Source: Macrostomum lignano
Taxonomy: Eukaryota
Length of the DNA stretch: 64,000 bases
Direction of reading: 5' to 3'
NCBI GenBank assembly: GCA_002269645.1
Contig: NIVC01001915.1
Coordinates: forward strand, 62,001 to 126,000
The notes beneath the pieces are model-generated. The model was not told where the DNA came from and searched no databases. It saw only the letters and a list, made by a program, of their open reading frames with translations. The position numbers and the translations under genes were made by a program. This document shows, piece by piece, positions 1 through 64,000 of the stretch (position 1 is the first letter of the stretch; each line of letters starts with the position of its first letter).

Positions 1-135
1 GAATGTCTGAGCTGGTTAGATGCAGGGTATCTCAGAATGTCTGAGCTGGTTAGATGCAGGGTATCTCAGAATGTCTGAGCTGGTTAGATGCAGGGTATCT
101 CAGAATGTCTGAGCTGGTTAGATGCATGGTATCTG
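1..135. repeat. 34-bp tandem minisatellite (truncated by window edge)
   Basis: Unit GAATGTCTGAGCTGGTTAGATGCAGGGTATCTCA, about 4 copies. Confidence 0.95.
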
Positions 136-700
136 GAATTCCAGACATTATCTGCTACCTGAATGGCATAGAAAAGTACAAGTAGATGCCAGATCGCTCC
201 GAAAATTCGTTATTGCACCGTTATTTTTCGAACTGAGCCAATCCGAGATGCACAAGAATTTTTTGACTCTTTCCCTGCGCCATGTTGTACTTTTGCGGCA
301 ACTATTACAGCGGAACTCTATGATCTGAGAAAGTCCTGGAACTTAATGAACACTGACATTATGAGAGGCCATCCGACGCTCTTGTATAGAATGTTCTCAT
401 CTGCTACCTTGGCTCCCATCTTATTCCATACTGTTTGAAGGGCTTCTGTGACCCATTGTGACCTCCGGGTGGGGCTTTTAGAGCTCAGATGTGAAACCCA
501 TTTGGCTCCCACGCGGCGCAAGCCCAGAATCCCAAATCCCAACGAAGGCTACAAATGTCTGTACCAGTCTGCGGCATCTTCTAGACATTTTTGCCTTTTC
601 CCATCCTCAGCGTCCCCACGCATTAGCAGAATATTCAAGCCGGACTCTGGGCCTTCTGTCATAAATTCGGTCAGCAGAGAACTGGGCATCGGAGAAGGTA

Positions 701-968
701 TAGCATGCATTTTTCTAAGAAATTAAATTCGGTCTAGCATGCATTTTTCTAAGAAATTAAATTCGGTCTAGCATGCACTTTTCTAAGAAATTAAATTCGG
801 TCTAGCATGCATTTTTCTAAGAAATTAAATTCGGTCTAGCATGCATTTTTCTAAGAAATTAAATTCGGTCTAGCATGCACTTTTCTAAGAAATTAAATTC
901 GGTCTAGCATGCATTTTTCTAAGAAATTAAATTCGGTCTAGCATGCATTTTTCTAAGAAATTAAATTC
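701..968. repeat. 34-bp tandem minisatellite
   Basis: Unit TAGCATGCATTTTTCTAAGAAATTAAATTCGGTC, about 8 near-identical copies. Confidence 0.95.
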
Positions 969-1139
969 AGAAATTCAACTGTTTGAGAATAAAAGTTCAA
1001 CTGGAGCAGACGATTAACAGACATTAAAAACTATTCTCTCCCTGACTGCGTTTTTACTCCGGCCTAAGATGTACTTCAAGCAATTCCTCGTACTTTTAGT
1101 CTTTGCGTACTTTCTCCCGTCTCTATTGGGGACATCTCC

Positions 1140-1575
1140 CTCCAACCAGCAACCACCCCACCCTCGTTCCAGCCACCCCACCCTCGTTCCAGCCACCCCA
1201 CCCTCGTTCCAGCCACCCCACCCTCGTTCCGGCCACCCCACCCTCTTCCTCCAAACAGCAGCCACCCCACCACCCCATCCTACAATCAGCAGCCACCCCA
1301 CTGCCTTTCCTACAATCAGCAGACACCCCACCACCCCATCCTACAATCAGCAGCCACCCCACCACCCCATCCTACAATCAGCAGCCACCCCACCACCCCA
1401 TCCTACAATCAGCAGACACCCCACCACCCCATCCTACAATCAGCAGCCACCCTACCACCCCATCCTACAATCAGCAGACACCCCACCACCCCATCCTACA
1501 ATCAGCAGACACCCCACCACCCCATCCTACAATCAGCAGCCACCCCACCACCCCATCCTACAACCGGCAGCCATC
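1140..1575. repeat. C-rich degenerate minisatellite (CCACCCCATCCTACAATCAGCAG-type units)
   Basis: Two related unit types in tandem; these generate several overlapping Pro/His-rich ORFs. Confidence 0.9.
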
Positions 1576-1673
1576 CCAATACCCAAGTTGGCTTAAAGCC
1601 ACTCGCTTTAAAAGAGACCCTTCAAAAACCAGTAAGGCAATTCAATATAAAATGTCCCCGCCAATTCTCTCAC

Positions 1674-4600
1674 GGGCATCGCCAGCGGCGCCCCGGCCAG
1701 GACAGTCGCTTCCTTCGTCCTCGACGTCCGGACAATTCGCGTAGCCGTTGCACCGCAGTCTCGAGTCGATGCAGCGACCTGCGCCGCAGTCGAATTCCGT
1801 GTCGGACTGGCAGGGACCTGGGGGGGGAGCAAAGTGTGCCTGTTAAACTGGCCTGTAAACATCTGCCTTTCAGAGCATTTGATCCCCAAACATCTTGAAG
1901 CCAACAGCCCTCAAGTAGCTTCAATTCTCCAGTCCCTTCACAAGTGACACAAGTCGATTTACATGTGACACAAGTCCTTTCACATGTGACACAAGTCCCT
2001 TCACAAGTGACACAAGTCGATTTACATGTGACACAAGTCCTTTCACATGTGACACAAGTCCTTTCACATGTGACACAAGTCCTTTCACATGTGACACAAG
2101 TCCTTTCACATGTGACACAAGTCCTTTACACGTGACACAAATCCCTTCAAATGTGGCACAAGTTCCTTCACATGTGACACGAGTTCCTTCACATGTGACA
2201 CGAGTTCCTTCACATGTGACACAAGTTCCTTCACATGTGACACAAGTTCCTTCACATGTGACACAAGTTCCTTCACATGTGACACAAGTTCCTTTACATG
2301 TGACACAAGTTCCTTCACATGTGACACAAGTTCCTTCACATGTGACACAACCAGTCGGATTCTAAACGGGAATGCATTTTTTAACAAAAATCCAATTTCG
2401 TGCCGCCAGCTGCCCTATAGTAACCATTTATTGGATTTGTATTCAGTTTTTGGCACCCGCCATTTAAAGTTGACTCAGAAGATTCAGACAGAAGACCCTG
2501 GCGCTCGCCAACCAACCGGCAGATACTTCGTTAAACATCGCAAAGGCTTGTGTTTGCACTTGCATTCCCCCCCCCCATCCTAACACGGGAGCCCGGGACC
2601 TGGGATGGAAGGTAAACAGCTGCAGGTTTTGGTTTGGTCAAAGAGAGCCAAACATTGATCCACGCGATGAAGGATCCGGGAGGGGAGGTTCAGGCCTGGC
2701 TTCTTTCTGGTGGCGCGAAGCCGGCTGTGAAGTTTTGGTTTGGTTTGGACTGAACTTTCTTTTGCCGGACTGTCCGCTTGGAAATTTGATGGTGGTGGTG
2801 GGGGGGGGGGACGGCAGCCTTCAGCCCCCTCCCCCAACTGTCTGCTGCTTTGTCTGGGCCAGCTGATGCGGCGGCCGATAGCCGGGTTTGTAAGTTTTAA
2901 TTGTTGATTGTAAATGTCAACATTTTCACTTCCCCGTTTCTATCTCCTGATTTTTCATTCTCCCTTTATCGATTCCACTTTTCAGCTTGCCTCTAATCCC
3001 CGTTTCCAATTATCCGATACCCATTTCTAATTCCCCAATCTCCATTTCCAATTCCCCAATCCGAATTTCCAATTCTCCAATCTCCATTTCCAATTCTCCA
3101 ATTCCCAATTTCTAATTCCCCAATTCCCATTTCTAATTCCCCAATTCCAATTTCCGATTTCTCAATCCCATTTCCAATTCCCCAATCCCATTTCCAATTT
3201 CCCAATCCCATTTCAAATTCGCCAATCTCATTTCCAATTCCCCAATCCCATTTCCAATTCCCCAATCCCATTTCCAATTCCCCAATCTCATTTCCAATTC
3301 CCCAATCCCATTTCCGATTGCCCAACCCCCAATTCTAATTCCCCAATCCTCAAGCTCACCGATCCGCACAGCCGTGACGGCCAGCTGCAGCAGGGGCAGG
3401 TGTTCGAGATTCTTGGCAGTCAGCCGCACAACCAGGCGCCGAGTGGCAGCCATGAGAGTCCAGCCAGCCAGATTGTCGCACACGGGCTGGAAGTCCTTGC
3501 GCTGCCTGTCGGCCGCTGTGAAGCCATCGTACACGGAGATCGAGTTGGCGTGGCACTGGCCTTCGCGAAGGAACTGCGCGGTTGCTATGGAAACCAGCAG
3601 CTGAGGGCGAAAGCGCACGACTGTATGATGAGAGCATCGAATGAGATTTGAGCCATAAATTGAAAAAATGATCCCAGGGAACAGAACCTCATGAGCAAGA
3701 CTGCATGAGAACAGAACCTCATGAGCAAGACTGCATGAGAACAGAACCTCATGAGCAAGACTGCATGAGAACAGAACCTCATAAGCAAGACTCTCATCTC
3801 ACCTTGGTGTCCTCACGCAGAGCCGAAAAATCCGCGGTGCACTCGACCGCAGCGTCCTTCTGGGCGCTGGGCGCCAGAATTGACCCGAACTGCTTGCTGG
3901 TGAGCAGCTGCTGCCTGCCCGAGTGAATTCTGTACCTCAGCAGGCACTCTGTGGAGGATGCGCGAGATTCCTTTCAGTTTGTTTTTCAATTTTTCCATTG
4001 GTAAAATCCCATTTAGATTGCTAGCATTCCATTCTGGCTGTTCAGATCCCATTCTGGCTGTTCAGATCCCATTCTGGCTGTTCAGATCCCATTCTGGCTG
4101 TTCAGATCCCATTCTGGCTGTTCAGGTCCTATTCTGGCTGTTCAGATCCCATTCTGGCTGTTCAGATCCCGCTCTGGCTGTTCAGATCCCATTCTGGCAG
4201 TTCAGATCCCATTCTGACAGTTCAGATCCCACTCTGACAGTTCAGATCCCACTCTGACAGTTCAGATCCCATTCTGACAGTTCAGATCCCACTCTGGCTG
4301 TTCAGGTCCTATTCTGGCTGTTCAGATCCCATTCTGGCTGTTCAGATCCCATTCTGGCTGTTCAGATCCCATTCTGGCTGTTCAGATCCCATTCTGGCTG
4401 TTCAGATCCCGCTCTGGCTGTTCAGATCCCATTCTGGCAGTTCAGATCCCATTCTGACAGTTCAGATCCCACTCTGACAGTTCAGATCCCACTCTGACAG
4501 TTCAGATCCCATTCTGACAGTTCAGATCTCACTCTGGCTGTTCAGATCCCATTCTGGCTGTTCAGATCCCATTCTGGCTGTTCAGATCCCACTCTGACAG

Positions 4601-7600
4601 TTCAGATCCCATTCTGACAGTTCAGATCCCACTCTGACAGTTCAGATCCCACTCTGACAGGTCAGATCCCATTCTGACAGTTCAGATCCCATTCTGACAG
4701 TTCAGATCCCACTCTGGCTGTTCAGATCCCATTCTGGCTGTTCAGATCCCATTCTGGCTGTTCAGATCCCATTCTGACAGTTCAGATCCCATTCTGACAG
4801 TTCAGATCCCACTCTGACAGTTCAGATCCCACTCTGACAGTTCAGATCCCATTCTGACAGTTCAGATCCCACTCTGGCTGTTCAGATCCCATTCTAGCTG
4901 TTCAGATCCCACTCTGTCTGTTCAGATCCCATTCTTACAGTTCAGATCCCACTCTGACAGTTCAGATCCCATTCTGACAGTTCAGATCCCACTCTGACAG
5001 TTCAGATCCCATTCTGACAGTTCAGATCCCACTCTGACAGTTCAGATCCCATTCTGACAGTTCAGATCCCATTCTGACAGTTCAGATCCCACTCTGACAG
5101 TTCAGATCCCACTCTGACAGTTCAGATCCCACTCTGACAGTTCAGATCCCACTGTGACAGTTTAGATCCCATTCTGACTGTTCAGATCCCACTGTGACCA
5201 TCCAGATCCCACTCTGATTTGATAAAGAACATCTGCATTACACAAAAGTGCGCACGCGCCCAGCCAAGTGCAGAAATTGAGCCCCGCTGCCAGAGGGCAA
5301 TTTTTAACTCAGAGCGGAGCAGCAGCAAATCTTCCAAGCTTTCAAGTAGGGATCTGCCTATCTTATCCCCTAACAGTCTTAATATCTCCCAGCTGAGCCG
5401 GATCGGATATCCCAATATCCCAATAACCCATTGTTGCCGCGCAGTCCCGGCGTGGCTTGAGCAGCAGGTGGTTTGCCGAATTGCCTGCGAACGCCTCCGC
5501 ACAACTGGGAGGAGCTCAAACGGGGAGAGGGGCTGCGGCTGCCCGGGAACTGAGCTGCCATTGCCGAGGGCGAGGAAACTCCACGGGTGGAGAAGGTTAC
5601 CCCCCCCCCCTGATTGGCGTGTAATTGCCGTAGCAAGGACCACTGCCCGTCTCAGCCAGATCTGCATTTACACTCAGCTAGATCTGCATTTACACTCAGC
5701 TAGATCTGCATTTACACTCAGCTAGATCTGCACTTACACTCAGCTAGATCTGCACTTACACTCAGCCAGATCTGCACTTACACTCAGCTAGATCTGCACT
5801 TACACTCAGCTAGATCTGCACTTACACTCAGCTAGATCTGCACTTACACTCAGCTAGATCTGCACTTACACTCAGCTAGATCTGCACTTACACTCAGCTA
5901 GATCTGCACTTACACTCAGCTAGATCTGCACCACAGCTCGACCACAGCACCCCCAGCTAGACCAAAGCACCCCCTAGCTCGACCACAGCACCCCCTAGCT
6001 AGACCACAGCACCCCCTAGCTAGACCACAGCACCCCCAGCTAGACCACAGCACCCCCAGCTAGACCACAGCACCCCAGCTAGACCACAGCACCCCAGCTA
6101 GACCACAGCACCCCAGCTAGACCAAAGCACCCCCTAGCTCGACCACAGCACCCCCAGCTAGACCACAGCACCCCCTAGCTCGACCACAGCACCCCCAGCT
6201 AGACCACAGCACCCCAGCTAGACCACAGCACCCCAGCTAGACCACAGCACCCTAGCTAGACCACAGCACCTCAGCTAGACCACAGCACCCCCAGCTAGAC
6301 CACAGCACCCCCAGCTAGACCACAGCACCCCAGCTAGACCACAGCACCCCAGCTAGACCACAGCACCCCAGCTAGACCACAGCACCCCAGCTAGACCACA
6401 GCACCCTAGCTAGACCACAGCACCTCAGCTAGACCACAGCACCCCCAGCTAGACCACAGCACCCCAGCTAGACCACAGCACCCCAGCTAGACCACAGCAC
6501 CCCAGCTAGACCACAGCACCCCAGCTAGACCACAGCACCCTAGCTAGACCACAGCACCTCAGCTAGACCACAGCACCCCCAGCTAGACCACAGCACCCCC
6601 AGCTAGACCACAGTACCCCCAGCTAGACCACAGCACCCCAGCTAGACCACAGCACCCCAGCTAGACCAAAGCACCCCCAGCTAGACCACAGCACCCCAGC
6701 TAGACCACAGCACCCCAGCTAGACCACAGCACCCCCAGCTAGACCACAGCACCCCAGCTAGACCACAGCACCCCAGCTAGACCACAGCACCCCAGCTAGA
6801 CCAAAGCACCCCCAGCTAGACCACAGCACCCCCAGCTAGACCACAGCACCCCCAGCTAGACCACAGCACCCCAGCTAGACCACAGCTAGCCTCTCACTGT
6901 CAGCCGCCGCAGCCGTCGGGGCCCTCAGCTGTGCCGCAGACACGAACCGGTACACCAGCCGCAGGCCCCGGTGCCTGATGACCTCGTCGGAGCGGAAGCG
7001 CAGCCACAGGAAGCGGCCTGACGAGCGGAGCAGCCGGTCAGGTGAGGCGCGCCCGTGTCGGGTCGGTGGCCACTCGCCGCACAGCCGGCCGTCGTTGCCA
7101 TCCGGCAGGCCCCTAAGCGGCGGCGAATAGCCGAACGGGCCGTCCCGGATTTCCAGATAGTCGTTGAGGCATTCGCTGCTCCGCTCGATTAGGAAGCTGG
7201 ACAGTTTGAAGTCCAGCTCAATGCGCTGCCCCACCCAGCCTGCGCGAGACGTTCGGGGATTCGTTAGGAGGATGCTTAAGGGGGTCAGTAGCATGGTTGC
7301 TGAGGGGGTCAGTAGGGGGTCATTAGGGGGTCATTGTGAGTGTCATTAAAAGTGTTATTATAGGGTAATTATGATGTCATCATGGGGTCATTGTGAGTTG
7401 TCATTGTGGGTGTTATTATGAGTGTCATTATAGGGTCATCGTGGAGTCTTAATGGGGGCATTATGGGGTCATTATGGGGTCTTTATGGGGTTATTGTGGG
7501 GTCATTATGAGTATCATTATGGATGTTATTATGGGTGTTTTTATGGGTGCCATTATGGGGTCATTATGGGGTCATTATGGGGTCATTATGGGTCATTATG

Positions 7601-8497
7601 GGGTCATCATCGGGTCATTATGGGGTCATTATGGGGTCATTGGGTCATTATGGGGTCATTAGGTGCTTAATTAGAGCTGTTGTAAGGATAAGCTACCAGG
7701 CTACTCATGGGAGTCATACTTATCTGTGGGGGTCATGTATCGATAGTAATTAGGCTGCCACTTGGGATTAAACTTAAAATCGAATTAGTTCAACAATGTC
7801 GCGACTGACCTTGGATGACCTTGATGCAGTCGGTGTTGTTGGGATATTGTGCCGGATAGAAGGGGCTGGTGAAGCAGAAGGAGTCATCGCGCCAGCCCTG
7901 GCTGCCAATGAACTCTGTGCAGACCTGCGGCTGCTGCGGCAGGACTCCTGCGGCAGGAGATTTGTCTTCTATTAGACGGAAATTAATTGCTTAATTCATT
8001 TTTTTCGAGTCGCTTCACGAGGCTTCGGTGGGGGGGGGCATCAAAAACCTGAAAAATCACAACTCCGAAAGTTTTAGCAATGTCCAACACTATTTTGGTT
8101 TTCGGGTTTATGATATTTCGGGTTTGTGATATTTCGGGTTTGTGATATTTCGGGTTTGTGATATTTCGGGTTTGTGATATTTCGGGTTTGTGATATTTCG
8201 GGTTTGTGATATTTCGGGTTTGTGATATTTCGGGGTTTGTGATATTTCGGGTTTGTGATATTTCGGGTTTGTGATATTTCGGGTTTGTGATATTTCGGGT
8301 TTGTGATGGCGACCCCTTGGTTGGATACTTGTAGAAAACTCACCGCTGATGGCGGCCTCCTGCACTGTTGTCATGGCAACCGACAGCAGCGCAACAACTG
8401 TTGAGGAGGTTAAACAGATCTGTGGCTCAGTGTGTAAAATTGAAGGTTGAGAAACTCTGCAATATTTCTGCTTACCGAGCAGGCCGAGGGCTGTCAT
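1674..8497 (-). CDS. NETO: Neuropilin and tolloid-like (Neto/SOL-2-like) protein, CUB-CUB-LDLa; 3' TM/cytoplasmic exons not found in window
   Basis: Phase-compatible GT-AG exons: probable signal exon 8497-8344, then 7947-7810 ([20 protein letters not shown]), 7239-6898 ([17 protein letters not shown]...RLCG...[13 protein letters not shown], the Neto-type CUB1 signature), 3948-3803 and 3600-3360 (CUB2: VECT...[11 protein letters not shown]), and 1817-1674 (LDLa: [37 protein letters not shown]). The start codon is uncertain. Confidence 0.88.
1930..2350. repeat. 21-bp minisatellite with palindromic TCACATGTGA core (intronic)
   Basis: Unit CACATGTGACACAAGT(T/C)CCTTT-like, about 19 copies. Confidence 0.95.
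2995..3345. repeat. Pyrimidine-rich low-complexity repeat (TTCCCCAATCCCATTTCCAA-type), intronic
   Basis: Degenerate 6/18-mer periodicity that starts right after the CUB2 exon donor. Confidence 0.85.
3680..3795. repeat. 30-bp tandem repeat filling the short intron between the CUB2 exons
   Basis: GAACAGAACCTCATGAGCAAGACTGCATGA, about 4 copies. Confidence 0.9.
4030..5215. repeat. 20-bp minisatellite
   Basis: ATTCTG(GCT/ACA)GTTCAGATCCC, about 59 copies. Confidence 0.97.
5655..6888. repeat. Two abutting minisatellites: 22-bp CAGCTAGATCTGCACTTACACT, then 19-20-bp CAGCTAGACCACAGCACCCC
   Basis: Both units share CAGCTAGA; the unit switches at about 5930 and the array ends next to the CUB1 exon donor. 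Confidence 0.95.
7270..7662. repeat. Degenerate GGGGTCATTAT short-period repeat (intronic)
   Basis: 9-11 bp units that become purer toward 7660. Confidence 0.85.
8100..8306. repeat. 16-bp minisatellite
   Basis: TGATATTTCGGGTTTG, about 12 copies. Confidence 0.95.
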
Positions 8498-8984
8498 CTG
8501 AGCATCCGCAGTCTCAGTCACTCTGCACTTGCAGACAAAGTCAGGCAAAGCTAGGGATTAAAATTGATCGGCTGGCTTTTGAGTTCGGCAACTCATCGTT
8601 GAGGGTTTAGTTGGGATTTCACCCGCTGTGTCCCCTGAGCAATGGCTGGGATTAATAATGTGGGGATCCTCAGAAAACCTGGAGCTCACTGCCCGAAGCC
8701 AGATATATTTAAAATTATTTGTGGGAATTCTGTCCCAGCCTTCCCATTGGAGGAATTTGCCTGTAGCAGCGCTGGAAATGCATACGCAGCTACCCAATCA
8801 GCTGATGCGGTGAAATTATGCAAATTAAGCATGCGCTCGGAATACTTGCTGAGCTCTGGGTGCCTTTGATTGCAGATCTTATGAATACAATGCTTTGTCC
8901 ACTGATGCTTTGCAGCCTTGATTCATTATTAGCACCATTGAGAAATGAAAGATTACATAGAGCTTTTGTTAAATATTTGCTATA

Positions 8985-9425
8985 GATCTCACTGGAGACA
9001 TAGGGAGATTAGATACAGATCTCACTGGAGATTTGAGACATAGAGAGATTAGATATATATCTTACTGGAGATTTGAGACATAGGTAGATTAGATATAGAT
9101 CTTACTGGAGATTTGAGACATAGGTAGATTAGATACAGATCTCACTGGAGATTTGAGACAGGGAGATTAGATTCAGATCCCATTGGAGACGTAGAGAGAT
9201 TATATATAGATCTCATTGGAGAGTTGAGACATTAGGGAGAATAGATATAGATCCCACTAGAGATTTGAGATAAAGAGAGATTAGATATTGAGCTCACTGG
9301 AGATTTGACACATAGGTAGATTAGATATAGATCTCACTGGGGATTTCAAACATAGGGAGATTAGAAATTGAGCTCCCTGGAGATCTGAGATACAGGGAGA
9401 TTAGATATAGATATCGTGAGAGATT
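8985..9425. repeat. Degenerate ~40-bp minisatellite
   Basis: AGATCTCACTGGAGATTTGAGACATAGGGAGATTAGATAT-like units. Confidence 0.8.
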
Positions 9426-10696
9426 TGGGAGGCGAAATATCCGAAGTATTGACGTCAGAATAAAAAACGCTGAAATGATTATTTATTCATGTCTAGTTCA
9501 GTTACTGTCAGTAGTGCAGGGCGCGTGTGCTTCCTGCAAATCTACTTCAGAGCTTTTATAACAGCAGAGTGCACAGGCTTGGGGAAGAAAAGCTGATCAG
9601 GTCAGTTGCAGAAGGATTCGAACTGCTCAGAGCTCGAGCAGGCCAGACAAAAAAGCGAGGAAAGGAAGGACAGCGTGGAAGTCCTCTGCCGAACGTCCGA
9701 AGCAGGGATTCTTTCCCCCAGCTCTTGCCTATGAAGAAAGCGGAGTTGAGAAGACTGTCTGTACTCATCTTCACTCCTTGCCCGAGTTCCTTGACTGGAG
9801 GATCATTGGGGTGATTGGGGGTCAGGCTTCCAGATGGAGGGCAAGGGTTTGCACTGGCTGTGCCTTGAGGACGAGAGAGCTTTCGAGCAAGGACATCTAA
9901 TAGATAATGACTGGACTGGATGTGAGCGGAAGCTGTAATAATGGCTTTCCAATCCAGAGGATCGGTTATTAAACGTCCCGGACTGCGTCCGAGGCCCCCT
10001 CTGGCCCCTGTACTCAGGAGATGTACACCCAGGGGCTTGGGAGAAGGAATTGAGGAAGACTTCTTTCTTCAAAACTCGAGGGGAGAAGGGGCGTTGAGGC
10101 GGGCTGTACAGAGTGTGGGGGGGGTAGGAGAGGCTGCGTCACAACAGGGAGGGGGAGAAGAGGGAAGAAGGGAGGCCGGGAAACGGCGAAGTCACTAAAA
10201 GCCGGCGGCTGTCTCTTCTGCTCCCAGCAATCTCTCACCGAGGGGAAATCCAGCTCAACAGACGAAGCCAAGCAGAAGGAATCTCGAACCAGCTCTAAAT
10301 AAAGGTGAGACCAGCTTCTCTGGAAAATAAATTCGATGAATTTTTATAAACCGGAATAAGTTCATACTTAGGAATTCGGTATTGAAATAGTTTGCAATTG
10401 AATATAGGAATCTTCAGTAGCAAACTGAGCATTGCTGTCCGTAATCTTAGAACCTGAGTTTGAGCATTCGGCCTCGCTGTCTACTCACCCAGTTGAATCA
10501 GTGTTTCTGCAGCTGGACCCCCTGTTGCCACAGCCTCTAGCAGTCAAGCAGGGAGAGCAGTGAAAGGGATGACTGGCATCTACCGATTTCTGTGTTACAT
10601 TCCAGACTAGCCTACTGTCAGTAGCAGCATTGGCGCAGCTGTCAATCAAAAATCCAATATCCCCCCACCCAACCCTTCTCGACAGTTCGGCCGAAA

Positions 10697-10897
10697 ATGT
10701 CGTCCATCGCCCAGCAGAAGAAGATTGTTGAGCAGCTGCGGGCCGAGGCCAGCATGGCCCGGAAGCCGGTGTCCGAGTGCGTCAAGGACATGATCCAGTT
10801 CATGGACAGCAACAAGGACAAGGACTGCCTGGTGTCCGGTTTCCAGTCCAAGAAGGACAATCCGTTCCAAGAGAAGGGCGGCTGCTCGGTGCTGTAG
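10697..10897 (+). CDS. GNG: Heterotrimeric G-protein gamma subunit
   Basis: 66 aa: IAQQKKIVEQLRAEASMARKPVSECVKDMIQF...DCLVSGF...DNPFQEKGG with C-terminal CAAX box CSVL. Probable 5'UTR intron 10305-10685 (AAG|GTGAGA ... ACAG); AATAAA at 11343-11348. Confidence 0.95.
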   Translation: MSSIAQQKKIVEQLRAEASMARKPVSECVKDMIQFMDSNKDKDCLVSGFQSKKDNPFQEKGGCSVL

Positions 10898-11764
10898 GGC
10901 CAGGACGGGACAAGGAGGGGGGGCAACTGACCCCTTGGACTCCAGGTACTCCTAGCGATAGAACCGGTGGACTGGAAAGGGGGTTTGGTAAAAACGCTTA
11001 CGAATTCAAAATTCAGCACCAGATTCTGGCTTCCAGTCCATTGGCCCTATATCTAGAAGTCCTTGCCTTAAAGTCCCTTTTATCTGGCAGACAATTAAAT
11101 ATTTCCCCGTTGTGTTTCAACAGTTCAATCGTCCAGTTCTACTCATGCGCAGTAGTAGTGCAGGTTTTTTTACTTAGTCCTGTCGGTTATAGCGCTGTAG
11201 GCTATAATTAGCAATGACGTCACCCCAAATTTTGTCTGTCTACCCTAGCCGTGTCTTTGTAGCTGGCACACCGTGACTTCACTTGACTTCCCTTTTTGGG
11301 TTCTGCACGCCGCACGATCAGAAAAGTGACTGTGTCGCTGTCAATAAAACAATATAAATGATCAGCTGTTGAGAGCGTGAATTTTCGTCCAGAAATCGTT
11401 GTGAGCTTTTGAAATGAAGGACGGCTGTGACTCATCGTTTTTCAGTGGTTTAGTGCTCGGCAATAGGATTTTAATGATATGAAAAATATGTCTTACGGTC
11501 TTTCGAAATAGGTGCATCGGTTCTTCATATAATTATGGCTCAATTAGGAAAATAAGCGAACACATTAATATCACTTTATAACACATGAATGAAACATTAA
11601 TAACACGCTATTAGCACATACTGCTCTGTGTTAAGCAAACTTTCTTCCCACTGTGTCTGCGTCTTACACCACTGTCAAACTCTGCTTTGTCTGCGTCAGC
11701 TCTCCTTTACCTGCGTCAGACTCTCTTCCGCCTCTGTCAGCCATTCTGTTGTCTGTATCCGACT

Positions 11765-12558
11765 CTCTTCAGACACTGTGTCAGAATCTCTTCAGACAGT
11801 CTGAGTCTCCTCAGACACTGTAGGACTCTCCTCAGACACTGTGTCAGACTCTCTTCAGACATTGTCAGACTCTCCTCAGACACTGTGTCAGACTCTCTTC
11901 AGACACTGCGTCAGACTCTCTTCAGACATTGTCAGACTCTCCTCAGACACTGTGTCAGACTCTCCTTAGACACTGCGTCAGACTCTCTTCAGACACTGCG
12001 TCAGACTCTCCTCAGACACTGCGTCAGACTCTCTTCAGACATTGTCAGACTCTCCTCAGACACTGTGTCAGACTCTCCTTAGACACTGTGTCAGACTCTC
12101 TTCAGACACTGCGTCAGACTCTCTTCAGACATTGTCAGACTCTCCTCAGACACTGTGTCAGACTCTCCTTAGACACTGCGTCAGACTCTCTTCAGACACT
12201 GCGTCAGACTCTCTTCAGACACTGCGTCAGACTCTCTTCAGACACTGCGTCAGACTCTCTTCAGACACTGCGTCAGACTCTCTTCAGACACTGCGTCAGA
12301 CTCTCTTCAGACACTGCGTCAGACTCTCTTCAGACATTGTCAGACTCTCTTCAGACACTGTCAGACTCTCTTCAGACATTGTCAGACTCTCTTCAGACAT
12401 TGTCAGACTCTCTTCAGACACTGTCAGACTCTCTTCAGACATTGTCAGACTCTCTTCAGACATTGTCAGACTCTCTTCAGACACTGTCAGACTCTCTTCA
12501 GACATTGTCAGACTCTCTTCAGACATTGTCAGACTCTCTTCAGACACTGTCAGACTCT
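11765..12558. repeat. 21/23-bp minisatellite CAGACA(CTG/TT)GTCAGACTCTCTT
   Basis: About 35 copies between the convergent GNG and HS3ST genes. Confidence 0.95.
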
Positions 12559-12574
12559 TCAACCAGCCGTCACA

Positions 12575-13109
12575 TCACAGCCGCCAGTGAAATTGTCGAC
12601 CAACCAGGCGCTCGAAGCGACTCGCGTGCGGCCGAAGAAACCCGGCCAGCAGCCGTCGGGTCGACGGTTTCAACGGCGGATGCCGACGCCCTTTGGACTC
12701 CGCCAGGCAGCCCCAACCGACGCTGCTTCCGGCTTTGCGTCCGGCGCTCTTTCCGGCTATGCAGTAGAAGCCGCGGGTGGCGTTATAGTAGAACATGTCC
12801 GGCCGCAGCCGGGGCGCCAGGCCCAGCGCGGCCTCGAGGCGGCGCATCTCTGGGTACGGCCGCCTGGCCAGTTTGTCCCCGTCGACGATGTGAAACATCT
12901 CCAACGGGAAGCGGGCCAGGAAGCGGCTCATGTGGACGTCGTAGAGGGAGCGACGCAGCGGGCGGTAGCGCAGGTTCAGCTGGTTGCGGCCGCTCCTGGG
13001 TCCGTTCGCGGGCAGAAGGAGCAGCCGCTCCAGCGGTGGATGACCGCGACCGCGGCGTCTGCGATTCGATTTGACCTGGCGAATAAAAACAGAGTGCTTA
13101 ATGTACTGG

Positions 13110-13151
<42 letters not shown>

Positions 13152-13226
13152 GACTAACTAACTAACTAACTAACTAACTGACTAACTAACTAACTAACTA
13201 ACTAACTGACTAACTAACTAACTGAC

Positions 13227-13267
<41 letters not shown>

Positions 13268-13308
13268 GACTAACTAACTAACTAACTAACTGACTAACTA
13301 ACTAACTG

Positions 13309-13359
<51 letters not shown>

Positions 13360-13428
13360 GACTAACTAACTAACTGACTAACTAACTAACTGACTAACTA
13401 ACAAACTAACTGACTAACTAACTAACTG

Positions 13429-13518
<90 letters not shown>

Positions 13519-13528
13519 CAACTTACTG

Positions 13529-13566
<38 letters not shown>

Positions 13567-13636
13567 CAACTTACTGACTAACTAACTAACTAACTAACTA
13601 AATAACTAACTAACTAACTAACTAACCAACTTACTG

Positions 13637-13670
<34 letters not shown>

Positions 13671-14443
13671 CAACTTACTGACTAACTAACTAACTAACCA
13701 ACCAACGCACCTGCAGGTAGTCGGACACCAGCCGGTCAATCGGATTCCGAACCACCAGCACAAGTTTGCGCAGTGCCTGAGATTCGTTGCCGAAGAATCT
13801 GCTCATCCGAGCCGTCACGGCCGGTGTGTGGAAGTAGGCCGGCGTCTTCTCCGCCGTCAGCTGACCGGCCAGCGACAGCGGCATGCGGAGACGGTAGAGC
13901 TCCGGGCGCAGGGCCTCTTCGTCGGTGCCGTCGGCTTCGTCGGGGAACCGGTCGAAAAAGTGCGCCTCGCGTTCGGCGGCGGCCACGTCGGGGTGCAGCG
14001 CCAGGAAGCGGAGCGCCGCCCGGGTGCCGCCTTTGCGAACCCCAATGATGATGCAGGCCGGCAGGCGGCGAGCTCGGGGCGGCCCGGGATGAGGGGCGGA
14101 TTGCTCAGAATGAGGGGCGGATTGCTCAGGATGAGGGGCGGATTGCTCAGAATGAGGGGCGGATTGCTCAGAATGAGGGGCGGATTGCTCAGAATGAGGG
14201 GCGGATTGCTCAGAATGAGGGGCGGATTGCTCGGGATGAGGGGCGGATTGCTCAGGATGAGGGGCGGATTGCTCGGGATGAGGGGCGGATTGCTCGGGAT
14301 GAGGAGCGGAATCCGGAGCGGGAAACTGCGCAGACTTGAGAGCGGAAGCCGCCACATCATTTCCAGTCGATGCCGCGCGCTTCAACCGAGCGGAGACCAT
14401 CAGGCAGCTGAGGGCGCACCAGTTTGCAAAATAATAATTAAGC
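12575..14443 (-). CDS. HS3ST: Heparan sulfate glucosamine 3-O-sulfotransferase (HS3ST1/5-like); 5' end uncertain
   Basis: Exon 14443?-13711 carries LPACIIIGVRKGGTRA (5'-PSB), LHPDVAAAE.E.HFFD, EKTPAYF and VRNPIDRLVSDYLQ (3'-PB). Exon 13075-12575 carries SLYDVHM, HIVDGD, FYYNATRGFYC...CLAESKGR.HP and the stop. Phase-0 GT-AG intron 13710-13076. Confidence 0.93.
13108..13702. repeat. (ACTA)n microsatellite making up almost the whole HS3ST intron
   Basis: About 145 tetramers with ACTG/ACCA interruptions. Confidence 0.98.
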
Positions 14444-14869
14444 CTGCAGCTGAGCAAAGCCGAACTTCATCAGCAGCACTAATTCAAGGATTAATGATGC
14501 TGAGTGAGACAAGAAAGGAAGATATGCTCGTTTTTGTAGCGATTAGAAAGGGAAATGGCGGTCGAGACTCTTCTTGGGTCGATGCATCAGCAAGTTGGGA
14601 GGGGAGATGACAGAGCCAATCAGTCAGTCAGTGCTGCTGCACAAATTTTCTGTTGCCAAGGAATTTCTAGCGGCTGACTTGGCCTAACGAGCTGTCCGCT
14701 TCAGCACAGAATGCGGTCTGACTTGATCTGGGCTTGGGCTGGCACTCCTGGGTGGGGGAGAGCTGAAGTGTAACTGAAATGGGGCCTGAAGAGGGGCTGA
14801 ATGTTAGCTGAAGGGACACTGAAAGGGGAACTAAAGGGAGACTTGACGTTGGACACGAAGACGACCTGA

Positions 14870-16150
14870 AGCTAGGGGACCTGAAAAGGATCTGAAGGGA
14901 GACCTGAAAGGAGACCTGAAGGGAAGACCTGAAGGGAGACCTGAAGGGAGACCTGAAGGGAGACCTGAAGGGAGACCTGAAGGGAGACCTGAAGGGAGAC
15001 CTGAAGGGATACCTGAAGGGAGACCTGAAGGGAGACCTGAAGGGAGACCTGAAGGGAGACCTGAAGGGAGACCTGAAAGGAGACCTGAAAGGAGACCTGA
15101 AGGGAGACCTGAAGGGAGACCTGAAGGGAGACCTGAAGGGAGACCTGAAGGGAGACCTGAAGGGAGACCTGAAGGGAGACCTGAATGGAGACCTGAAGGG
15201 ATACCTGAAGAGAACCTGAAGAGTACCTGAAGGGAGACCTGAATGGAGACCTGAAGGGAGACCTGAAGGGAGACCTGAAGGGAGACCTGAAGGGAGACCT
15301 GAAGGGAGACCTGAAGGGAGACCTGAATGGAGACCTGAAGGGATACCTGAATGGAGACCTGAAGGGATACCTGAAGAGAACCTGAAGAGTACCTGAAGGG
15401 AGACCTGAATGGAGACCTGAAGGGAGACCTGAAGGGAGACCTGAAGGGAAACCTGAAGGGAAGACCTGAAGGGAGACCTGAAGGGAGACCTGAATGGAGA
15501 CCTGAAGGGATACCTGAAGAGAACCTGAAGAGAACCTGAAGAGTACCTGAAGGGAGACCTGAATGGAGACCTGAAGGGAGACCTGAAGAGAACCTGAAGA
15601 GTACCTGAAGGGAGACCTGAATGGAGACCTGAAGGGATACCTGAAGAGAACCTGAAGAGTACCTGAAGGGAGACCTGAATGGAGACCTGAAGGGAGACCT
15701 GAAGGGAGACCTGAAGGGAGACCTGAATGGAGACCTAAAGGGATACCTGAAGAGAACCTGAAGAGTACCTGAAGGGAGACCTGAATGGAGACCTGAAGGG
15801 AGACCTGAATGGAGACCTGAAGGGAGACCTGAATGGAGACCTGAAGGGAGACCTGAAGAGAACCTGATGAAGAGTACCTGAAGGGAGACCTGAATGGAGA
15901 CCTGAAGGGAGACCTGAAGGGAGACCTGAAGGGAGACCTGAAGAGAACCTGATGAAGAGTACCTGAAGGGAGACCTGAAGGGAGACCTGAAGGGAGACCT
16001 GAAGGGAGACCTGAATGGAGACCTGAAGGGAGACCTGAAGAGAATCTGATGAAGAGTACCTGAAGGAAGACCTGAAGGGAGATCCGAAGGGAGACTCTAA
16101 GGCCGAAGGGTGACCTTAAGAGGGACCTGAAGGAGGACCTGAGAGAGATC
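14870..16150. repeat. 12-bp minisatellite GACCTGAAGGGA
   Basis: About 100 copies with variants GACCTGAATGGA and AACCTGAAGAGT. Confidence 0.97.
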
Positions 16151-16902
16151 TGAAGGGAAATCTAAATGGGAACCTGAAGGAAGCCACAGACTCCTGAAGT
16201 ATCAGAAACAGGCAACTTCTCAGCAATTAAATCAGCTTCGAACAGAATAAAAATTCTCACCAAAGCAGAATGCAGAGCGAGTTCATTTTTACACCTGCAT
16301 GAATTCGAAGAAATCCCGAGAAATCAAAGTATTTTTAGAAACTGTGCTTTATCGCAGGGATAAATAGCGAAGGTTCGCTCTGAAGGATGGGGAATATTAT
16401 ATATGAAGCTGGGGATCTGCAAGTTGCCCACTGGTTGGCTGGGGCGCTCCAACCGAATTCCCTCCATTGAGAGTCCAATCAGCAACTGGAGGCTTTTTTG
16501 AGTTCGAAATAAAATATAAGCCGAATTGATTTGGGATATTGGGATAAAAATGGGAGGTAAAGTAAATTGGGATGTTGGAAAATGCCCACACGGTTGGGAC
16601 TTGTCGAGGGCCAGAAATCCCGCGGCTTCAGGCATGGGAAATCAGCGCTGCATTGTACTTGTCCCCCCAGCTGCCGCCGTGGGAATTCCGGCTGGAGAAG
16701 CTGCCTTCTTATCTTCCTCAAGCTCCTTTGAGGAGCTTGTCGTGCCTGAGCTGTCAGGGAGTACTGGATGGAGAGTCTGGATGGCCACGGAGCTCTGGCT
16801 GCGATAATTTCTCTAAATTCCCCATTTACACACAGAAGATGTACATTAAGATAGAAGATAGATATATTAGAAGACATAGATTAGATTAGATTAGAATGAA
16901 AT

Positions 16903-17630
<728 letters not shown>

Positions 17631-17982
17631 GCTTGCCAGTCCAGATGTTTAACCTGAGTAGTCCATGTCCCGGCCTTACCGTCTCGCCTTTAGCACTCCC
17701 GACTCTCTCAATAGAAACTCATTCTTGTAGATGAACGCTTGGCTTGTTTCTCAAGATTTTCACGGCGCGACTGGTGCAGAATCGGTCCGAAGGAAGGAAG
17801 GCACGCAACTTTTAGTGGCTTCTGCTCATGGACTGCTTTAAAAACTTTTCCTGTACTAGAAACCAAATATAGTTGGTAATAAAACGACACCCTTTGCCGG
17901 ATGATTCATGGCTCGTAGCTGCAACGAAATTCAGCCGGTAGCTGGGAGGTGAAGCCCTCCCAAATCGGCTGGAGAAGCATTC

Positions 17983-18275
17983 GGCGCCCCTTCACAGTGT
18001 CTTTGGCGCCCCTTCACAGTGTCTTTGGCGCCCCTTCACAGTGTCTTTGGCGCCCCTTAACAGTGTCTTTGGCGCCCCTTAACAGTGTCTTTGGCGCCCC
18101 TTAACAGTGTCTTTGGCGCCCCTTAACAGTGTCTTTGGCGCCCCTTAACAGTGTCTTTGGCGCCCCTTCACAGTGTCTTTGGCGCCCCTTCACAGTGTCT
18201 TTGGCGCCCCTTCACAGTGTCTTTGGCGCCCCTTCACAGTGTCTTTGGCGCCCCTTCACAGTGTCTTTGGCGCCA
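17983..18275. repeat. 22-bp minisatellite GGCGCCCCTTCACAGTGTCTTT
   Basis: About 13 copies. Confidence 0.97.
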
Positions 18276-19041
18276 ATTCACTAGTAGTGGGTAATTTTTT
18301 ATCTAAAAGAAACGCCACCCACTCATATGAGATGGCACCCAATAAAATGAAATGCCGCCCTCAAAGACCAAAAAAAAATTTTTGGGTTAATTGAAATAAA
18401 ACTATTCGAAGTTTTTCTGTGTGGCCTTTCCGCCAGTCCACTATAGATTTTCCAGAAGCCCATGGCTAAAGTCAAAGAAACGGTACTTGAGGTAATTTCA
18501 TAGGCTTCTTTCCCGGACCTCTCTTTCTCCTCTTACTCATTCTCTCCCGTGAAGAGATTCTCCAGTGCTCAAGCAGCTTCAACCTGCGATCTTCTCAAAT
18601 TCTGTTTCAAGCTCGAAAATTGGCAATGCGTTCAAATATCCCCCCCGAATTCGATTAATTTTAACCAATGTAATAAGAATTAGCGGTCTTCATACCACTA
18701 TTAGTGAGCCCTAATCCTCCAAATCCTTGTGTCTTAATTGATCAATAATTCTCTCTATCACTTATAGCGATTTACAAGAGTTTTATATAGTTACGCGCGG
18801 TCCAATGCTCGAACTCGCCATGACTTCCCAACCCCCCTCCAGAGGGTGGACCTGTGTCTGATTAATTCTCGACAACATATTCAAGTCAAATGCAGTCCAT
18901 ATAAAAGTTGGATGAATAATTTGTATCAAAAACTATATAGTATAGCCATCATCAACATCAGTCTATTTCTTTCCAATTCAATTTAGCTTAAGCAGTCCGG
19001 AAACTACTACAAGTACTATATTGGCAGAGTGCGAGCATTTT

Positions 19042-19596
19042 TTAGTATCGATGGGACCTCGGCCTGGTCGGGTATTTCTCTCCGTAGTAGCCGTAGCCGT
19101 AGCCATCGTTGCCATAGTAACCGTAGTAGCTATTGTCGTAATAATCGTTAGACTCGTCGCCATAGTAATCGTAGTCTTTATCGTAGCCGCGGTTGCGTCC
19201 TTTACTATAGCTAGGCAGCTGGTCATAATAGATATAACCCTTGCCACCGTAGCCATTCGCATTACTTGTACTATAGTAACCATGGCCGCTTCTACCACCG
19301 CTACTGTAGCCCTTGCCGTAGCTCGGCAATTGGTCATAATAAACGTAGCCGCCGTTATTGCCTTTGCCTCGTCCATAGAGACCGTTGCTGCCAAGGTTGC
19401 CGTACTTATAGCCGGATTGCACCACCTTGACTAGGCCGGTGGCCCCGGGGTGGAACAGGGAGGCCGTGGGCGAACGAACCGGTACGTACCGGATTTTGCT
19501 GCTGCTGCCCGAGCCAGCGTAGACTGTGGCCGCCGAGGCCAGCAATAATAACAGTACATCGAGTACTAGCTGGTGTCGTGCAAGGCTCGTCTTCAT
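19042..19596 (-). CDS. Secreted Tyr/Gly-rich protein (eggshell/adhesive-like orphan), 184 aa, single exon
   Basis: Signal-peptide-like N-terminus (MKTSLARHQLVLDVLLLLLASAATVYA); about 33 Tyr and 32 Gly by manual count, no Cys; internal duplicate GY(V/I)YYDQLPSY(G/S)KG. The DNA is not a tandem array, so the composition is unlikely to be a repeat artefact. Confidence 0.8.
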   Translation of the reverse strand: MKTSLARHQLVLDVLLLLLASAATVYAGSGSSSKIRYVPVRSPTASLFHPGATGLVKVVQSGYKYGNLGSNGLYGRGKGNNGGYVYYDQLPSYGKGYSSGGRSGHGYYSTSNANGYGGKGYIYYDQLPSYSKGRNRGYDKDYDYYGDESNDYYDNSYYGYYGNDGYGYGYYGEKYPTRPRSHRY

Positions 19597-20179
19597 AGCC
19601 AGCCACAAGAGTACAGTTGAGTTAATTAGACGGAGGCTTCTAATCTAGTTCTCTCTAGTTAGGCAAGTTAGACTGGCTGCCCTGCAAGCGCCGGGTGTTT
19701 TATGACTGCTTATCGATTTTATTAGTTCAGCTTTGGGGGTGGGGTGGGTCGGGCTGGGGGCAGGAGTAAAAGGGTGAACGGTTGGGGTGGGGGAGGGGTG
19801 CGACGTTCTGACCAATGAGGTTTCCTCTGGTCAGCTTATTACAACCAGCGCTGATTGGATGAAATCTTGCTGATATATTGGACATGTTAAGAAGAGTATA
19901 CTCGTACATGCATGTATGTACGAATACTGTAAGTCGAGTCGTAAAACTCCGGCCCGCGAAGCCTCTCTATAAGGGTCTCGGGTCCTTTGAAACTTCACAA
20001 TAGCAATCCGGCTGCTCAAGGTTTGTCTCTTCTCAGCTTTTTTGTCTCCTCTCCTCTCTTATCTCCTCCATTCTCTCTACTTTTCTCTCTCATCTGGCTC
20101 GCAGCCATGAGCTGGATTGTTACTAAGCAAAATTGCGTTAAGTTTATTCATTAGCCCAACTAGATATAATTGGAGTCAT

Positions 20180-20402
20180 CCAGTCAGTCATCCAGTCAGT
20201 CAGTCAGTCAGTCAGTCAGTCAGTCAGTCAGTCAGTCAGTCAGTCAGTCAGTCAGTCAGTCAGTCAGTCAGTCAGTCAGTCAGTCAGTCAGTCAGTCAGT
20301 CAGTCAGTCAGTCAGTCAGTCAGTCAGTCAGTCAGTCAGTCAGTCAGTCAGTCAGTCAGTCAGTCAGTCAGTCAGTCAGTCAGTCAGTCAGTCAGTCAGT
20401 CA
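20180..20402. repeat. (CAGT)n microsatellite
   Basis: About 53 pure tetramers. Confidence 0.99.
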
Positions 20403-21232
20403 AGAGATTTAAGAGCTAAAAAATGCGCCCATACTTTCAAGTTGAACATGCCCTGCTGCCGGCATTGGCACAGGTTTAAAAATGCAAGTGGCTGTATTTG
20501 CAGGTAATTGAAGAAATTCAAACAAAAGTAAAAAATACACAAAAAATTAAACAAGGGTAAACGTACCGGAAGAAAAAAATTATTGAAGAAAATTACCCTA
20601 TCATGCGCTACGGGCACTACTAAAAGTAATAACACTGCTAACCAAAGTTAACAGCAGACAACATGAAAACGGCGCAAGCTTCTACTCCAGCGTACTTCCA
20701 GAAAGTACAGTAAAGTACACGAATAGGGTACTAATGTATTGATATTATCTTATCAGTGGTAGGCTTGCTTGCTTAATTAATATTAAAAAATCAAACTTAA
20801 AATGCGCTCTTTCTCTCTCTTTTTCTCTCTCGCTTACCTTTAACCCCAGTTTTTAGTGCTCTTTCGTGATTTTGTTACTCCCCCTTTTGTATTTGACACC
20901 TTAGAAGGTACAACCGTTTATATATTGGTGGGCCAATGAAGCATCATTAAAACAAAAATGTGTAATGAATCAGACATCCATACGGTATTAAACAACAGAA
21001 AATACAGAATAACAAGAACAAGAAATACAGAAGCCATGCAGACACAGCAAAATTTGCTATTTTATTAGAGTTCATAGCATTATAGCAGCACAAAGGAGGG
21101 CCAATTACTTCATGGTTAGTAAAGTCCATTACACGTCCATAAAGTCTCATAAAGAATTTCCATTACACGACACGGCCAATCAGCGTCTAGGAGCGCTAGG
21201 AGCGCGGGAAAAAATCAGTCAAACAATGCAGC

Positions 21233-24200
21233 TCACTCCAGCAGAGTCGCAGCTCTATCGTCCAGCACCTCGGCGCGCCACCAGCCCTCCGGCTGACGCG
21301 GCGAAGTGAGCCGCAGTTGCAGGCCGCCGTCGTCCTCCTCGCCCAGGGCGATCAGCTTAGCGGCGCAGCCGTCAGCGAATCGGCGGCCAGCGGGCGGCCG
21401 CAGGCGACACTCGGCGGCCAGGGCTGGGACTCCGGCGGCCGAGACGGGCACTCGGCGAACCCGGAGCTCGTCGGCGGCTGAACCGAACGACTCGTTGCCG
21501 TAGTCGACAAAACGGACTCGCAGCCGGCCTGCGGCATCGGCCGGCTCAACAATGCGAGCTCGGTACCAGTCCTCCTCGTACAGGGCGATGCAGGGCGTCC
21601 CGACAGTGAGCTCAGCTGCCGACAGCGCCGGCTGGTCAGCTGCCCGTTCCTGCAGCAGTTCGTGCAGCTCCTCCAGCCGCGTTTGCTCATCCACCCGCTG
21701 GGCAAACAGCGCCAGCTCCTCCGGCCCAATGCGACAGGCGTGGCAAACCAGGCCAACGAACTGCGGCGGAAAATTCCCTGCCGGGATGGTCGACTGCTCC
21801 TCGCTCTGCTGCTGCGGGCGGTCTGGCTGATTCTGTTGCTGCTGCTGCGGGAGGTCTGGCTGATTCTGTTGCTGCTGCTGCGGGCGGTCTGGCTGATTCT
21901 GTTGCTGCTGCTGCGGGCGGTCTGGCTGATTCTGTTGTTGCTGCTGCGGGAGCGTCTGATTCTGGGGCTGAAACTGGAAAGCAGACTGCAGCGTCTGCGG
22001 ATTCTGCTGTTGCTGCTGCTGCTGCGGGAGCGTCTGATTCTGGGGCTGAAACTGGAAAGCAGACTGCAGCGTCTGCGGATTCTGCTGTTGCTGCTGCTGC
22101 TGCGGGAGCGTCTGATTCTGGGGCTGAAACTGGAAAGCAGACTGCAGCGTCTGCGGATTCTGCTGTTGCTGCTGCTGCGGGAGCGTCTGATTCTGGGGCT
22201 GAAACTGGAAAGCAGACTGCAGCGTCTGCGGATTCTGCTGTTGCTGCTGCTGCGGGAGCGTCTGATTCTGGGGCTGAAACTGGAAAGCAGACTGCAGCGT
22301 CTGCGGATTCTGCTGTTGCTGCTGCTGCTGCGGGAGCGTCTGATTCTGGGGCTGAAACTGGAAAGCAGACTGCAGCGTCTGCGGATTCTGCTGTTGCTGC
22401 TGCTGCGGGAGCGTCTGATTCTGGGGCTGAAACTGGAAAGCAGACTGTAGCGTCTGCGGATTCTGCTGTTGCTGTTGCTGCGCACTGCTCTCAGATGAGT
22501 TGCTCTGCCGCCTGCTAGATGGCGACTGCTGCTGCTGCTGGTCGCGCAGCTGACGCAGCCGGGTCAAGACGTCGCGCCCGTTGACCTCCAGCGCTACCTG
22601 GACGCCTGAGGCTCGCCAGCAGGTAAAAGTTACAATAGCCGGCCGGCCAATCAGCTTGCGCAGGCTGGCAATGACGCTGGGCCCGGCCAGCTCGCCTGGC
22701 TGCAGGTTGGCCAGCGAGCAGTGCAGGGCGCAGGGCGGCTGCTCGGCCAGACTGTCCGGCAGTGGCGCCAACAGGCTGCCTGGTAGACAGGCCAGTCTGC
22801 CAGTGTCTACCAGACGGACCAGGTAGTGTCCACCGGACTCGCCCTGGCTGAGTACCAGAGCCCGGCGCCAGCAGGCGTCCCGCTGATCCATGGCCAGACA
22901 GGCGGAGTCCCGAGGGAAATTGTCCTCAGCATTGTCGGCCTGATCTCCGCCGCCCCGGCCGGGCCTGGCCGGAGGCCGGTAGCGACTGAGGCGATCCGCG
23001 ATTCGCTTGGCAATGGCGGCGTCGCAGTCCATCAGGATGTGCAGCGAGGCGGCGTGGTCAGCGTGCAGCACGACGCAACTGTCGCGGCCTTTGACCGGCG
23101 TCCTTAGCAACGGATGAGGAAAATTAAAAATCTTTAAAACCCATCAGCTACTTTCACATTTCTTAGCATTCTTGTCAGCTACTTTCACATTTCTTAGCAT
23201 TCTTGACAGCTACTTTCACATTTCTTAGCATTCTTGTCAGCTACTTTCACATTTCTTAGCATTCTTGACAGCTACTTTCACATCTCTTAGCATTCTTGAC
23301 AGCTGCTTTCACATTTCTTAGCATTCTTGTCAGCTACTTTCACATTTCTTAGCATTCTTGTCAGCTACTTTCACATTTCTTAGCATTCTTGTCAGCTACT
23401 TTCACATTTCTTAGCATTCTTGTCAGCTACTTTCACATTTTTTAGCATTCTTGTCAGCTACTTTCACATTTTTTTAGCCAAGGACTACTCAAGTAGGATG
23501 GGAAACCTTGTTTCTTGGAAAATTTGAGGAGGCAGACCCAATATTCATCTTTTAATATGCTGTGCCAATAAGTAGCCCTATTGATATTCATAGAGCTTTT
23601 TGTTTAGAAAATTAGGGTTCTATATTTAATCATTCTACGCACAATTAGCTAACCAACCTGACAGGATAGGCCGCAGGCAGACCAACAGTCTCAGCTGTGG
23701 GCGAGTGCTTTTTACTATTCGAAGCCGGCTTCAGCGCGTGCAGCAGCTCGGGCAGCAGACTCAAATCGGGACTGAATGAGACCTCAACAGTGGAGCCTAG
23801 AGACACGGACACCACGGTCAGCCGGCCGCACTGCAACTGGCCGGTCGGAAAGTCGGCCTGTCCGAAGTTGGCTAGCCGAGCGGTGAGAGACCAGGCCGGG
23901 GTCGACGCGACAGTTCTCGGCGCAACAGTCAGCTCGGCCAGCTTGGCAACAACTTCAACTCCGTAGTCAACCAGCAGCAGTCGGCAGTGGGATTCTGGGC
24001 CGGCCCCGTCTGGCAGCTCCATCAGCAGGGTTGCCCGTCGAGCAGGAGCTGTCGGTGTCGCGGCCAGCATCACGGGGGTGCCAGCGGGCAGGGGCGGTGT
24101 GGCCGGGCTGACATCCTGGCCGGGCAGCTTGTCGGCCAGCCGGCGCAGATGCCGCCGGTCGTCTCGCAGTAAGAACCGGCCAGTGCCGGTGGCCGGGTCC

Positions 24201-27072
24201 AGCCAGCAGAGCAGGGCCGGCTGTGTCTGGCCGACCTTCAGGCGGCTGGCGGCTGCATAGGGCGGGATTCCCGGCTCTAGCGGGCGCAGGTCAGCCAGCC
24301 AGATCAGCCGGTGCGCATCGGCAAGGCTGAGCAGATTGACTGAGACAGCGGCACCAACTGTTGAAACCTCCTTGGCTGCGGCCGACACCGGCCGGCAGGC
24401 GATGCAGAAGGGATCGAGCTTGGCCAGCGGGTGGTCAAGCGGCAGCGGCTCAAGGCTGGGGACGGCGGCCAAATCAACAACAGTGCAGCCAAAGTCCACC
24501 AGGCGGAGCAGGCGGCGAGAGACAGCGGCCGCCGAGGCTTCGAAGCGGATCCGGACGGGGCCGCGCTGGGGCAGGCGGGCAACGAATAGCACCTGCCTGA
24601 CTGCGGCTGATGGCGGCGGCGGCGATGGCGGCGACATGAGCGGAGCGGAGCGCAGGAAGGCGTCCAAGTCGGCGGCCAGCTGGTCGAGCTTGCGTCGATC
24701 GGAGCGCTTCAGCAGGTGCACCAGCAGCTGGCCATCGTCGTCGGTCACGTGGCTAACATCGGCGGCGAACCAGGGATTGTCGCCATTGTCAGTGACAGCG
24801 GCAGCCGGTGAAGGCCGCTCTTCAGGTTGAACCCCGGACAGGCTGAGAAACCACGGATTGAGCTGCTCGCCCTGCTCCGAGCTCAGCTCAACGGGCACCG
24901 GAGTTTCAGCTGTCGCGGCCGGAAACTCCACCCACAGCTTCACATCATCCGCTTCCTCGTCTGCGCCGGATTCGAGTTCGAGCATTCTTTCGGCTAGGCT
25001 CGAACTCGCGACCTCCGGCCAGGAGTTGCCGAGGCCGGCCAGGCGGCAGTGGACGGCCTGAGGCGGCATCCGGTCAGCCAGTTCGTCCGGCAGCGGCGTC
25101 AAATCGGCGGCACTGAATTTGAGCTGTTCGCCAAAGTCCAGGGTTTCAACGCTGACCGAGCTGAGGTAATTATTCGGCGGCAGGACTCGAGCCCGGTACG
25201 CCAGGCCGGTGTCGGGTTGGAAGGCGCACACCAGCCTGCCCGGCTGCAGGACCGGCTGAATCTCCACGTTCTGTGCGCGGGGATCGAATACAATGGGATA
25301 TTATCCTATGAGATTCGCTGCTAATATTCGAGTTTTATCTCATGAGATTCGATGCTGATATTCGAGTTTTATCTCATGAGAATCGATACTGATATTCGAG
25401 TTTTATCTCATGAGATTCGATGCTGATATTCGAGTTTTATCTCATGAGAATCGATACTGATATTCGAGTCTTATCTCATGAGATTCACTGCTGATATTCG
25501 AGTTTTATCTCATGAGATTCGATGCTGATATTCGAGTTTTATCTCATGAGAATCGATACTGATATTCGAGTTTTATCTCATGAGAATCGATACTGATATT
25601 CGAGTCTTATCTCATGAGATTTGCTGCTGATATTCAAGTTTTATCTCATGAGATTCGATGCTGATATTCGAGTTTTATCTCATGAGAATCGATACTGATA
25701 TTCGAGTCTTATCTCATGAGATTCACTGCTGATATTCGAGTTTTATCTCATGATAATCGATGCTGATATTCGAGTTTTATCTCATGAGAATCGATACTGA
25801 TATTCGAGTCTTATCTCATGAGATTCGATGCTGATATTCGAGTTTTATCTCATGAGATTCGATGCTGATATTCGAGTTTTATCTCATGAGATTTGCTGCT
25901 GATATTCGAGCCTTATTTCATGAGAATCGATACTGATATTCGAGTTTTATCTCATGAGATTTGCTGCTGATATTCGAGTTTTATCTCATGAGATTCGATG
26001 CTGATATTCGAGTTTTATCTCATGAGATTCGATGCTGATATTCGAGTTTTATCTCATGAGAATCGATACTGATATTCGAGTCTTATCTCATGAGATTCAC
26101 TGCTGATATTCGAGTTTAATCTCATGAGATTTGCTGCTGATATTCGAGTCTTATCTCATGAGATTAGCTGCTGATATTCGAGTCTTATCTCATGAGATTC
26201 ACTGCTGATATTCGAGTTTTATCTCATGAGATTTGCTGCTGATATTCGAGTCTTATCTCATGAGATTCACTGCTGATATTAGAGTGTAATCTCATGAGAT
26301 TTGCTGCTGATATTCGAGTCTTATCTCATGAGATTCACTGCTGATATTAGAGTGTAATCTCATGAGATTTGCTGCTGATATTCGAGTCTTATCTCATGAG
26401 ATTAGCTGCTGATATTCGAGTCTTATCTCATGAGATTCACTGCTGATATTCGAGTTTTATCTCATGAGATTTGCTGCTGATATTCGAGTCTTATCTCATG
26501 AGATTCACTGCTGATATTAGAGTGTAATCTCATGAGATTTGCTGCTGATATTCGAGTCTTATCTCATGAGATTCACTGCTGATATTAGAGTGTAATCTCA
26601 TGAGATTTGCTGCTGATATTCGAGTCTTATCTCATGAGATTAGCTGCTGATATTCGAGTCTTATCTCATGAGATTAGCTGCTGATATTCGAGTCTTATCT
26701 CATGAGATTCACTGCTAATATTCGAGTTTTATCTCATGAGATTTGCTGCTGATATTCGAGTCTTATCTCATGAGATTCACTGCTGATATTCGAGTCTTAT
26801 CTCATGAGATTGGCTGCAAGGAACTGAGTAAAAGAATTATATTACCACAGAATCACTCCAACAGTTCCATACCTGCATTGATCGGTGGTGCTTAATAAGA
26901 TCTTTAGTGAGCATTCGTAAGCCACTGCCGCCATCATCACGCAGTTGAACATGGAAACTACGTGGACTCTTAAAATTTGTACAGGCACATAAGTGCCAGC
27001 CAGTTGGAATTGTATTCATATTTGAGCAGACATTGAGAGGCCAACTGAAATATGGATTGTTATAAACCATTT
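21233..27072 (-). CDS. Multi-Tudor-domain protein (TDRD/Tudor class, at least 5 extended Tudor domains); 5' end uncertain
   Basis: Exons 27072 or 27044-26873 (CACTNFKSPRSFHVQL), 25270-23658 (GRLVCAF...AYRARV...TLDFGE; RLVDFG; LLVDYG) and 23102-21233 (CWRRALV...RLVDTG; VGTPCIALYEEDWYRARIV...RFVDYGN). The junctions are phase 0 and phase 2 and are compatible. AATAAA at 21066-21061. Confidence 0.88.
23145..23478. repeat. 31-bp intronic minisatellite
   Basis: CAGCTACTTTCACATTTCTTAGCATTCTTGT, about 10.5 copies. Confidence 0.97.
25310..26812. repeat. 34-bp intronic minisatellite with ATCTCATGAGAT palindrome
   Basis: TGATATTCGAGTTTTATCTCATGAGATTCGATGC, about 44 copies; fills nearly the whole Tudor-gene intron. 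Confidence 0.97.
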
Positions 27073-29697
27073 CTAATTTTGCAGGATTATTTGATTATTA
27101 CAAAATCTCAACCTCTATTATATAGATATAGTGCCCTTGCCTAATAAAAACTTGCAGCTAAAAATCTTAAACAAAGATTACAATTTAATATCTTGTAAAT
27201 ATAGCCAACATATAATAGACATTGCAATGAACATTATACATGATACAATTTATCTTTAGATTTTAATGCTATCAGCTTTGCTTTCACTATTTGATTCACT
27301 TATAGTTTTGCATATATTTTAGAATTGATTTTAAAGTGTTTTAATTAGTATAAAAAATCAATCGAAGAATGACTAGATATTATATGATACTTACTTCTAA
27401 GCTTGGATTTTGGATGAGTGAAGAACTTGGTTGAGTTTTTTCAAGTAGTTTGAGTTGAGTCAAGTATTGAGTTTTTCAATCAATTTATAATAGTGATTAT
27501 TCTCATATGCTTCATTTCATAGTTCATACTGTATACATATTTTTATAGTTTAGTCTATGTTATTGTTTATATATTTTAAACTTGAAGACTTTGATTGTTG
27601 AAAACTTTATACTTTTTTTGAACTTTATAGTTTACTAGTTCACAGTTCACACTTTATATACTGCACTATAATTTATATCAATTGTGTCCTAATCACAAAG
27701 ATGCAAACAAAATAGTAATGCCAATGGCATGAAAAAGTTACAAATTTTTTTTTGAGTTTAAAAGTATAAAATAAAGCTATATTACCTATATACTATATAT
27801 ATACTGTATATACTGTACTGTATATGTATAAAATATAAACATGGAATTGTTTATACTAGCTAGCTACTAGTAGCTTGTTAGATAGTTATAACGATATAGA
27901 ATTAAATATATTTATAAATAGTGTTTTTTGTGTATTTACTATTATGTAATTGTACTTTTTCCTCTATCATCTTGTGCTGCCTCCTGATTGGTCCAAGTCA
28001 TATTTCTACTAGTCAAAATCATATTGTTATTCCTTTAGTTAAACAAATTTTATTGTATAGATAATTGAAATATCAAATTGTTAAATAAAAATGAAAATAC
28101 TGATAGCAACTAGGCAATGTCCTAGTTTCTTGCCTTAAATTATTTTGACCCTATTTTTGTTATTTTTAGCGTAAGTCATGGCTGGACAACCTCACCTTAA
28201 GTGCCTACAGTAAATATAGTACATCCTGCCAATTTGTAGCCATTGGTCAACCTCTGTGACCTAAGCCCATGTGAAAGCAAAGTTTTATACTTACTAAAAT
28301 TAAAAATGCAACTCAGTTTTAGCCTAAAATTATTCCAAAACAAAATAAAAACATTTAAATTTGTTAGATCAAACTTTGTCAAAATACAAAATTATAAAAC
28401 AAAGTTATTAATATAACAACATAACAATTTGCCTTTAATCTACCATAATTTATAGCCTAGGCCTGCTAGCTAGATCAGCTAGCTTAGTACCACTATTAGT
28501 TAAAATTTAAATTTGTGTGGTTTAACCTAGCTTAGGTTTAAATTTATCTTTTATTAAGAGATCTTGGCATTATAATATTTAAAAATCACTTGCTAAACTC
28601 TAGCCTTGAATAGCACAATTTTGAGTTTAGTAAATGATTCTTGAAGATTGCCTAGATTTAATTTATTTACTTTACAAGAAGAATTGCTAGGACTATATTA
28701 ATTTAAACTTTAGTTACCTTAGGCCCTACCTCAACTATACAATCATACAATATATTGTATATAGAATTGAAAATCTATGTTGCTTAGCTTTAAGCTGTTA
28801 ATCCCAGCCGAGGCAAAGCCAAAAAGAGACTAAAATCCCTTCTTACATTGTAGGCCTAAATGAATAGGGCCTATGTTCATCTTAACTTTAGCCGCAACCA
28901 TCCCTAGCCCACGATGTCAATGAGCTAATGTAACCCTAGCCCGTGGGCCTAGCCCTATCCCTAGCCCACAAAGTCATGTGCTAATTTTATCTAAATTAGT
29001 AAGTAGTAGTAGTAGTAAAGAAATTGCTCAAACAAGCAGCCTGTTCGGCCGATTCAGGTCGATTAGGCCTATAAATTTTGCAAAATTTTCTTTCATTCCC
29101 TCATTATTTGTAATTGAATTGTAGGCCTAATTTATCAATATCAGTTTGATGACAGACAAAGTATTTACATATCGAATTATTAACGAGCAAGAAATTAAAA
29201 TGTGCGCTTTTACTAAATTAAATAATATCGCTAGTCATCGCATTTTTGATTTGAAGCGTAATAGATAGTTCTGCACTGCCCAGAAGGTGGTAGTAGTAGT
29301 AGTAGTAAGTAGTAGTAGTAGTAAGTTGGCTCAGGCAAGAAGCCTGTTTGGCCAATATATTTCTATGTATTTAAGATTGCTTCAGGAATAGGAGACAATA
29401 TTTTAGCACTAGTTATTTAATTATGATTAGTACGAGTTTTGCAAAATGGTATTTGAAAGAACGCGGAAAAGTTATTAACGATACTTGGACGACTAACGAA
29501 GCGAAAGAAAAAGCAAGGAGTTAAAAAAAGTATTGCAGTTAATAAAAGTAAAAACGAAAGAAAAATGAACAAAAACGAACTTCGAAGGGACTTTACGTTA
29601 AGCGAATGACGACGATTTAAATAGGTATTAGATAGGAAACTAATTAAATACTAATTAAGTGCTAATTAAGTAGGAAATTAAAAATGGGAAAGGCGGA

Positions 29698-30278
29698 TTT
29701 ATTTCACTGCTGATATGTCTGTTTCAGTTTGCATAACTGTTTTAGCTATTCATGACTTCATATATTTTAGCTACACCAGTGAGCTCTTTTCTGACTCTTT
29801 TTTCATTTGTAGCATATCCTAACTTGTGTACTTGCTTGTCATTTAGGAGGTACTGACAGAAGTATTTTTTTCTGAACTTTTCGGTTTGTGGACATTCGGT
29901 CAAGTAGTGTAGGATATCGGAACCATTTCTCGCTCCACACAGTCTACATGGTTCATGAGAGAAAATGTTGGGTGTAATTTCGCATTTCAGTTTTAGGAGG
30001 GTTGTTAGGAATTTTTTGTTTCTAAAAGTGCATGGAAAGTAATCTGAAAGGTCAGGCCTGCAGATTTTTTTGTAGAGATAGGCGTTTTTATAGAGTTTAA
30101 TATGTTGCTGATTCTCTAGCTTTTGGCTAAGTTCTCTTTCTCTGTGTATCTTGAGGTGCTTTTTCACTAGGTATTTCTCGTTATTAAAGCTTTGGGAAAG
30201 TTTATCTTCAGTTAGTGCTTTTAAGTGGCGGCTTGGTGGCGGCGGCGGCCGGACTTTTAAATAGTTGCAAATTGGCAC
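29698..30278 (-). mobile_element. 5'-truncated non-LTR retrotransposon (LINE) 3' end
   Basis: ORF with a LINE ORF2-type C-terminal Cys/His motif (PCRLCG...ILHYLTEC), stop at 29742, then AATAAA at 29703-29698. No RT core is visible. Confidence 0.65.
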
Positions 30279-31479
30279 GTAATAAACGAGTTTAAAGGAT
30301 GCAATGTAAATCCGAAGTCATGTGGTTTTGATTCTTAAAGACTACTTTTCAGCAACACCATACCGTTGAAAAGAAATTTTAATTCGATTGTGTACCTATA
30401 TATAACAAATTCGACGAAAGGCTTTGTTTACCATTGTATTTGTTATATTAGCGGAATGGGCGCCCGCGCCCCCCGCTGTGTCCCCTCCGGGACAGCCCTG
30501 CAGCTAAGTATTTGTTATATTATATATTTTATCCGCTACGCGCTGGGTGCTATAGCAGCTGCACTAGCCGATCGAGCAACTGCGCCGCGGCCTGCCACTC
30601 GTCGTCGATTGTAAATATGCCTTATGACCTGCAGGCGCTTGCACTGACCCCACCGGCCGCTGCTGCCTGCCCCTCCCACATGTTCTGCGAGCGGTCTCTC
30701 CTTCTGCGTCCCAATGTACATGTATGTATATGTTTATAATACTTATACAATAGTTTTAATACAATAGTATCCTCCTGAACATTGGTACAATGTATATAGA
30801 AAGCGATAACTATCTGCCTCTGCCTCAAGAATGTCTAAGAATATATAAGAGGCGGATCCGAGTTAACCAACACGTACATGTACATGTACCCAATGGGAGG
30901 AGAAGAATATACCCACTATAGATCCCCTAGAGTAACATTTAGGTATTGTTCAATTGTTCAATCTCAATTGTTCAGTAAATAGTCCTTACTAGGAATTGGG
31001 GTGTTAAAACATTTTAAAACAGCTTGTTGAACCTTTCTAGTTTTTGAGCGCCCATGAAGCCGCACGTACGTTTGCTACCAAAAAATTAAGTCATGCTATA
31101 ATTAATTGCCTCTTCCTAAGGCGGGAGCAGAGCAATGCAGCTCCCACAGAGATACTAATTCCCTTGTACAGATCGAGGGACGGAGGGGTTATTTTAAGAT
31201 ATCTACTACTCAAAGTCCTACGAATAATGAATTTTAAATCACAATTAACTGAGGACGAGGATCTGTAGACAAATTTGACATTTAATTGTAAAGCTTGGGA
31301 CTGGATGGCAGTGTACGGTAAGAATGTAACAACTCGTCAACAAAATTGTGCTGCACCCATCAATTTCTTTAGTTGGCCTAGTGCTGGAGACTATATTGTA
31401 TTGCACTAAAATAATTAATACATTTGAAGACGAAGTATAGTTTCTCAGAGATTGTCAAATATCAGATTACAAGGTTTTA

Positions 31480-32235
31480 GGACAGGGGTGTCAGAGGACA
31501 GGGATGTCAGATGACAGGGGTGTCAGAGGACTAGGGCGTCAGAGGACATGTGTCAGAGGACTGAGGTGTCAGAGGAGATGTATGTTAGAGGACTGGGGTG
31601 TCAGAGGACTAGGGTGTCAGAGGACTGGGGTGTCAGAGGACTACAATGTCAGAGACCAGGGGTTATCAGATCAGAGGACTGGGGTGTCAGAGGACTACAA
31701 TGTCAGAGACCAGGGGTTGTCATATATCAGAGGACTGGGGTGTCAGAGGACTACAATGTCAGAGACCAGGGGTTGTCATATATCAGAGGACTGGGGTGTC
31801 AGAGGACTACAATGTCAGAGACCAGGGGTTATCAGATCAGAGGACTGGGGTGTCAGAGGACTACAATGTCAGAGACCAGGGGTTGTCATATATCAGAGGA
31901 CTGGGGTGTCAGAGGACTACAATGTCAGAGACCAGGGGTTGTCATATATCAGAGGACTGGGGTGTCAGAGGACTACAATGTCAGAGATCAGGGGTTGTCA
32001 TGTATCAGAGGACTGGGGTGTCAGAGGACAACAATCTCAGAGACCAGGGGTTGTCATATATCAGAGGACTGGGGTGTCAGAGGACAACAATCTCAGAGAC
32101 CAGGAGTTGTCAGATCAGAGGACTGGGGTGTCAGAGGACAACAATCTCAGAGACCAGGGGTTGTCAGATCAGAGGACTGGGGTGTCAGAGGACTACAATC
32201 TCAGAGACCAGGGGTTGTCAGATCAGAGGACTGGT
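31480..32235. repeat. Composite ~48-56-bp minisatellite built on GTCAGAGGAC
   Basis: GAGGACTGGGGTGTCAGAGGACTACAATGTCAGAGACCAGGGGTTGTCATATATCA units. Confidence 0.93.
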
Positions 32236-33440
32236 CGGAGTGGTCAGAAGGACAATGTTCTGAAACTGTAGCAACTCATTCATTGATGGATTTTGCTTCA
32301 AGAATGAACTCATACCACAAACTAATTTATTGTATAGTTGAGACAAGGAATGAAGCAACATCAGACACACTTGAAGCTGCCCCAGCAAATTTTAATAATA
32401 TATATTTATTTGAAACAAACAATTCATGGTTGAATTGCAATGAAAGAGAGCTCGAATGCAAAATGAATACTAAAAGCCTTGAAAATGGACACCTGATGTT
32501 TTAAACAGACTCTGATTCTGTATAGATGACTCTATGGGTGCAATCAGATAGATTTATAGTGCAATTGATGGCCGCTTGTCATGTCTACAACTGTCTACAT
32601 GTTACAACTGGAGACAGCGTGGAGCGTCTCTGAAGACGACAAAAACAATCTAGTTATATGATCATTGGATGACGCTGATATTCTTACCAGCTAATTTGTA
32701 CAGTTTTGTGTACTAAAACGCATCAGCTATCGATTGATGAAAAATGAGAAATAGCATGGAGTTGGGATGATAAAACATGAGATATAACATGGGGAGTCGG
32801 AACAACGGTTATACCTATTGGGAATAAAAAGCATTTGCCCTCAGTAGACCTGCACCGCTACGGAACTATGGAACTTTACTGCACTGTAAACACGGCTGCA
32901 CAACAGGGTAACTAAACAATATAATAATAGAATGGGCTTGTAGGGATATAACAAAAATTTTCTATTTACTGAACAATTTAAATTTCGCGCGCAAGACGTG
33001 CTATAGGTCACGTGACTGCTGAACGCGACAATTCAAAGTTGCATGGATCACAGTGCGGCTTCGGTGCAGTTGCCATAGGCAGCTGTCATATAGCTGGATT
33101 AGGGCAAAACATATTGAAGAAAAGATTATTTAAAATTGATTATGAAAAAGAAATGAGCGAAGCTTAGCATGGCGCGAATTGGGGGTGTTAACAAGCTTTA
33201 CTGCTATATATTAATAGAAATGCTAGTTCAAATTGGTACAGGTACAAGTGTACGCACAATAGGTCTCTTGTACACCCAATGCCTCCCAGTTGCCAGTCAG
33301 TTTGCCGGTCATGCGAGTTCCTGGAAAATAAAAAAATGAATTTAAACATTAAAAGGCGGTCTAAGTAACTCCTCAGCTGACCTATAGAGTCGATAGTTAG
33401 AGTGGGATTGCAGTTGGGGGCGCTGCTTTACCTGCGCACT

Positions 33441-33527
33441 GCGGATGAATGACCACCCGGTGACAGGTATACCGCTTTGTCAGCAGGTAAGCTAATTGCC
33501 TGTGTCACCGGCTGATCACCAACCCGC
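33441..33527 (-). ncRNA. mir-36: miR-36 family pre-miRNA (miR-35/36 seed CACCGGG); mature 3p about 33463-33442
   Basis: The minus strand reads UCACCGGGUGGUCAUUCAUCCGC, matching the protostome miR-36 pattern (UCACCGGGU...CAUUCAU, recalled from memory). It pairs along about 23 nt with an upstream arm GCGGGUUGGUGAUCAGCCGGUGACA, with two mismatches and G:U pairs. The loop region is long (about 37 nt). Confidence 0.75.
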
Positions 33528-35034
33528 TTTGATCGCAAGTTTGGTCTCCTGGTTACCGGAGTAATTTCTCCGGTTGATGAATTCGGAATAGGAGTTCATT
33601 CTAGACGTCTGAAATTCGGCTAAATAAATTCAGTTACGAGCTTGAAACCTCTGTTCAGTCAAAACACAAATTGCGCCATTAGCTTATGCAGAAGTAGGCT
33701 GCGTGCATCTCCGCTGCTGCATTGCCCTTCCTCAATTTCGTCTGCCACTCCGGAGTGGAAGATCTACTTTGCGCTGGGAAAGTGCGCATGCACTCAGTAG
33801 ACTGAATGTTTTTGTCAGCGTCATAACTCAACATAAGGGGAGCAATGCTCTACATGTATATCGGGATTTTTATGAGCAAAACAGAGAAAGACAATCCAGC
33901 TGCTTACGTTTCGCCTTCCTTCCGGGTTTGTGCGTGTGTCAGAGCGCCAACACACCCGGTCGGCCCCCTGTAGGGGGCGGGCAGCGCAGAACACCAGGCT
34001 CTCCGGTCTCGCTCTTGTACCCACCCAGAATAAGGCGGCCGGGGGGAGCCACCTCGAGCGAACCCCCGGCCTTTTTATGCAGCGCCGGCTCCGCTGTCCC
34101 GGCCTGACCCATTCCGCCCACCCCCAACGGCGCACAGGGAGTGTGCCAGGTCAACGCGGGACTGCGGCCTCGGGAGGGTAGGGGCGGCGGATAGGTCAGG
34201 CAGGAGAGCCTCTCTGTACCTCCCTTAACCCTCTCCCTCTCTCTCCCTCTCTCTTATTCCGTCTCTTTCGCTCTCTCTCCCTCCTCTCTCGACCCTCGCC
34301 AACCCGGCGGTCCGGTCGTCTATTCGTCTCATCCAACTCCTGAGGTCGGCCGTACTGCTTTGGTGCACACGCGGTAAGGAGAGAAGGGGAGAGAGAGGGA
34401 AGAGAGAGAGAGACATTTGAGGCGCGCAACCCCAAGGCCAGAGCAACCCAATCCAGCCCACCCACACGCATGGCATCTAGAAATGTGTTCGCACTAGTTA
34501 AGGGCAGAGGGGGAGTGGGAGACCCCCTCCGTATCCAACTCGTTCACCCCCGGGATTTGCCAGGGAACAGAGTGGTTCTAAACCGCATGGACGGTTCCTC
34601 CCTTCCAGTTAAAATCGATGAGGAAGAATGATAATATGCTGAGCGGCAGCAGCGGAGGGGAGAAGGAATGGGGAAGCAGAGGTCACCTCAGGTCACCCGC
34701 TTTGGTCTACAGTCCGCAGTCCCAATGTCGGCATGCAGAGGAGAAATCACGTGATTACCGGATTCATTGCGATGAAGCTGACAAACCAAAGCTCAAAGAG
34801 CCTCGCCTTACTGTATATCTGAATAGATGGAGATAGATACTGTAGACAGCCTGGGACTCAAGCTCAAAAGCATCTATGAGACAAAGTTTCTGACCTGAGA
34901 AATGGAACCCCCTGCACTTCCCCAGCCTCCCTTTCTCCTGGCATCTTAAATCCTGCACACACGACTCGCAGGGTCAGCTCAGGTCAACTCGGTCGCTGTC
35001 TTGCCGCGCGCGTTCCATCATCACGTGATTCTGG

Positions 35035-35074
<40 letters not shown>

Positions 35075-35737
35075 GAGGACACCTCGGGCCGCAGCCCTCG
35101 GGCCAAAGAGGCAGGAAAGAGCTTCATCAAAGAAAGAGAGGGCAAAAGAAGGCAGAGTGATAGGCGCCAAAGGAAGTTAGCAGAGTGAGTGAGTGGTGTT
35201 ACGCAATGCTCACAGATTTCTACTAGCTTATCTAGATAGCTGAGCAGCAGAACTCAGTCTGAGAACTCTCTGCAGCTCTCCATGCTCACCCAGTCACCCG
35301 CGGGGCCACAGTAACGCTTTCCTTTTTGGTTTTGACAGCTGCAGGCTCAATCAATGCAGCATCTTCGCATCTGTCCATCAGCTGCAGGGATTGACCTTTA
35401 CTCAGATTTGGGGTCACTGCTCTGCTCTGCTCAACTCTATAGCTGAGTAATCTCTGATAGAAGCTGGCTTGCGTGACCTGCTCGTTACTTTATTTTGAAT
35501 ATTCCAGCTTCATCAGCCACTTTCTTGTCCAGCCTTTTACCTCCCTAACTTTCTTTAATCCATAAATCCTCATCTTTCACTGTGGACAAGTCTTCCAACC
35601 TCTCTCGCAATAATCCCTTCTCCAGGATATTGATTATTTGATCTTAGTTGGTGTGAAACATTTTTGATGCAGTTTGAGAAAGTGAGCCATCCCGACTCAC
35701 GGCTCTCGATAGACATCTCACTCCACTCATCAATCTC

Positions 35738-36020
35738 ACACCTCTTGACTCTCTGTCTCACTCATCAATCTCACCTCTCTTGACTCTCTGTCTCACTCAT
35801 TAATTTCACCTCTCTTGACTCTCTGTCTCACTCATCAATCTCACCTCTCTTGACTCTCTCTGTCTCACTCATAAATCTCACCCATCTGGACTCTCTGTCT
35901 CACTCAATCAATCTCACCCCTCTTGGACTCTCTGTCTCACTCATCAATCTCACCCCTCTGGACTCTCTGTCTCACTCATCAATCTCACCCATCTGGACTC
36001 TCTGTCTCACTCATCAATTT
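35738..36020. repeat. ~35-bp CT-rich minisatellite
   Basis: ACTCTCTGTCTCACTCATCAATCTCACCTCTCTTG, about 8 copies. Confidence 0.9.
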
Positions 36021-36673
36021 CTCCTCTGCAGCGACCCAGTGAAATTAATTATAATAATTCATTCGTTTTAAAAGCAGATCCCTCTGACTCTCTCGCTATC
36101 TCTCATCGCGCCAGTCCAATGTCCACCCCTAGATACGCATCAAGGATGTCGCTTGTAAATATTTGATTAATGTGTCCACCAAGGTGATCTCGACCATCGT
36201 TTAATCTATTCACTGCTTCCAAAGCCATCAGCGCCATCTTGCCAAACCAGGCCTGACGCTAAATACAGCTACTGCACTGGCGCAGCAGCTAAACTGATGC
36301 AGCGGCTGACTCACACAGCAGCATCGGCGCGCGCCCTCTATCCACCCACGCTCGCGCACACCTTGATATCTACGAACCCCCCCTCCCTACTTTACTGAGT
36401 CACAGCGCGCAGGCAGGTAAGTCCAGCGGCCTGTGCACCAAACTTTGGTAAATGGTAAAAAGCTTGTAAAGATGCGCCCCATCCCGCCTGCCAGCACTGC
36501 AATATGCTTGCTTCCTTGTAACCAGCGGTTGCGAGGTCATTAATTAGCCCCCAGAAGGAGTAGGGATCATTCATAAGCAGTCAAAGTCAAGCATGCGGTG
36601 GTCATCGGCACTAAGTATTCGATTTAACTGACCGTATTTTTTGGGGGGCCGCTTTAAAATCACTGAATTCTGC

Positions 36674-36813
36674 TAGGGTAGGTTAGGTAGGTAGGTTAAG
36701 GTTAGGGTAGACTTGTGTTAGGGTAGGTTTAGGGTTAGGGTAGGTTTAGGGTAGGGTTAGAACTTGGATCAACAGCAGTGTTAGATTAGGGTTAGGGTAG
36801 GGTTAGGTTAGGG
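36674..36813 (+). repeat. Degenerate interstitial telomere-like (TTAGGG/GTAGG) repeats
   Basis: Several exact TTAGGG hexamers among GTAGG/TTAGG variants. Confidence 0.75.
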
Positions 36814-37319
36814 CTATAAGTAGAGTCTGCAGCAGCAGCGCTATCTCTATAGGATGAAGTTAAAGCCTGAAGTGCTTCTTCCATGCTTGTCGGACTCAGT
36901 CAATGTTGTAAAGAAATTCTGCGATCGAAGCGTCATCGAAAAGTGTTTATAAGGCGACAACAATATTGCCAGTGCCCAGCTATCTGGCACACTTAAATCA
37001 ATACCGCTCACAAATCATTTGCCACTATGAAATGCAGTAAGTGCAGTTAATATTTGTTCAGAGCCGCTAGCTGGACTGAGTGACTCATTCATGTATCGGG
37101 CTCGGGTTGTACGGTCATAGCTATAAGAGTTCGCTTGACATTTTGATTGTATTTGAAAACAGTTTGGCATGAATTGGCCAGTTGGTTTTGCACGACAGCT
37201 GCGCGACTGTTGAGGCTCCAGCTGCTAATGTGGTTGATGCAATTCACTTCGTTGACGATTCACAGTGCAGGGCAAGGAGAGACATGGATAGATACAGGTA
37301 GAGGGACTGGTAAACATAT

Positions 37320-38362
37320 TGAGACAGAGACAGATAAAGACAGGAAGAGGCAGAGAGTCAGAGACAAAGAGACAGACAGAAAGACAGAAAGAGACAGGCA
37401 GAGACAGACAGAGACAGACAGAGACAGACAGAGACAGACAGAGACAGACAGAGACAGACAGAGACAGACAGAGACAGACAGAGACAGACAGAGACAGGCA
37501 GAGAGACAGAGACAGGCAGAGAGACAGAGACAGACAGAGAGACAGAGACAGACAGAGAGACAGAGACAGACAGAGAGACAGAGACAGGCAGAGAGACAGA
37601 GACAGGCAGAGAGACAGAGACAGGCAGCTAGACAGAGACAGGCAGAGACAGGCAGAGAGACAGAGACAGGCAGAGAGACAGAGACAGGCAGAGACAGGCA
37701 GAGAGACAGAGACAGGCAGAGAGACAGAGACAGGCAGAGACAGGCAGAGAGACAGAGACAGTCAGAGAGACAGAGACAGGCAGAGACAGGCAGAGAGACA
37801 GAGACAGGCAGAGAGACAGAGACAGGCAGAGACAGGCAGAGAGACAGAGACAGGCAGAGAGACAGAGACAGGCAGAGACAGGCAGAGAGACAGAGACAGG
37901 CAGAGAGACAGAGACAGGCAGCTAGACAGAGACAGGCAGAGACAGGCAGAGAGACAGAGACAGGCAGAGAGACAGAGACAGGCAGAGACAGGCAGAGAGA
38001 CAGAGACAGGCAGAGAGACAGAGACAGGCAGAGACAGGCAGAGAGACAGAGACAGGCAGAGAGACAGAGACAGGCAGAGAGACAGAGACAGGCAGAGAGA
38101 CAGAGACAGGCAGAGAGACAGAGACAGGCAGAGAGACAGAGACAGGCAGAGAGACAGAGACAGGCAGAGAGACAGAGACAGGCAGAGACAGGCAGAGAGA
38201 CAGAGACAGGCAGAGAGACAGAGACAGGCAGAGACAGGCAGAGAGACAGAGACAGGCAGAGACAGGCAGAGAGACAGAGACAGGCAGAGAGACAGAGACA
38301 GGCAGAGACAGGCAGAGAGACAGAGACAGGCAGAGAGACAGAGACAGGCAGAGAGACAGAAA
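37320..38362. repeat. Compound AG-rich microsatellite (GACA/GAGA/GGCA)
   Basis: About 1 kb; source of the spurious ORFs at 37147-38550. Confidence 0.97.
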
Positions 38363-38719
38363 CAATCAGAGGATGCGTGAACAGAAAAGCCACAGATCAG
38401 CACAAAGCAGTTCAGTGCACAGATGTGCATTCCAGAATTCATTCACATCTCTATAATTCTCATGTTTCCAACACGAAACTACGCAGCCCAAAGTCTGCCA
38501 GCCTTGCCCAGCAAAATGCCAAACGGACTGTCTGTCAGTCCAGTGCTTAGCCCCAGTTCCGGCTCGGCACGAATGACATTTGCGAGTGCATTCGAACCCT
38601 GGAATGGCGCAGCAAAGGCGGGCTGGAATGCAGCCTCGTTGGTTTGGCGATTCGTACAATGTACTTTTAGGTTTGCCAAGCTTGCAAACCGGCATTTAGA
38701 TGATCCAGCTGGCTATTCA

Positions 38720-39248
38720 GTCCCTTCTGATTCTTCAGTGGGTATTGTTATATACCCGTGTCAAATCCTTCAGTGGGCATTGCTATATACCCGTTTCAGA
38801 TTATTCAGTGGGTATTGCTACGAATATATACCCGTTTCAGATTATTCAGTGGGTATTGCTACAAATATATACCCGTGTCAGATCCTTCAGTGGGTATTGC
38901 TATATACCCGTGTCAATATTATTCAGTGGGTATTGCTACGAATATATACCCGTTTCAGATAATTCAGTGGGTATTGCTACGAGTATATACCCGTTTCAGA
39001 TAATTCAGTGGGTATTGCTACGAATATATACCCGTTTCAGATAATTCAGTGGGTATTGCTACGAATATATACCCATGTCAGATAATTCAGTGGGTATTGC
39101 TACGAATATATACCCATGTCAGATCCTTCAGTGGGTATTGCTATATACCCGCGTCAGATTATTCAGTGGGTATTGCTACGAATATATAACCGTGTCAGAT
39201 TATTCAGTAAGTATTGCTACGAAAATATACTCCTGTCAGATCCTTCAG
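38720..39248. repeat. ~35-41-bp minisatellite with GGGTAT...ATACCC inverted core
   Basis: TTCAGTGGGTATTGCTACGAATATATACCCGTTTCAGATAA-like, about 13 copies. Confidence 0.93.
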
Positions 39249-39834
39249 GAGGTATAAAATAAATTTCGATACGCACTGGCTGAAAATAGTTGCCGAAAGG
39301 TTTTGGTGACAAAAGGTTGGCAATATAAATCTACAGGGCGAACTGCATCGGAACACAGGGGGGGGGGGTAGGGGTAAGTGAGGGAAAAGTGAAAAGTCAT
39401 AAAACCCTGCTCGTTCCCGTACGCTCGTATAATTTTACAATGCGCAGCCAATTCATCCGACTTGAACTGAGCCAGCAGCAGCTTCTCACGGAGCGCATGT
39501 AGTTTTGGCCAGATTAGTTAACTGGCAACGGGGAGGGCCTGGTTCGGGAGTAAGTCGGCTTTAGATGAGTCACAACCCTCGGCTGGGGTTCCTTTGAAGG
39601 CTGCCGCCATTAGCCCTTTGCTATGGGATTAGCTCCCTAACCCCACAGCCCCCCCCCCCTACAACCCACCCGATATGCCCTGTCAAAGCTCCGACAAGCG
39701 GTTGATTATTTCAGAGTCAGCGCCAAATCTAATCATAAATTGCGCCTACAATAGATTCAGAGTGGCCCCAAAGCAAGAGTCAGATGGCGCCGAAACTACA
39801 TGTAAAGTCAAAATCGATAGTCAAATAGTGCCAA

Positions 39835-40252
39835 ATCTAGAGTCGAAATGGCGCTAAAACTAGAGTCAAATGGCGTCAGAACTAGGTTCAATTGGCGCCA
39901 AATCTAGAGTCGAATGGCGCCAAATTTAGAGTCAAGTAGCGCCTGAAATAGAGTCGAATTTCACCAGAACTAGATTCAAATGGCACCAAATCTAGAGTCA
40001 AAGCTACAGTTGAATGGCCCCAAAGTAAGAGTCAAATGGCGCCAGAATTAGAGTCGAATGGCGCCAGAACTAGAGTCAAATGGCGCCAGAATTAGAGTCG
40101 AATGGCGCCAGAACTAGAGTCAAATGGCGCCAGAATTAGAGTCAAATGGCGCCAGAACTAGAGTCAAATGGCGCCAGAATTAGAGTCAAATGGCGCCAGA
40201 ACTAGAGTCAAATGGCTCCAGAACTAGAGTCGAATGGCGCCAGAACTAGATT
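39835..40252. repeat. ~22-bp minisatellite TAGAGTCAAATGGCGCCAGAAC
   Basis: Degenerate on the left, homogeneous on the right. Confidence 0.92.
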
Positions 40253-40734
40253 TTAGAGTCTTACTGAGCCTCTGCTGGGCACCCTGAGCGCACGCTCCCC
40301 TTACAAAAACAGCGTATTTAAGATCAAGCACTCTCAATTGAGTATTACAGTGTTGCATATGCAGCTCCATTGTTTGATCTGCATTGCATTGTGCTTCTGC
40401 GCTTTCATTCACCCATTCATTCAGTTCCTACAGCTGCTATAGCGGGCCAGCTTACCTGGAGCATATTGGAGCAGCCACCCCACCAGCCAGTGGCAAGCTC
40501 AGCTGACTCATGCAGCCCTGCACTGCTGCCGCTGCATGCACTGCAGGTTCCCGAGCAGTGGAAAATGCCAAAAAACTGCATTGGCAGGGAGTGTTTGAGC
40601 TGTAACTAGCTTTGGCTTGTAGTTTCCATTGAGCATGAGGCTGCCAAGCCACCCCCCATTCAGGGTTTTTAGTTGCTGAGTGAGTCATCGGCCATCGCCA
40701 GGCTCAGATCCCCGCGCAATACAATTTGATGCTG

Positions 40735-41160
40735 CTGACTGCTCACTGACTGCTCACTGACTGCTCACTGACTGCTCACTGACTGCTCACTAGCTGCTCA
40801 CTGGCTGCTCACTGACTGCTCACTGACTGCTCATAGCCTGCTCACTGACTGCTCACTGACTGTTCACTGACTGCTCACTGACTGCTCACTGACTGCTCAC
40901 TGACTGCTCACTGGCTGCTCACTGGCTGCTCACTGGCTGCTCACTGATTGCTCACTGACTGCTCACTAGCTGCTCACTGGCTGCTCACTGACTGCTCACT
41001 GACTGCTCATAGCCTGCTCACTGACTGCTCACTGACTGTTCACTGACTGCTCACTGACTGCTCACTGACTGCTCACTGACTGCTCACTGGCTGCTCACTG
41101 GCTGCTCACTGGCTGCTCACTGATTGCTCACTGATTGCTCACTGATTGCTCACTGCCTGC
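40735..41160. repeat. 11-bp minisatellite ACTGACTGCTC
   Basis: About 38 copies. Confidence 0.95.
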
Positions 41161-41163
41161 TAT

Positions 41164-42903
<1,740 letters not shown>

Positions 42904-43935
42904 AGCTGCTCTCTGTTATCTCCGTACGGCAGCTGCTTGAGTCATTCAGTCTGGGCTTTTCAAATTCCAGCAACGTTCTTCGTAAACTGGTCTCGTGTTT
43001 CCATTTTTGTTGACAATTTTCTGACTCGCCCTGTATAGGCGCTAGCAGATCCTGCGGCACTGAATTTAATTAGTCCTCTAGGCCTGAAGCAGACATGCTG
43101 CAGACACCGGGGCCGGAAGTTGATCAGGCTTATGCGGCTGTCTGTCATTCAGAGATGCGAGCTTCAGCAAACAGGCCACACTTACTTTCTCCAGGTGGCT
43201 CATTAGCATAATCTACCTGTGAAAGCCGCCATTCATTGGTATTAGTTGACTCATGCATAACCTTTGCTGGATTTTATGCTGAAATTCAAATATTTCTCTT
43301 AGCAATCTCTGCCCTGCAAGCAACAAATATTCCTGTTCTGCTACTTACAGTAGTAGACACTGTGTTAATACTATTTTTCACGAACTAAACCGCATTGAAA
43401 TAATAAATTTATTCTTTCAGCTCTGCCAACATGCAAAGAAAGACTGAGAAACTCAAGCCAAGATGCTCCATTGTTCGTGATTGTGTTTACTCTGAGCAAT
43501 AAAAATTTAACCCCAAATTCAAGCTCAGCTGTTGCCAAATTTATGCGAGTCTCGAGACAAATATTTACAGAAACAAGAATCTCTGCGGTGTTTAAATGCA
43601 CTGCAGCCTGCAGGATCCAAAGATGTTTTTACAAACTTCTATAGCACTGCCGGGCAGAGGCTTGTGTATAAACTGTGGGAAGACATTAAAAAAATATTGA
43701 GCTTCGAGTAAATAAATATTCATAAATTAGCCGAAATCTAACAAAAACAATAACAAAAATTTGAGCAGTAAAGGAGATTGTTCATGGAAAATAATACACA
43801 GTAAAGGTATGTCTGACTTTAGAAGACCTAACACAATCAAGGACGGCGAGCTTTGTTGTTTAAAAATGGTTTTCAAGGCTTGGATATAAGCTAAAAATAC
43901 ACTGCGGAGATAGGAACTGTAATTTCCTTCAATTG

Positions 43936-44068
43936 GAATAACAATAATAGTTGTTATTGGGCCAGATTCGGCAGATGTGCAACCGACAGCTCAGCCGCAG
44001 CTATTGCGCGGCGCTTCTGAAGGCTGCGTACGGCTGTTCAGTCCAAGGACTGGGGGGTCGCCACACAC
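43936..44068 (-). mobile_element. 5'-truncated copy of the SINE at 59702
   Basis: Reverse complement matches about 59835-59965 (GTGTGTGGCGACCCCCC...AACAGCCGTACGCAGCC...GCTGTCGGTTGCACATCTG) and includes the CAACTATTATT tail. Confidence 0.85.
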
Positions 44069-44292
44069 CATCTTTTAATTCGACATGACTGTGTTTTCTG
44101 CTCCATTGATTTTTTCTGAAACTTTTAGTGCTGAACACGAATACAGGAGATCCCACAGTGTACTTTTAATTTTTTTAATTTACCGAAGCCTTACGTCCTT
44201 CTAACTAAGCAACTGCTGAAGCAGAAAAAAAGCAGCCTAGCCCGGAATCGAGTCCGGGACCGCAACTGGCAGAGAGAGAGAGAGAGAGAGGC

Positions 44293-47200
44293 TCATTGTT
44301 GAACCAGCCGGCTGCCAGAATGCTGCTGCCTCTCCAGCAGGTGCTCCAGGCCGCTGTCCATCAGACGGGCCACCAGACGGTCGATGAACTGAGTCAGGTC
44401 TCGGACTCGCTCCTGGCGGTCAGCGGACAGCGCGGAGGATTTCGCCTCGGCCTCGGTTACTCGAAGCTCGGCGGCGGTGGCAGCAGCTTCGGCCTGGCGC
44501 AGGCGGGCCAGCAGCTGGGCGGAGTCGCGCCTGACGGACTCGAGCTCTGAACGGAGGCCATCGATGCGCAGCTCCAGCAGCTGCCGGGCGGCTTCGGCGG
44601 CTTCTTGGATATGCCATCGGCCTCGGAGGAGGAGCTGCTGCTGCCTGCTGAGATGGCGGAGAGGATTGAGATTTGCGCAGCTATTGTTTTTGTCACTGTT
44701 AGAAGTCGCGGTCGGGATCGAGGTGCCAGATTCGGTGTCAGGAGTCTGATTTTAGTGTCAACAGAAGGGCCGATTTTAGTGTCGGCAGAGGGGCCGATTT
44801 TAGTGTCAGCAGAGGGGCCGATTTTAGTGTCAGCAGAGGGGCCGATTTTAGTTTCAGCAGAGGGGTGGATTTTAGTGTCAGCAGAGGGGCCGATTTTAGT
44901 GTCGGCAGAGGGGCCGATTTTAGTGTCAGCAGAGGGGCCGATTTTAGTGTCAGCAGAGGGGCCGATTTTAGTTTCAGCTGAGGGGTGGATTTTAGTGTCA
45001 GCAGAGGGGCCGATTTTAGTGTCGGCAGAGGGGCCGATTTTAGTGTCAGCAGAGGGGCCGATTTTAGTGTCAGCAGAAGGGCCGATTTTAGTGTCAGCAA
45101 AGGGGCCGATTTTAGTGTCAGCAGAGGGGCCGATTTTAGTGTCAGCAGAAGGGCCGATTTTAGTGTCAGCAGAGGGCCGATTTTAGTGTCAGCAGAGGGG
45201 CCGATTTTAGTGTCAGCAGAGGGGCCGATTTTAGTGTCAGCAGAGGGGCCGATTTTAGTGTCAGCAGAGGGGCCGATTTTAGTGTCAGCAGAGGGGCCGA
45301 TTTTAGTGTCAGCAGAGGGGCCGATTTTAGTGTCAGCAGAGGGGCCGATTTTAGTGTCAGCAGAGGGGCCGATTTTAGTGTCAGCAGAGGGGCCGATTTT
45401 AGTGTCAGCAGAGGGGCCGATTTTAGTGTCAGCAGAGGGGCCGATTTTAGTGTCAGCAGAGGGGCCGATTTTAGTGTCAGCAAAGGGGCCGATTTTAGTG
45501 TCAGCAGAGGGGCCGATTTTAGTGTCAGCAGAGGGGCCGATTTTAGTGTCAGCAGAGGGGCCGATTTTAGTTTCAGCAGAGGGGTGGATTTTAGTGTCAG
45601 CAGAGGGGCCGATTTTAGTTTCAGCTGAGGGGTGGATTTTAGTGTCAGCAGAGGGGCCGATTTTAGTGTCAGCAGAGGGGCCGATTTTAGTGTCAGCAGA
45701 GGGGCCGATTTTAGTTTCAGCAGAGGGGTGGATTTTAGTGTCAGCAGAGGGGCCGATTTTAGTTTCAGCTGAGGGGTGGATTTTAGTGTCAGCAGAGGGG
45801 CCGATTTTAGTGTCGGCAGAGGGGCCGATTTTAGTGTCAGCAGAGGGGCCGATTTTAGTGTCAGCAGAAGGGCCGATTTTAGTGTCAGCAGAGGGGCCGA
45901 TTTTAGTGTCGGCAGAGGGGCCGATTTTAGTGTCAGCAGAGGGGCCGATTTTAGTGTCAGCAGAGGGGCCGATTTTAGTGTCAGCAGAGGGGGCCAATTT
46001 TAGTGTCAGCAGAGGGGCCGATTTTAGTGTCAGCAGAGGGGCCGATTTTAGTGTCAGCAGAGGGGCCGATTTTAGTGTCAGCAGAGGGGCCGATTTTAGT
46101 GTCAGCAGAGGGGCCGATTTTAGTGTCAGCAGAGGGGCCGATTTTAGTTTCAGCAGAGGGGTGGATTTTAGTGTCAGCAGAGGGGCCGATTTTAGTGTCG
46201 GCAGAGGGGCCGATTTTAGTGTCAGCAGAGGGGCCGATTTTAGTGTCAGCAGAGGGGGCCGATTTTAGTGTCAGCAGAAGGGCCGATTTTAGTGTCAGCA
46301 GAGGGGGCCGATTTTAGTGTCAGCAGAGGGGGCCGATTTTAGTGTCAGCAGAGGGGCTGATTTTAGTGTCAGCACAAGGGCCGATTTTAGTGTCAGAAAA
46401 GTCACCGATTTTAGCATCATGGGTGTTCATTTTAGTATCAGTGACAGCGATTTTAGTATCAGGAACATCTGCTCCAGTGTCAGGGGTTGCACTCACTATT
46501 GTACAGGAGCACAAACTCCAGTGTCAGGGGTTGCACTCACTATTGTACAGGAGCACAAACTCCAGTGTCAGGGGTTGCACTCACTATTGTACAGGAGCAC
46601 AAACTCCAGTGTCAGGGGTTGCACTCACTATTGTACAGGAGCACAAACTCCAGTGTCAGGGGTTGCACTCACTATTGTACAGGAGCACAAACTCCAGTGT
46701 CAGGGGTTGCACTCACTATTGTACAGGAGCACAAACTCCAGTGTCAGGGGTTGCACTCACTATTGTACAGGAGCACAAACTCCAGTGTCAGGGGTTGCAC
46801 TCACTATTGCACAGGAGCACAAACTCCAGTGTCAGGGGTTGCACTCACTATTGCACAGGAGCACAAACTCCAGTGTCAGGGGTTGCACTCACTATTGTAC
46901 AGGAGCACAAACTCCAGTGTCAGGGGTTGCACTCACTATTGCACAGGAGCACAAACTCCAGTGTCAGACAGCGTCAAAAATAGCGCCACCTGTGGCTGCG
47001 TGCTGAGGAAAAACCGGCCCAGTCTCTCACCTTCATCGCCGCTGCTGACCACAGCGGCGAGTCGCCCGTTGACCTCGCCGACCCCGGCTACGCCGCCCTT
47101 CGACGGTAGCGGCGACAGCGCATCGTCAACTTCGTCTTCTTCAACGCCTTCATCAATATCTTTGTCATCGTCGGGTGTCTTCGTCGTGTCGTGTCGTCGG

Positions 47201-47977
47201 CCGAGACGGCGCCAAACGAAGCGAACGGCGGGCGCCGATTGTCGACGGCCTTGGGCGCCGCTGCGGGCGCCGCGCGACTCAAGTTTGCGCCGCCGCGTGG
47301 CTGCCACCCAGCAGCGGTAGCGGAGGACGGCGCGGCCGACGCCGTTGGCTCCGGGCAGCGGCAGCAGAGCGGCGTCTGTCGGCAATGCGGCGTCCTCGCT
47401 GCTCGGCACGAGAGACAGCGGCAGCTCCGCCTGGCCCAGGAGGCGACCGCGGCTGAGCAGGCGCAGCGTCAGCGGCTGCTGGGATTCGCCGAGCTCGCTG
47501 GGCGCAATTCAGGTTGCTTAGCTTTAGTTTTTATTTGCTTTTAGATTAGAGAACTGGAAAATGCCAAATTCAATCAGTACTCACATGGCCTCGGTGATCT
47601 CCCACTTGGGGTTGCCCGACGCGTCAGACACTGAGCGGCTAGAAAATTTCAACTTTTCACCTTGATAACACGTGACCTGCCATTTCGCTTTCTTTTTCAC
47701 TGGAAACAATGAAAATAATATTAATAAAACAACAGCACCCAAGGCTAAACACGAATACCTCGTACTCTTCGTATCAGTTAAAACAGCTGACCTTACCTGT
47801 TGTTTCATCAACAGGAACGGGCAAGTTGAGTGCACTGTAAACTGTAAAAAAATTTAAAGAAATAGTTAAAAAAAACAAAAATAAAAGGAAAAATTAAACT
47901 GTCTATGCCTTACTTGTCATAATGATCACGGCCGGCTCAATATTTTCAGTTGATTCTTCGATGTTGGAAGACAGCAT
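44293..47977 (-). CDS. RAB11FIP: Rab11 family-interacting protein, class I (N-terminal C2 domain + C-terminal FIP-RBD)
   Basis: Exons 47977-47914, 47841-47797, 47699-47585 and 47497-46990 give MLSSN...VIIMTIYSALNLP...WQVTCYQGEKLKFSSRSV..GNPKWE...LTLRLLSRGRLLGQAELPL (C2 domain). The last exon, 44745?-44293, gives a coiled coil ending VRDLTQFIDRLVARLMDSGLEHLLE, similar to the FIP RBD (RELEDYIDNLLVRVME). The last junction is uncertain. Confidence 0.72.
44746..46420. repeat. 24-bp intronic minisatellite GATTTTAGTGTCAGCAGAGGGGCC
   Basis: About 68 copies, with occasional 1-bp indels. Confidence 0.98.
46472..46967. repeat. 44-bp intronic minisatellite
   Basis: CTCCAGTGTCAGGGGTTGCACTCACTATTGTACAGGAGCACAAA, about 11 copies. 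Confidence 0.98.
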
Positions 47978-49527
47978 ATCAGCTTTATTTTAACTGGAGT
48001 GCATTTAAATTTTGCTCTCTGTTAGATTTAAACATTCAGAATTGTTTAAATAATATGCAACATTAATTTTTTGATAAATAAATTATTTTTTGAATATGGA
48101 AAAAATTTAAGTAGACAACTTAATGGAGAAAATAATTTAGTACCTCATTGATTATCGTCGAATAAATAAACAAAGCATGATAATTAAAAACTACTTAAAA
48201 TGAAATCCTGCTAATAAAATCTATAAATAGTAAAAAATCAAAGGAAGTTTAATTAAAAAATAACTTTCAAAATTTCAAAAGTTTAGAAAAAGTTGTTAAG
48301 CATCTATATATTATATATATAAGGGTTAGGCCTATAAACTATAACTACCCTATAAATGACTCGAAGTATATGTCACTTAACCACAATCATAATTACTATA
48401 CATACGTTTCTACATAAACATGAATGACTTCAATAACATGTAATTTATTACGCACTGACAACGATAAGCGCATAGTGGGTGAAGTAGCGACATATTTTTC
48501 AAAAATATGTCGCTTTATCTGGTTTTATTAATAAAACCAGAAATAAATAAATTACGAAGACACTTGATCATTATTAAATATATTGTTGCAAAAAATTTGA
48601 TGGGTTTTAATATTTTTCTGACAATGTATCCATAAACTTGGCTTTCAAACTGTTCGGAGATTATTATTAATATATCAAACGTGCGCCCGCCTACTAAAAA
48701 ATTACAGCCCAATGAACATGTTAAAATGAGGAGTAGACTCTTTTTGAAATTTTTAAATTGCAAAAAGAGTCCTAATACTAAAGGTTTACAGAAATTTACT
48801 TATTATTTACTGAATAATATTCATCATACTACAAATGTAGGCCCCAGATTCACAAAGTTTGTTAAACTCAGTGATTGTAAAACCAACGGGCTTCAATCGC
48901 CATATATCATTTAATTGTGTTGCCATATCCCTGACTTCCTAAATTATCGGGGTTTTTCACTGTCTCTACCAAAGAAGAATTGAGTCCCTAATTGAGCAAA
49001 TCTTCCTTGATCTCTACATTTATTTCAGATTTTATGTTCGTGGAATCATTCTTTAAGAATTATTAATATGTTAGAAATGTATAAATTAATTCATATCTGT
49101 ACAGAAATAAATAACAATGTACTCCCGAAAAGATCGGTATTACTAATAGAGTGTAAGAGAAATATACGCAGAGCTGCTTTGTTAATAAAGACTTTATAAT
49201 GCATGCACATGTAGAGCAGATGGGATTACATATTACATGTACAGTATGTATCATTGTAAATTACCATTCAAACGCGTCAACATGTGCATTGATTCATTGT
49301 TCTCGGGATTCTCTATAAATTTAAAATGCTTGAGCGGGATGAATAAGTACATAACAGCTCCCAATACTGCGGTGTGGCATGACCGAAATAAAAAAAATTG
49401 ATCACTGATTTTGAGGACCACTGATTTTAATGCAATTAATAATTACACGTACAAGTAAAATTTAATTCGCCACGTAAACAAGTACGTGACTTGTAGAATA
49501 GCTTGGATTTGAAAATTTGCCTCAATA

Positions 49528-51197
49528 CCCGGCGGTAAAAATCACGTCGAAATGACGTCGATATTCGCCTTTTAAAGACTATCGCCGAATTAGTTGTCGG
49601 TTGAACCTTCATTCGACGTCGAAATTTCGATATGAATTATTTTATCTTCTCATTAGCCAAATATATCATTTATGATATTTTACAATGTTTTCTTCAACGT
49701 GATTGCGATTTTACAAAATTGACCTAAAAATTCAGTACAACAGAGGTTATATTTTTTGTTTTAACTCAGCGCTAGATACGCGCATTTTTTAAAAATATCG
49801 CCATGCGATGTCGATTTATTATTTTTGATGCCTAACTTATATACATAAATGTTTAACTTATACTTCTGTATTACGCATGGCAGCTTCTTCCTTTCAATGC
49901 ATTTTTTATATTTGTGGCTGTATTAATGTGTGATTGTGTGTCATAAATTGTGTGTATAATTTGGTTTAACATAATATTGCTGCCTAGAGTTTTAATCGTT
50001 TATATATGTATAAGCGAATCAATAAAGTAGCCATAAATTTTTTATTGTTTGTTTTGCTGCCATTGCTGTTAATTATCTTTCCAGTCAAGAGGAACAACAA
50101 AGATAATTGTTCATTTTCCTCTTTTATTTGCTTTGCTGTTATTGTTACTTCTCATTTTTTATTTCACATTTTACATTTTTGAGTGTAGTTCTAGTTAGAC
50201 TCAATATCATCTTTTGTCCATTATGTCATGCTTTTGCTAGTTCTTTATCAAGGTCAAAATTGCAGAAAGTAAAGAAGTTGTAGTTTGTGTTTGTAGCATA
50301 TGCTCATAGTTACAGTAAAAACTAAATTGCAATGGCCAAATAATTGCTGAGCTCTAAGCAAAAGAAGAAATAATTAAAATAAAGACTGATAGAATAAATA
50401 TATTTAGTATGTAGTTTTTATAATTGCTTATAAACCCTACCATTCTTTAGTATGATGCTATTAGATGTATGTAGTTTAGTATATCAGAGCAGACCATTTT
50501 TAGTATATATATTTTGAGATTAGAGATTTAGTATAGGTGCATTTATTATATTTAGATGTTGCCATTGATTAAGTGTAACTACTGTATTAAATGTATACTC
50601 TGTTGCCATTGCGTGTATCCGTGTATCATTGCTCACAGTTTTTCATCGTTTTTTTCTCATCGTTGCTTTCTGTTCGCAATTGCTGGATGCCGATTTCCAT
50701 GATCGTTTCCAATTGCTGCTGAATTGGAATTGAATACACGGTACTATACTTTTTTCATGGTTGCAAGATTATTGCAATTTGCGCGGATAGCAAATGAAAC
50801 GTCAGCCCTAATTAGCATTTTTATGCCTTAACACTTCTTTTACTGCTTAGAGTATTTCAGCGTATGAGTTATAAAACTTATGTTCCGTCAGCTGTAAGTT
50901 ACGTACATGTAGTTTATGGCTAATTGTATGAAACATTGCTATAGCATATTAATAATATTAAGTACTAGTATTAACAGCCATAATATTAAAATCGAAAATT
51001 TGTCGAAAATCGCCATTTGCTTTCTGTGATCTACGAGTATAAACGACGTCGATTTTTCGCCATCAATAGTGGAAAACACGACGTCGCATACTCGACATCT
51101 GATGGCGAAAATTTCGACGTCGAAATCGTGGTTCAAATCGACATGAAATTTCGACGTCGCTTTTCGACGTCATTTCGACGTGATTTTTACCGCCGGG
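49528..51197. mobile_element. Non-autonomous DNA transposon with 34-bp perfect TIRs and TA flanks
   Basis: TA|CCCGGCGGTAAAAATCACGTCGAAATGACGTCGA ... TCGACGTCATTTCGACGTGATTTTTACCGCCGGG|TA. Subterminal CGACGTCG palindromes at both ends; AT-rich non-coding interior. Confidence 0.88.
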
Positions 51198-52387
51198 TAG
51201 TGATAAGCTGATGAGCTTGAACCAATGCAAATTTACCCTGACACTGTAAACACGGCCTTTTCAGCTATTTTTGCGGGTCACATACGGACCGGATATCGAG
51301 CACTAGCGATAAATGATGAAGACATCAAAAAACACAGAGAGGCTGGGGGCGGTCAGGTTCCGACTCACATCCAAGGCGGCAGCGCCTTCAATATCTTAGC
51401 TAGCCAGACTCAGACAGACGGGCCTCTCATTTGGCATTCCTTCTTATAGGCCCGGTGCAAGAGAGGCAATAACAATATCTGTCAACTGTTTGGTGCAGCC
51501 GCACTTGGCATGTTTAGAGGCGGGCATTCGCGGTATCAGCTGACAGTTGTCGGTCGGAATTTTTTTATGCGCAAACTTGGCTCTGTTGAAAAAAAATTCT
51601 TTGCGCTGGTAATCTTGCCCAAAAACACAAAGAGTTCTTCACTTGCGGTTGCGTATATCTGTATCTAGCGCCATGGTTCCAATGATAGAGAAAGAAATTA
51701 AGAAAGAAGAAAGAAAGGATCGAGTCTCCTTACTGTGTAACCAGACGGTCCTATAAGTTCAGGGCTTTATTTTAAACTTTAGCTGCGTTTTATCTCTTCT
51801 TGTATTGCGTCTGCAGTCTTGCAGAGGCGCGAGCTGTGCAGCCAATACTGTTGGAGTCCGAGGGTCCTTGGAGCCCGATTAAAATGCAAAATTAAACTCC
51901 CACAGCAGAACGATTGCGTGCAGCAGGTGCATCTGCACTATATACTCGTATCTCTCTGTCTGACTCTCGAAAAACTTGTGCGCTTTTTGTCAAACTAACT
52001 ATTATCTACTGCTTGGCCACGTAATTTCCAAAAATTGACGCAATCAGAATTCTGACTCAATGACAAATTTTATTATTATTATAACAAACATTTGGGAATT
52101 AGGCTTTTAGAGTATACGAAGCGCGCAATGACATGGCGATAAATGACTACGCAACAGGGACTAACAAACTAAACACAGTATAGAATTTGAACTGAACAGC
52201 TCAGCAACACTCGAGTTGATTAACTACAAAGGCCAGGCGGGCGACACCCCAGCAGTTTCCAGCTAAAAGTTATTCGCGGAGTCAAGCAGCAACTCGGGAA
52301 AAAATGCAGACGAACGTGCGATGGAATTATCGGCACTACAGAGTACACAGCAGAGGGCTAACAGTTGGCCTGAGCTGGTCTTCGGGA

Positions 52388-53107
52388 TCACCCAGACCAG
52401 CCTTTGCACTTTCGTTTCTCGTCGCTCAGCAGCTCCTCCAGGCAGCGGCGGTACTTGTCCCGCTCGCGCGTCACCGACTCCAGCTGCTGGCGCAGGCTGT
52501 CCAGCCTGCTCACCAGCCCGGCGCTCTCGTTGGCCAGCTCGGTCTGGGCGCTGTGTCGTCGCTGCCGGCAGGTCTGGGCGTAGCGCCGGTTCTTCAGCGT
52601 CCGCCGGCGCCGCTTCAACCGCTGCACCGTCGCTCGGGGAAGGCTGCGAAGCCGGGCGTTCAATTCGCGGATGCTCAGTGAGACCAGCTCCAAGTCAGTC
52701 GGAGCCGGAGCTGGCGCGGCCGCTGGCGGCGTTGCAGACGGCGGCGGGGGCAGCAGCGCCTGCTGCAGTGTCGGCGGCGGCGGCGGCGGCGACTTTTCAA
52801 AGAAGCTGCAATCGAAGTCGTAGCGGTCATCAAAGTTGCCTGGCTTGACGGCAGCGGTCCAGAGCTCGGGATCCAGCGGCGGTGGCCAGTCCTGCTGCTG
52901 CTGCTGAGGCTGCTGCTGCTGAGGCTGCAGAGGCGGGGCTGGAGGATAAGTGAAGGCGGTGGCGGAGGCTGGAGACGACACCGAACTGCCGGCGTTGTTG
53001 CCGGGGCTCACAGTCGGCGAAGTGAAGTCGGACAGCAGGTCGCACAGCAGGGTGCCATCGTCCGGTTCGACCAGGTCTGGCATGTTCTGCAGATTAAAAA
53101 ATGACAT
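52388..53107 (-). CDS. MAF: Maf-family bZIP transcription factor (large-Maf-like), single exon, 239 aa
   Basis: Extended homology region TDLELVSLSIRELN; basic region LKRRRRTLKNRRYAQTCR; leucine zipper; N-terminal P/Q/acidic region with DRYDFDCSFFEK, resembling the large-Maf YVNDFDLMKFEVK. GCCATG start context; AATAAA at 52074-52069. Confidence 0.93.
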   Translation of the reverse strand: MSFFNLQNMPDLVEPDDGTLLCDLLSDFTSPTVSPGNNAGSSVSSPASATAFTYPPAPPLQPQQQQPQQQQQDWPPPLDPELWTAAVKPGNFDDRYDFDCSFFEKSPPPPPPTLQQALLPPPPSATPPAAAPAPAPTDLELVSLSIRELNARLRSLPRATVQRLKRRRRTLKNRRYAQTCRQRRHSAQTELANESAGLVSRLDSLRQQLESVTRERDKYRRCLEELLSDEKRKCKGWSG

Positions 53108-53201
53108 GGCTTGTATTTGACTGAATTTGATCGCTGGCGCGCCTTTGGCTCTGTGCAGACTGTGCGTGAAGCCTCTGGCGCCTGACCCCAGGCCTGACGG
53201 G

Positions 53202-53265
53202 TTTTATAGCCATCCCGCTTCAGTATCAGCAGGCCGGGGCTGGGGGGGGCGCCCAGATAACCAAT
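53202..53265 (-). promoter_or_regulatory. Candidate core promoter of the Maf gene
   Basis: TATAAAA on - at 53208-53202, about 95 nt upstream of the ATG; G-rich GC-box-like tract; CCAAT at 53261-53265. Confidence 0.5.
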
Positions 53266-54619
53266 GAGTGGAACAGTCAATAACTGCTTGTTTTGTTTAG
53301 TGCAAGTGCACTTTGGCGGCTCTTAGCTGGAGCGGAGCCGGACTATCGGGCGGATTGGAGGGGCTGTTGAGTGCTGGAAATCTAGGGGGACCTGCCTTCT
53401 ACGGGCCTGCTGCAAGATTTTTGACGGTCTTAGTAAAACAAATTTTAAAACTTGCAGTGTGCAGCTGTAGAACACTAACAAAAATTGACTGTTTGCTTTA
53501 CTTTGAATCTGAATGTTTTGATTCTGAAGCACTTTTGCGGTGCATTTGCAGTGTCGTGTTTTGTAGTGTAGTGTAGTGTCAAGTTTGAACAAAGTCGAAG
53601 TCAAAGTGGAACGAATTGGAAAATTATGATCCCTGGAGATGCATGCATGCCTGTGGAGGGGATTTCCTGTAATAATTTTCCTGCAATAAATTCCAGAACA
53701 CGGCATCACTTTTCACCCATACGGAGCTTCTGGACCTTCAACAGGTTGCACCAGATGACTATGGAGACCCTGTTGCGAATGTCTCCGATGTCTTCCATGA
53801 AGGCTCGATAGTGGGCAAGCCTCAACTGCTGGACATCTTCAACTAGACTCTCAAGCATACCGTCTTCACCCCGACGATGTCGGCACCTTCAACAGATGGC
53901 ACCGGGTGACTATCGTTGAAAGCTCAGTATCACAAAGTCACATCGCCAAGGACTTTATTATATTTACAAACATGCTAAGCCAGTGCAGGTTCATCTAATG
54001 CACTACTAAAATTCTGCAGGCCTAAAAGTCAGAAATTCTAGTGTTTCATATAAATTAATACTAAAAACTCAGAACAGATGCCCAACTGGAAGTAGTATCA
54101 TTAACTAAGGGCCGATATGGTGCTTTAGCAGCGGTGCCTGTGGGCTGAACTGGAAAAAAGCTTTGAATAAAAACTTAGCAAAGCAGTCATAGCTTCTTAT
54201 CCAAAAAATATCTGCTATCAGCAGCAAGCAGGCATTCTTCCGGCCCGAGCGCAAGACTCGGATCTCAGGCTTGAGCAGTTCACGCAGTATTTCTCATAGC
54301 AACCCGGAAATCCCCGATGTGAATCGTCGCTACTTCCTGAATCGAGTCGGTCCGAGGTTTTCTATTTCACCTCAAAGGTAAACAAAGTGGTAGGAAATTT
54401 TTTGTTTAGAATTCCAAGGGAAGACGATACGGTCGAATTCATATCACGAGACACTCCAGTATGGAAAGCCTAACGCGTGCATGTACGCAGACTTTTTGAA
54501 AAATATCCTCAACAAAAATCCCTTCAGACAGACAAAATGCATAGGAGAAGGGGAACAAGCTGCGAGAGACTGCATGCTTGCAGTAATGTCTTGTGAACTT
54601 GCACTGATGCAAGCGTCAC

Positions 54620-54905
54620 ACCTAAGCGTCACACCGTCACACCTTTAGGTGTGTCACACCTAAAGAGAGAGCAGATGTGACACAAGCGCACACCTAAAGA
54701 GAGAGCAGATGTGACACAAGCGCACACCTCAGAGAGAGCAGATGTGACACAAGCGCACACCTCAGAGAGAGCAGATGTGACACAAGCGCACATTTAAAGA
54801 GAGAGCAGATGTGACACAAGCGCACACCTAAAGAGAGAGCAGATGTGACACAAGCGCACACCTCAGAGAGAGCAGATGTGACACAAGCGCACACCTAAAG
54901 AGAGA
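54620..54905. repeat. 33-34-bp minisatellite AGAGAGAGCAGATGTGACACAAGCGCACACCTAA
   Basis: About 7 copies. Confidence 0.95.
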
Positions 54906-55539
54906 TACATGGCTGCCAAAAAATTTCCATTTGACGCAATATCCGGTCGCATTATCAGTCTGCTACTCGTCCAAATCAAGGTTCTGTTGAAGTCAGCCTC
55001 CGTAACATGTAGTTGCAGCACACACAACAGTCTTCTGTGTCTCTAGGCAAAAGAAGAACGCCTCTAATTAGTGATTTTATTCTCATATAGTACTCGCAGT
55101 TGCATTTTACCTTTGGTTAAAATTAAGCCAAGAGAATTTGAGCCGGTCAAAGCCCCCAGAGCCAGTGAAATGAAATGAAAACCCACGGAGCCGGTCGTTC
55201 GTTTCGATTTACTGTTTATTTTGCTTGCCGGATTAGAAAAAATGAATTCGCCAAGGACTTGCTTATAGCTGCCTAACTCCCGGTTCCACTGAGCAAACAG
55301 GTAAAATGTTTTTTAAGCAAGTAGTCGATTTTTTGGTCACTGCATGAGCTGTCTTATTCTGTGATGCAGATATAGGTATACAATTATTTATTAACCATTG
55401 TAATAGAAAATGTGGAAACTCTTGAAACGGAAATCCGCGACTGAAATAATTTTTTTTGCATTTAGTGGACAAATTAGACTCTGGTAAGACATAGCAGAAA
55501 ACTTTGAGTACTAAAGTTTTAAGGATCAGGCATCCTAGA

Positions 55540-56162
55540 CTGAACAAAGACCAGGTGTGTCCTTGACTATGAACAAAAATCAGTGTGTGTCCTTGACTAT
55601 GAACAAAGATCAGGTGTGTCCTTGACTGTGAATAAAGATTAGGTGTGTCCTAACTTGATTACGAACAAAGATCAGGTGTGTCCTTAATTGACTGTGAAAA
55701 AAGATCTGTGTGTGTCCTTGACTATGAACAAAGATCAGTGTGTCCTTGACTATGAACAAAGATCAGTGTGTCCTTGACTATGAACAAAGATTAGGTGTGT
55801 CTTAACTTGATTACGAACAAAGATCAGGTGTGTCCTTGACTGTGAATAAAGATTAGGTGTGTCCTTGACTGTGAACAAAGATCAGGTGTGTCCTTGACTG
55901 TGAACAAAGATCAGGTGTGTCCTTGACTATGAACAAGGATCAGGTGTGTCCTTGACTGTGAACAAAGATCAGGTGTGTCCTTGACTGTGAACAAAGATCA
56001 GGTGTGTCCTTGACTATGAACAAGGATCAGGTGTGTCCTTGACAATGAACAAAGATCAGTGTGTACTTGCCTGTGAACAAAAAGACCAGGTATGATCTTA
56101 ATTATGAACAAAGATCTGTGTGTCCTTGATTAATTGACTATGAAAATGATCAGGTGTGTCCT
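55540..56162. repeat. ~29-bp minisatellite GAACAAAGATCAGGTGTGTCCTTGACTGT
   Basis: About 19 degenerate copies. Confidence 0.93.
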
Positions 56163-56725
56163 TTTCCTCAAAAACCCGAGCCTCAAACCAAGTCTGTGTT
56201 GCAACAAACACAGAGACAATCAGTAAGCAATGAGGCCTGCAAGTCCGCTTCTCCCTAGGATGCAAGCTCCCTCTTCCTAATCTCTCGTCATTAGCCAAAG
56301 CTTCGTACCCCATTCCCAATTGAATTCTCGTCTTCAGTCACCTCCCGAGGCCCCCGCAGGCAAATGAGATCAGTTGTACTCATTTCCACAATTCTACTCC
56401 AGTTTCACAGGCCCAGACTGCTTAGATGGTGGGTCAAATAGGCAGAGCAACTCTGCTTTTTTCTTGGCCTAATCACGTCTTCCAGCCTGCAGCTCCGGTT
56501 GCGGGGCCGCGGGCACGGCGGTTGGGAAATTACAATTGGCAATTCGCTGCAGCAGCTACCGAAGCCAACTGGCATTGTGCGGCCTTGGCTTCCTGCGCCC
56601 GGCCTCTCGGTCACTGGGCACGGCGGGGTTCTTTCTGCCGTCTCTTTTCTGCTGTTCTGCTTTGTGCTTTCTCTTCTGCTTGCCCGTGAGTGCCTGCTTG
56701 TTCTGTCTGTTTTCGTACCCCAATC

Positions 56726-57002
<277 letters not shown>

Positions 57003-57511
57003 GCATTCCTAAGAGATGCAGCCAGTCTCCGGAAGCCAAGCGAGTCCCCACCCGGGAGTCAAAGCGGCAGGCAATTAGTGCAGTTTCCCGATCAGCTGCG
57101 AGTTTCAGCCAAGCCTTTCACAGCGCAGCCTTGCGCTTGCCTGAATGAGTCGCAGCTGGTTGGATGCGGGCGTAACTGAAGTGCATCTGCTAAAGAAAGC
57201 TTTTCCATGGAGAAGAACCTCAATCAGAAAGTTTCACTGTAGCTGCTCTGTCACTTACTCACTGCAACTCTCACGACAGCATTGAAACCGAAGCTCAGCC
57301 TGATCAATCTTCCCTTGTTGTGCTCAAACCAATGCATTCTTCTGTCTGATCTGCCATGCGAGACTTGACCCGCAAGGACTTCCTTTTCACCAATGAATGA
57401 ATAGAAAAATTCCAACCCAGACTTTAGGTATGCAGGTACGAAGTTTATTGTAAAAAGGAACTGCAGTTTTTGCGGGGTTTGAATTGTTTTATGTAGACAG
57501 TGCTGCGGCAC

Positions 57512-57758
57512 TCAGTCAGTCAGTCAGTCAGTCAGTCAGTCAGTCAGTCAGTCAGTCAGTCAGTCAGTCAGTCAGTCAGTCAGTCAGTCAGTCAGTCAGT
57601 CAGTCAGTCAGTCAGTCAGTCAGTCAGTCAGTCAGTCAGTCAGTCAGTCAGTCAGTCAGTCAGTCAGTCAGTCAGTCAGTCAGTCAGTCAGTCAGTCAGT
57701 CAGTCAGTCAGTCAGTCAGTCAGTCAGTCAGTCAGTCAGTCAGTCAGTCAGTCAGTCA
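57512..57758. repeat. (CAGT)n microsatellite overlapping the GPCR stop codon
   Basis: About 61 pure tetramers. Confidence 0.99.
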
Positions 57759-60700
57759 ACGGTTGCATCTCAAGGTTCTCCCGCCGGCTTCCGTCGGCGT
57801 GGACAATCGAGTTCAGGCCCGCCTGGCCCCGCGCAGGCCCTGGTCGCCGCCGCCACAGGCAAAGGAGGTCCCGCAGTCCTTGGCGAAACCGCTTGCCAAT
57901 GAGACAGTAGAGAACGAAGTTCAGGCAGGAGTTGATGAGGACCAGGAAGTTGGTGGCCGCAATCGCCAGCTGAGCTGCGTATCGCTCGCCCAAGGCGGAA
58001 TCACCCAGCACGTCCACGGTGGTCAGGATGACGTTGGGCAGCATGAACAGGTAAAAACTCAGCACTATCGCCATCGAAACGAAGGTTAATTGCACCTGTC
58101 AGTTGGGGAGTTGGTGCTTTTGACAGATTGACATACTTAGCCACCTCACTCCCCAACCACCTCACTCCCCAACCACCTCACTCCCCAACCACCTCACTCC
58201 CCAACCACCTCACTCCCCAACCACCTCACTCCCCAACCACCTCACTCCCCAACCACCTCACTCCCCAACCACCTCACTCCCCAACCACCTCACTCCCCAA
58301 CCACCTCACTCCCCAACCACCTCACTCCCCAACCACCTCACTCCCCAACCACCTCACTCCCCAACCACCTCACTCCCCAACCACCTCACTCCCCAACCAC
58401 CTCACTCCCCAACCACCTCACTCCCCAACCACCTCACTCCCCAACCACCTCACTCCCCAACCACCTCACTCCCCAACCACCTCACTCCCCAACCACCTCA
58501 CTCCCCAACCACCTCACTCCCCAACCACCTCACTCCCCAACCACCTCACTCTCCAACCAACTCACTCCCCAACCACCTCACTCCCCAGCCACCTCACTCC
58601 CCAACCACCTCACTCCCCAACCACCTCACTCCCCAACCACCTCACTCCCCAGCCACCTCACCACCTCACTCCCCAACCACCTCACTCCCCAGCCACCTCA
58701 CTCCCCAACCACCTCACTCCCCAGCCAGCAGTTCAGCATTCTCAGGAAGGAATTCAATCGAGCCAACTTGCTCAGCAGCATCACGGAACCGTTGCATGCG
58801 CCGACACATTAGCAAATAAACTTTCCTCGTCAAGTTTTGTTTAGCAAAAAAGCCACCCATGCAAAAGCTGAATGCAGATTACTTCCCCCATGCGCCGGCA
58901 TTCTATCAGGCAGTTTAGCTTCGCGCGCAAAGCACTCAGTAGAATCAAGCCCGCCCAGTTTCAAGTGGGTGGAGTTGGTAGAAAAGAATTAAAAAGTCCG
59001 GAGAAAGACTTGGGACCTTCCCCGTCTCTATCGCTCCTCAATCTCTCCCCCCTCACTCCCCCTCTCGAGTCTCTCAAGTCTGAAGGATTTGCGGCCCCCC
59101 TCGGCGTGCTTTTTGGTTCCTCCCGACTTATTCTGGATTAGGGCCGTGGGAACTGGGATTGGGAGTACTTAATCCACTAATCCAGGACTGTGAAGCCTTC
59201 ATTTTCAGTTGCTAAGCGCTAACAAGACAGAGCCGAGGTGACGTTCGCTGTCAGTTTCCGATCAGTTGAGAAAAAAAACATTTTAACTGAAATCGAGTTC
59301 TTACTGGAACCCGTCAGACAGGGGGGCTGTCTGACCCTTTCAAGTCAGGTTAACCTAGATTCCCGGAGATCGCCTCCGCTGATACGCCCGTAACTGATTT
59401 AAAAGGACAGCTTATCAAGCAGCGTAAGGCCTTCCATGCGAGCTAATGGGACAAGGACTTCAGAGAAAAACAAACTATTCTTCCTTAGGCGGATGAACAA
59501 CCTTCGGACCGATGGACGTCCAAACAAACAAACAAACACGTCTGACTCTCGCGCCGCTTCCTGCCTGGGGGGGGGGGTCTGTCGTGCGATTCTCATCCGC
59601 GAGGGCCAACCACCAAGGCACAGAGACTGTACATGCCTGATGATTAGAAAGCCGGGACCGCTGTGCACCCTGAGTGAGCGTGTGAACAAGTGCGTGCTAA
59701 TGGGATTTTAGCCTAGTGGTTAGAGCGTCGGACTCGCGACTTGAAGGTCGGGGGTTCGTTTCCCGATCCCACTCTCCATTGCTTGAGTTCACCCAGCTGT
59801 AAAATGGGTGCCAGCATTAGCTGGGGTAATTGAGGGTGTGTGGCGACCCCCCCAGTCTTTGGAATGAACAGCCGTACGCAGCCTCCAGATGCGCCGCGCA
59901 ATAGCTGCGGCTGAGCTGTCGGTTGCACATCTGGGTCAATTAGGGCAGGTGTAATCAACTATTATTATTATCATTATTATTACCGCTAGCTGTGGGACAT
60001 CTTAACAGACAGACAAGCCGACAGTAAACACGCGAAAAAACCCAAACGTTTCATAACAATAAACACTAAACAGTAAACAAAAAACAATCATGCAAACAGA
60101 TTCCGCCAGACCAACCTCTTTCTCCTGGTTTCTGCCGGCACTTCGCCACGCTTTGATGTTCCGCCTCAGGCAGACTGCGATTCTCACATTGGAGGCGGTG
60201 ATCGCGGCGACCGGGACAACGAAGTAGAAGATCGTGTACATCACGCCGGTGTACGCGATCTCGTACAGGCCGGTTGCCGTGTCGTTGCCATGCCGTAGCC
60301 AGTCCGCAGGTTTATAAGTGAATTTGTAGGGCCTGCAACTGGCCGGGCCGCCGGTCTCATTGACCGAGTGGTAGCAGCCGAACAGGCTCAGCGACCGCCG
60401 CATCAGCAGCTGCTTCTGCTTCTCGTCCGCCTGCAGCTCCTCGCCAACCTCGCAGGTGTCAACAACCAGCTCGAAGTACTTCGGCGCATTGTAGATGCCG
60501 CTGAACAGCAGCACCAGGCCGATGTTGCGCAGCACCGACCGACTGGACGGCGGCTCGGCGTTTGCGCCGCGGGCGACGGACAACGGACGGCAGACGGCGT
60601 TGTAGCGCTCGAACGACACCAGCAGCGTGATGTAGATGGAGGCCATCTGCATGGTGTAGCACACGGGCATGACGTACTTCACCGCGTAGCCGTGGGTCAG

Positions 60701-61081
60701 GTACAGGTCGTACAGCAGCCGGCTGCCCACCTGGTGGTACTCGTAGAAAACACCAAGCACGTTGATGAGGAAATTGCCCAGGATGAAGACGGCGTCCACG
60801 AGGCAAAGGGCGGAGAGGATGGTGAACAGCGGGCAGCGGCGCGGCCGGCTGGCTCGCTGGAGGACCACGAAGGACAGCGCGTTGCCGATGATGCCCAGGA
60901 TGGAGACGAAGCCAGTCAGGTAGAAGGCGAGCACCGTGGTGGCTAGCTGGAAGCCCAGGTGACCATCGGCTGGAAACACCGGGCTGACCGAGTCCTCCAG
61001 TTCGGCTTCCGCCGCAGGCGAGGACGCCATGTTGATGGCGAGCTCGTCAACGTTCGATGAGATGACAGTGACTGAAGACAT
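57748..61081 (-). CDS. Class A peptide GPCR, FMRFamide-receptor-like
   Basis: Exon 61081-60116 covers TM1-5 (GIIGNALSFVVL; LCLVD; ITLLVSFERYNAVCRPL; IYNAPKYFE; YFVVP). A phase-0 intron follows. Exon 58095-57748 covers TM6-7 (FMLPNVI; TNFLVLINSCLNFVLYCLIGKRFR). Confidence 0.92.
58140..58726. repeat. 16-bp intronic minisatellite ACCACCTCACTCCCCA
   Basis: About 36 copies. Confidence 0.98.
59702..59982 (+). mobile_element. tRNA-derived SINE, apparently full length, in the GPCR intron
   Basis: A box TAGCCTAGTGG (59709-59719) and B box GGTTCGTTTCC (59753-59763); foldable tRNA-like head; central TTCACCCAGCTGTAAAATGGGTGCC; (TTA)n tail. A second copy lies at 43936-44068. Confidence 0.88.
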
Positions 61082-61113
61082 GGCGTGGGCGCTGCGGGCG
61101 GGAGCCGTGAGGG

Positions 61114-62200
<1,087 letters not shown>

Positions 62201-63214
62201 CACCTGATTTCTGGCTACAGGAAGATGTCTCCAGTCCTCAGATGCAGTGAGTTTCCAGATGGGCTAGATTGCTAGTTAGTCAGGCTTGAGTCAAACCTCG
62301 CTCAAACGTGGCTCTTTCAGAGGGTTAACGAAGGGAAAAGCAGGCCAGTCATTGGCTGAGGCCCGCACAAATCCTCTCGGGTCTCGGAAGCTCCAATAGG
62401 GGAAATCGACGAGCGGCCATCGCAGGAGAAATGAAAATAGTTTTGTCAAAAAATAGAAAAAAACAATGCAAATATTTCTAAAAATGTGACTTTGTAGAAA
62501 AGATCTCAGCGAGCAAAAAGAGCTTCACAAGCCGGCTACAAGTTTGGTTCGCAGTGAAATATCAAAAATAGCTACGGAATTTTCCCACATGAAGACAAAA
62601 GCTTTGGTGGAAGGGCGAAGCGCCTTTATTATGTTATTCTATATATTTATTTATAGTCAGCGGGTTAGCAACAGTGATGCCGAGAACTTAATAAAGAGCA
62701 GGGAGCGGACGCTGCTGTCTTTTTGCCTGCACGCACGAAAACTCCGTTGGGAAGCAATCACACGGAAGAGAGCCGCCTTGAGCTGCTGACAGAATCTATC
62801 CTCACTCAAGCCAGACTCACACAGCCTTCTCTGCACTTCGACGGCATCAATCTATCAGCCCCATGATATATCCCCCATGCAATACCTTCTTTACTAAGTT
62901 GAGCTCAGCGATGCGTGGTATAGGCTGGCCGGGCCTGCTGCGTGGCAACAGAGAGTGCTGCTCATATGTATTTATACTGCTCAATTAAACTAATCCGCTT
63001 CTGTCGGAACTGATAAGAAACTGAGTTGAGAATATGACTGAGCGACAGGCGTGCTGTGATGTGGGACATCAGTAAACCAAAATATGCAACATTTTGAACC
63101 GAAATTAACTTAGAATTCTCAGATCAGTGGCCCTTCAATTTGCAATATCGAGTGTTACGCCATCAATCTCTAAGAACAGATTCAGTGCGCACAAATCAGT
63201 CATTAAAACAGATA

Positions 63215-64000
63215 TTATCAAAGATCAATAGCGCCGCCGCCACTGCTATCATCAAAGATCAATAGCGCCGCCCCCACTGATATCATCAAAGATCAATAGC
63301 GCCGCCGCCACTGCTATCATCAAAGATCAATAGCGCCGCCCCCACTGATATCATCAAAGATCAATAGCGCCGCCCCCACTGCTATCATCAAAGATCAATA
63401 GCGCCGCCGCCACTGCTATCATCAAAGATCAATAGCGCCGCCCCCACTGATATCATCAAAGATCAATAGCGCCGCCCCCACTGCTATCATCAAAGATCAA
63501 TAGCGCCGCCGCCACTGCTATCATCAAAGATCAATAGCGCCGCCCCCACTGCTATCATCAAAGATCAATAGCGCCGCCGCCACTGCCACCATCAAAGATA
63601 ATAGCGCCGCCCCCACTGCTATCATTAAAGATCAATAGCGCCGCCCCCACTGCTATCATCAAAGATCAATAGCGCCGCCCCCACTGCAGTTATCAAATAT
63701 CAATAGCGCCGCCAATGCCATCATCAGAGATCAATAGCGCCGTCACTGCCATCATCAAAGGTCAATAGAGCTACCACTGCTGTTATCAAAGATCAATAGC
63801 GCCGCCCCCACTGATATCATCAAAGATCAATAGCGCCGCCCCCACTGCTATCATCAAAGATCAATAGCGCCGCCGCCACTGCTATCATCAAAGATCAATA
63901 GCGCCGCCCCCACTGCTATCATCAAAGATCAATAGCGCCGCCGCCACTGCTATCATCAAAGATCAATAGCGCCGCCCCCACTGCTATCATTAAAGATCAA
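63215..64000. repeat. 34-bp minisatellite ATCAAAGATCAATAGCGCCGCCCCCACTGCTATC (runs off window)
   Basis: About 23 copies. Confidence 0.97.

What the first reader, a model, noticed from the sequence alone, without database searches (positions are those of the whole stretch)
19042..19596. Orphan secreted Tyr/Gly-rich protein: candidate DOPA-type eggshell or glue precursor
Seen: signal-like leader; about 18% Tyr and 17% Gly; no Cys; a duplicated GY(V/I)YYDQLPSY(G/S)KG motif; a basic Gly/Lys middle; and an Asp/Tyr-rich C-terminal half (DYDYYGDESNDYYDNSYYGYYG). Established: trematode eggshell precursors and mussel foot proteins are Gly/Tyr-rich and cross-linked after tyrosinase converts Tyr to DOPA. 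Inference: a previously undescribed sclerotised structural or adhesive protein, whose basic and acidic blocks could self-coacervate. It lacks G-K/R-K/R sites, so a neuropeptide precursor is unlikely.
Basis: partly seen in the sequence, partly recalled or inferred. Interest (0 to 1): 0.72.

Follow-up and report, generated by a model that had tools for sequence, protein, structure and literature searches.

The report
Secreted tyrosine/glycine-rich orphan flatworm protein
This is a real, already annotated but uncharacterised gene of the flatworm Macrostomum lignano that encodes a small, secreted, disordered protein very rich in tyrosine and glycine; it looks like raw material for a hardened eggshell or a similar secretion, but nothing available here shows where it is made or what it does.

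Summary
Window 19042-19596 (minus strand) is a 184-codon ORF with 17.9% Tyr, 17.4% Gly, no Cys, a signal-peptide-like leader, a duplicated GY(V/I)YYDQLPSY(G/S)KG motif and an Asp/Tyr cluster. The window is Macrostomum lignano contig NIVC01001915.1. The ORF is the annotated gene BOX15_Mlig020662g1 ("hypothetical protein"), whose model comes from a transcript-only annotation. A second identical copy lies on NIVC01001446.1.

No homologue, paralogue or Pfam domain was found in about 5.8 billion proteins, 1.84 billion representatives, PDB or JGI metagenomes. Orphan status is common in this species (35-45% of genes).

The two motif copies differ at 12 of 42 nucleotides, and 10 of those differences are synonymous (P about 4e-6). 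The frame is therefore translated and the motif is conserved.

AlphaFold gives a confident leader helix and disorder elsewhere. The mature protein is about 17.5 kDa with pI about 9.4.

The DOPA/eggshell reading is plausible by composition only. The trematode eggshell (TES) domain is absent. The tail-glue reading is disfavoured. The expression site could not be found.

Verdict: a real gene and an ordinary member of the convergent class of Tyr/Gly-rich secreted material proteins, with function unproven.

The parts
19042..19596 (-). Single-exon CDS of 184 codons plus stop. It is the annotated gene BOX15_Mlig020662g1 (Macrostomum lignano, NIVC01001915.1:81042-81596).
   Evidence: An identical CDS lies on NIVC01001446.1 (L002).
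19516..19596 (-). Signal-peptide-like leader, aa 1-27 (cleavage after A22 or A27).
   Evidence: Hydrophobic core and -3/-1 small residues. AlphaFold helix 3-26, pLDDT 79-92. Heuristic only; no SignalP run.
19411..19515 (-). Non-repetitive basic N-terminal segment of the mature protein, aa 28-62 (1 Tyr, K+R 4, no acidic residues).
   Evidence: Two low-confidence beta-strands in the model.
19183..19410 (-). Basic Gly/Tyr/Ser/Asn-rich region, aa 63-138, which contains both motif copies.
   Evidence: K+R 9, D+E 3, pI about 9.7 for aa 63-139.
19309..19350 (-). Motif copy 1, GYVYYDQLPSYGKG (aa 83-96).
19198..19239 (-). Motif copy 2, GYIYYDQLPSYSKG (aa 120-133). It differs from copy 1 at 12 of 42 nt: 10 synonymous and 2 conservative replacements (V/I, G/S).
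   Evidence: binomial P = 3.6e-6 for 10 or more synonymous of 12.
19078..19182 (-). Acidic Asp/Tyr-rich block, aa 139-173 (DKDYDYYGDESNDYYDNSYYGYYGNDGYGYGYYGE). Several Tyr lie in a tyrosine-sulfation-like acidic context.
   Evidence: acidic clustering matched by 0.08% of shuffles. Sulfation is inference only.
19171..19182 (-). 12-nt in-frame segment (DKDY) present in both genome copies but missing from the annotated 180-aa product. It lies between TACGAT direct repeats.
19045..19077 (-). Basic C-terminal tail KYPTRPRSHRY (aa 174-184).
19671..19704 (-). Putative core promoter: TATA-like CATAAAAC (19704-19697) 28 nt upstream of an initiator-like CCAGTC (19676-19671), about 78 nt before the ATG. 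CCAAT at 19858-19854 and ATTGG at 19816-19812 lie further upstream.
   Evidence: Read. Short motifs, inference only, no TSS data.

Best explanation
What is shown: this is a real, transcribed, lineage-restricted single-exon gene of Macrostomum lignano. It encodes a small secreted protein of about 17.5 kDa when mature, with pI about 9.4. The protein is intrinsically disordered and free of Cys. About a quarter of the residues from aa 63 onward are tyrosine (31/122), set among Gly/Ser/Asn spacers. A conserved duplicated YYDQLPSY motif, a basic middle and an acidic Asp/Tyr block follow.

Proposed mechanism (inferred, not shown):
1. The leader takes the protein into the ER and secretory granules.
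2. The dense Tyr 'stickers' pair with Arg/Lys, and the basic and acidic blocks attract each other. The protein can then be stored as a condensed, coacervate-like phase.
3. After exocytosis, the tyrosines are oxidised. This could be by tyrosinase to DOPA/quinone with Lys/His as nucleophiles, or by peroxidase to dityrosine. The material is thereby cross-linked.

Most likely site: the eggshell-forming granules that M. lignano oocytes make themselves. The female cement glands are second. The specific eggshell assignment is a guess at about 0.25. The broader claim 'secreted material-forming protein' is what the confidence value refers to.
For: Real gene:
- The GenBank model exists at exactly these coordinates, at two loci.
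- That annotation was built only from RNA-seq and de novo transcripts plus TransDecoder, and version 1 kept only transcripts with RPKM >= 0.5.
- The 12-nt gap between the product and both genomic copies fits a model derived from an aligned transcript.

Translated and constrained:
- The two motif copies are 71% identical in DNA but 12/14 identical in protein. 10 of the 12 differences are synonymous.

Secreted and disordered:
- The leader features, no other hydrophobic segment, and pLDDT < 50 for aa 29-184.

Composition like tanned materials:
- Trematode vitelline proteins are Cys-free with about 12-15% Tyr and are cross-linked through DOPA. Schistosome eggshells form from Tyr-rich precursors oxidised by tyrosinase, with Lys/His attack. 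Planarian capsules are quinone-tanned and need tyrosinase.

Site and storage:
- M. lignano oocytes deposit their own egg-shell granules.
- A disordered Gly-rich tick cement protein phase-separates by simple coacervation (abstract).
Against: - No expression site, peptide, DOPA or cross-link evidence could be obtained. Identifier or peptide look-ups in the supplements of eight papers found nothing.
- There is no TES domain and no homology to any eggshell, byssal or cement protein.
- Composition alone is a weak predictor, because Gly/Tyr-rich secreted proteins also include antimicrobial peptides and rapidly evolving reproductive proteins.
- Many M. lignano germline and reproductive genes are species-specific orphans.
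- Whether M. lignano has a tyrosinase in the right cells was not checked.
- Overall charge segregation is not significant.
Confidence: 0.5

Rival explanations
1. It is a rapidly evolving secreted reproductive protein, for example a prostate-gland seminal-fluid protein or an antrum product. It would act as a signal or modulator in the partner rather than as a building material.
For: It is small, has a signal peptide and is an orphan, which is the typical profile of M. lignano reproductive transcripts. 48-54% of germline-enriched genes are Macrostomum-specific. In situ screens found many prostate-limited secreted transcripts (abstracts).
Against: An extreme Tyr/Gly low-complexity composition with a conserved internal repeat is more typical of materials than of signalling proteins. 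The synonymous saturation between the motif copies indicates an old, constrained sequence rather than fast turnover within the protein. No direct data exist either way.
Confidence: 0.17
2. It is a Gly/Tyr-rich host-defence (antimicrobial) protein, analogous to the YGGYG-type NLP/CNC peptides of Caenorhabditis elegans. It would be secreted by epidermis or gut.
For: Signal peptide, cationic mature protein (pI 9.4, about +7 at pH 8), GY/YG-rich (11 GY, 10 YG), no Cys. The parallel to the nematode peptides rests on my own knowledge and was not tested.
Against: At about 157 residues, with an acidic Asp/Tyr block, it is larger and more complex than those peptides. There are no dibasic processing sites to release short peptides and no homology.
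Confidence: 0.08
3. It is a component of the tail duo-gland adhesive system. It could be a minor glue protein, or the unknown releasing factor if its Asp/Tyr block is tyrosine-sulfated and therefore strongly anionic.
For: The releasing factor of M. lignano is unidentified, and the published experiments implicate charge in attachment and release. Four or five Tyr lie in acidic, sulfation-like contexts. A basic Tyr/Gly/Lys composition resembles DOPA glues.
Against: The glue is described as a sufficient two-component system of giant proteins, and L-DOPA has not been found in flatworm temporary adhesion. None of five predicted tryptic peptides, nor the gene identifier, occur in the held supplementary text of the footprint/tail MS study (the files may be incomplete). 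The unmodified protein is net basic.
Confidence: 0.05
4. It is a transcribed but functionless young ORF, or a lncRNA with a fortuitous ORF in compositionally biased DNA.
For: No homologue anywhere. Other frames of the same region are also open: ORFs of 137 and 138 aa overlap it. The two genomic copies are identical from 1.5 kb upstream to 0.2 kb downstream, so they say nothing about coding constraint.
Against: The synonymous-versus-replacement pattern between the motif copies (10 to 2, P about 4e-6) is hard to get without selection on this frame. There is a proper leader peptide. The ORF is longer than any in 300 shuffles. The 12-nt transcript/genome difference is in frame.
Confidence: 0.1
5. 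It is a prohormone or neuropeptide precursor. The C-terminus ...TRPRSHRY loosely recalls the RPRY/RPRF ends of NPY/NPF-family peptides.
For: Signal peptide; the repeated motif is followed by G-K in copy 1; the RPR-containing C-terminus ends in Tyr.
Against: There are no dibasic sites at all. There is no Gly amidation donor at the C-terminus, and copy 2 of the motif has S-K instead of G-K. No helical PP-fold-like segment is predicted. The composition is unlike known flatworm prohormones (my own knowledge).
Confidence: 0.03

Closest known systems
Trematode vitelline (eggshell precursor) proteins, e.g. Fasciola hepatica vitelline protein B (TES domain, IPR012615)
   Same: Secreted from granules, Cys-free, Tyr-rich (about 12-15% there, 18% here). 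They carry Lys/Asp/Gly around the tyrosines and are substrates for DOPA/quinone tanning.
   Different: No TES-domain match and no sequence similarity. About 17.5 kDa here against about 29 kDa. Those are made in vitelline cells, a cell type M. lignano lacks. DOPA is untested here.
Schistosome Tyr-rich eggshell precursors
   Same: Low-complexity Tyr-rich secreted precursors, polymerised after tyrosinase oxidation with Lys/His nucleophiles. This protein has 10 Lys and 4 His.
   Different: No homology. The expression site and the chemistry are unknown here.
DOPA adhesive/cement proteins of mussels (small foot proteins) and sandcastle worms
   Same: Small, basic, disordered, and rich in Gly/Tyr/Lys/Asn/Arg, with oppositely charged partners that favour coacervation. 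This comparison rests on my own knowledge; DOPA in these systems is noted.
   Different: Those are permanent glues. L-DOPA has not been detected in flatworm temporary adhesion, and the M. lignano glue consists of two giant proteins. No homology.
Disordered glycine-rich cement protein of ticks
   Same: A secreted, disordered, Gly-rich low-complexity protein that undergoes liquid-liquid phase separation by simple coacervation and then solidifies (abstract). This is the physical behaviour proposed here.
   Different: Unrelated in sequence and organism. Phase behaviour was not tested here.
Gly/Tyr-rich antimicrobial peptides of nematodes (NLP/CNC type)
   Same: Signal peptide, GY/YG-rich, cationic, Cys-free (my own knowledge).
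   Different: This protein is much longer, has an acidic Asp/Tyr block and a unique YYDQLPSY motif, and shows no homology.

Membership tests
Trematode vitelline/eggshell precursor proteins (TES domain) | [quoted passage not shown] | tested here: not met
   Pfam-A hmmscan at E <= 10 returned only a sub-threshold RAD51_interact hit (13 bits against a cut-off of 25). The TES domain is named as the family hallmark.
Trematode vitelline/eggshell precursor proteins (TES domain) | Detectable sequence homology to family members | tested here: not met
   Only the protein itself was found in 5.8 billion proteins at E <= 10 and in 1.84 billion representatives.
Trematode vitelline/eggshell precursor proteins (TES domain) | Cys-free, Tyr-rich (about 12-15%) secreted protein | tested here: met
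   0 Cys, 17.9% Tyr, signal-like leader.
Trematode vitelline/eggshell precursor proteins (TES domain) | Made in shell-granule-producing cells and found in the eggshell; Tyr converted to DOPA | not testable with these tools
   No expression or proteomic data were reachable.
DOPA-based marine adhesive proteins (mussel foot / sandcastle cement type) | Small, basic, Gly/Tyr/Lys-rich, disordered, secreted | tested here: met
   pI 9.4, 17.5 kDa, Y 20% and G 20% of the mature chain, pLDDT < 50.
DOPA-based marine adhesive proteins (mussel foot / sandcastle cement type) | Present in the secreted adhesive, with DOPA | tested here: inconclusive
   Five predicted tryptic peptides and the gene identifier are absent from the held supplementary text of the M. 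lignano footprint/tail MS study. Those files may be incomplete. DOPA is not testable here.
Macrostomum duo-gland adhesive proteins (Mlig-ap1/ap2) | Giant multi-domain or repeat proteins (5407 and 14794 aa) with KR-rich or glycosylated repeat regions | tested here: not met
   184 aa, no Pfam domain. Family description.
Neuropeptide/prohormone precursors | Signal peptide plus peptides flanked by dibasic (or G-K/R-K/R) cleavage/amidation sites | tested here: not met
   No K/R-K/R pair anywhere and no C-terminal Gly.
Phase-separating aromatic-rich low-complexity proteins (stickers-and-spacers type) | Disordered chain with frequent Tyr and Arg/Lys among Gly/Ser/Asn spacers | tested here: met
   31 Tyr in aa 63-184, 20 K+R, and disorder predicted.
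Phase-separating aromatic-rich low-complexity proteins (stickers-and-spacers type) | Demonstrated condensation in vitro or in granules | not testable with these tools
   Needs recombinant protein or imaging.

The most novel reading that the evidence does not exclude
This gene could be the first molecularly identified eggshell-granule precursor of an archoophoran flatworm, an animal whose oocytes make their own shell material. It would be non-homologous to the TES-domain vitelline proteins of parasitic flatworms. Tyr-rich, tanned eggshell precursors would then have arisen more than once in Platyhelminthes, or diverged beyond recognition when shell production moved from oocyte to vitellocyte. 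In M. lignano, which is transgenic-capable and open to RNAi, the gene would give a handle on shell-granule biogenesis and on condensate-to-solid hardening.
Probability: 0.2. Interest if true: 0.6.

Novelty: new member of a known kind. Interest (0 to 1): 0.36.

Why it matters
If the eggshell reading is right, the gene offers a tractable entry into how free-living flatworms build and harden eggshells. M. lignano has RNAi, transgenesis and transparent animals. It would also allow a comparison with the tanned eggshells of parasitic flukes, whose formation is a drug-target theme.

If the protein simply condenses and cross-links, it is a compact 157-residue natural sequence for studying tyrosine-driven coacervation and curing.

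As it stands, it is one of thousands of species-specific M. lignano genes. It carries suggestive composition and no functional data.

Tried and rejected
1. Homology searches. I ran the word-indexed HMMER search of 5.8 billion proteins with the full protein and with the mature chain at E <= 10. I also ran exhaustive phmmer over 1.84 billion representatives, Pfam at E <= 10, PDB sequences at E <= 10 and JGI metagenome contigs. Only the protein itself was found.

2. Paralogues. tblastn without composition correction against the window and the second locus found none. No other non-microsatellite Tyr/Gly-rich ORF exists in the window.

3. Constraint from the two genomic copies. They are identical from about 1.5 kb upstream to 0.2 kb downstream of the CDS, apart from one 8-nt microsatellite indel. 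The comparison is therefore uninformative.

4. Expression and proteomic look-ups. I searched by gene identifier and by predicted tryptic peptides in the held supplements of:
   - Wudarski 2017
   - the aneuploidy DEG paper
   - the ageing paper
   - Brand 2020
   - Chai 2024 single-cell multiome
   - Grudniewska 2018 (that table was cut when stored)
   - Wunderer 2019
   Full-text searches for the identifier and for the motif were also run. Nothing was found. Several of these studies use other transcript identifiers, so absence is not evidence of no expression.

5. Structure. Single-sequence AlphaFold gave only the leader helix. A fold search on such a model would be meaningless and was not run.

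6. NPY/NPF-like C-terminus (TRPR...RY). Rejected: no amidation Gly, no cleavage sites, no helix.

7. Correction to my notebook.

Full report
**Identity of the sequence**

The ORF lies on the minus strand at 19042-19596. It has an ATG at 19596, a TAA stop at 19044-19042, and 184 codons. A search of about 5.8 billion proteins returned a single hit. [quoted passage not shown]

The contig look-up shows that the window is part of GenBank contig NIVC01001915.1, with the gene at record positions 81042-81596. A second locus on NIVC01001446.1 has the same neighbours: a 1211-aa Tudor-domain gene upstream on the same strand and a 66-aa G-protein gamma gene downstream. The two CDS copies are base-for-base identical. 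Duplicate loci are expected, because the Mlig_3_7 assembly of this hidden polyploid contains 180 Mb of duplicated blocks at 95% identity or more.

**Check of the observation**

Every stated feature is present.
- Tyr is 17.9%, Gly 17.4% and Ser 11.4%.
- There is no Cys and no Trp.
- There are no dibasic sites at all.
- GYVYYDQLPSYGKG lies at aa 83-96 and GYIYYDQLPSYSKG at aa 120-133.

The leader MKTSLARHQLVLDVLLLLLASAATVYA has a basic n-region and a strongly hydrophobic core. It has two acceptable cleavage sites, after A22 or after A27. It is the only part AlphaFold models with confidence: helix 3-26, pLDDT 79-92.

Taking cleavage after A27, the mature chain has 157 residues, about 17.5 kDa, pI about 9.4, and 20% each of Tyr and Gly. 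Tyrosines are almost confined to aa 63-184 (31 of 122 residues).

The acidic cluster is real. Nine Asp/Glu fall in one 35-residue window, which 0.08% of shuffles reach. Global charge segregation is not significant.

No ATG-ORF this long appeared in 300 shuffles of the local 3 kb.

**Is it a real gene?**

Three lines of evidence say yes.

First, the GenBank annotation of this assembly was derived solely from transcript evidence: StringTie/TACO on RNA-seq, BLAT-mapped de novo transcripts, and TransDecoder. Version 1 retained only transcripts with RPKM >= 0.5. The model therefore implies a detectable transcript.

Second, the annotated product lacks four residues (DKDY, 12 nt, window 19171-19182) that both genomic copies contain. 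The segment lies between TACGAT direct repeats. I infer that the model follows an aligned transcript from an allele or copy with an in-frame slippage deletion.

Third, and most directly, the two motif copies are only 71% identical at DNA level but 12/14 identical in protein. Of 12 nucleotide differences, 10 are synonymous. The two replacements are conservative (V/I, G/S). The chance of 10 or more synonymous out of 12 is about 4e-6. This means an old internal duplication whose peptide sequence has been maintained in this reading frame. The ORFs of 137 and 138 aa that overlap it, one on the opposite strand and one in another frame of the same strand, are by-products of the codon composition.

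Comparison of the two loci adds nothing. They carry no substitutions from about 1.5 kb upstream to 0.2 kb downstream of the CDS.

Upstream, a TATA-like CATAAAAC (19704-19697) lies 28 nt before an initiator-like CCAGTC, about 78 nt from the ATG. This is compatible with an autonomous promoter, but it is only a motif reading.

**Relatives**

None were found.
- The exhaustive phmmer search over 1.84 billion representatives found only the protein itself.
- The mature chain gave the same result at E <= 10.
- Pfam at E <= 10 gave nothing meaningful, and in particular no trematode eggshell (TES) domain.
- PDB sequences and JGI metagenome contigs gave nothing.
- There is no paralogue in the window or in the sister locus.

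This orphan status is not remarkable in itself. 35-45% of M. lignano genes, and about half of germline-enriched ones, have no homologue in human, planarian or schistosome.

**What it most likely is and how it would work**

The shown facts are these: a signal-bearing, soluble, Cys-free, disordered chain, extremely rich in Tyr set among Gly/Ser/Asn, with 20 Lys/Arg, 4 His, a conserved duplicated motif and one acidic Asp/Tyr block.

By composition it belongs with secreted material-forming proteins. Trematode vitelline proteins are Cys-free, about 12-15% Tyr, released from granules and cross-linked through DOPA. Schistosome eggshells form from Tyr-rich precursors oxidised by tyrosinase, with Lys/His attack. 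Planarian capsules are quinone-tanned and need tyrosinase.

M. lignano has no vitellaria. Its oocytes deposit egg-shell granules themselves. An oocyte-made shell precursor is therefore the most natural home for such a protein. The cement glands of the female opening are second.

The inferred mechanism has three steps:
1. ER entry through the leader.
2. Condensed storage, driven by Tyr-Arg/Lys contacts and by attraction between the basic block (aa 63-139) and the acidic block (aa 140-172). A disordered Gly-rich tick cement protein behaves in this way.
3. Exocytosis, followed by oxidative tyrosine cross-linking.

It is also a good context for tyrosine O-sulfation: four or five Tyr have two or more acidic neighbours and no basic ones. 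Sulfation would sharpen the charge contrast. This is inference.

**Rivals**

- A non-structural reproductive secretion such as a seminal-fluid protein is the strongest rival. Small secreted orphans are typical of that class in this species.
- A Gly/Tyr-rich antimicrobial protein is possible but fits the size and the acidic block poorly.
- A role in the tail adhesive organs is disfavoured. That glue is described as a sufficient two-protein system of giant proteins. L-DOPA has not been found in flatworm temporary adhesion. The predicted peptides are absent from the held footprint/tail MS supplement text (weak).
- A prohormone is unlikely, because there are no dibasic sites and no amidation donor.
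- A functionless ORF is argued against by the synonymous pattern in the motif.

**What could not be done**

The decisive datum is where the gene is expressed. It could not be retrieved. Identifier and peptide searches in the supplements of the relevant M. lignano papers returned nothing. Some of those tables are truncated or use other identifiers. DOPA, cross-linking and phase behaviour need bench work.

**Verdict**

'Secreted Tyr/Gly-rich orphan, not a neuropeptide' is sound. 'DOPA-type eggshell or glue precursor' remains a compositional analogy, with the glue arm weakened and membership in the trematode eggshell family excluded.

The gene is a new, unrelated member of the convergent class of Tyr/Gly-rich secreted material proteins. 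It is already annotated as hypothetical. It is of moderate interest, mainly as a candidate handle on eggshell formation in an experimentally tractable flatworm.

Noticed in passing
window 19171-19182 (minus strand): The GenBank product of BOX15_Mlig020662g1 is 180 aa and lacks DKDY. Both genomic copies encode 184 aa. The 12 nt lie between TACGAT direct repeats. This suggests an in-frame indel polymorphism or a third expressed copy, or a transcript-alignment gap annotated as a tiny intron.
   Followed up: partly
window 21233-27025 (minus strand; exon ORFs 21233-23110 and 23645-25267): This is the upstream neighbour, a 1211-aa Tudor-domain gene (Pfam TUDOR, E 9e-24 and 1.5e-12). One exon carries a long Gln-rich tandem repeat (QQQQQNPQTLQSAFQFQPQNQTLP...) that is open in several frames. 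The repeat region aligns in many registers between the two genomic copies.
   Followed up: partly
window 44748-46414 and 46472-46967: A 24-nt minisatellite (69 copies, 94% matches) and a 44-nt repeat (11 copies). ORFs across them on both strands give Pfam hits to phage T4 gp5 C-terminal and DUF2345 beta-helix repeats (E 4e-12 and 5e-22). These hits are most likely artefacts of translating an octapeptide-period repeat, not genes.
   Followed up: partly
window 20181-20402; 16891-17625; 17949-18300; 61029-62207: Dense simple repeats flank the gene. They include (CAGT)55, long arrays that translate as SIYL repeats (also near 61 kb), and a roughly 22-nt repeat that gives overlapping ORFs in three frames. 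Mechanical ORF lists in this window are dominated by such repeats.
   Followed up: no
window 10697-10897 (+) and 60002-61081 (-): A 66-aa G-protein gamma subunit gene (GGL domain, E 4e-16), and an ORF with a sub-threshold rhodopsin-family 7TM match (E 6e-7, 29.6 bits against a cut-off of 30.5) that is probably one exon of a GPCR gene.
   Followed up: no
L001 versus L002 (window about 18000-21100 against NIVC01001446.1): The two homologous loci have no substitutions for about 2.2 kb around the gene. They are 96-97% identical further out. Divergence between the duplicated blocks is very uneven, which may reflect gene conversion or a mix of allelic and homeologous segments.
   Followed up: no

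What the first reader, a model, noticed from the sequence alone, without database searches (positions are those of the whole stretch)
33441..33527. Unannotated miR-36-family hairpin with a variant mature sequence and a long loop
Seen: the 3p arm UCACCGGGUGGUCAUUCAUCCGC pairs with the 5p arm along about 23 nt; the roughly 37-nt terminal region can fold further (CAGGC/ACCTG). Established (from memory): miR-36 is a protostome family with seed CACCGGG, shared with C. elegans miR-35-42. Inference: a genuine miRNA gene that an ORF-based annotation would miss; positions 10-12 differ from the versions I recall.
Basis: partly seen in the sequence, partly recalled or inferred. Interest (0 to 1): 0.72.

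Follow-up and report, generated by a model that had tools for sequence, protein, structure and literature searches.

The report
Flatworm miR-36 microRNA hairpin gene
This is very probably a real microRNA gene of the old protostome miR-36 family in the flatworm Macrostomum lignano, missed because the genome was annotated for proteins only; it is an ordinary new member of a known family, and its long loop is normal for flatworm miR-36 genes.

Summary
The hairpin is there exactly as described, at window 33441-33527 on the minus strand. It folds at -45.0 kcal/mol (z = -6.0), and 21 of the 23 nt of the 3p arm are paired. The plus strand folds much worse, because four pairs are G.U.

The 3p arm, UCACCGGGUGGUCAUUCAUCCGC, matches published family members well beyond the seed:
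- 20/23 identical to sma-miR-36b-3p and Fhe-Mir-36-P3, differing at positions 1, 10 and 12.
- 19/22 identical to Biomphalaria bgl-miR-36a-3p.

A covariance model built without this sequence, from 9 environmental miR-36 hairpins and 2 Echinococcus precursors, finds it as the only significant hit in 64 kb (27 bits, E about 3e-5). Rfam itself misses it.

The window is Macrostomum lignano Mlig_3_7 (NIVC01001915.1). Its GenBank annotation excluded non-coding transcripts, and I found no paper linking Macrostomum to miR-36.

The "long loop" is not unusual for flatworms. Sequenced Echinococcus mir-36a and mir-36b precursors have 31 and 40 nt between their arms, against 39 nt here, and emu-mir-36b is also 85 nt long.

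Verdict: a new member of a known family. Expression and exact processing remain untested, and interest is low to moderate.

The parts
33430..33540 (-). Extended pri-miRNA stem: the pre-miRNA hairpin plus a basal stem (7 bp + 1 bp + 2 bp, separated by small internal loops)
   Evidence: Fold of 33425-33545(-): -56.9 kcal/mol, z = -6.31, paired from 33540 to 33430.
33441..33525 (-). Inferred pre-miRNA, 85 nt. Ends are inferred from 2-nt 3' overhang geometry, not from reads.
   Evidence: It is the same length as the sequenced emu-mir-36b precursor (85 nt). Model R2 aligns full-length to 33441-33524.
33503..33525 (-). 5p arm (predicted star strand), GGGUUGGUGAUCAGCCGGUGACA
   Evidence: Pairs with the 3p arm at 21 positions, including the variant positions 10-12 (G-C, G.U, U-A).
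33466..33502 (-). 37-nt structured apical region. It forms two mini-hairpins in the MFE, or alternatively a CAGG/CCUG extension.
   Evidence: The loop alone folds at -8.5 kcal/mol.
33441..33463 (-). 3p arm, the predicted mature miRNA UCACCGGGUGGUCAUUCAUCCGC (seed CACCGGG at nt 2-8, window 33456-33462)
   Evidence: It is 20/23 identical to sma-miR-36b-3p and Fhe-Mir-36-P3 and 19/22 identical to bgl-miR-36a-3p.
33422..33425 (-). CAGC = a CNNC motif starting 16 nt downstream of the inferred 3' Drosha cut. Weak supporting feature only.
   Evidence: Read directly. The role of CNNC in pri-miRNA recognition is from memory (Auyeung et al. 2013). About 18% chance of occurrence; not tested.

Best explanation
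This is a canonical, independently folded microRNA gene of the protostome MIR-36 family (the family that includes C. elegans mir-35 to mir-42) in the free-living flatworm Macrostomum lignano. It is transcribed from the minus strand.

Inferred mechanism:
1. The pri-miRNA forms a stem of about 35 bp (basal stem plus miRNA duplex) capped by a 37-nt structured apical region.
2. Drosha/DGCR8 cut near the base and release an 85-nt pre-miRNA.
3. Dicer, measuring from the ends, releases a 23-nt duplex.
4. The 3p strand UCACCGGGUGGUCAUUCAUCCGC is loaded into Argonaute and represses mRNAs that carry CCCGGUG seed matches.

What is shown and what is inferred: the hairpin, its strand specificity, its family-level sequence and structure match, and its host genome are shown. 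Transcription, the cleavage sites, the arm choice and the targets are inferred from what is known of the family.
For: - Structure: the hairpin is stable, strand-specific and of miRNA shape.
- 3p sequence: identical to published miR-36 sequences at the seed and at nt 13-23. It is 20/23 identical to sma-miR-36b-3p and Fhe-Mir-36-P3 and 19/22 identical to bgl-miR-36a-3p. None of 100 shuffles gave such a match.
- Where it varies: positions 10-12, the only internal differences, are also the only variable internal positions among 9 independent environmental miR-36 hairpins (AAA/AUA/GUA). The seed and the 3' region are kept and the centre drifts.
- Hairpin maintained: the 5p arm pairs with the variant bases. 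Against emu-mir-36a, the pair at mature nt 12 is changed on both sides (A-U to U-A).
- Independent model: R2, built from 11 other family members, scores this site 27.0 bits, E 3.2e-5. It is the only significant hit in 64 kb, full-length and on the correct strand.
- Flatworm architecture: sequenced E. multilocularis precursors have 31 and 40 nt between their arms and are 75 and 85 nt long. This one has 39 nt between the arms and is 85 nt long.
- Arm: the mature strand is on the 3p arm in every compared member.
- Host: M. lignano has Drosha, DGCR8, Dicer and Exportin-5 and an abundant 22-nt small-RNA population.
- No coding explanation: only a 36-aa ORF overlaps the site.
Against: - No expression data could be consulted.
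- The one published M. lignano small-RNA table lists no miR-36. That table kept only reads 100% identical to miRBase entries, which this variant could not be.
- Rfam finds nothing at gathering thresholds. Its mir-36_2 model gives only 12.8 bits, E 5.3. My first model, R1, gave only 13.7 bits, E 0.29, with the 5p arm misaligned.
- R2's 27 bits is modest. Antisense strands of true hairpins score 19-35 bits, and a non-hairpin site carrying the 22-mer pattern scores 18 bits.
- Conservation at the orthologous locus, in the other subgenomes or in other Macrostomum species, could not be examined.
Confidence: 0.85

Rival explanations
1. It is a real descendant of a miR-36 gene that is no longer processed efficiently: a decaying redundant copy in a neopolyploid genome. 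The bulky, branched apical region would impair Drosha/Dicer, and expression would come from other copies.
For: M. lignano carries three subgenomes 1.4-2.4% apart, so redundant copies are expected. A second contig, about 99% identical, holds the neighbouring Maf gene. The inter-arm region is 2-3 times longer than in 9 non-flatworm hairpins (41 nt against 12-24 nt). No miR-36 appears in the published M. lignano table.
Against: The stem is intact: 21/23 nt paired, with no disruption of the seed or the 3' end. The 5p arm matches the variant bases. Equally long loops occur in Echinococcus mir-36a and mir-36b, which are supported by sequenced 5p and 3p products. The subgenomes are too young for much decay to have occurred.
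Confidence: 0.08
2. It is a processed miRNA hairpin, but with a different register or dominant arm than predicted. For example, the alternative inner pairing (CUGACA in the loop with UGUCA) could shift the cuts, or 5p could dominate.
For: The loop contains CUGACA, a near copy of the distal 5p arm GUGACA. Model R2 preferred to pair this inner copy, with low posterior probability (0.5-0.6).
Against: The inner fold alone is worth only -10.7 kcal/mol, against -45.0 for the full stem. Outer stem pairs have probability 0.85 or more. Every compared family member uses the 3p arm with the same 5' U/C-CACCGGG start.
Confidence: 0.05
3. It is a chance or repeat-derived inverted repeat that merely resembles miR-36 and is not a miRNA gene at all.
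For: A 22-mer match with up to 3 mismatches is expected a few times by chance in a genome of this size (my own arithmetic: about 2.5e-9 per position). The window is very repeat-rich.
Against: The mismatches fall exactly in the family's variable centre, while the seed and 11 nt of the 3' end are perfect. The match sits on the 3p arm of a z = -6 hairpin in the family's register and on the G.U-favoured strand. There is only one copy in the window. The independent model detects it.
Confidence: 0.02

Closest known systems
sma-miR-36b-3p (Schistosoma mansoni) / Fhe-Mir-36-P3 (Fasciola hepatica): CCACCGGGUAGACAUUCAUCCGC
   Same: Same 23-nt length, same seed CACCGGG, identical nt 2-9, 11 and 13-23 (20/23), and both are flatworm sequences.
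   Different: Nt 1 is U here and C there. Nt 10 is G against A, and nt 12 is U against A. Orthology to the P1 or P3 paralogue cannot be assigned: the U at nt 1 matches Fhe-Mir-36-P1 and emu-miR-36a, while the 3' end matches P3.
emu-mir-36a and emu-mir-36b precursors (Echinococcus multilocularis)
   Same: Same architecture: mature strand on the 3p arm, and a long structured inter-arm region (31 and 40 nt there, 39 nt here). emu-mir-36b is also 85 nt long. Both are intergenic.
   Different: The 3' halves of the mature strands differ (emu-36a ...CAUUCCUUGC, emu-36b ...UUAUUACGCCU). The loop sequences are not alignable.
bgl-miR-36a-3p (Biomphalaria) and 9 environmental miR-36 hairpins (L003-L007, L010-L012, L014)
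   Same: Nt 1-9 and 13-22 are identical. All are 3p-arm hairpins, and the centre (nt 10-12) is the variable part of the family.
   Different: Their pre-miRNAs are 57-68 nt with 12-24 nt between the arms. Nt 10-12 are AUA, AAA or GUA there and GGU here.
C. elegans mir-35 to mir-42 and Rfam mir-36_2 (RF04298, clan CL00088)
   Same: Same seed and same 3p-arm location (alignment; the family relation is from memory and from the 'P' = protostome label in PMC8016320).
   Different: There is no similarity beyond about nt 10. The nematode hairpins have short loops and are clustered. The Rfam score is only 12.8 bits against a gathering score of 46. No second family member lies in this 64-kb window.

Membership tests
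MIR-36 microRNA family (miR-35/36 seed family, Protostomia) | Seed CACCGGG at nt 2-8 of the mature strand | tested here: met
   Window 33456-33462(-) within UCACCGGGU....
MIR-36 microRNA family (miR-35/36 seed family, Protostomia) | Sequence similarity to accepted members outside the seed | tested here: met
   20/23 identical to sma-miR-36b-3p and Fhe-Mir-36-P3. 19/22 identical to bgl-miR-36a-3p, with 0 of 100 shuffles matching.
MIR-36 microRNA family (miR-35/36 seed family, Protostomia) | The conserved strand lies on the 3p arm of an imperfect hairpin with at least 16 paired positions in the duplex | tested here: met
   21/23 nt paired. -45.0 kcal/mol, z = -5.97, specific to the minus strand. 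The arm is the same as in all compared members.
MIR-36 microRNA family (miR-35/36 seed family, Protostomia) | Recognised by a sequence-and-structure profile built from other members | tested here: met
   Own model R2 (11 members, window excluded): 27.0 bits, E 3.2e-5, full length. The E-value is rough. Antisense controls score 19-35 bits and a sequence-only control scores 18 bits. Earlier model R1: 13.7 bits, E 0.29.
Rfam mir-36_2 (RF04298) / clan CL00088 | Score at or above the curated gathering threshold (46 bits) | tested here: not met
   12.8 bits, E 5.3, on a 131-nt search. Nothing in the whole window at gathering thresholds. That model's consensus resembles the short-loop nematode hairpins (alignment; the attribution to nematodes is from memory).
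MIR-36 microRNA family (miR-35/36 seed family, Protostomia) | Host is a protostome | tested here: met
   The window is NIVC01001915.1 of GCA_002269645.1, which is Macrostomum lignano Mlig_3_7. mir-36 is labelled protostome-level in PMC8016320.
Bona fide miRNA gene (MirGeneDB-type criteria) | Reads from both arms, homogeneous 5' ends, 2-nt 3' overhangs from Drosha and Dicer | not testable with these tools
   No small-RNA read data are available here. The published table is restricted to exact miRBase matches and lacks miR-36.
Bona fide miRNA gene (MirGeneDB-type criteria) | Conservation of the locus in related genomes (arms conserved, loop free to vary) | not tested
   The paralogous contig NIVC01001446.1 could not be reached at this position: there was no anchor gene within 10 kb. 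No other Macrostomum genome is accessible.

The most novel reading that the evidence does not exclude
The enlarged, structured apical region may be a lineage-specific functional feature of flatworm mir-36 genes rather than neutral slack. It is 37-40 nt in Macrostomum, a member of the early-branching Macrostomorpha, and in cestodes, against 12-24 nt elsewhere. It could, for example, be a docking site for a regulator of processing that gates miR-36 output in stem cells or the germline. That would date the feature to the base of Platyhelminthes.
Probability: 0.1. Interest if true: 0.4.

Novelty: new member of a known kind. Interest (0 to 1): 0.2.

Why it matters
M. lignano is a transgenic regeneration and stem-cell model. 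Neither the held literature nor its GenBank record gives it a curated miRNA annotation.

- A confident miR-36 locus adds one conserved family to that species' repertoire.
- It shows that Rfam-threshold scans miss flatworm mir-36 genes because of their long loops.
- It places the long-loop architecture in both an early-branching free-living flatworm and the parasitic cestodes.
- The family is biologically relevant. The planarian sme-miR-36b is enriched in neoblasts (PMC3854530). Schistosome miR-36 is found in secreted vesicles. The C. elegans mir-35 family is essential in embryos (from memory).

None of this changes how the family is understood.

Tried and rejected
1. Rfam: nothing at gathering thresholds in the whole window. 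Only a sub-threshold mir-36_2 hit appeared, alongside an equally weak mir-138 hit.

2. Second CACCGGGT site at 53900(+): no miR-36-like 3' half, so a chance match.

3. Loop origin by tandem duplication: I noticed 14/25 identities at a 25-nt offset, and a near copy of the distal 5p arm in the loop (CUGACA against GUGACA). It is not significant: 48 of 400 shuffles do as well, and the best ungapped repeat is no better than shuffles. Dropped as unsupported.

4. Fetching the same hairpin on the paralogous contig NIVC01001446.1: the nearest gene on record is 19 kb away and flanks are limited to 10 kb. Look-ups of nearer ORFs found no gene on record. I ran no further search on an estimated 20% chance of reaching a copy about 99% identical.

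5. Identifying relatives through proteins: the Maf ORF returned only itself and the Tudor ORF returned nothing.

6. First covariance model, with flanks (R1): it aligned the loop as if it were the 5p arm and scored only 13.7 bits. MAFFT made the same misalignment.

7. Four of the 13 metagenome pattern hits (L008, L009, L013, L015) are GC-rich sites that do not form hairpins, so chance matches.

8. miRNA cluster: no second family member in the window or in the environmental contigs, apart from one weak hit in L012.

Full report
OBSERVATION

On the minus strand, window 33527->33441 reads GCGGGUUGGUGAUCAGCCGGUGACA [37 nt] UGUCACCGGGUGGUCAUUCAUCCGC.
- The 87 nt fold into one hairpin of -45.0 kcal/mol. 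Shuffles average -25.5 +/- 3.3, giving z = -5.97, and none of 200 shuffles folds as well.
- With flanks the helix continues into a basal stem: 33430-33540, -56.9 kcal/mol, z = -6.31.
- Twenty-one of the 23 nt of the 3p arm are paired, with pair probabilities of 0.85 or more. The repeat finder reports the same two arms with 37 nt between them.
- The plus strand of the same DNA folds much worse (-33.3 kcal/mol, z = -2.87), because four pairs are G.U. The structure therefore belongs to the RNA that carries the CACCGGG seed.
- The apical 37 nt are structured. In the MFE they form two mini-hairpins.
- Only a 36-aa ORF overlaps the site.

WHERE THE WINDOW COMES FROM

A single-exon Maf-type bZIP ORF (52388-53107, minus strand) is recorded on two contigs of NCBI assembly GCA_002269645.1. 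The window is NIVC01001915.1, with record coordinate = window coordinate + 62000. That accession is the Macrostomum lignano Mlig_3_7 assembly.
- Its GenBank annotation was deliberately filtered to exclude non-coding transcripts, so "unannotated" is right for the deposited record.
- The second contig, NIVC01001446.1, is 94-99% identical over the shared stretch. This fits the three subgenomes of this neopolyploid, which are 1.4-2.4% apart.

FAMILY ASSIGNMENT

Published mature sequences were taken from papers, not from memory.

| Name | Sequence | Source |
|---|---|---|
| bgl-miR-36a-3p | ucaccggguauacauucauccg | |
| emu-miR-36a-3p | UCACCGGGUAGACAUUCCUUGC | |
| emu-miR-36b-3p | UCACCGGGUAGUUAUUACGCCU | |
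| sja-miR-36-3p | ccaccggguagacauucauucgc | |
| sma-miR-36b-3p | ccaccggguagacauucauccgc | |
| Fhe-Mir-36-P1 | TCACCGGGTAGACATTCATTCAC | |
| Fhe-Mir-36-P3 | CCACCGGGTAGACATTCATCCGC | |

The window's 3p arm, UCACCGGGUGGUCAUUCAUCCGC, is 20/23 identical to sma-miR-36b-3p and Fhe-Mir-36-P3, differing at nt 1, 10 and 12. It is 19/22 identical to the Biomphalaria sequence, differing at nt 10-12. Searching the window with the Biomphalaria 22-mer at up to 3 mismatches gives this one site and none in 100 shuffles.

INDEPENDENT COMPARATORS

A scan of metagenome contigs for TCACCGGGTNNNCATTCATCCG returned 13 loci.
- Nine are clean hairpins with the motif on the 3p arm. The other four are GC-rich sites that do not form hairpins.
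- In the nine, nt 10-12 are AAA, AUA or GUA, while nt 1-9 and 13-22 were fixed by the search pattern. So the M. lignano variant lies in the part of the molecule that also varies among members sharing this 3' half. That fits selection on the seed and the 3' region.
- In the M. lignano hairpin the variant bases are all paired (G10-C, G11.U, U12-A). Against emu-mir-36a, the pair at nt 12 is changed on both sides.

PROFILE TESTS

- Rfam finds nothing at gathering thresholds. On 131 nt it gives mir-36_2 only 12.8 bits, E 5.3, against a gathering score of 46.
- Model R1, built from the nine environmental hairpins with flanks, found only this site in the window, but weakly (13.7 bits, E 0.29). It forced the loop into the 5p arm.
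- Model R2 was built from the nine hairpins trimmed to pre-miRNA extent plus the two Echinococcus precursors, without the window. It scores 33441-33524(-) at 27.0 bits, E 3.2e-5, full length. The next hit is E 1.5, in a simple repeat.
- Controls: training hairpins score 52-76 bits, their antisense strands 19-35 bits, and a non-hairpin site carrying the exact pattern 18 bits.

So 27 bits is real but modest support, and the E-values are rough.

THE LONG LOOP

Between the nucleotide opposite mature nt 1 and mature nt 1 there are 41 nt here, against 12-24 nt in the nine environmental hairpins. Their pre-miRNAs are 57-68 nt, against 85 nt here. However, the E. multilocularis precursors, which were defined from sequenced 5p and 3p products, are 75 nt (mir-36a, 31 nt between the products) and 85 nt (mir-36b, 40 nt between the products). 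The equivalent figure here is 39 nt. The long apical region is therefore the normal flatworm architecture for this family and not a peculiarity or defect of this locus. It also explains why short-loop profiles (Rfam, R1) fail. I tested whether the loop arose by a 25-nt tandem duplication (14/25 identities; a CUGACA copy of the distal 5p arm). It is not significant.

MECHANISM (INFERRED)

M. lignano has Drosha, DGCR8, Dicer, TRBP and Exportin-5, and an abundant 22-nt, 5'-U-biased small-RNA class.
- The stem geometry fits canonical processing: a basal stem of about 13-15 nt below the inferred cut, a 23-nt duplex, and 2 bp above it.
- A CNNC motif (CAGC) starts 16 nt after the inferred 3' cut (read; the motif's role is from memory, and its chance of occurrence is about 18%).
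- The predicted products are 5p GGGUUGGUGAUCAGCCGGUGACA (33525-33503) and 3p UCACCGGGUGGUCAUUCAUCCGC (33463-33441). The 3p strand would be the guide, as in every compared member, targeting CCCGGUG sites.
- Likely biology, by analogy only: sme-miR-36b is neoblast-enriched in planarians, schistosome miR-36 is abundant and secreted in vesicles, and the C. elegans mir-35 family is embryonic-essential (from memory).

WHAT IS NOT SHOWN

- Expression. The only published M. lignano miRNA table kept reads 100% identical to miRBase entries and lists no miR-36. That is uninformative for a variant sequence.
- Locus conservation. The subgenome copy could not be reached.
- Prior description. No paper in the held library pairs Macrostomum with miR-36 or contains the mature sequence. 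I cannot check MirGeneDB or miRBase directly.

VERDICT

This is a well-supported new member of a known miRNA family in a genome annotated only for proteins.
1. Only nt 10 and 12 (and nt 1) differ from the closest flatworm sequence.
2. The long loop is typical of flatworm mir-36.
3. Rfam alone would not have called it.

Interest is low to moderate. No step had to be referred.

Noticed in passing
window 34095-34205 (both strands), within a GC-rich block at about 33800-34500: A second strong inverted repeat lies about 570 nt upstream of the miR-36 hairpin on the minus strand. Its arms are CCUGACCUAUCCGCCGCCCCUACC / GGGGGUGGGCGGAAUGGGUCAGG, with about 50 nt between them. It folds at -60.2 kcal/mol (z -3.2) on the minus strand and -58.4 (z -2.3) on the plus strand. 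It could be a second hairpin of the same primary transcript, a promoter-proximal element, or a repeat. No credible Rfam match.
   Followed up: partly
window 33478-33483 vs 33503-33508 (minus strand): The apical loop contains CUGACA, a near copy of the distal 5p arm GUGACA, and it can pair with the same UGUCA of the 3p arm. Model R2 chose this inner pairing with low confidence. The inner fold alone is only -10.7 kcal/mol. A duplication origin is not statistically supported.
   Followed up: yes
window 52388-53107 (-); L002 10001-10720: A single-exon Maf-type bZIP gene (Pfam bZIP_Maf) encodes an identical 239-aa protein on two contigs of the assembly, NIVC01001915.1 and NIVC01001446.1. Their unique DNA is about 99% identical and their tandem arrays differ in length. 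These are probably subgenome copies of the neopolyploid.
   Followed up: partly
window 21233-25267 (-): Two long ORFs (625 and 540 aa) carry Tudor domains (E 9e-24 and 1.5e-12) and are interrupted by a long Q-rich repeat. The 540-aa ORF found no relative, not even itself, in the large protein collection, so this gene seems absent from the recorded gene calls.
   Followed up: partly
window 16891-17625, 41135-43038, 61029-62275; also 31500-32500, 37150-38550, 44600-47000, 56500-58850: The window is unusually rich in long microsatellite and minisatellite arrays: (TCTA)n up to about 1.9 kb, (TCTG)n-like arrays, and 24-nt and longer tandem units. These produce long spurious ORFs on several frames.
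   Followed up: no
window 13690-14457 (-) and 60002-61081 (-): An exon-like ORF with a sulfotransferase domain (E 3e-7) and a rhodopsin-type GPCR-like ORF (29.6 bits, just under the Pfam cut-off of 30.5) show that the window holds ordinary animal genes at low density.
   Followed up: no
L004, L005, L006, L011, L012 (metagenome contigs JAAUX*/JAAUY*) and L003, L007, L010, L014: Public 'metagenome' contigs contain textbook animal miR-36 hairpins. Several carry the exact Biomphalaria mature sequence, so they hold invertebrate (probably mollusc-like) DNA. L012 has a weak second hit 670 nt away (16.8 bits).
   Followed up: partly
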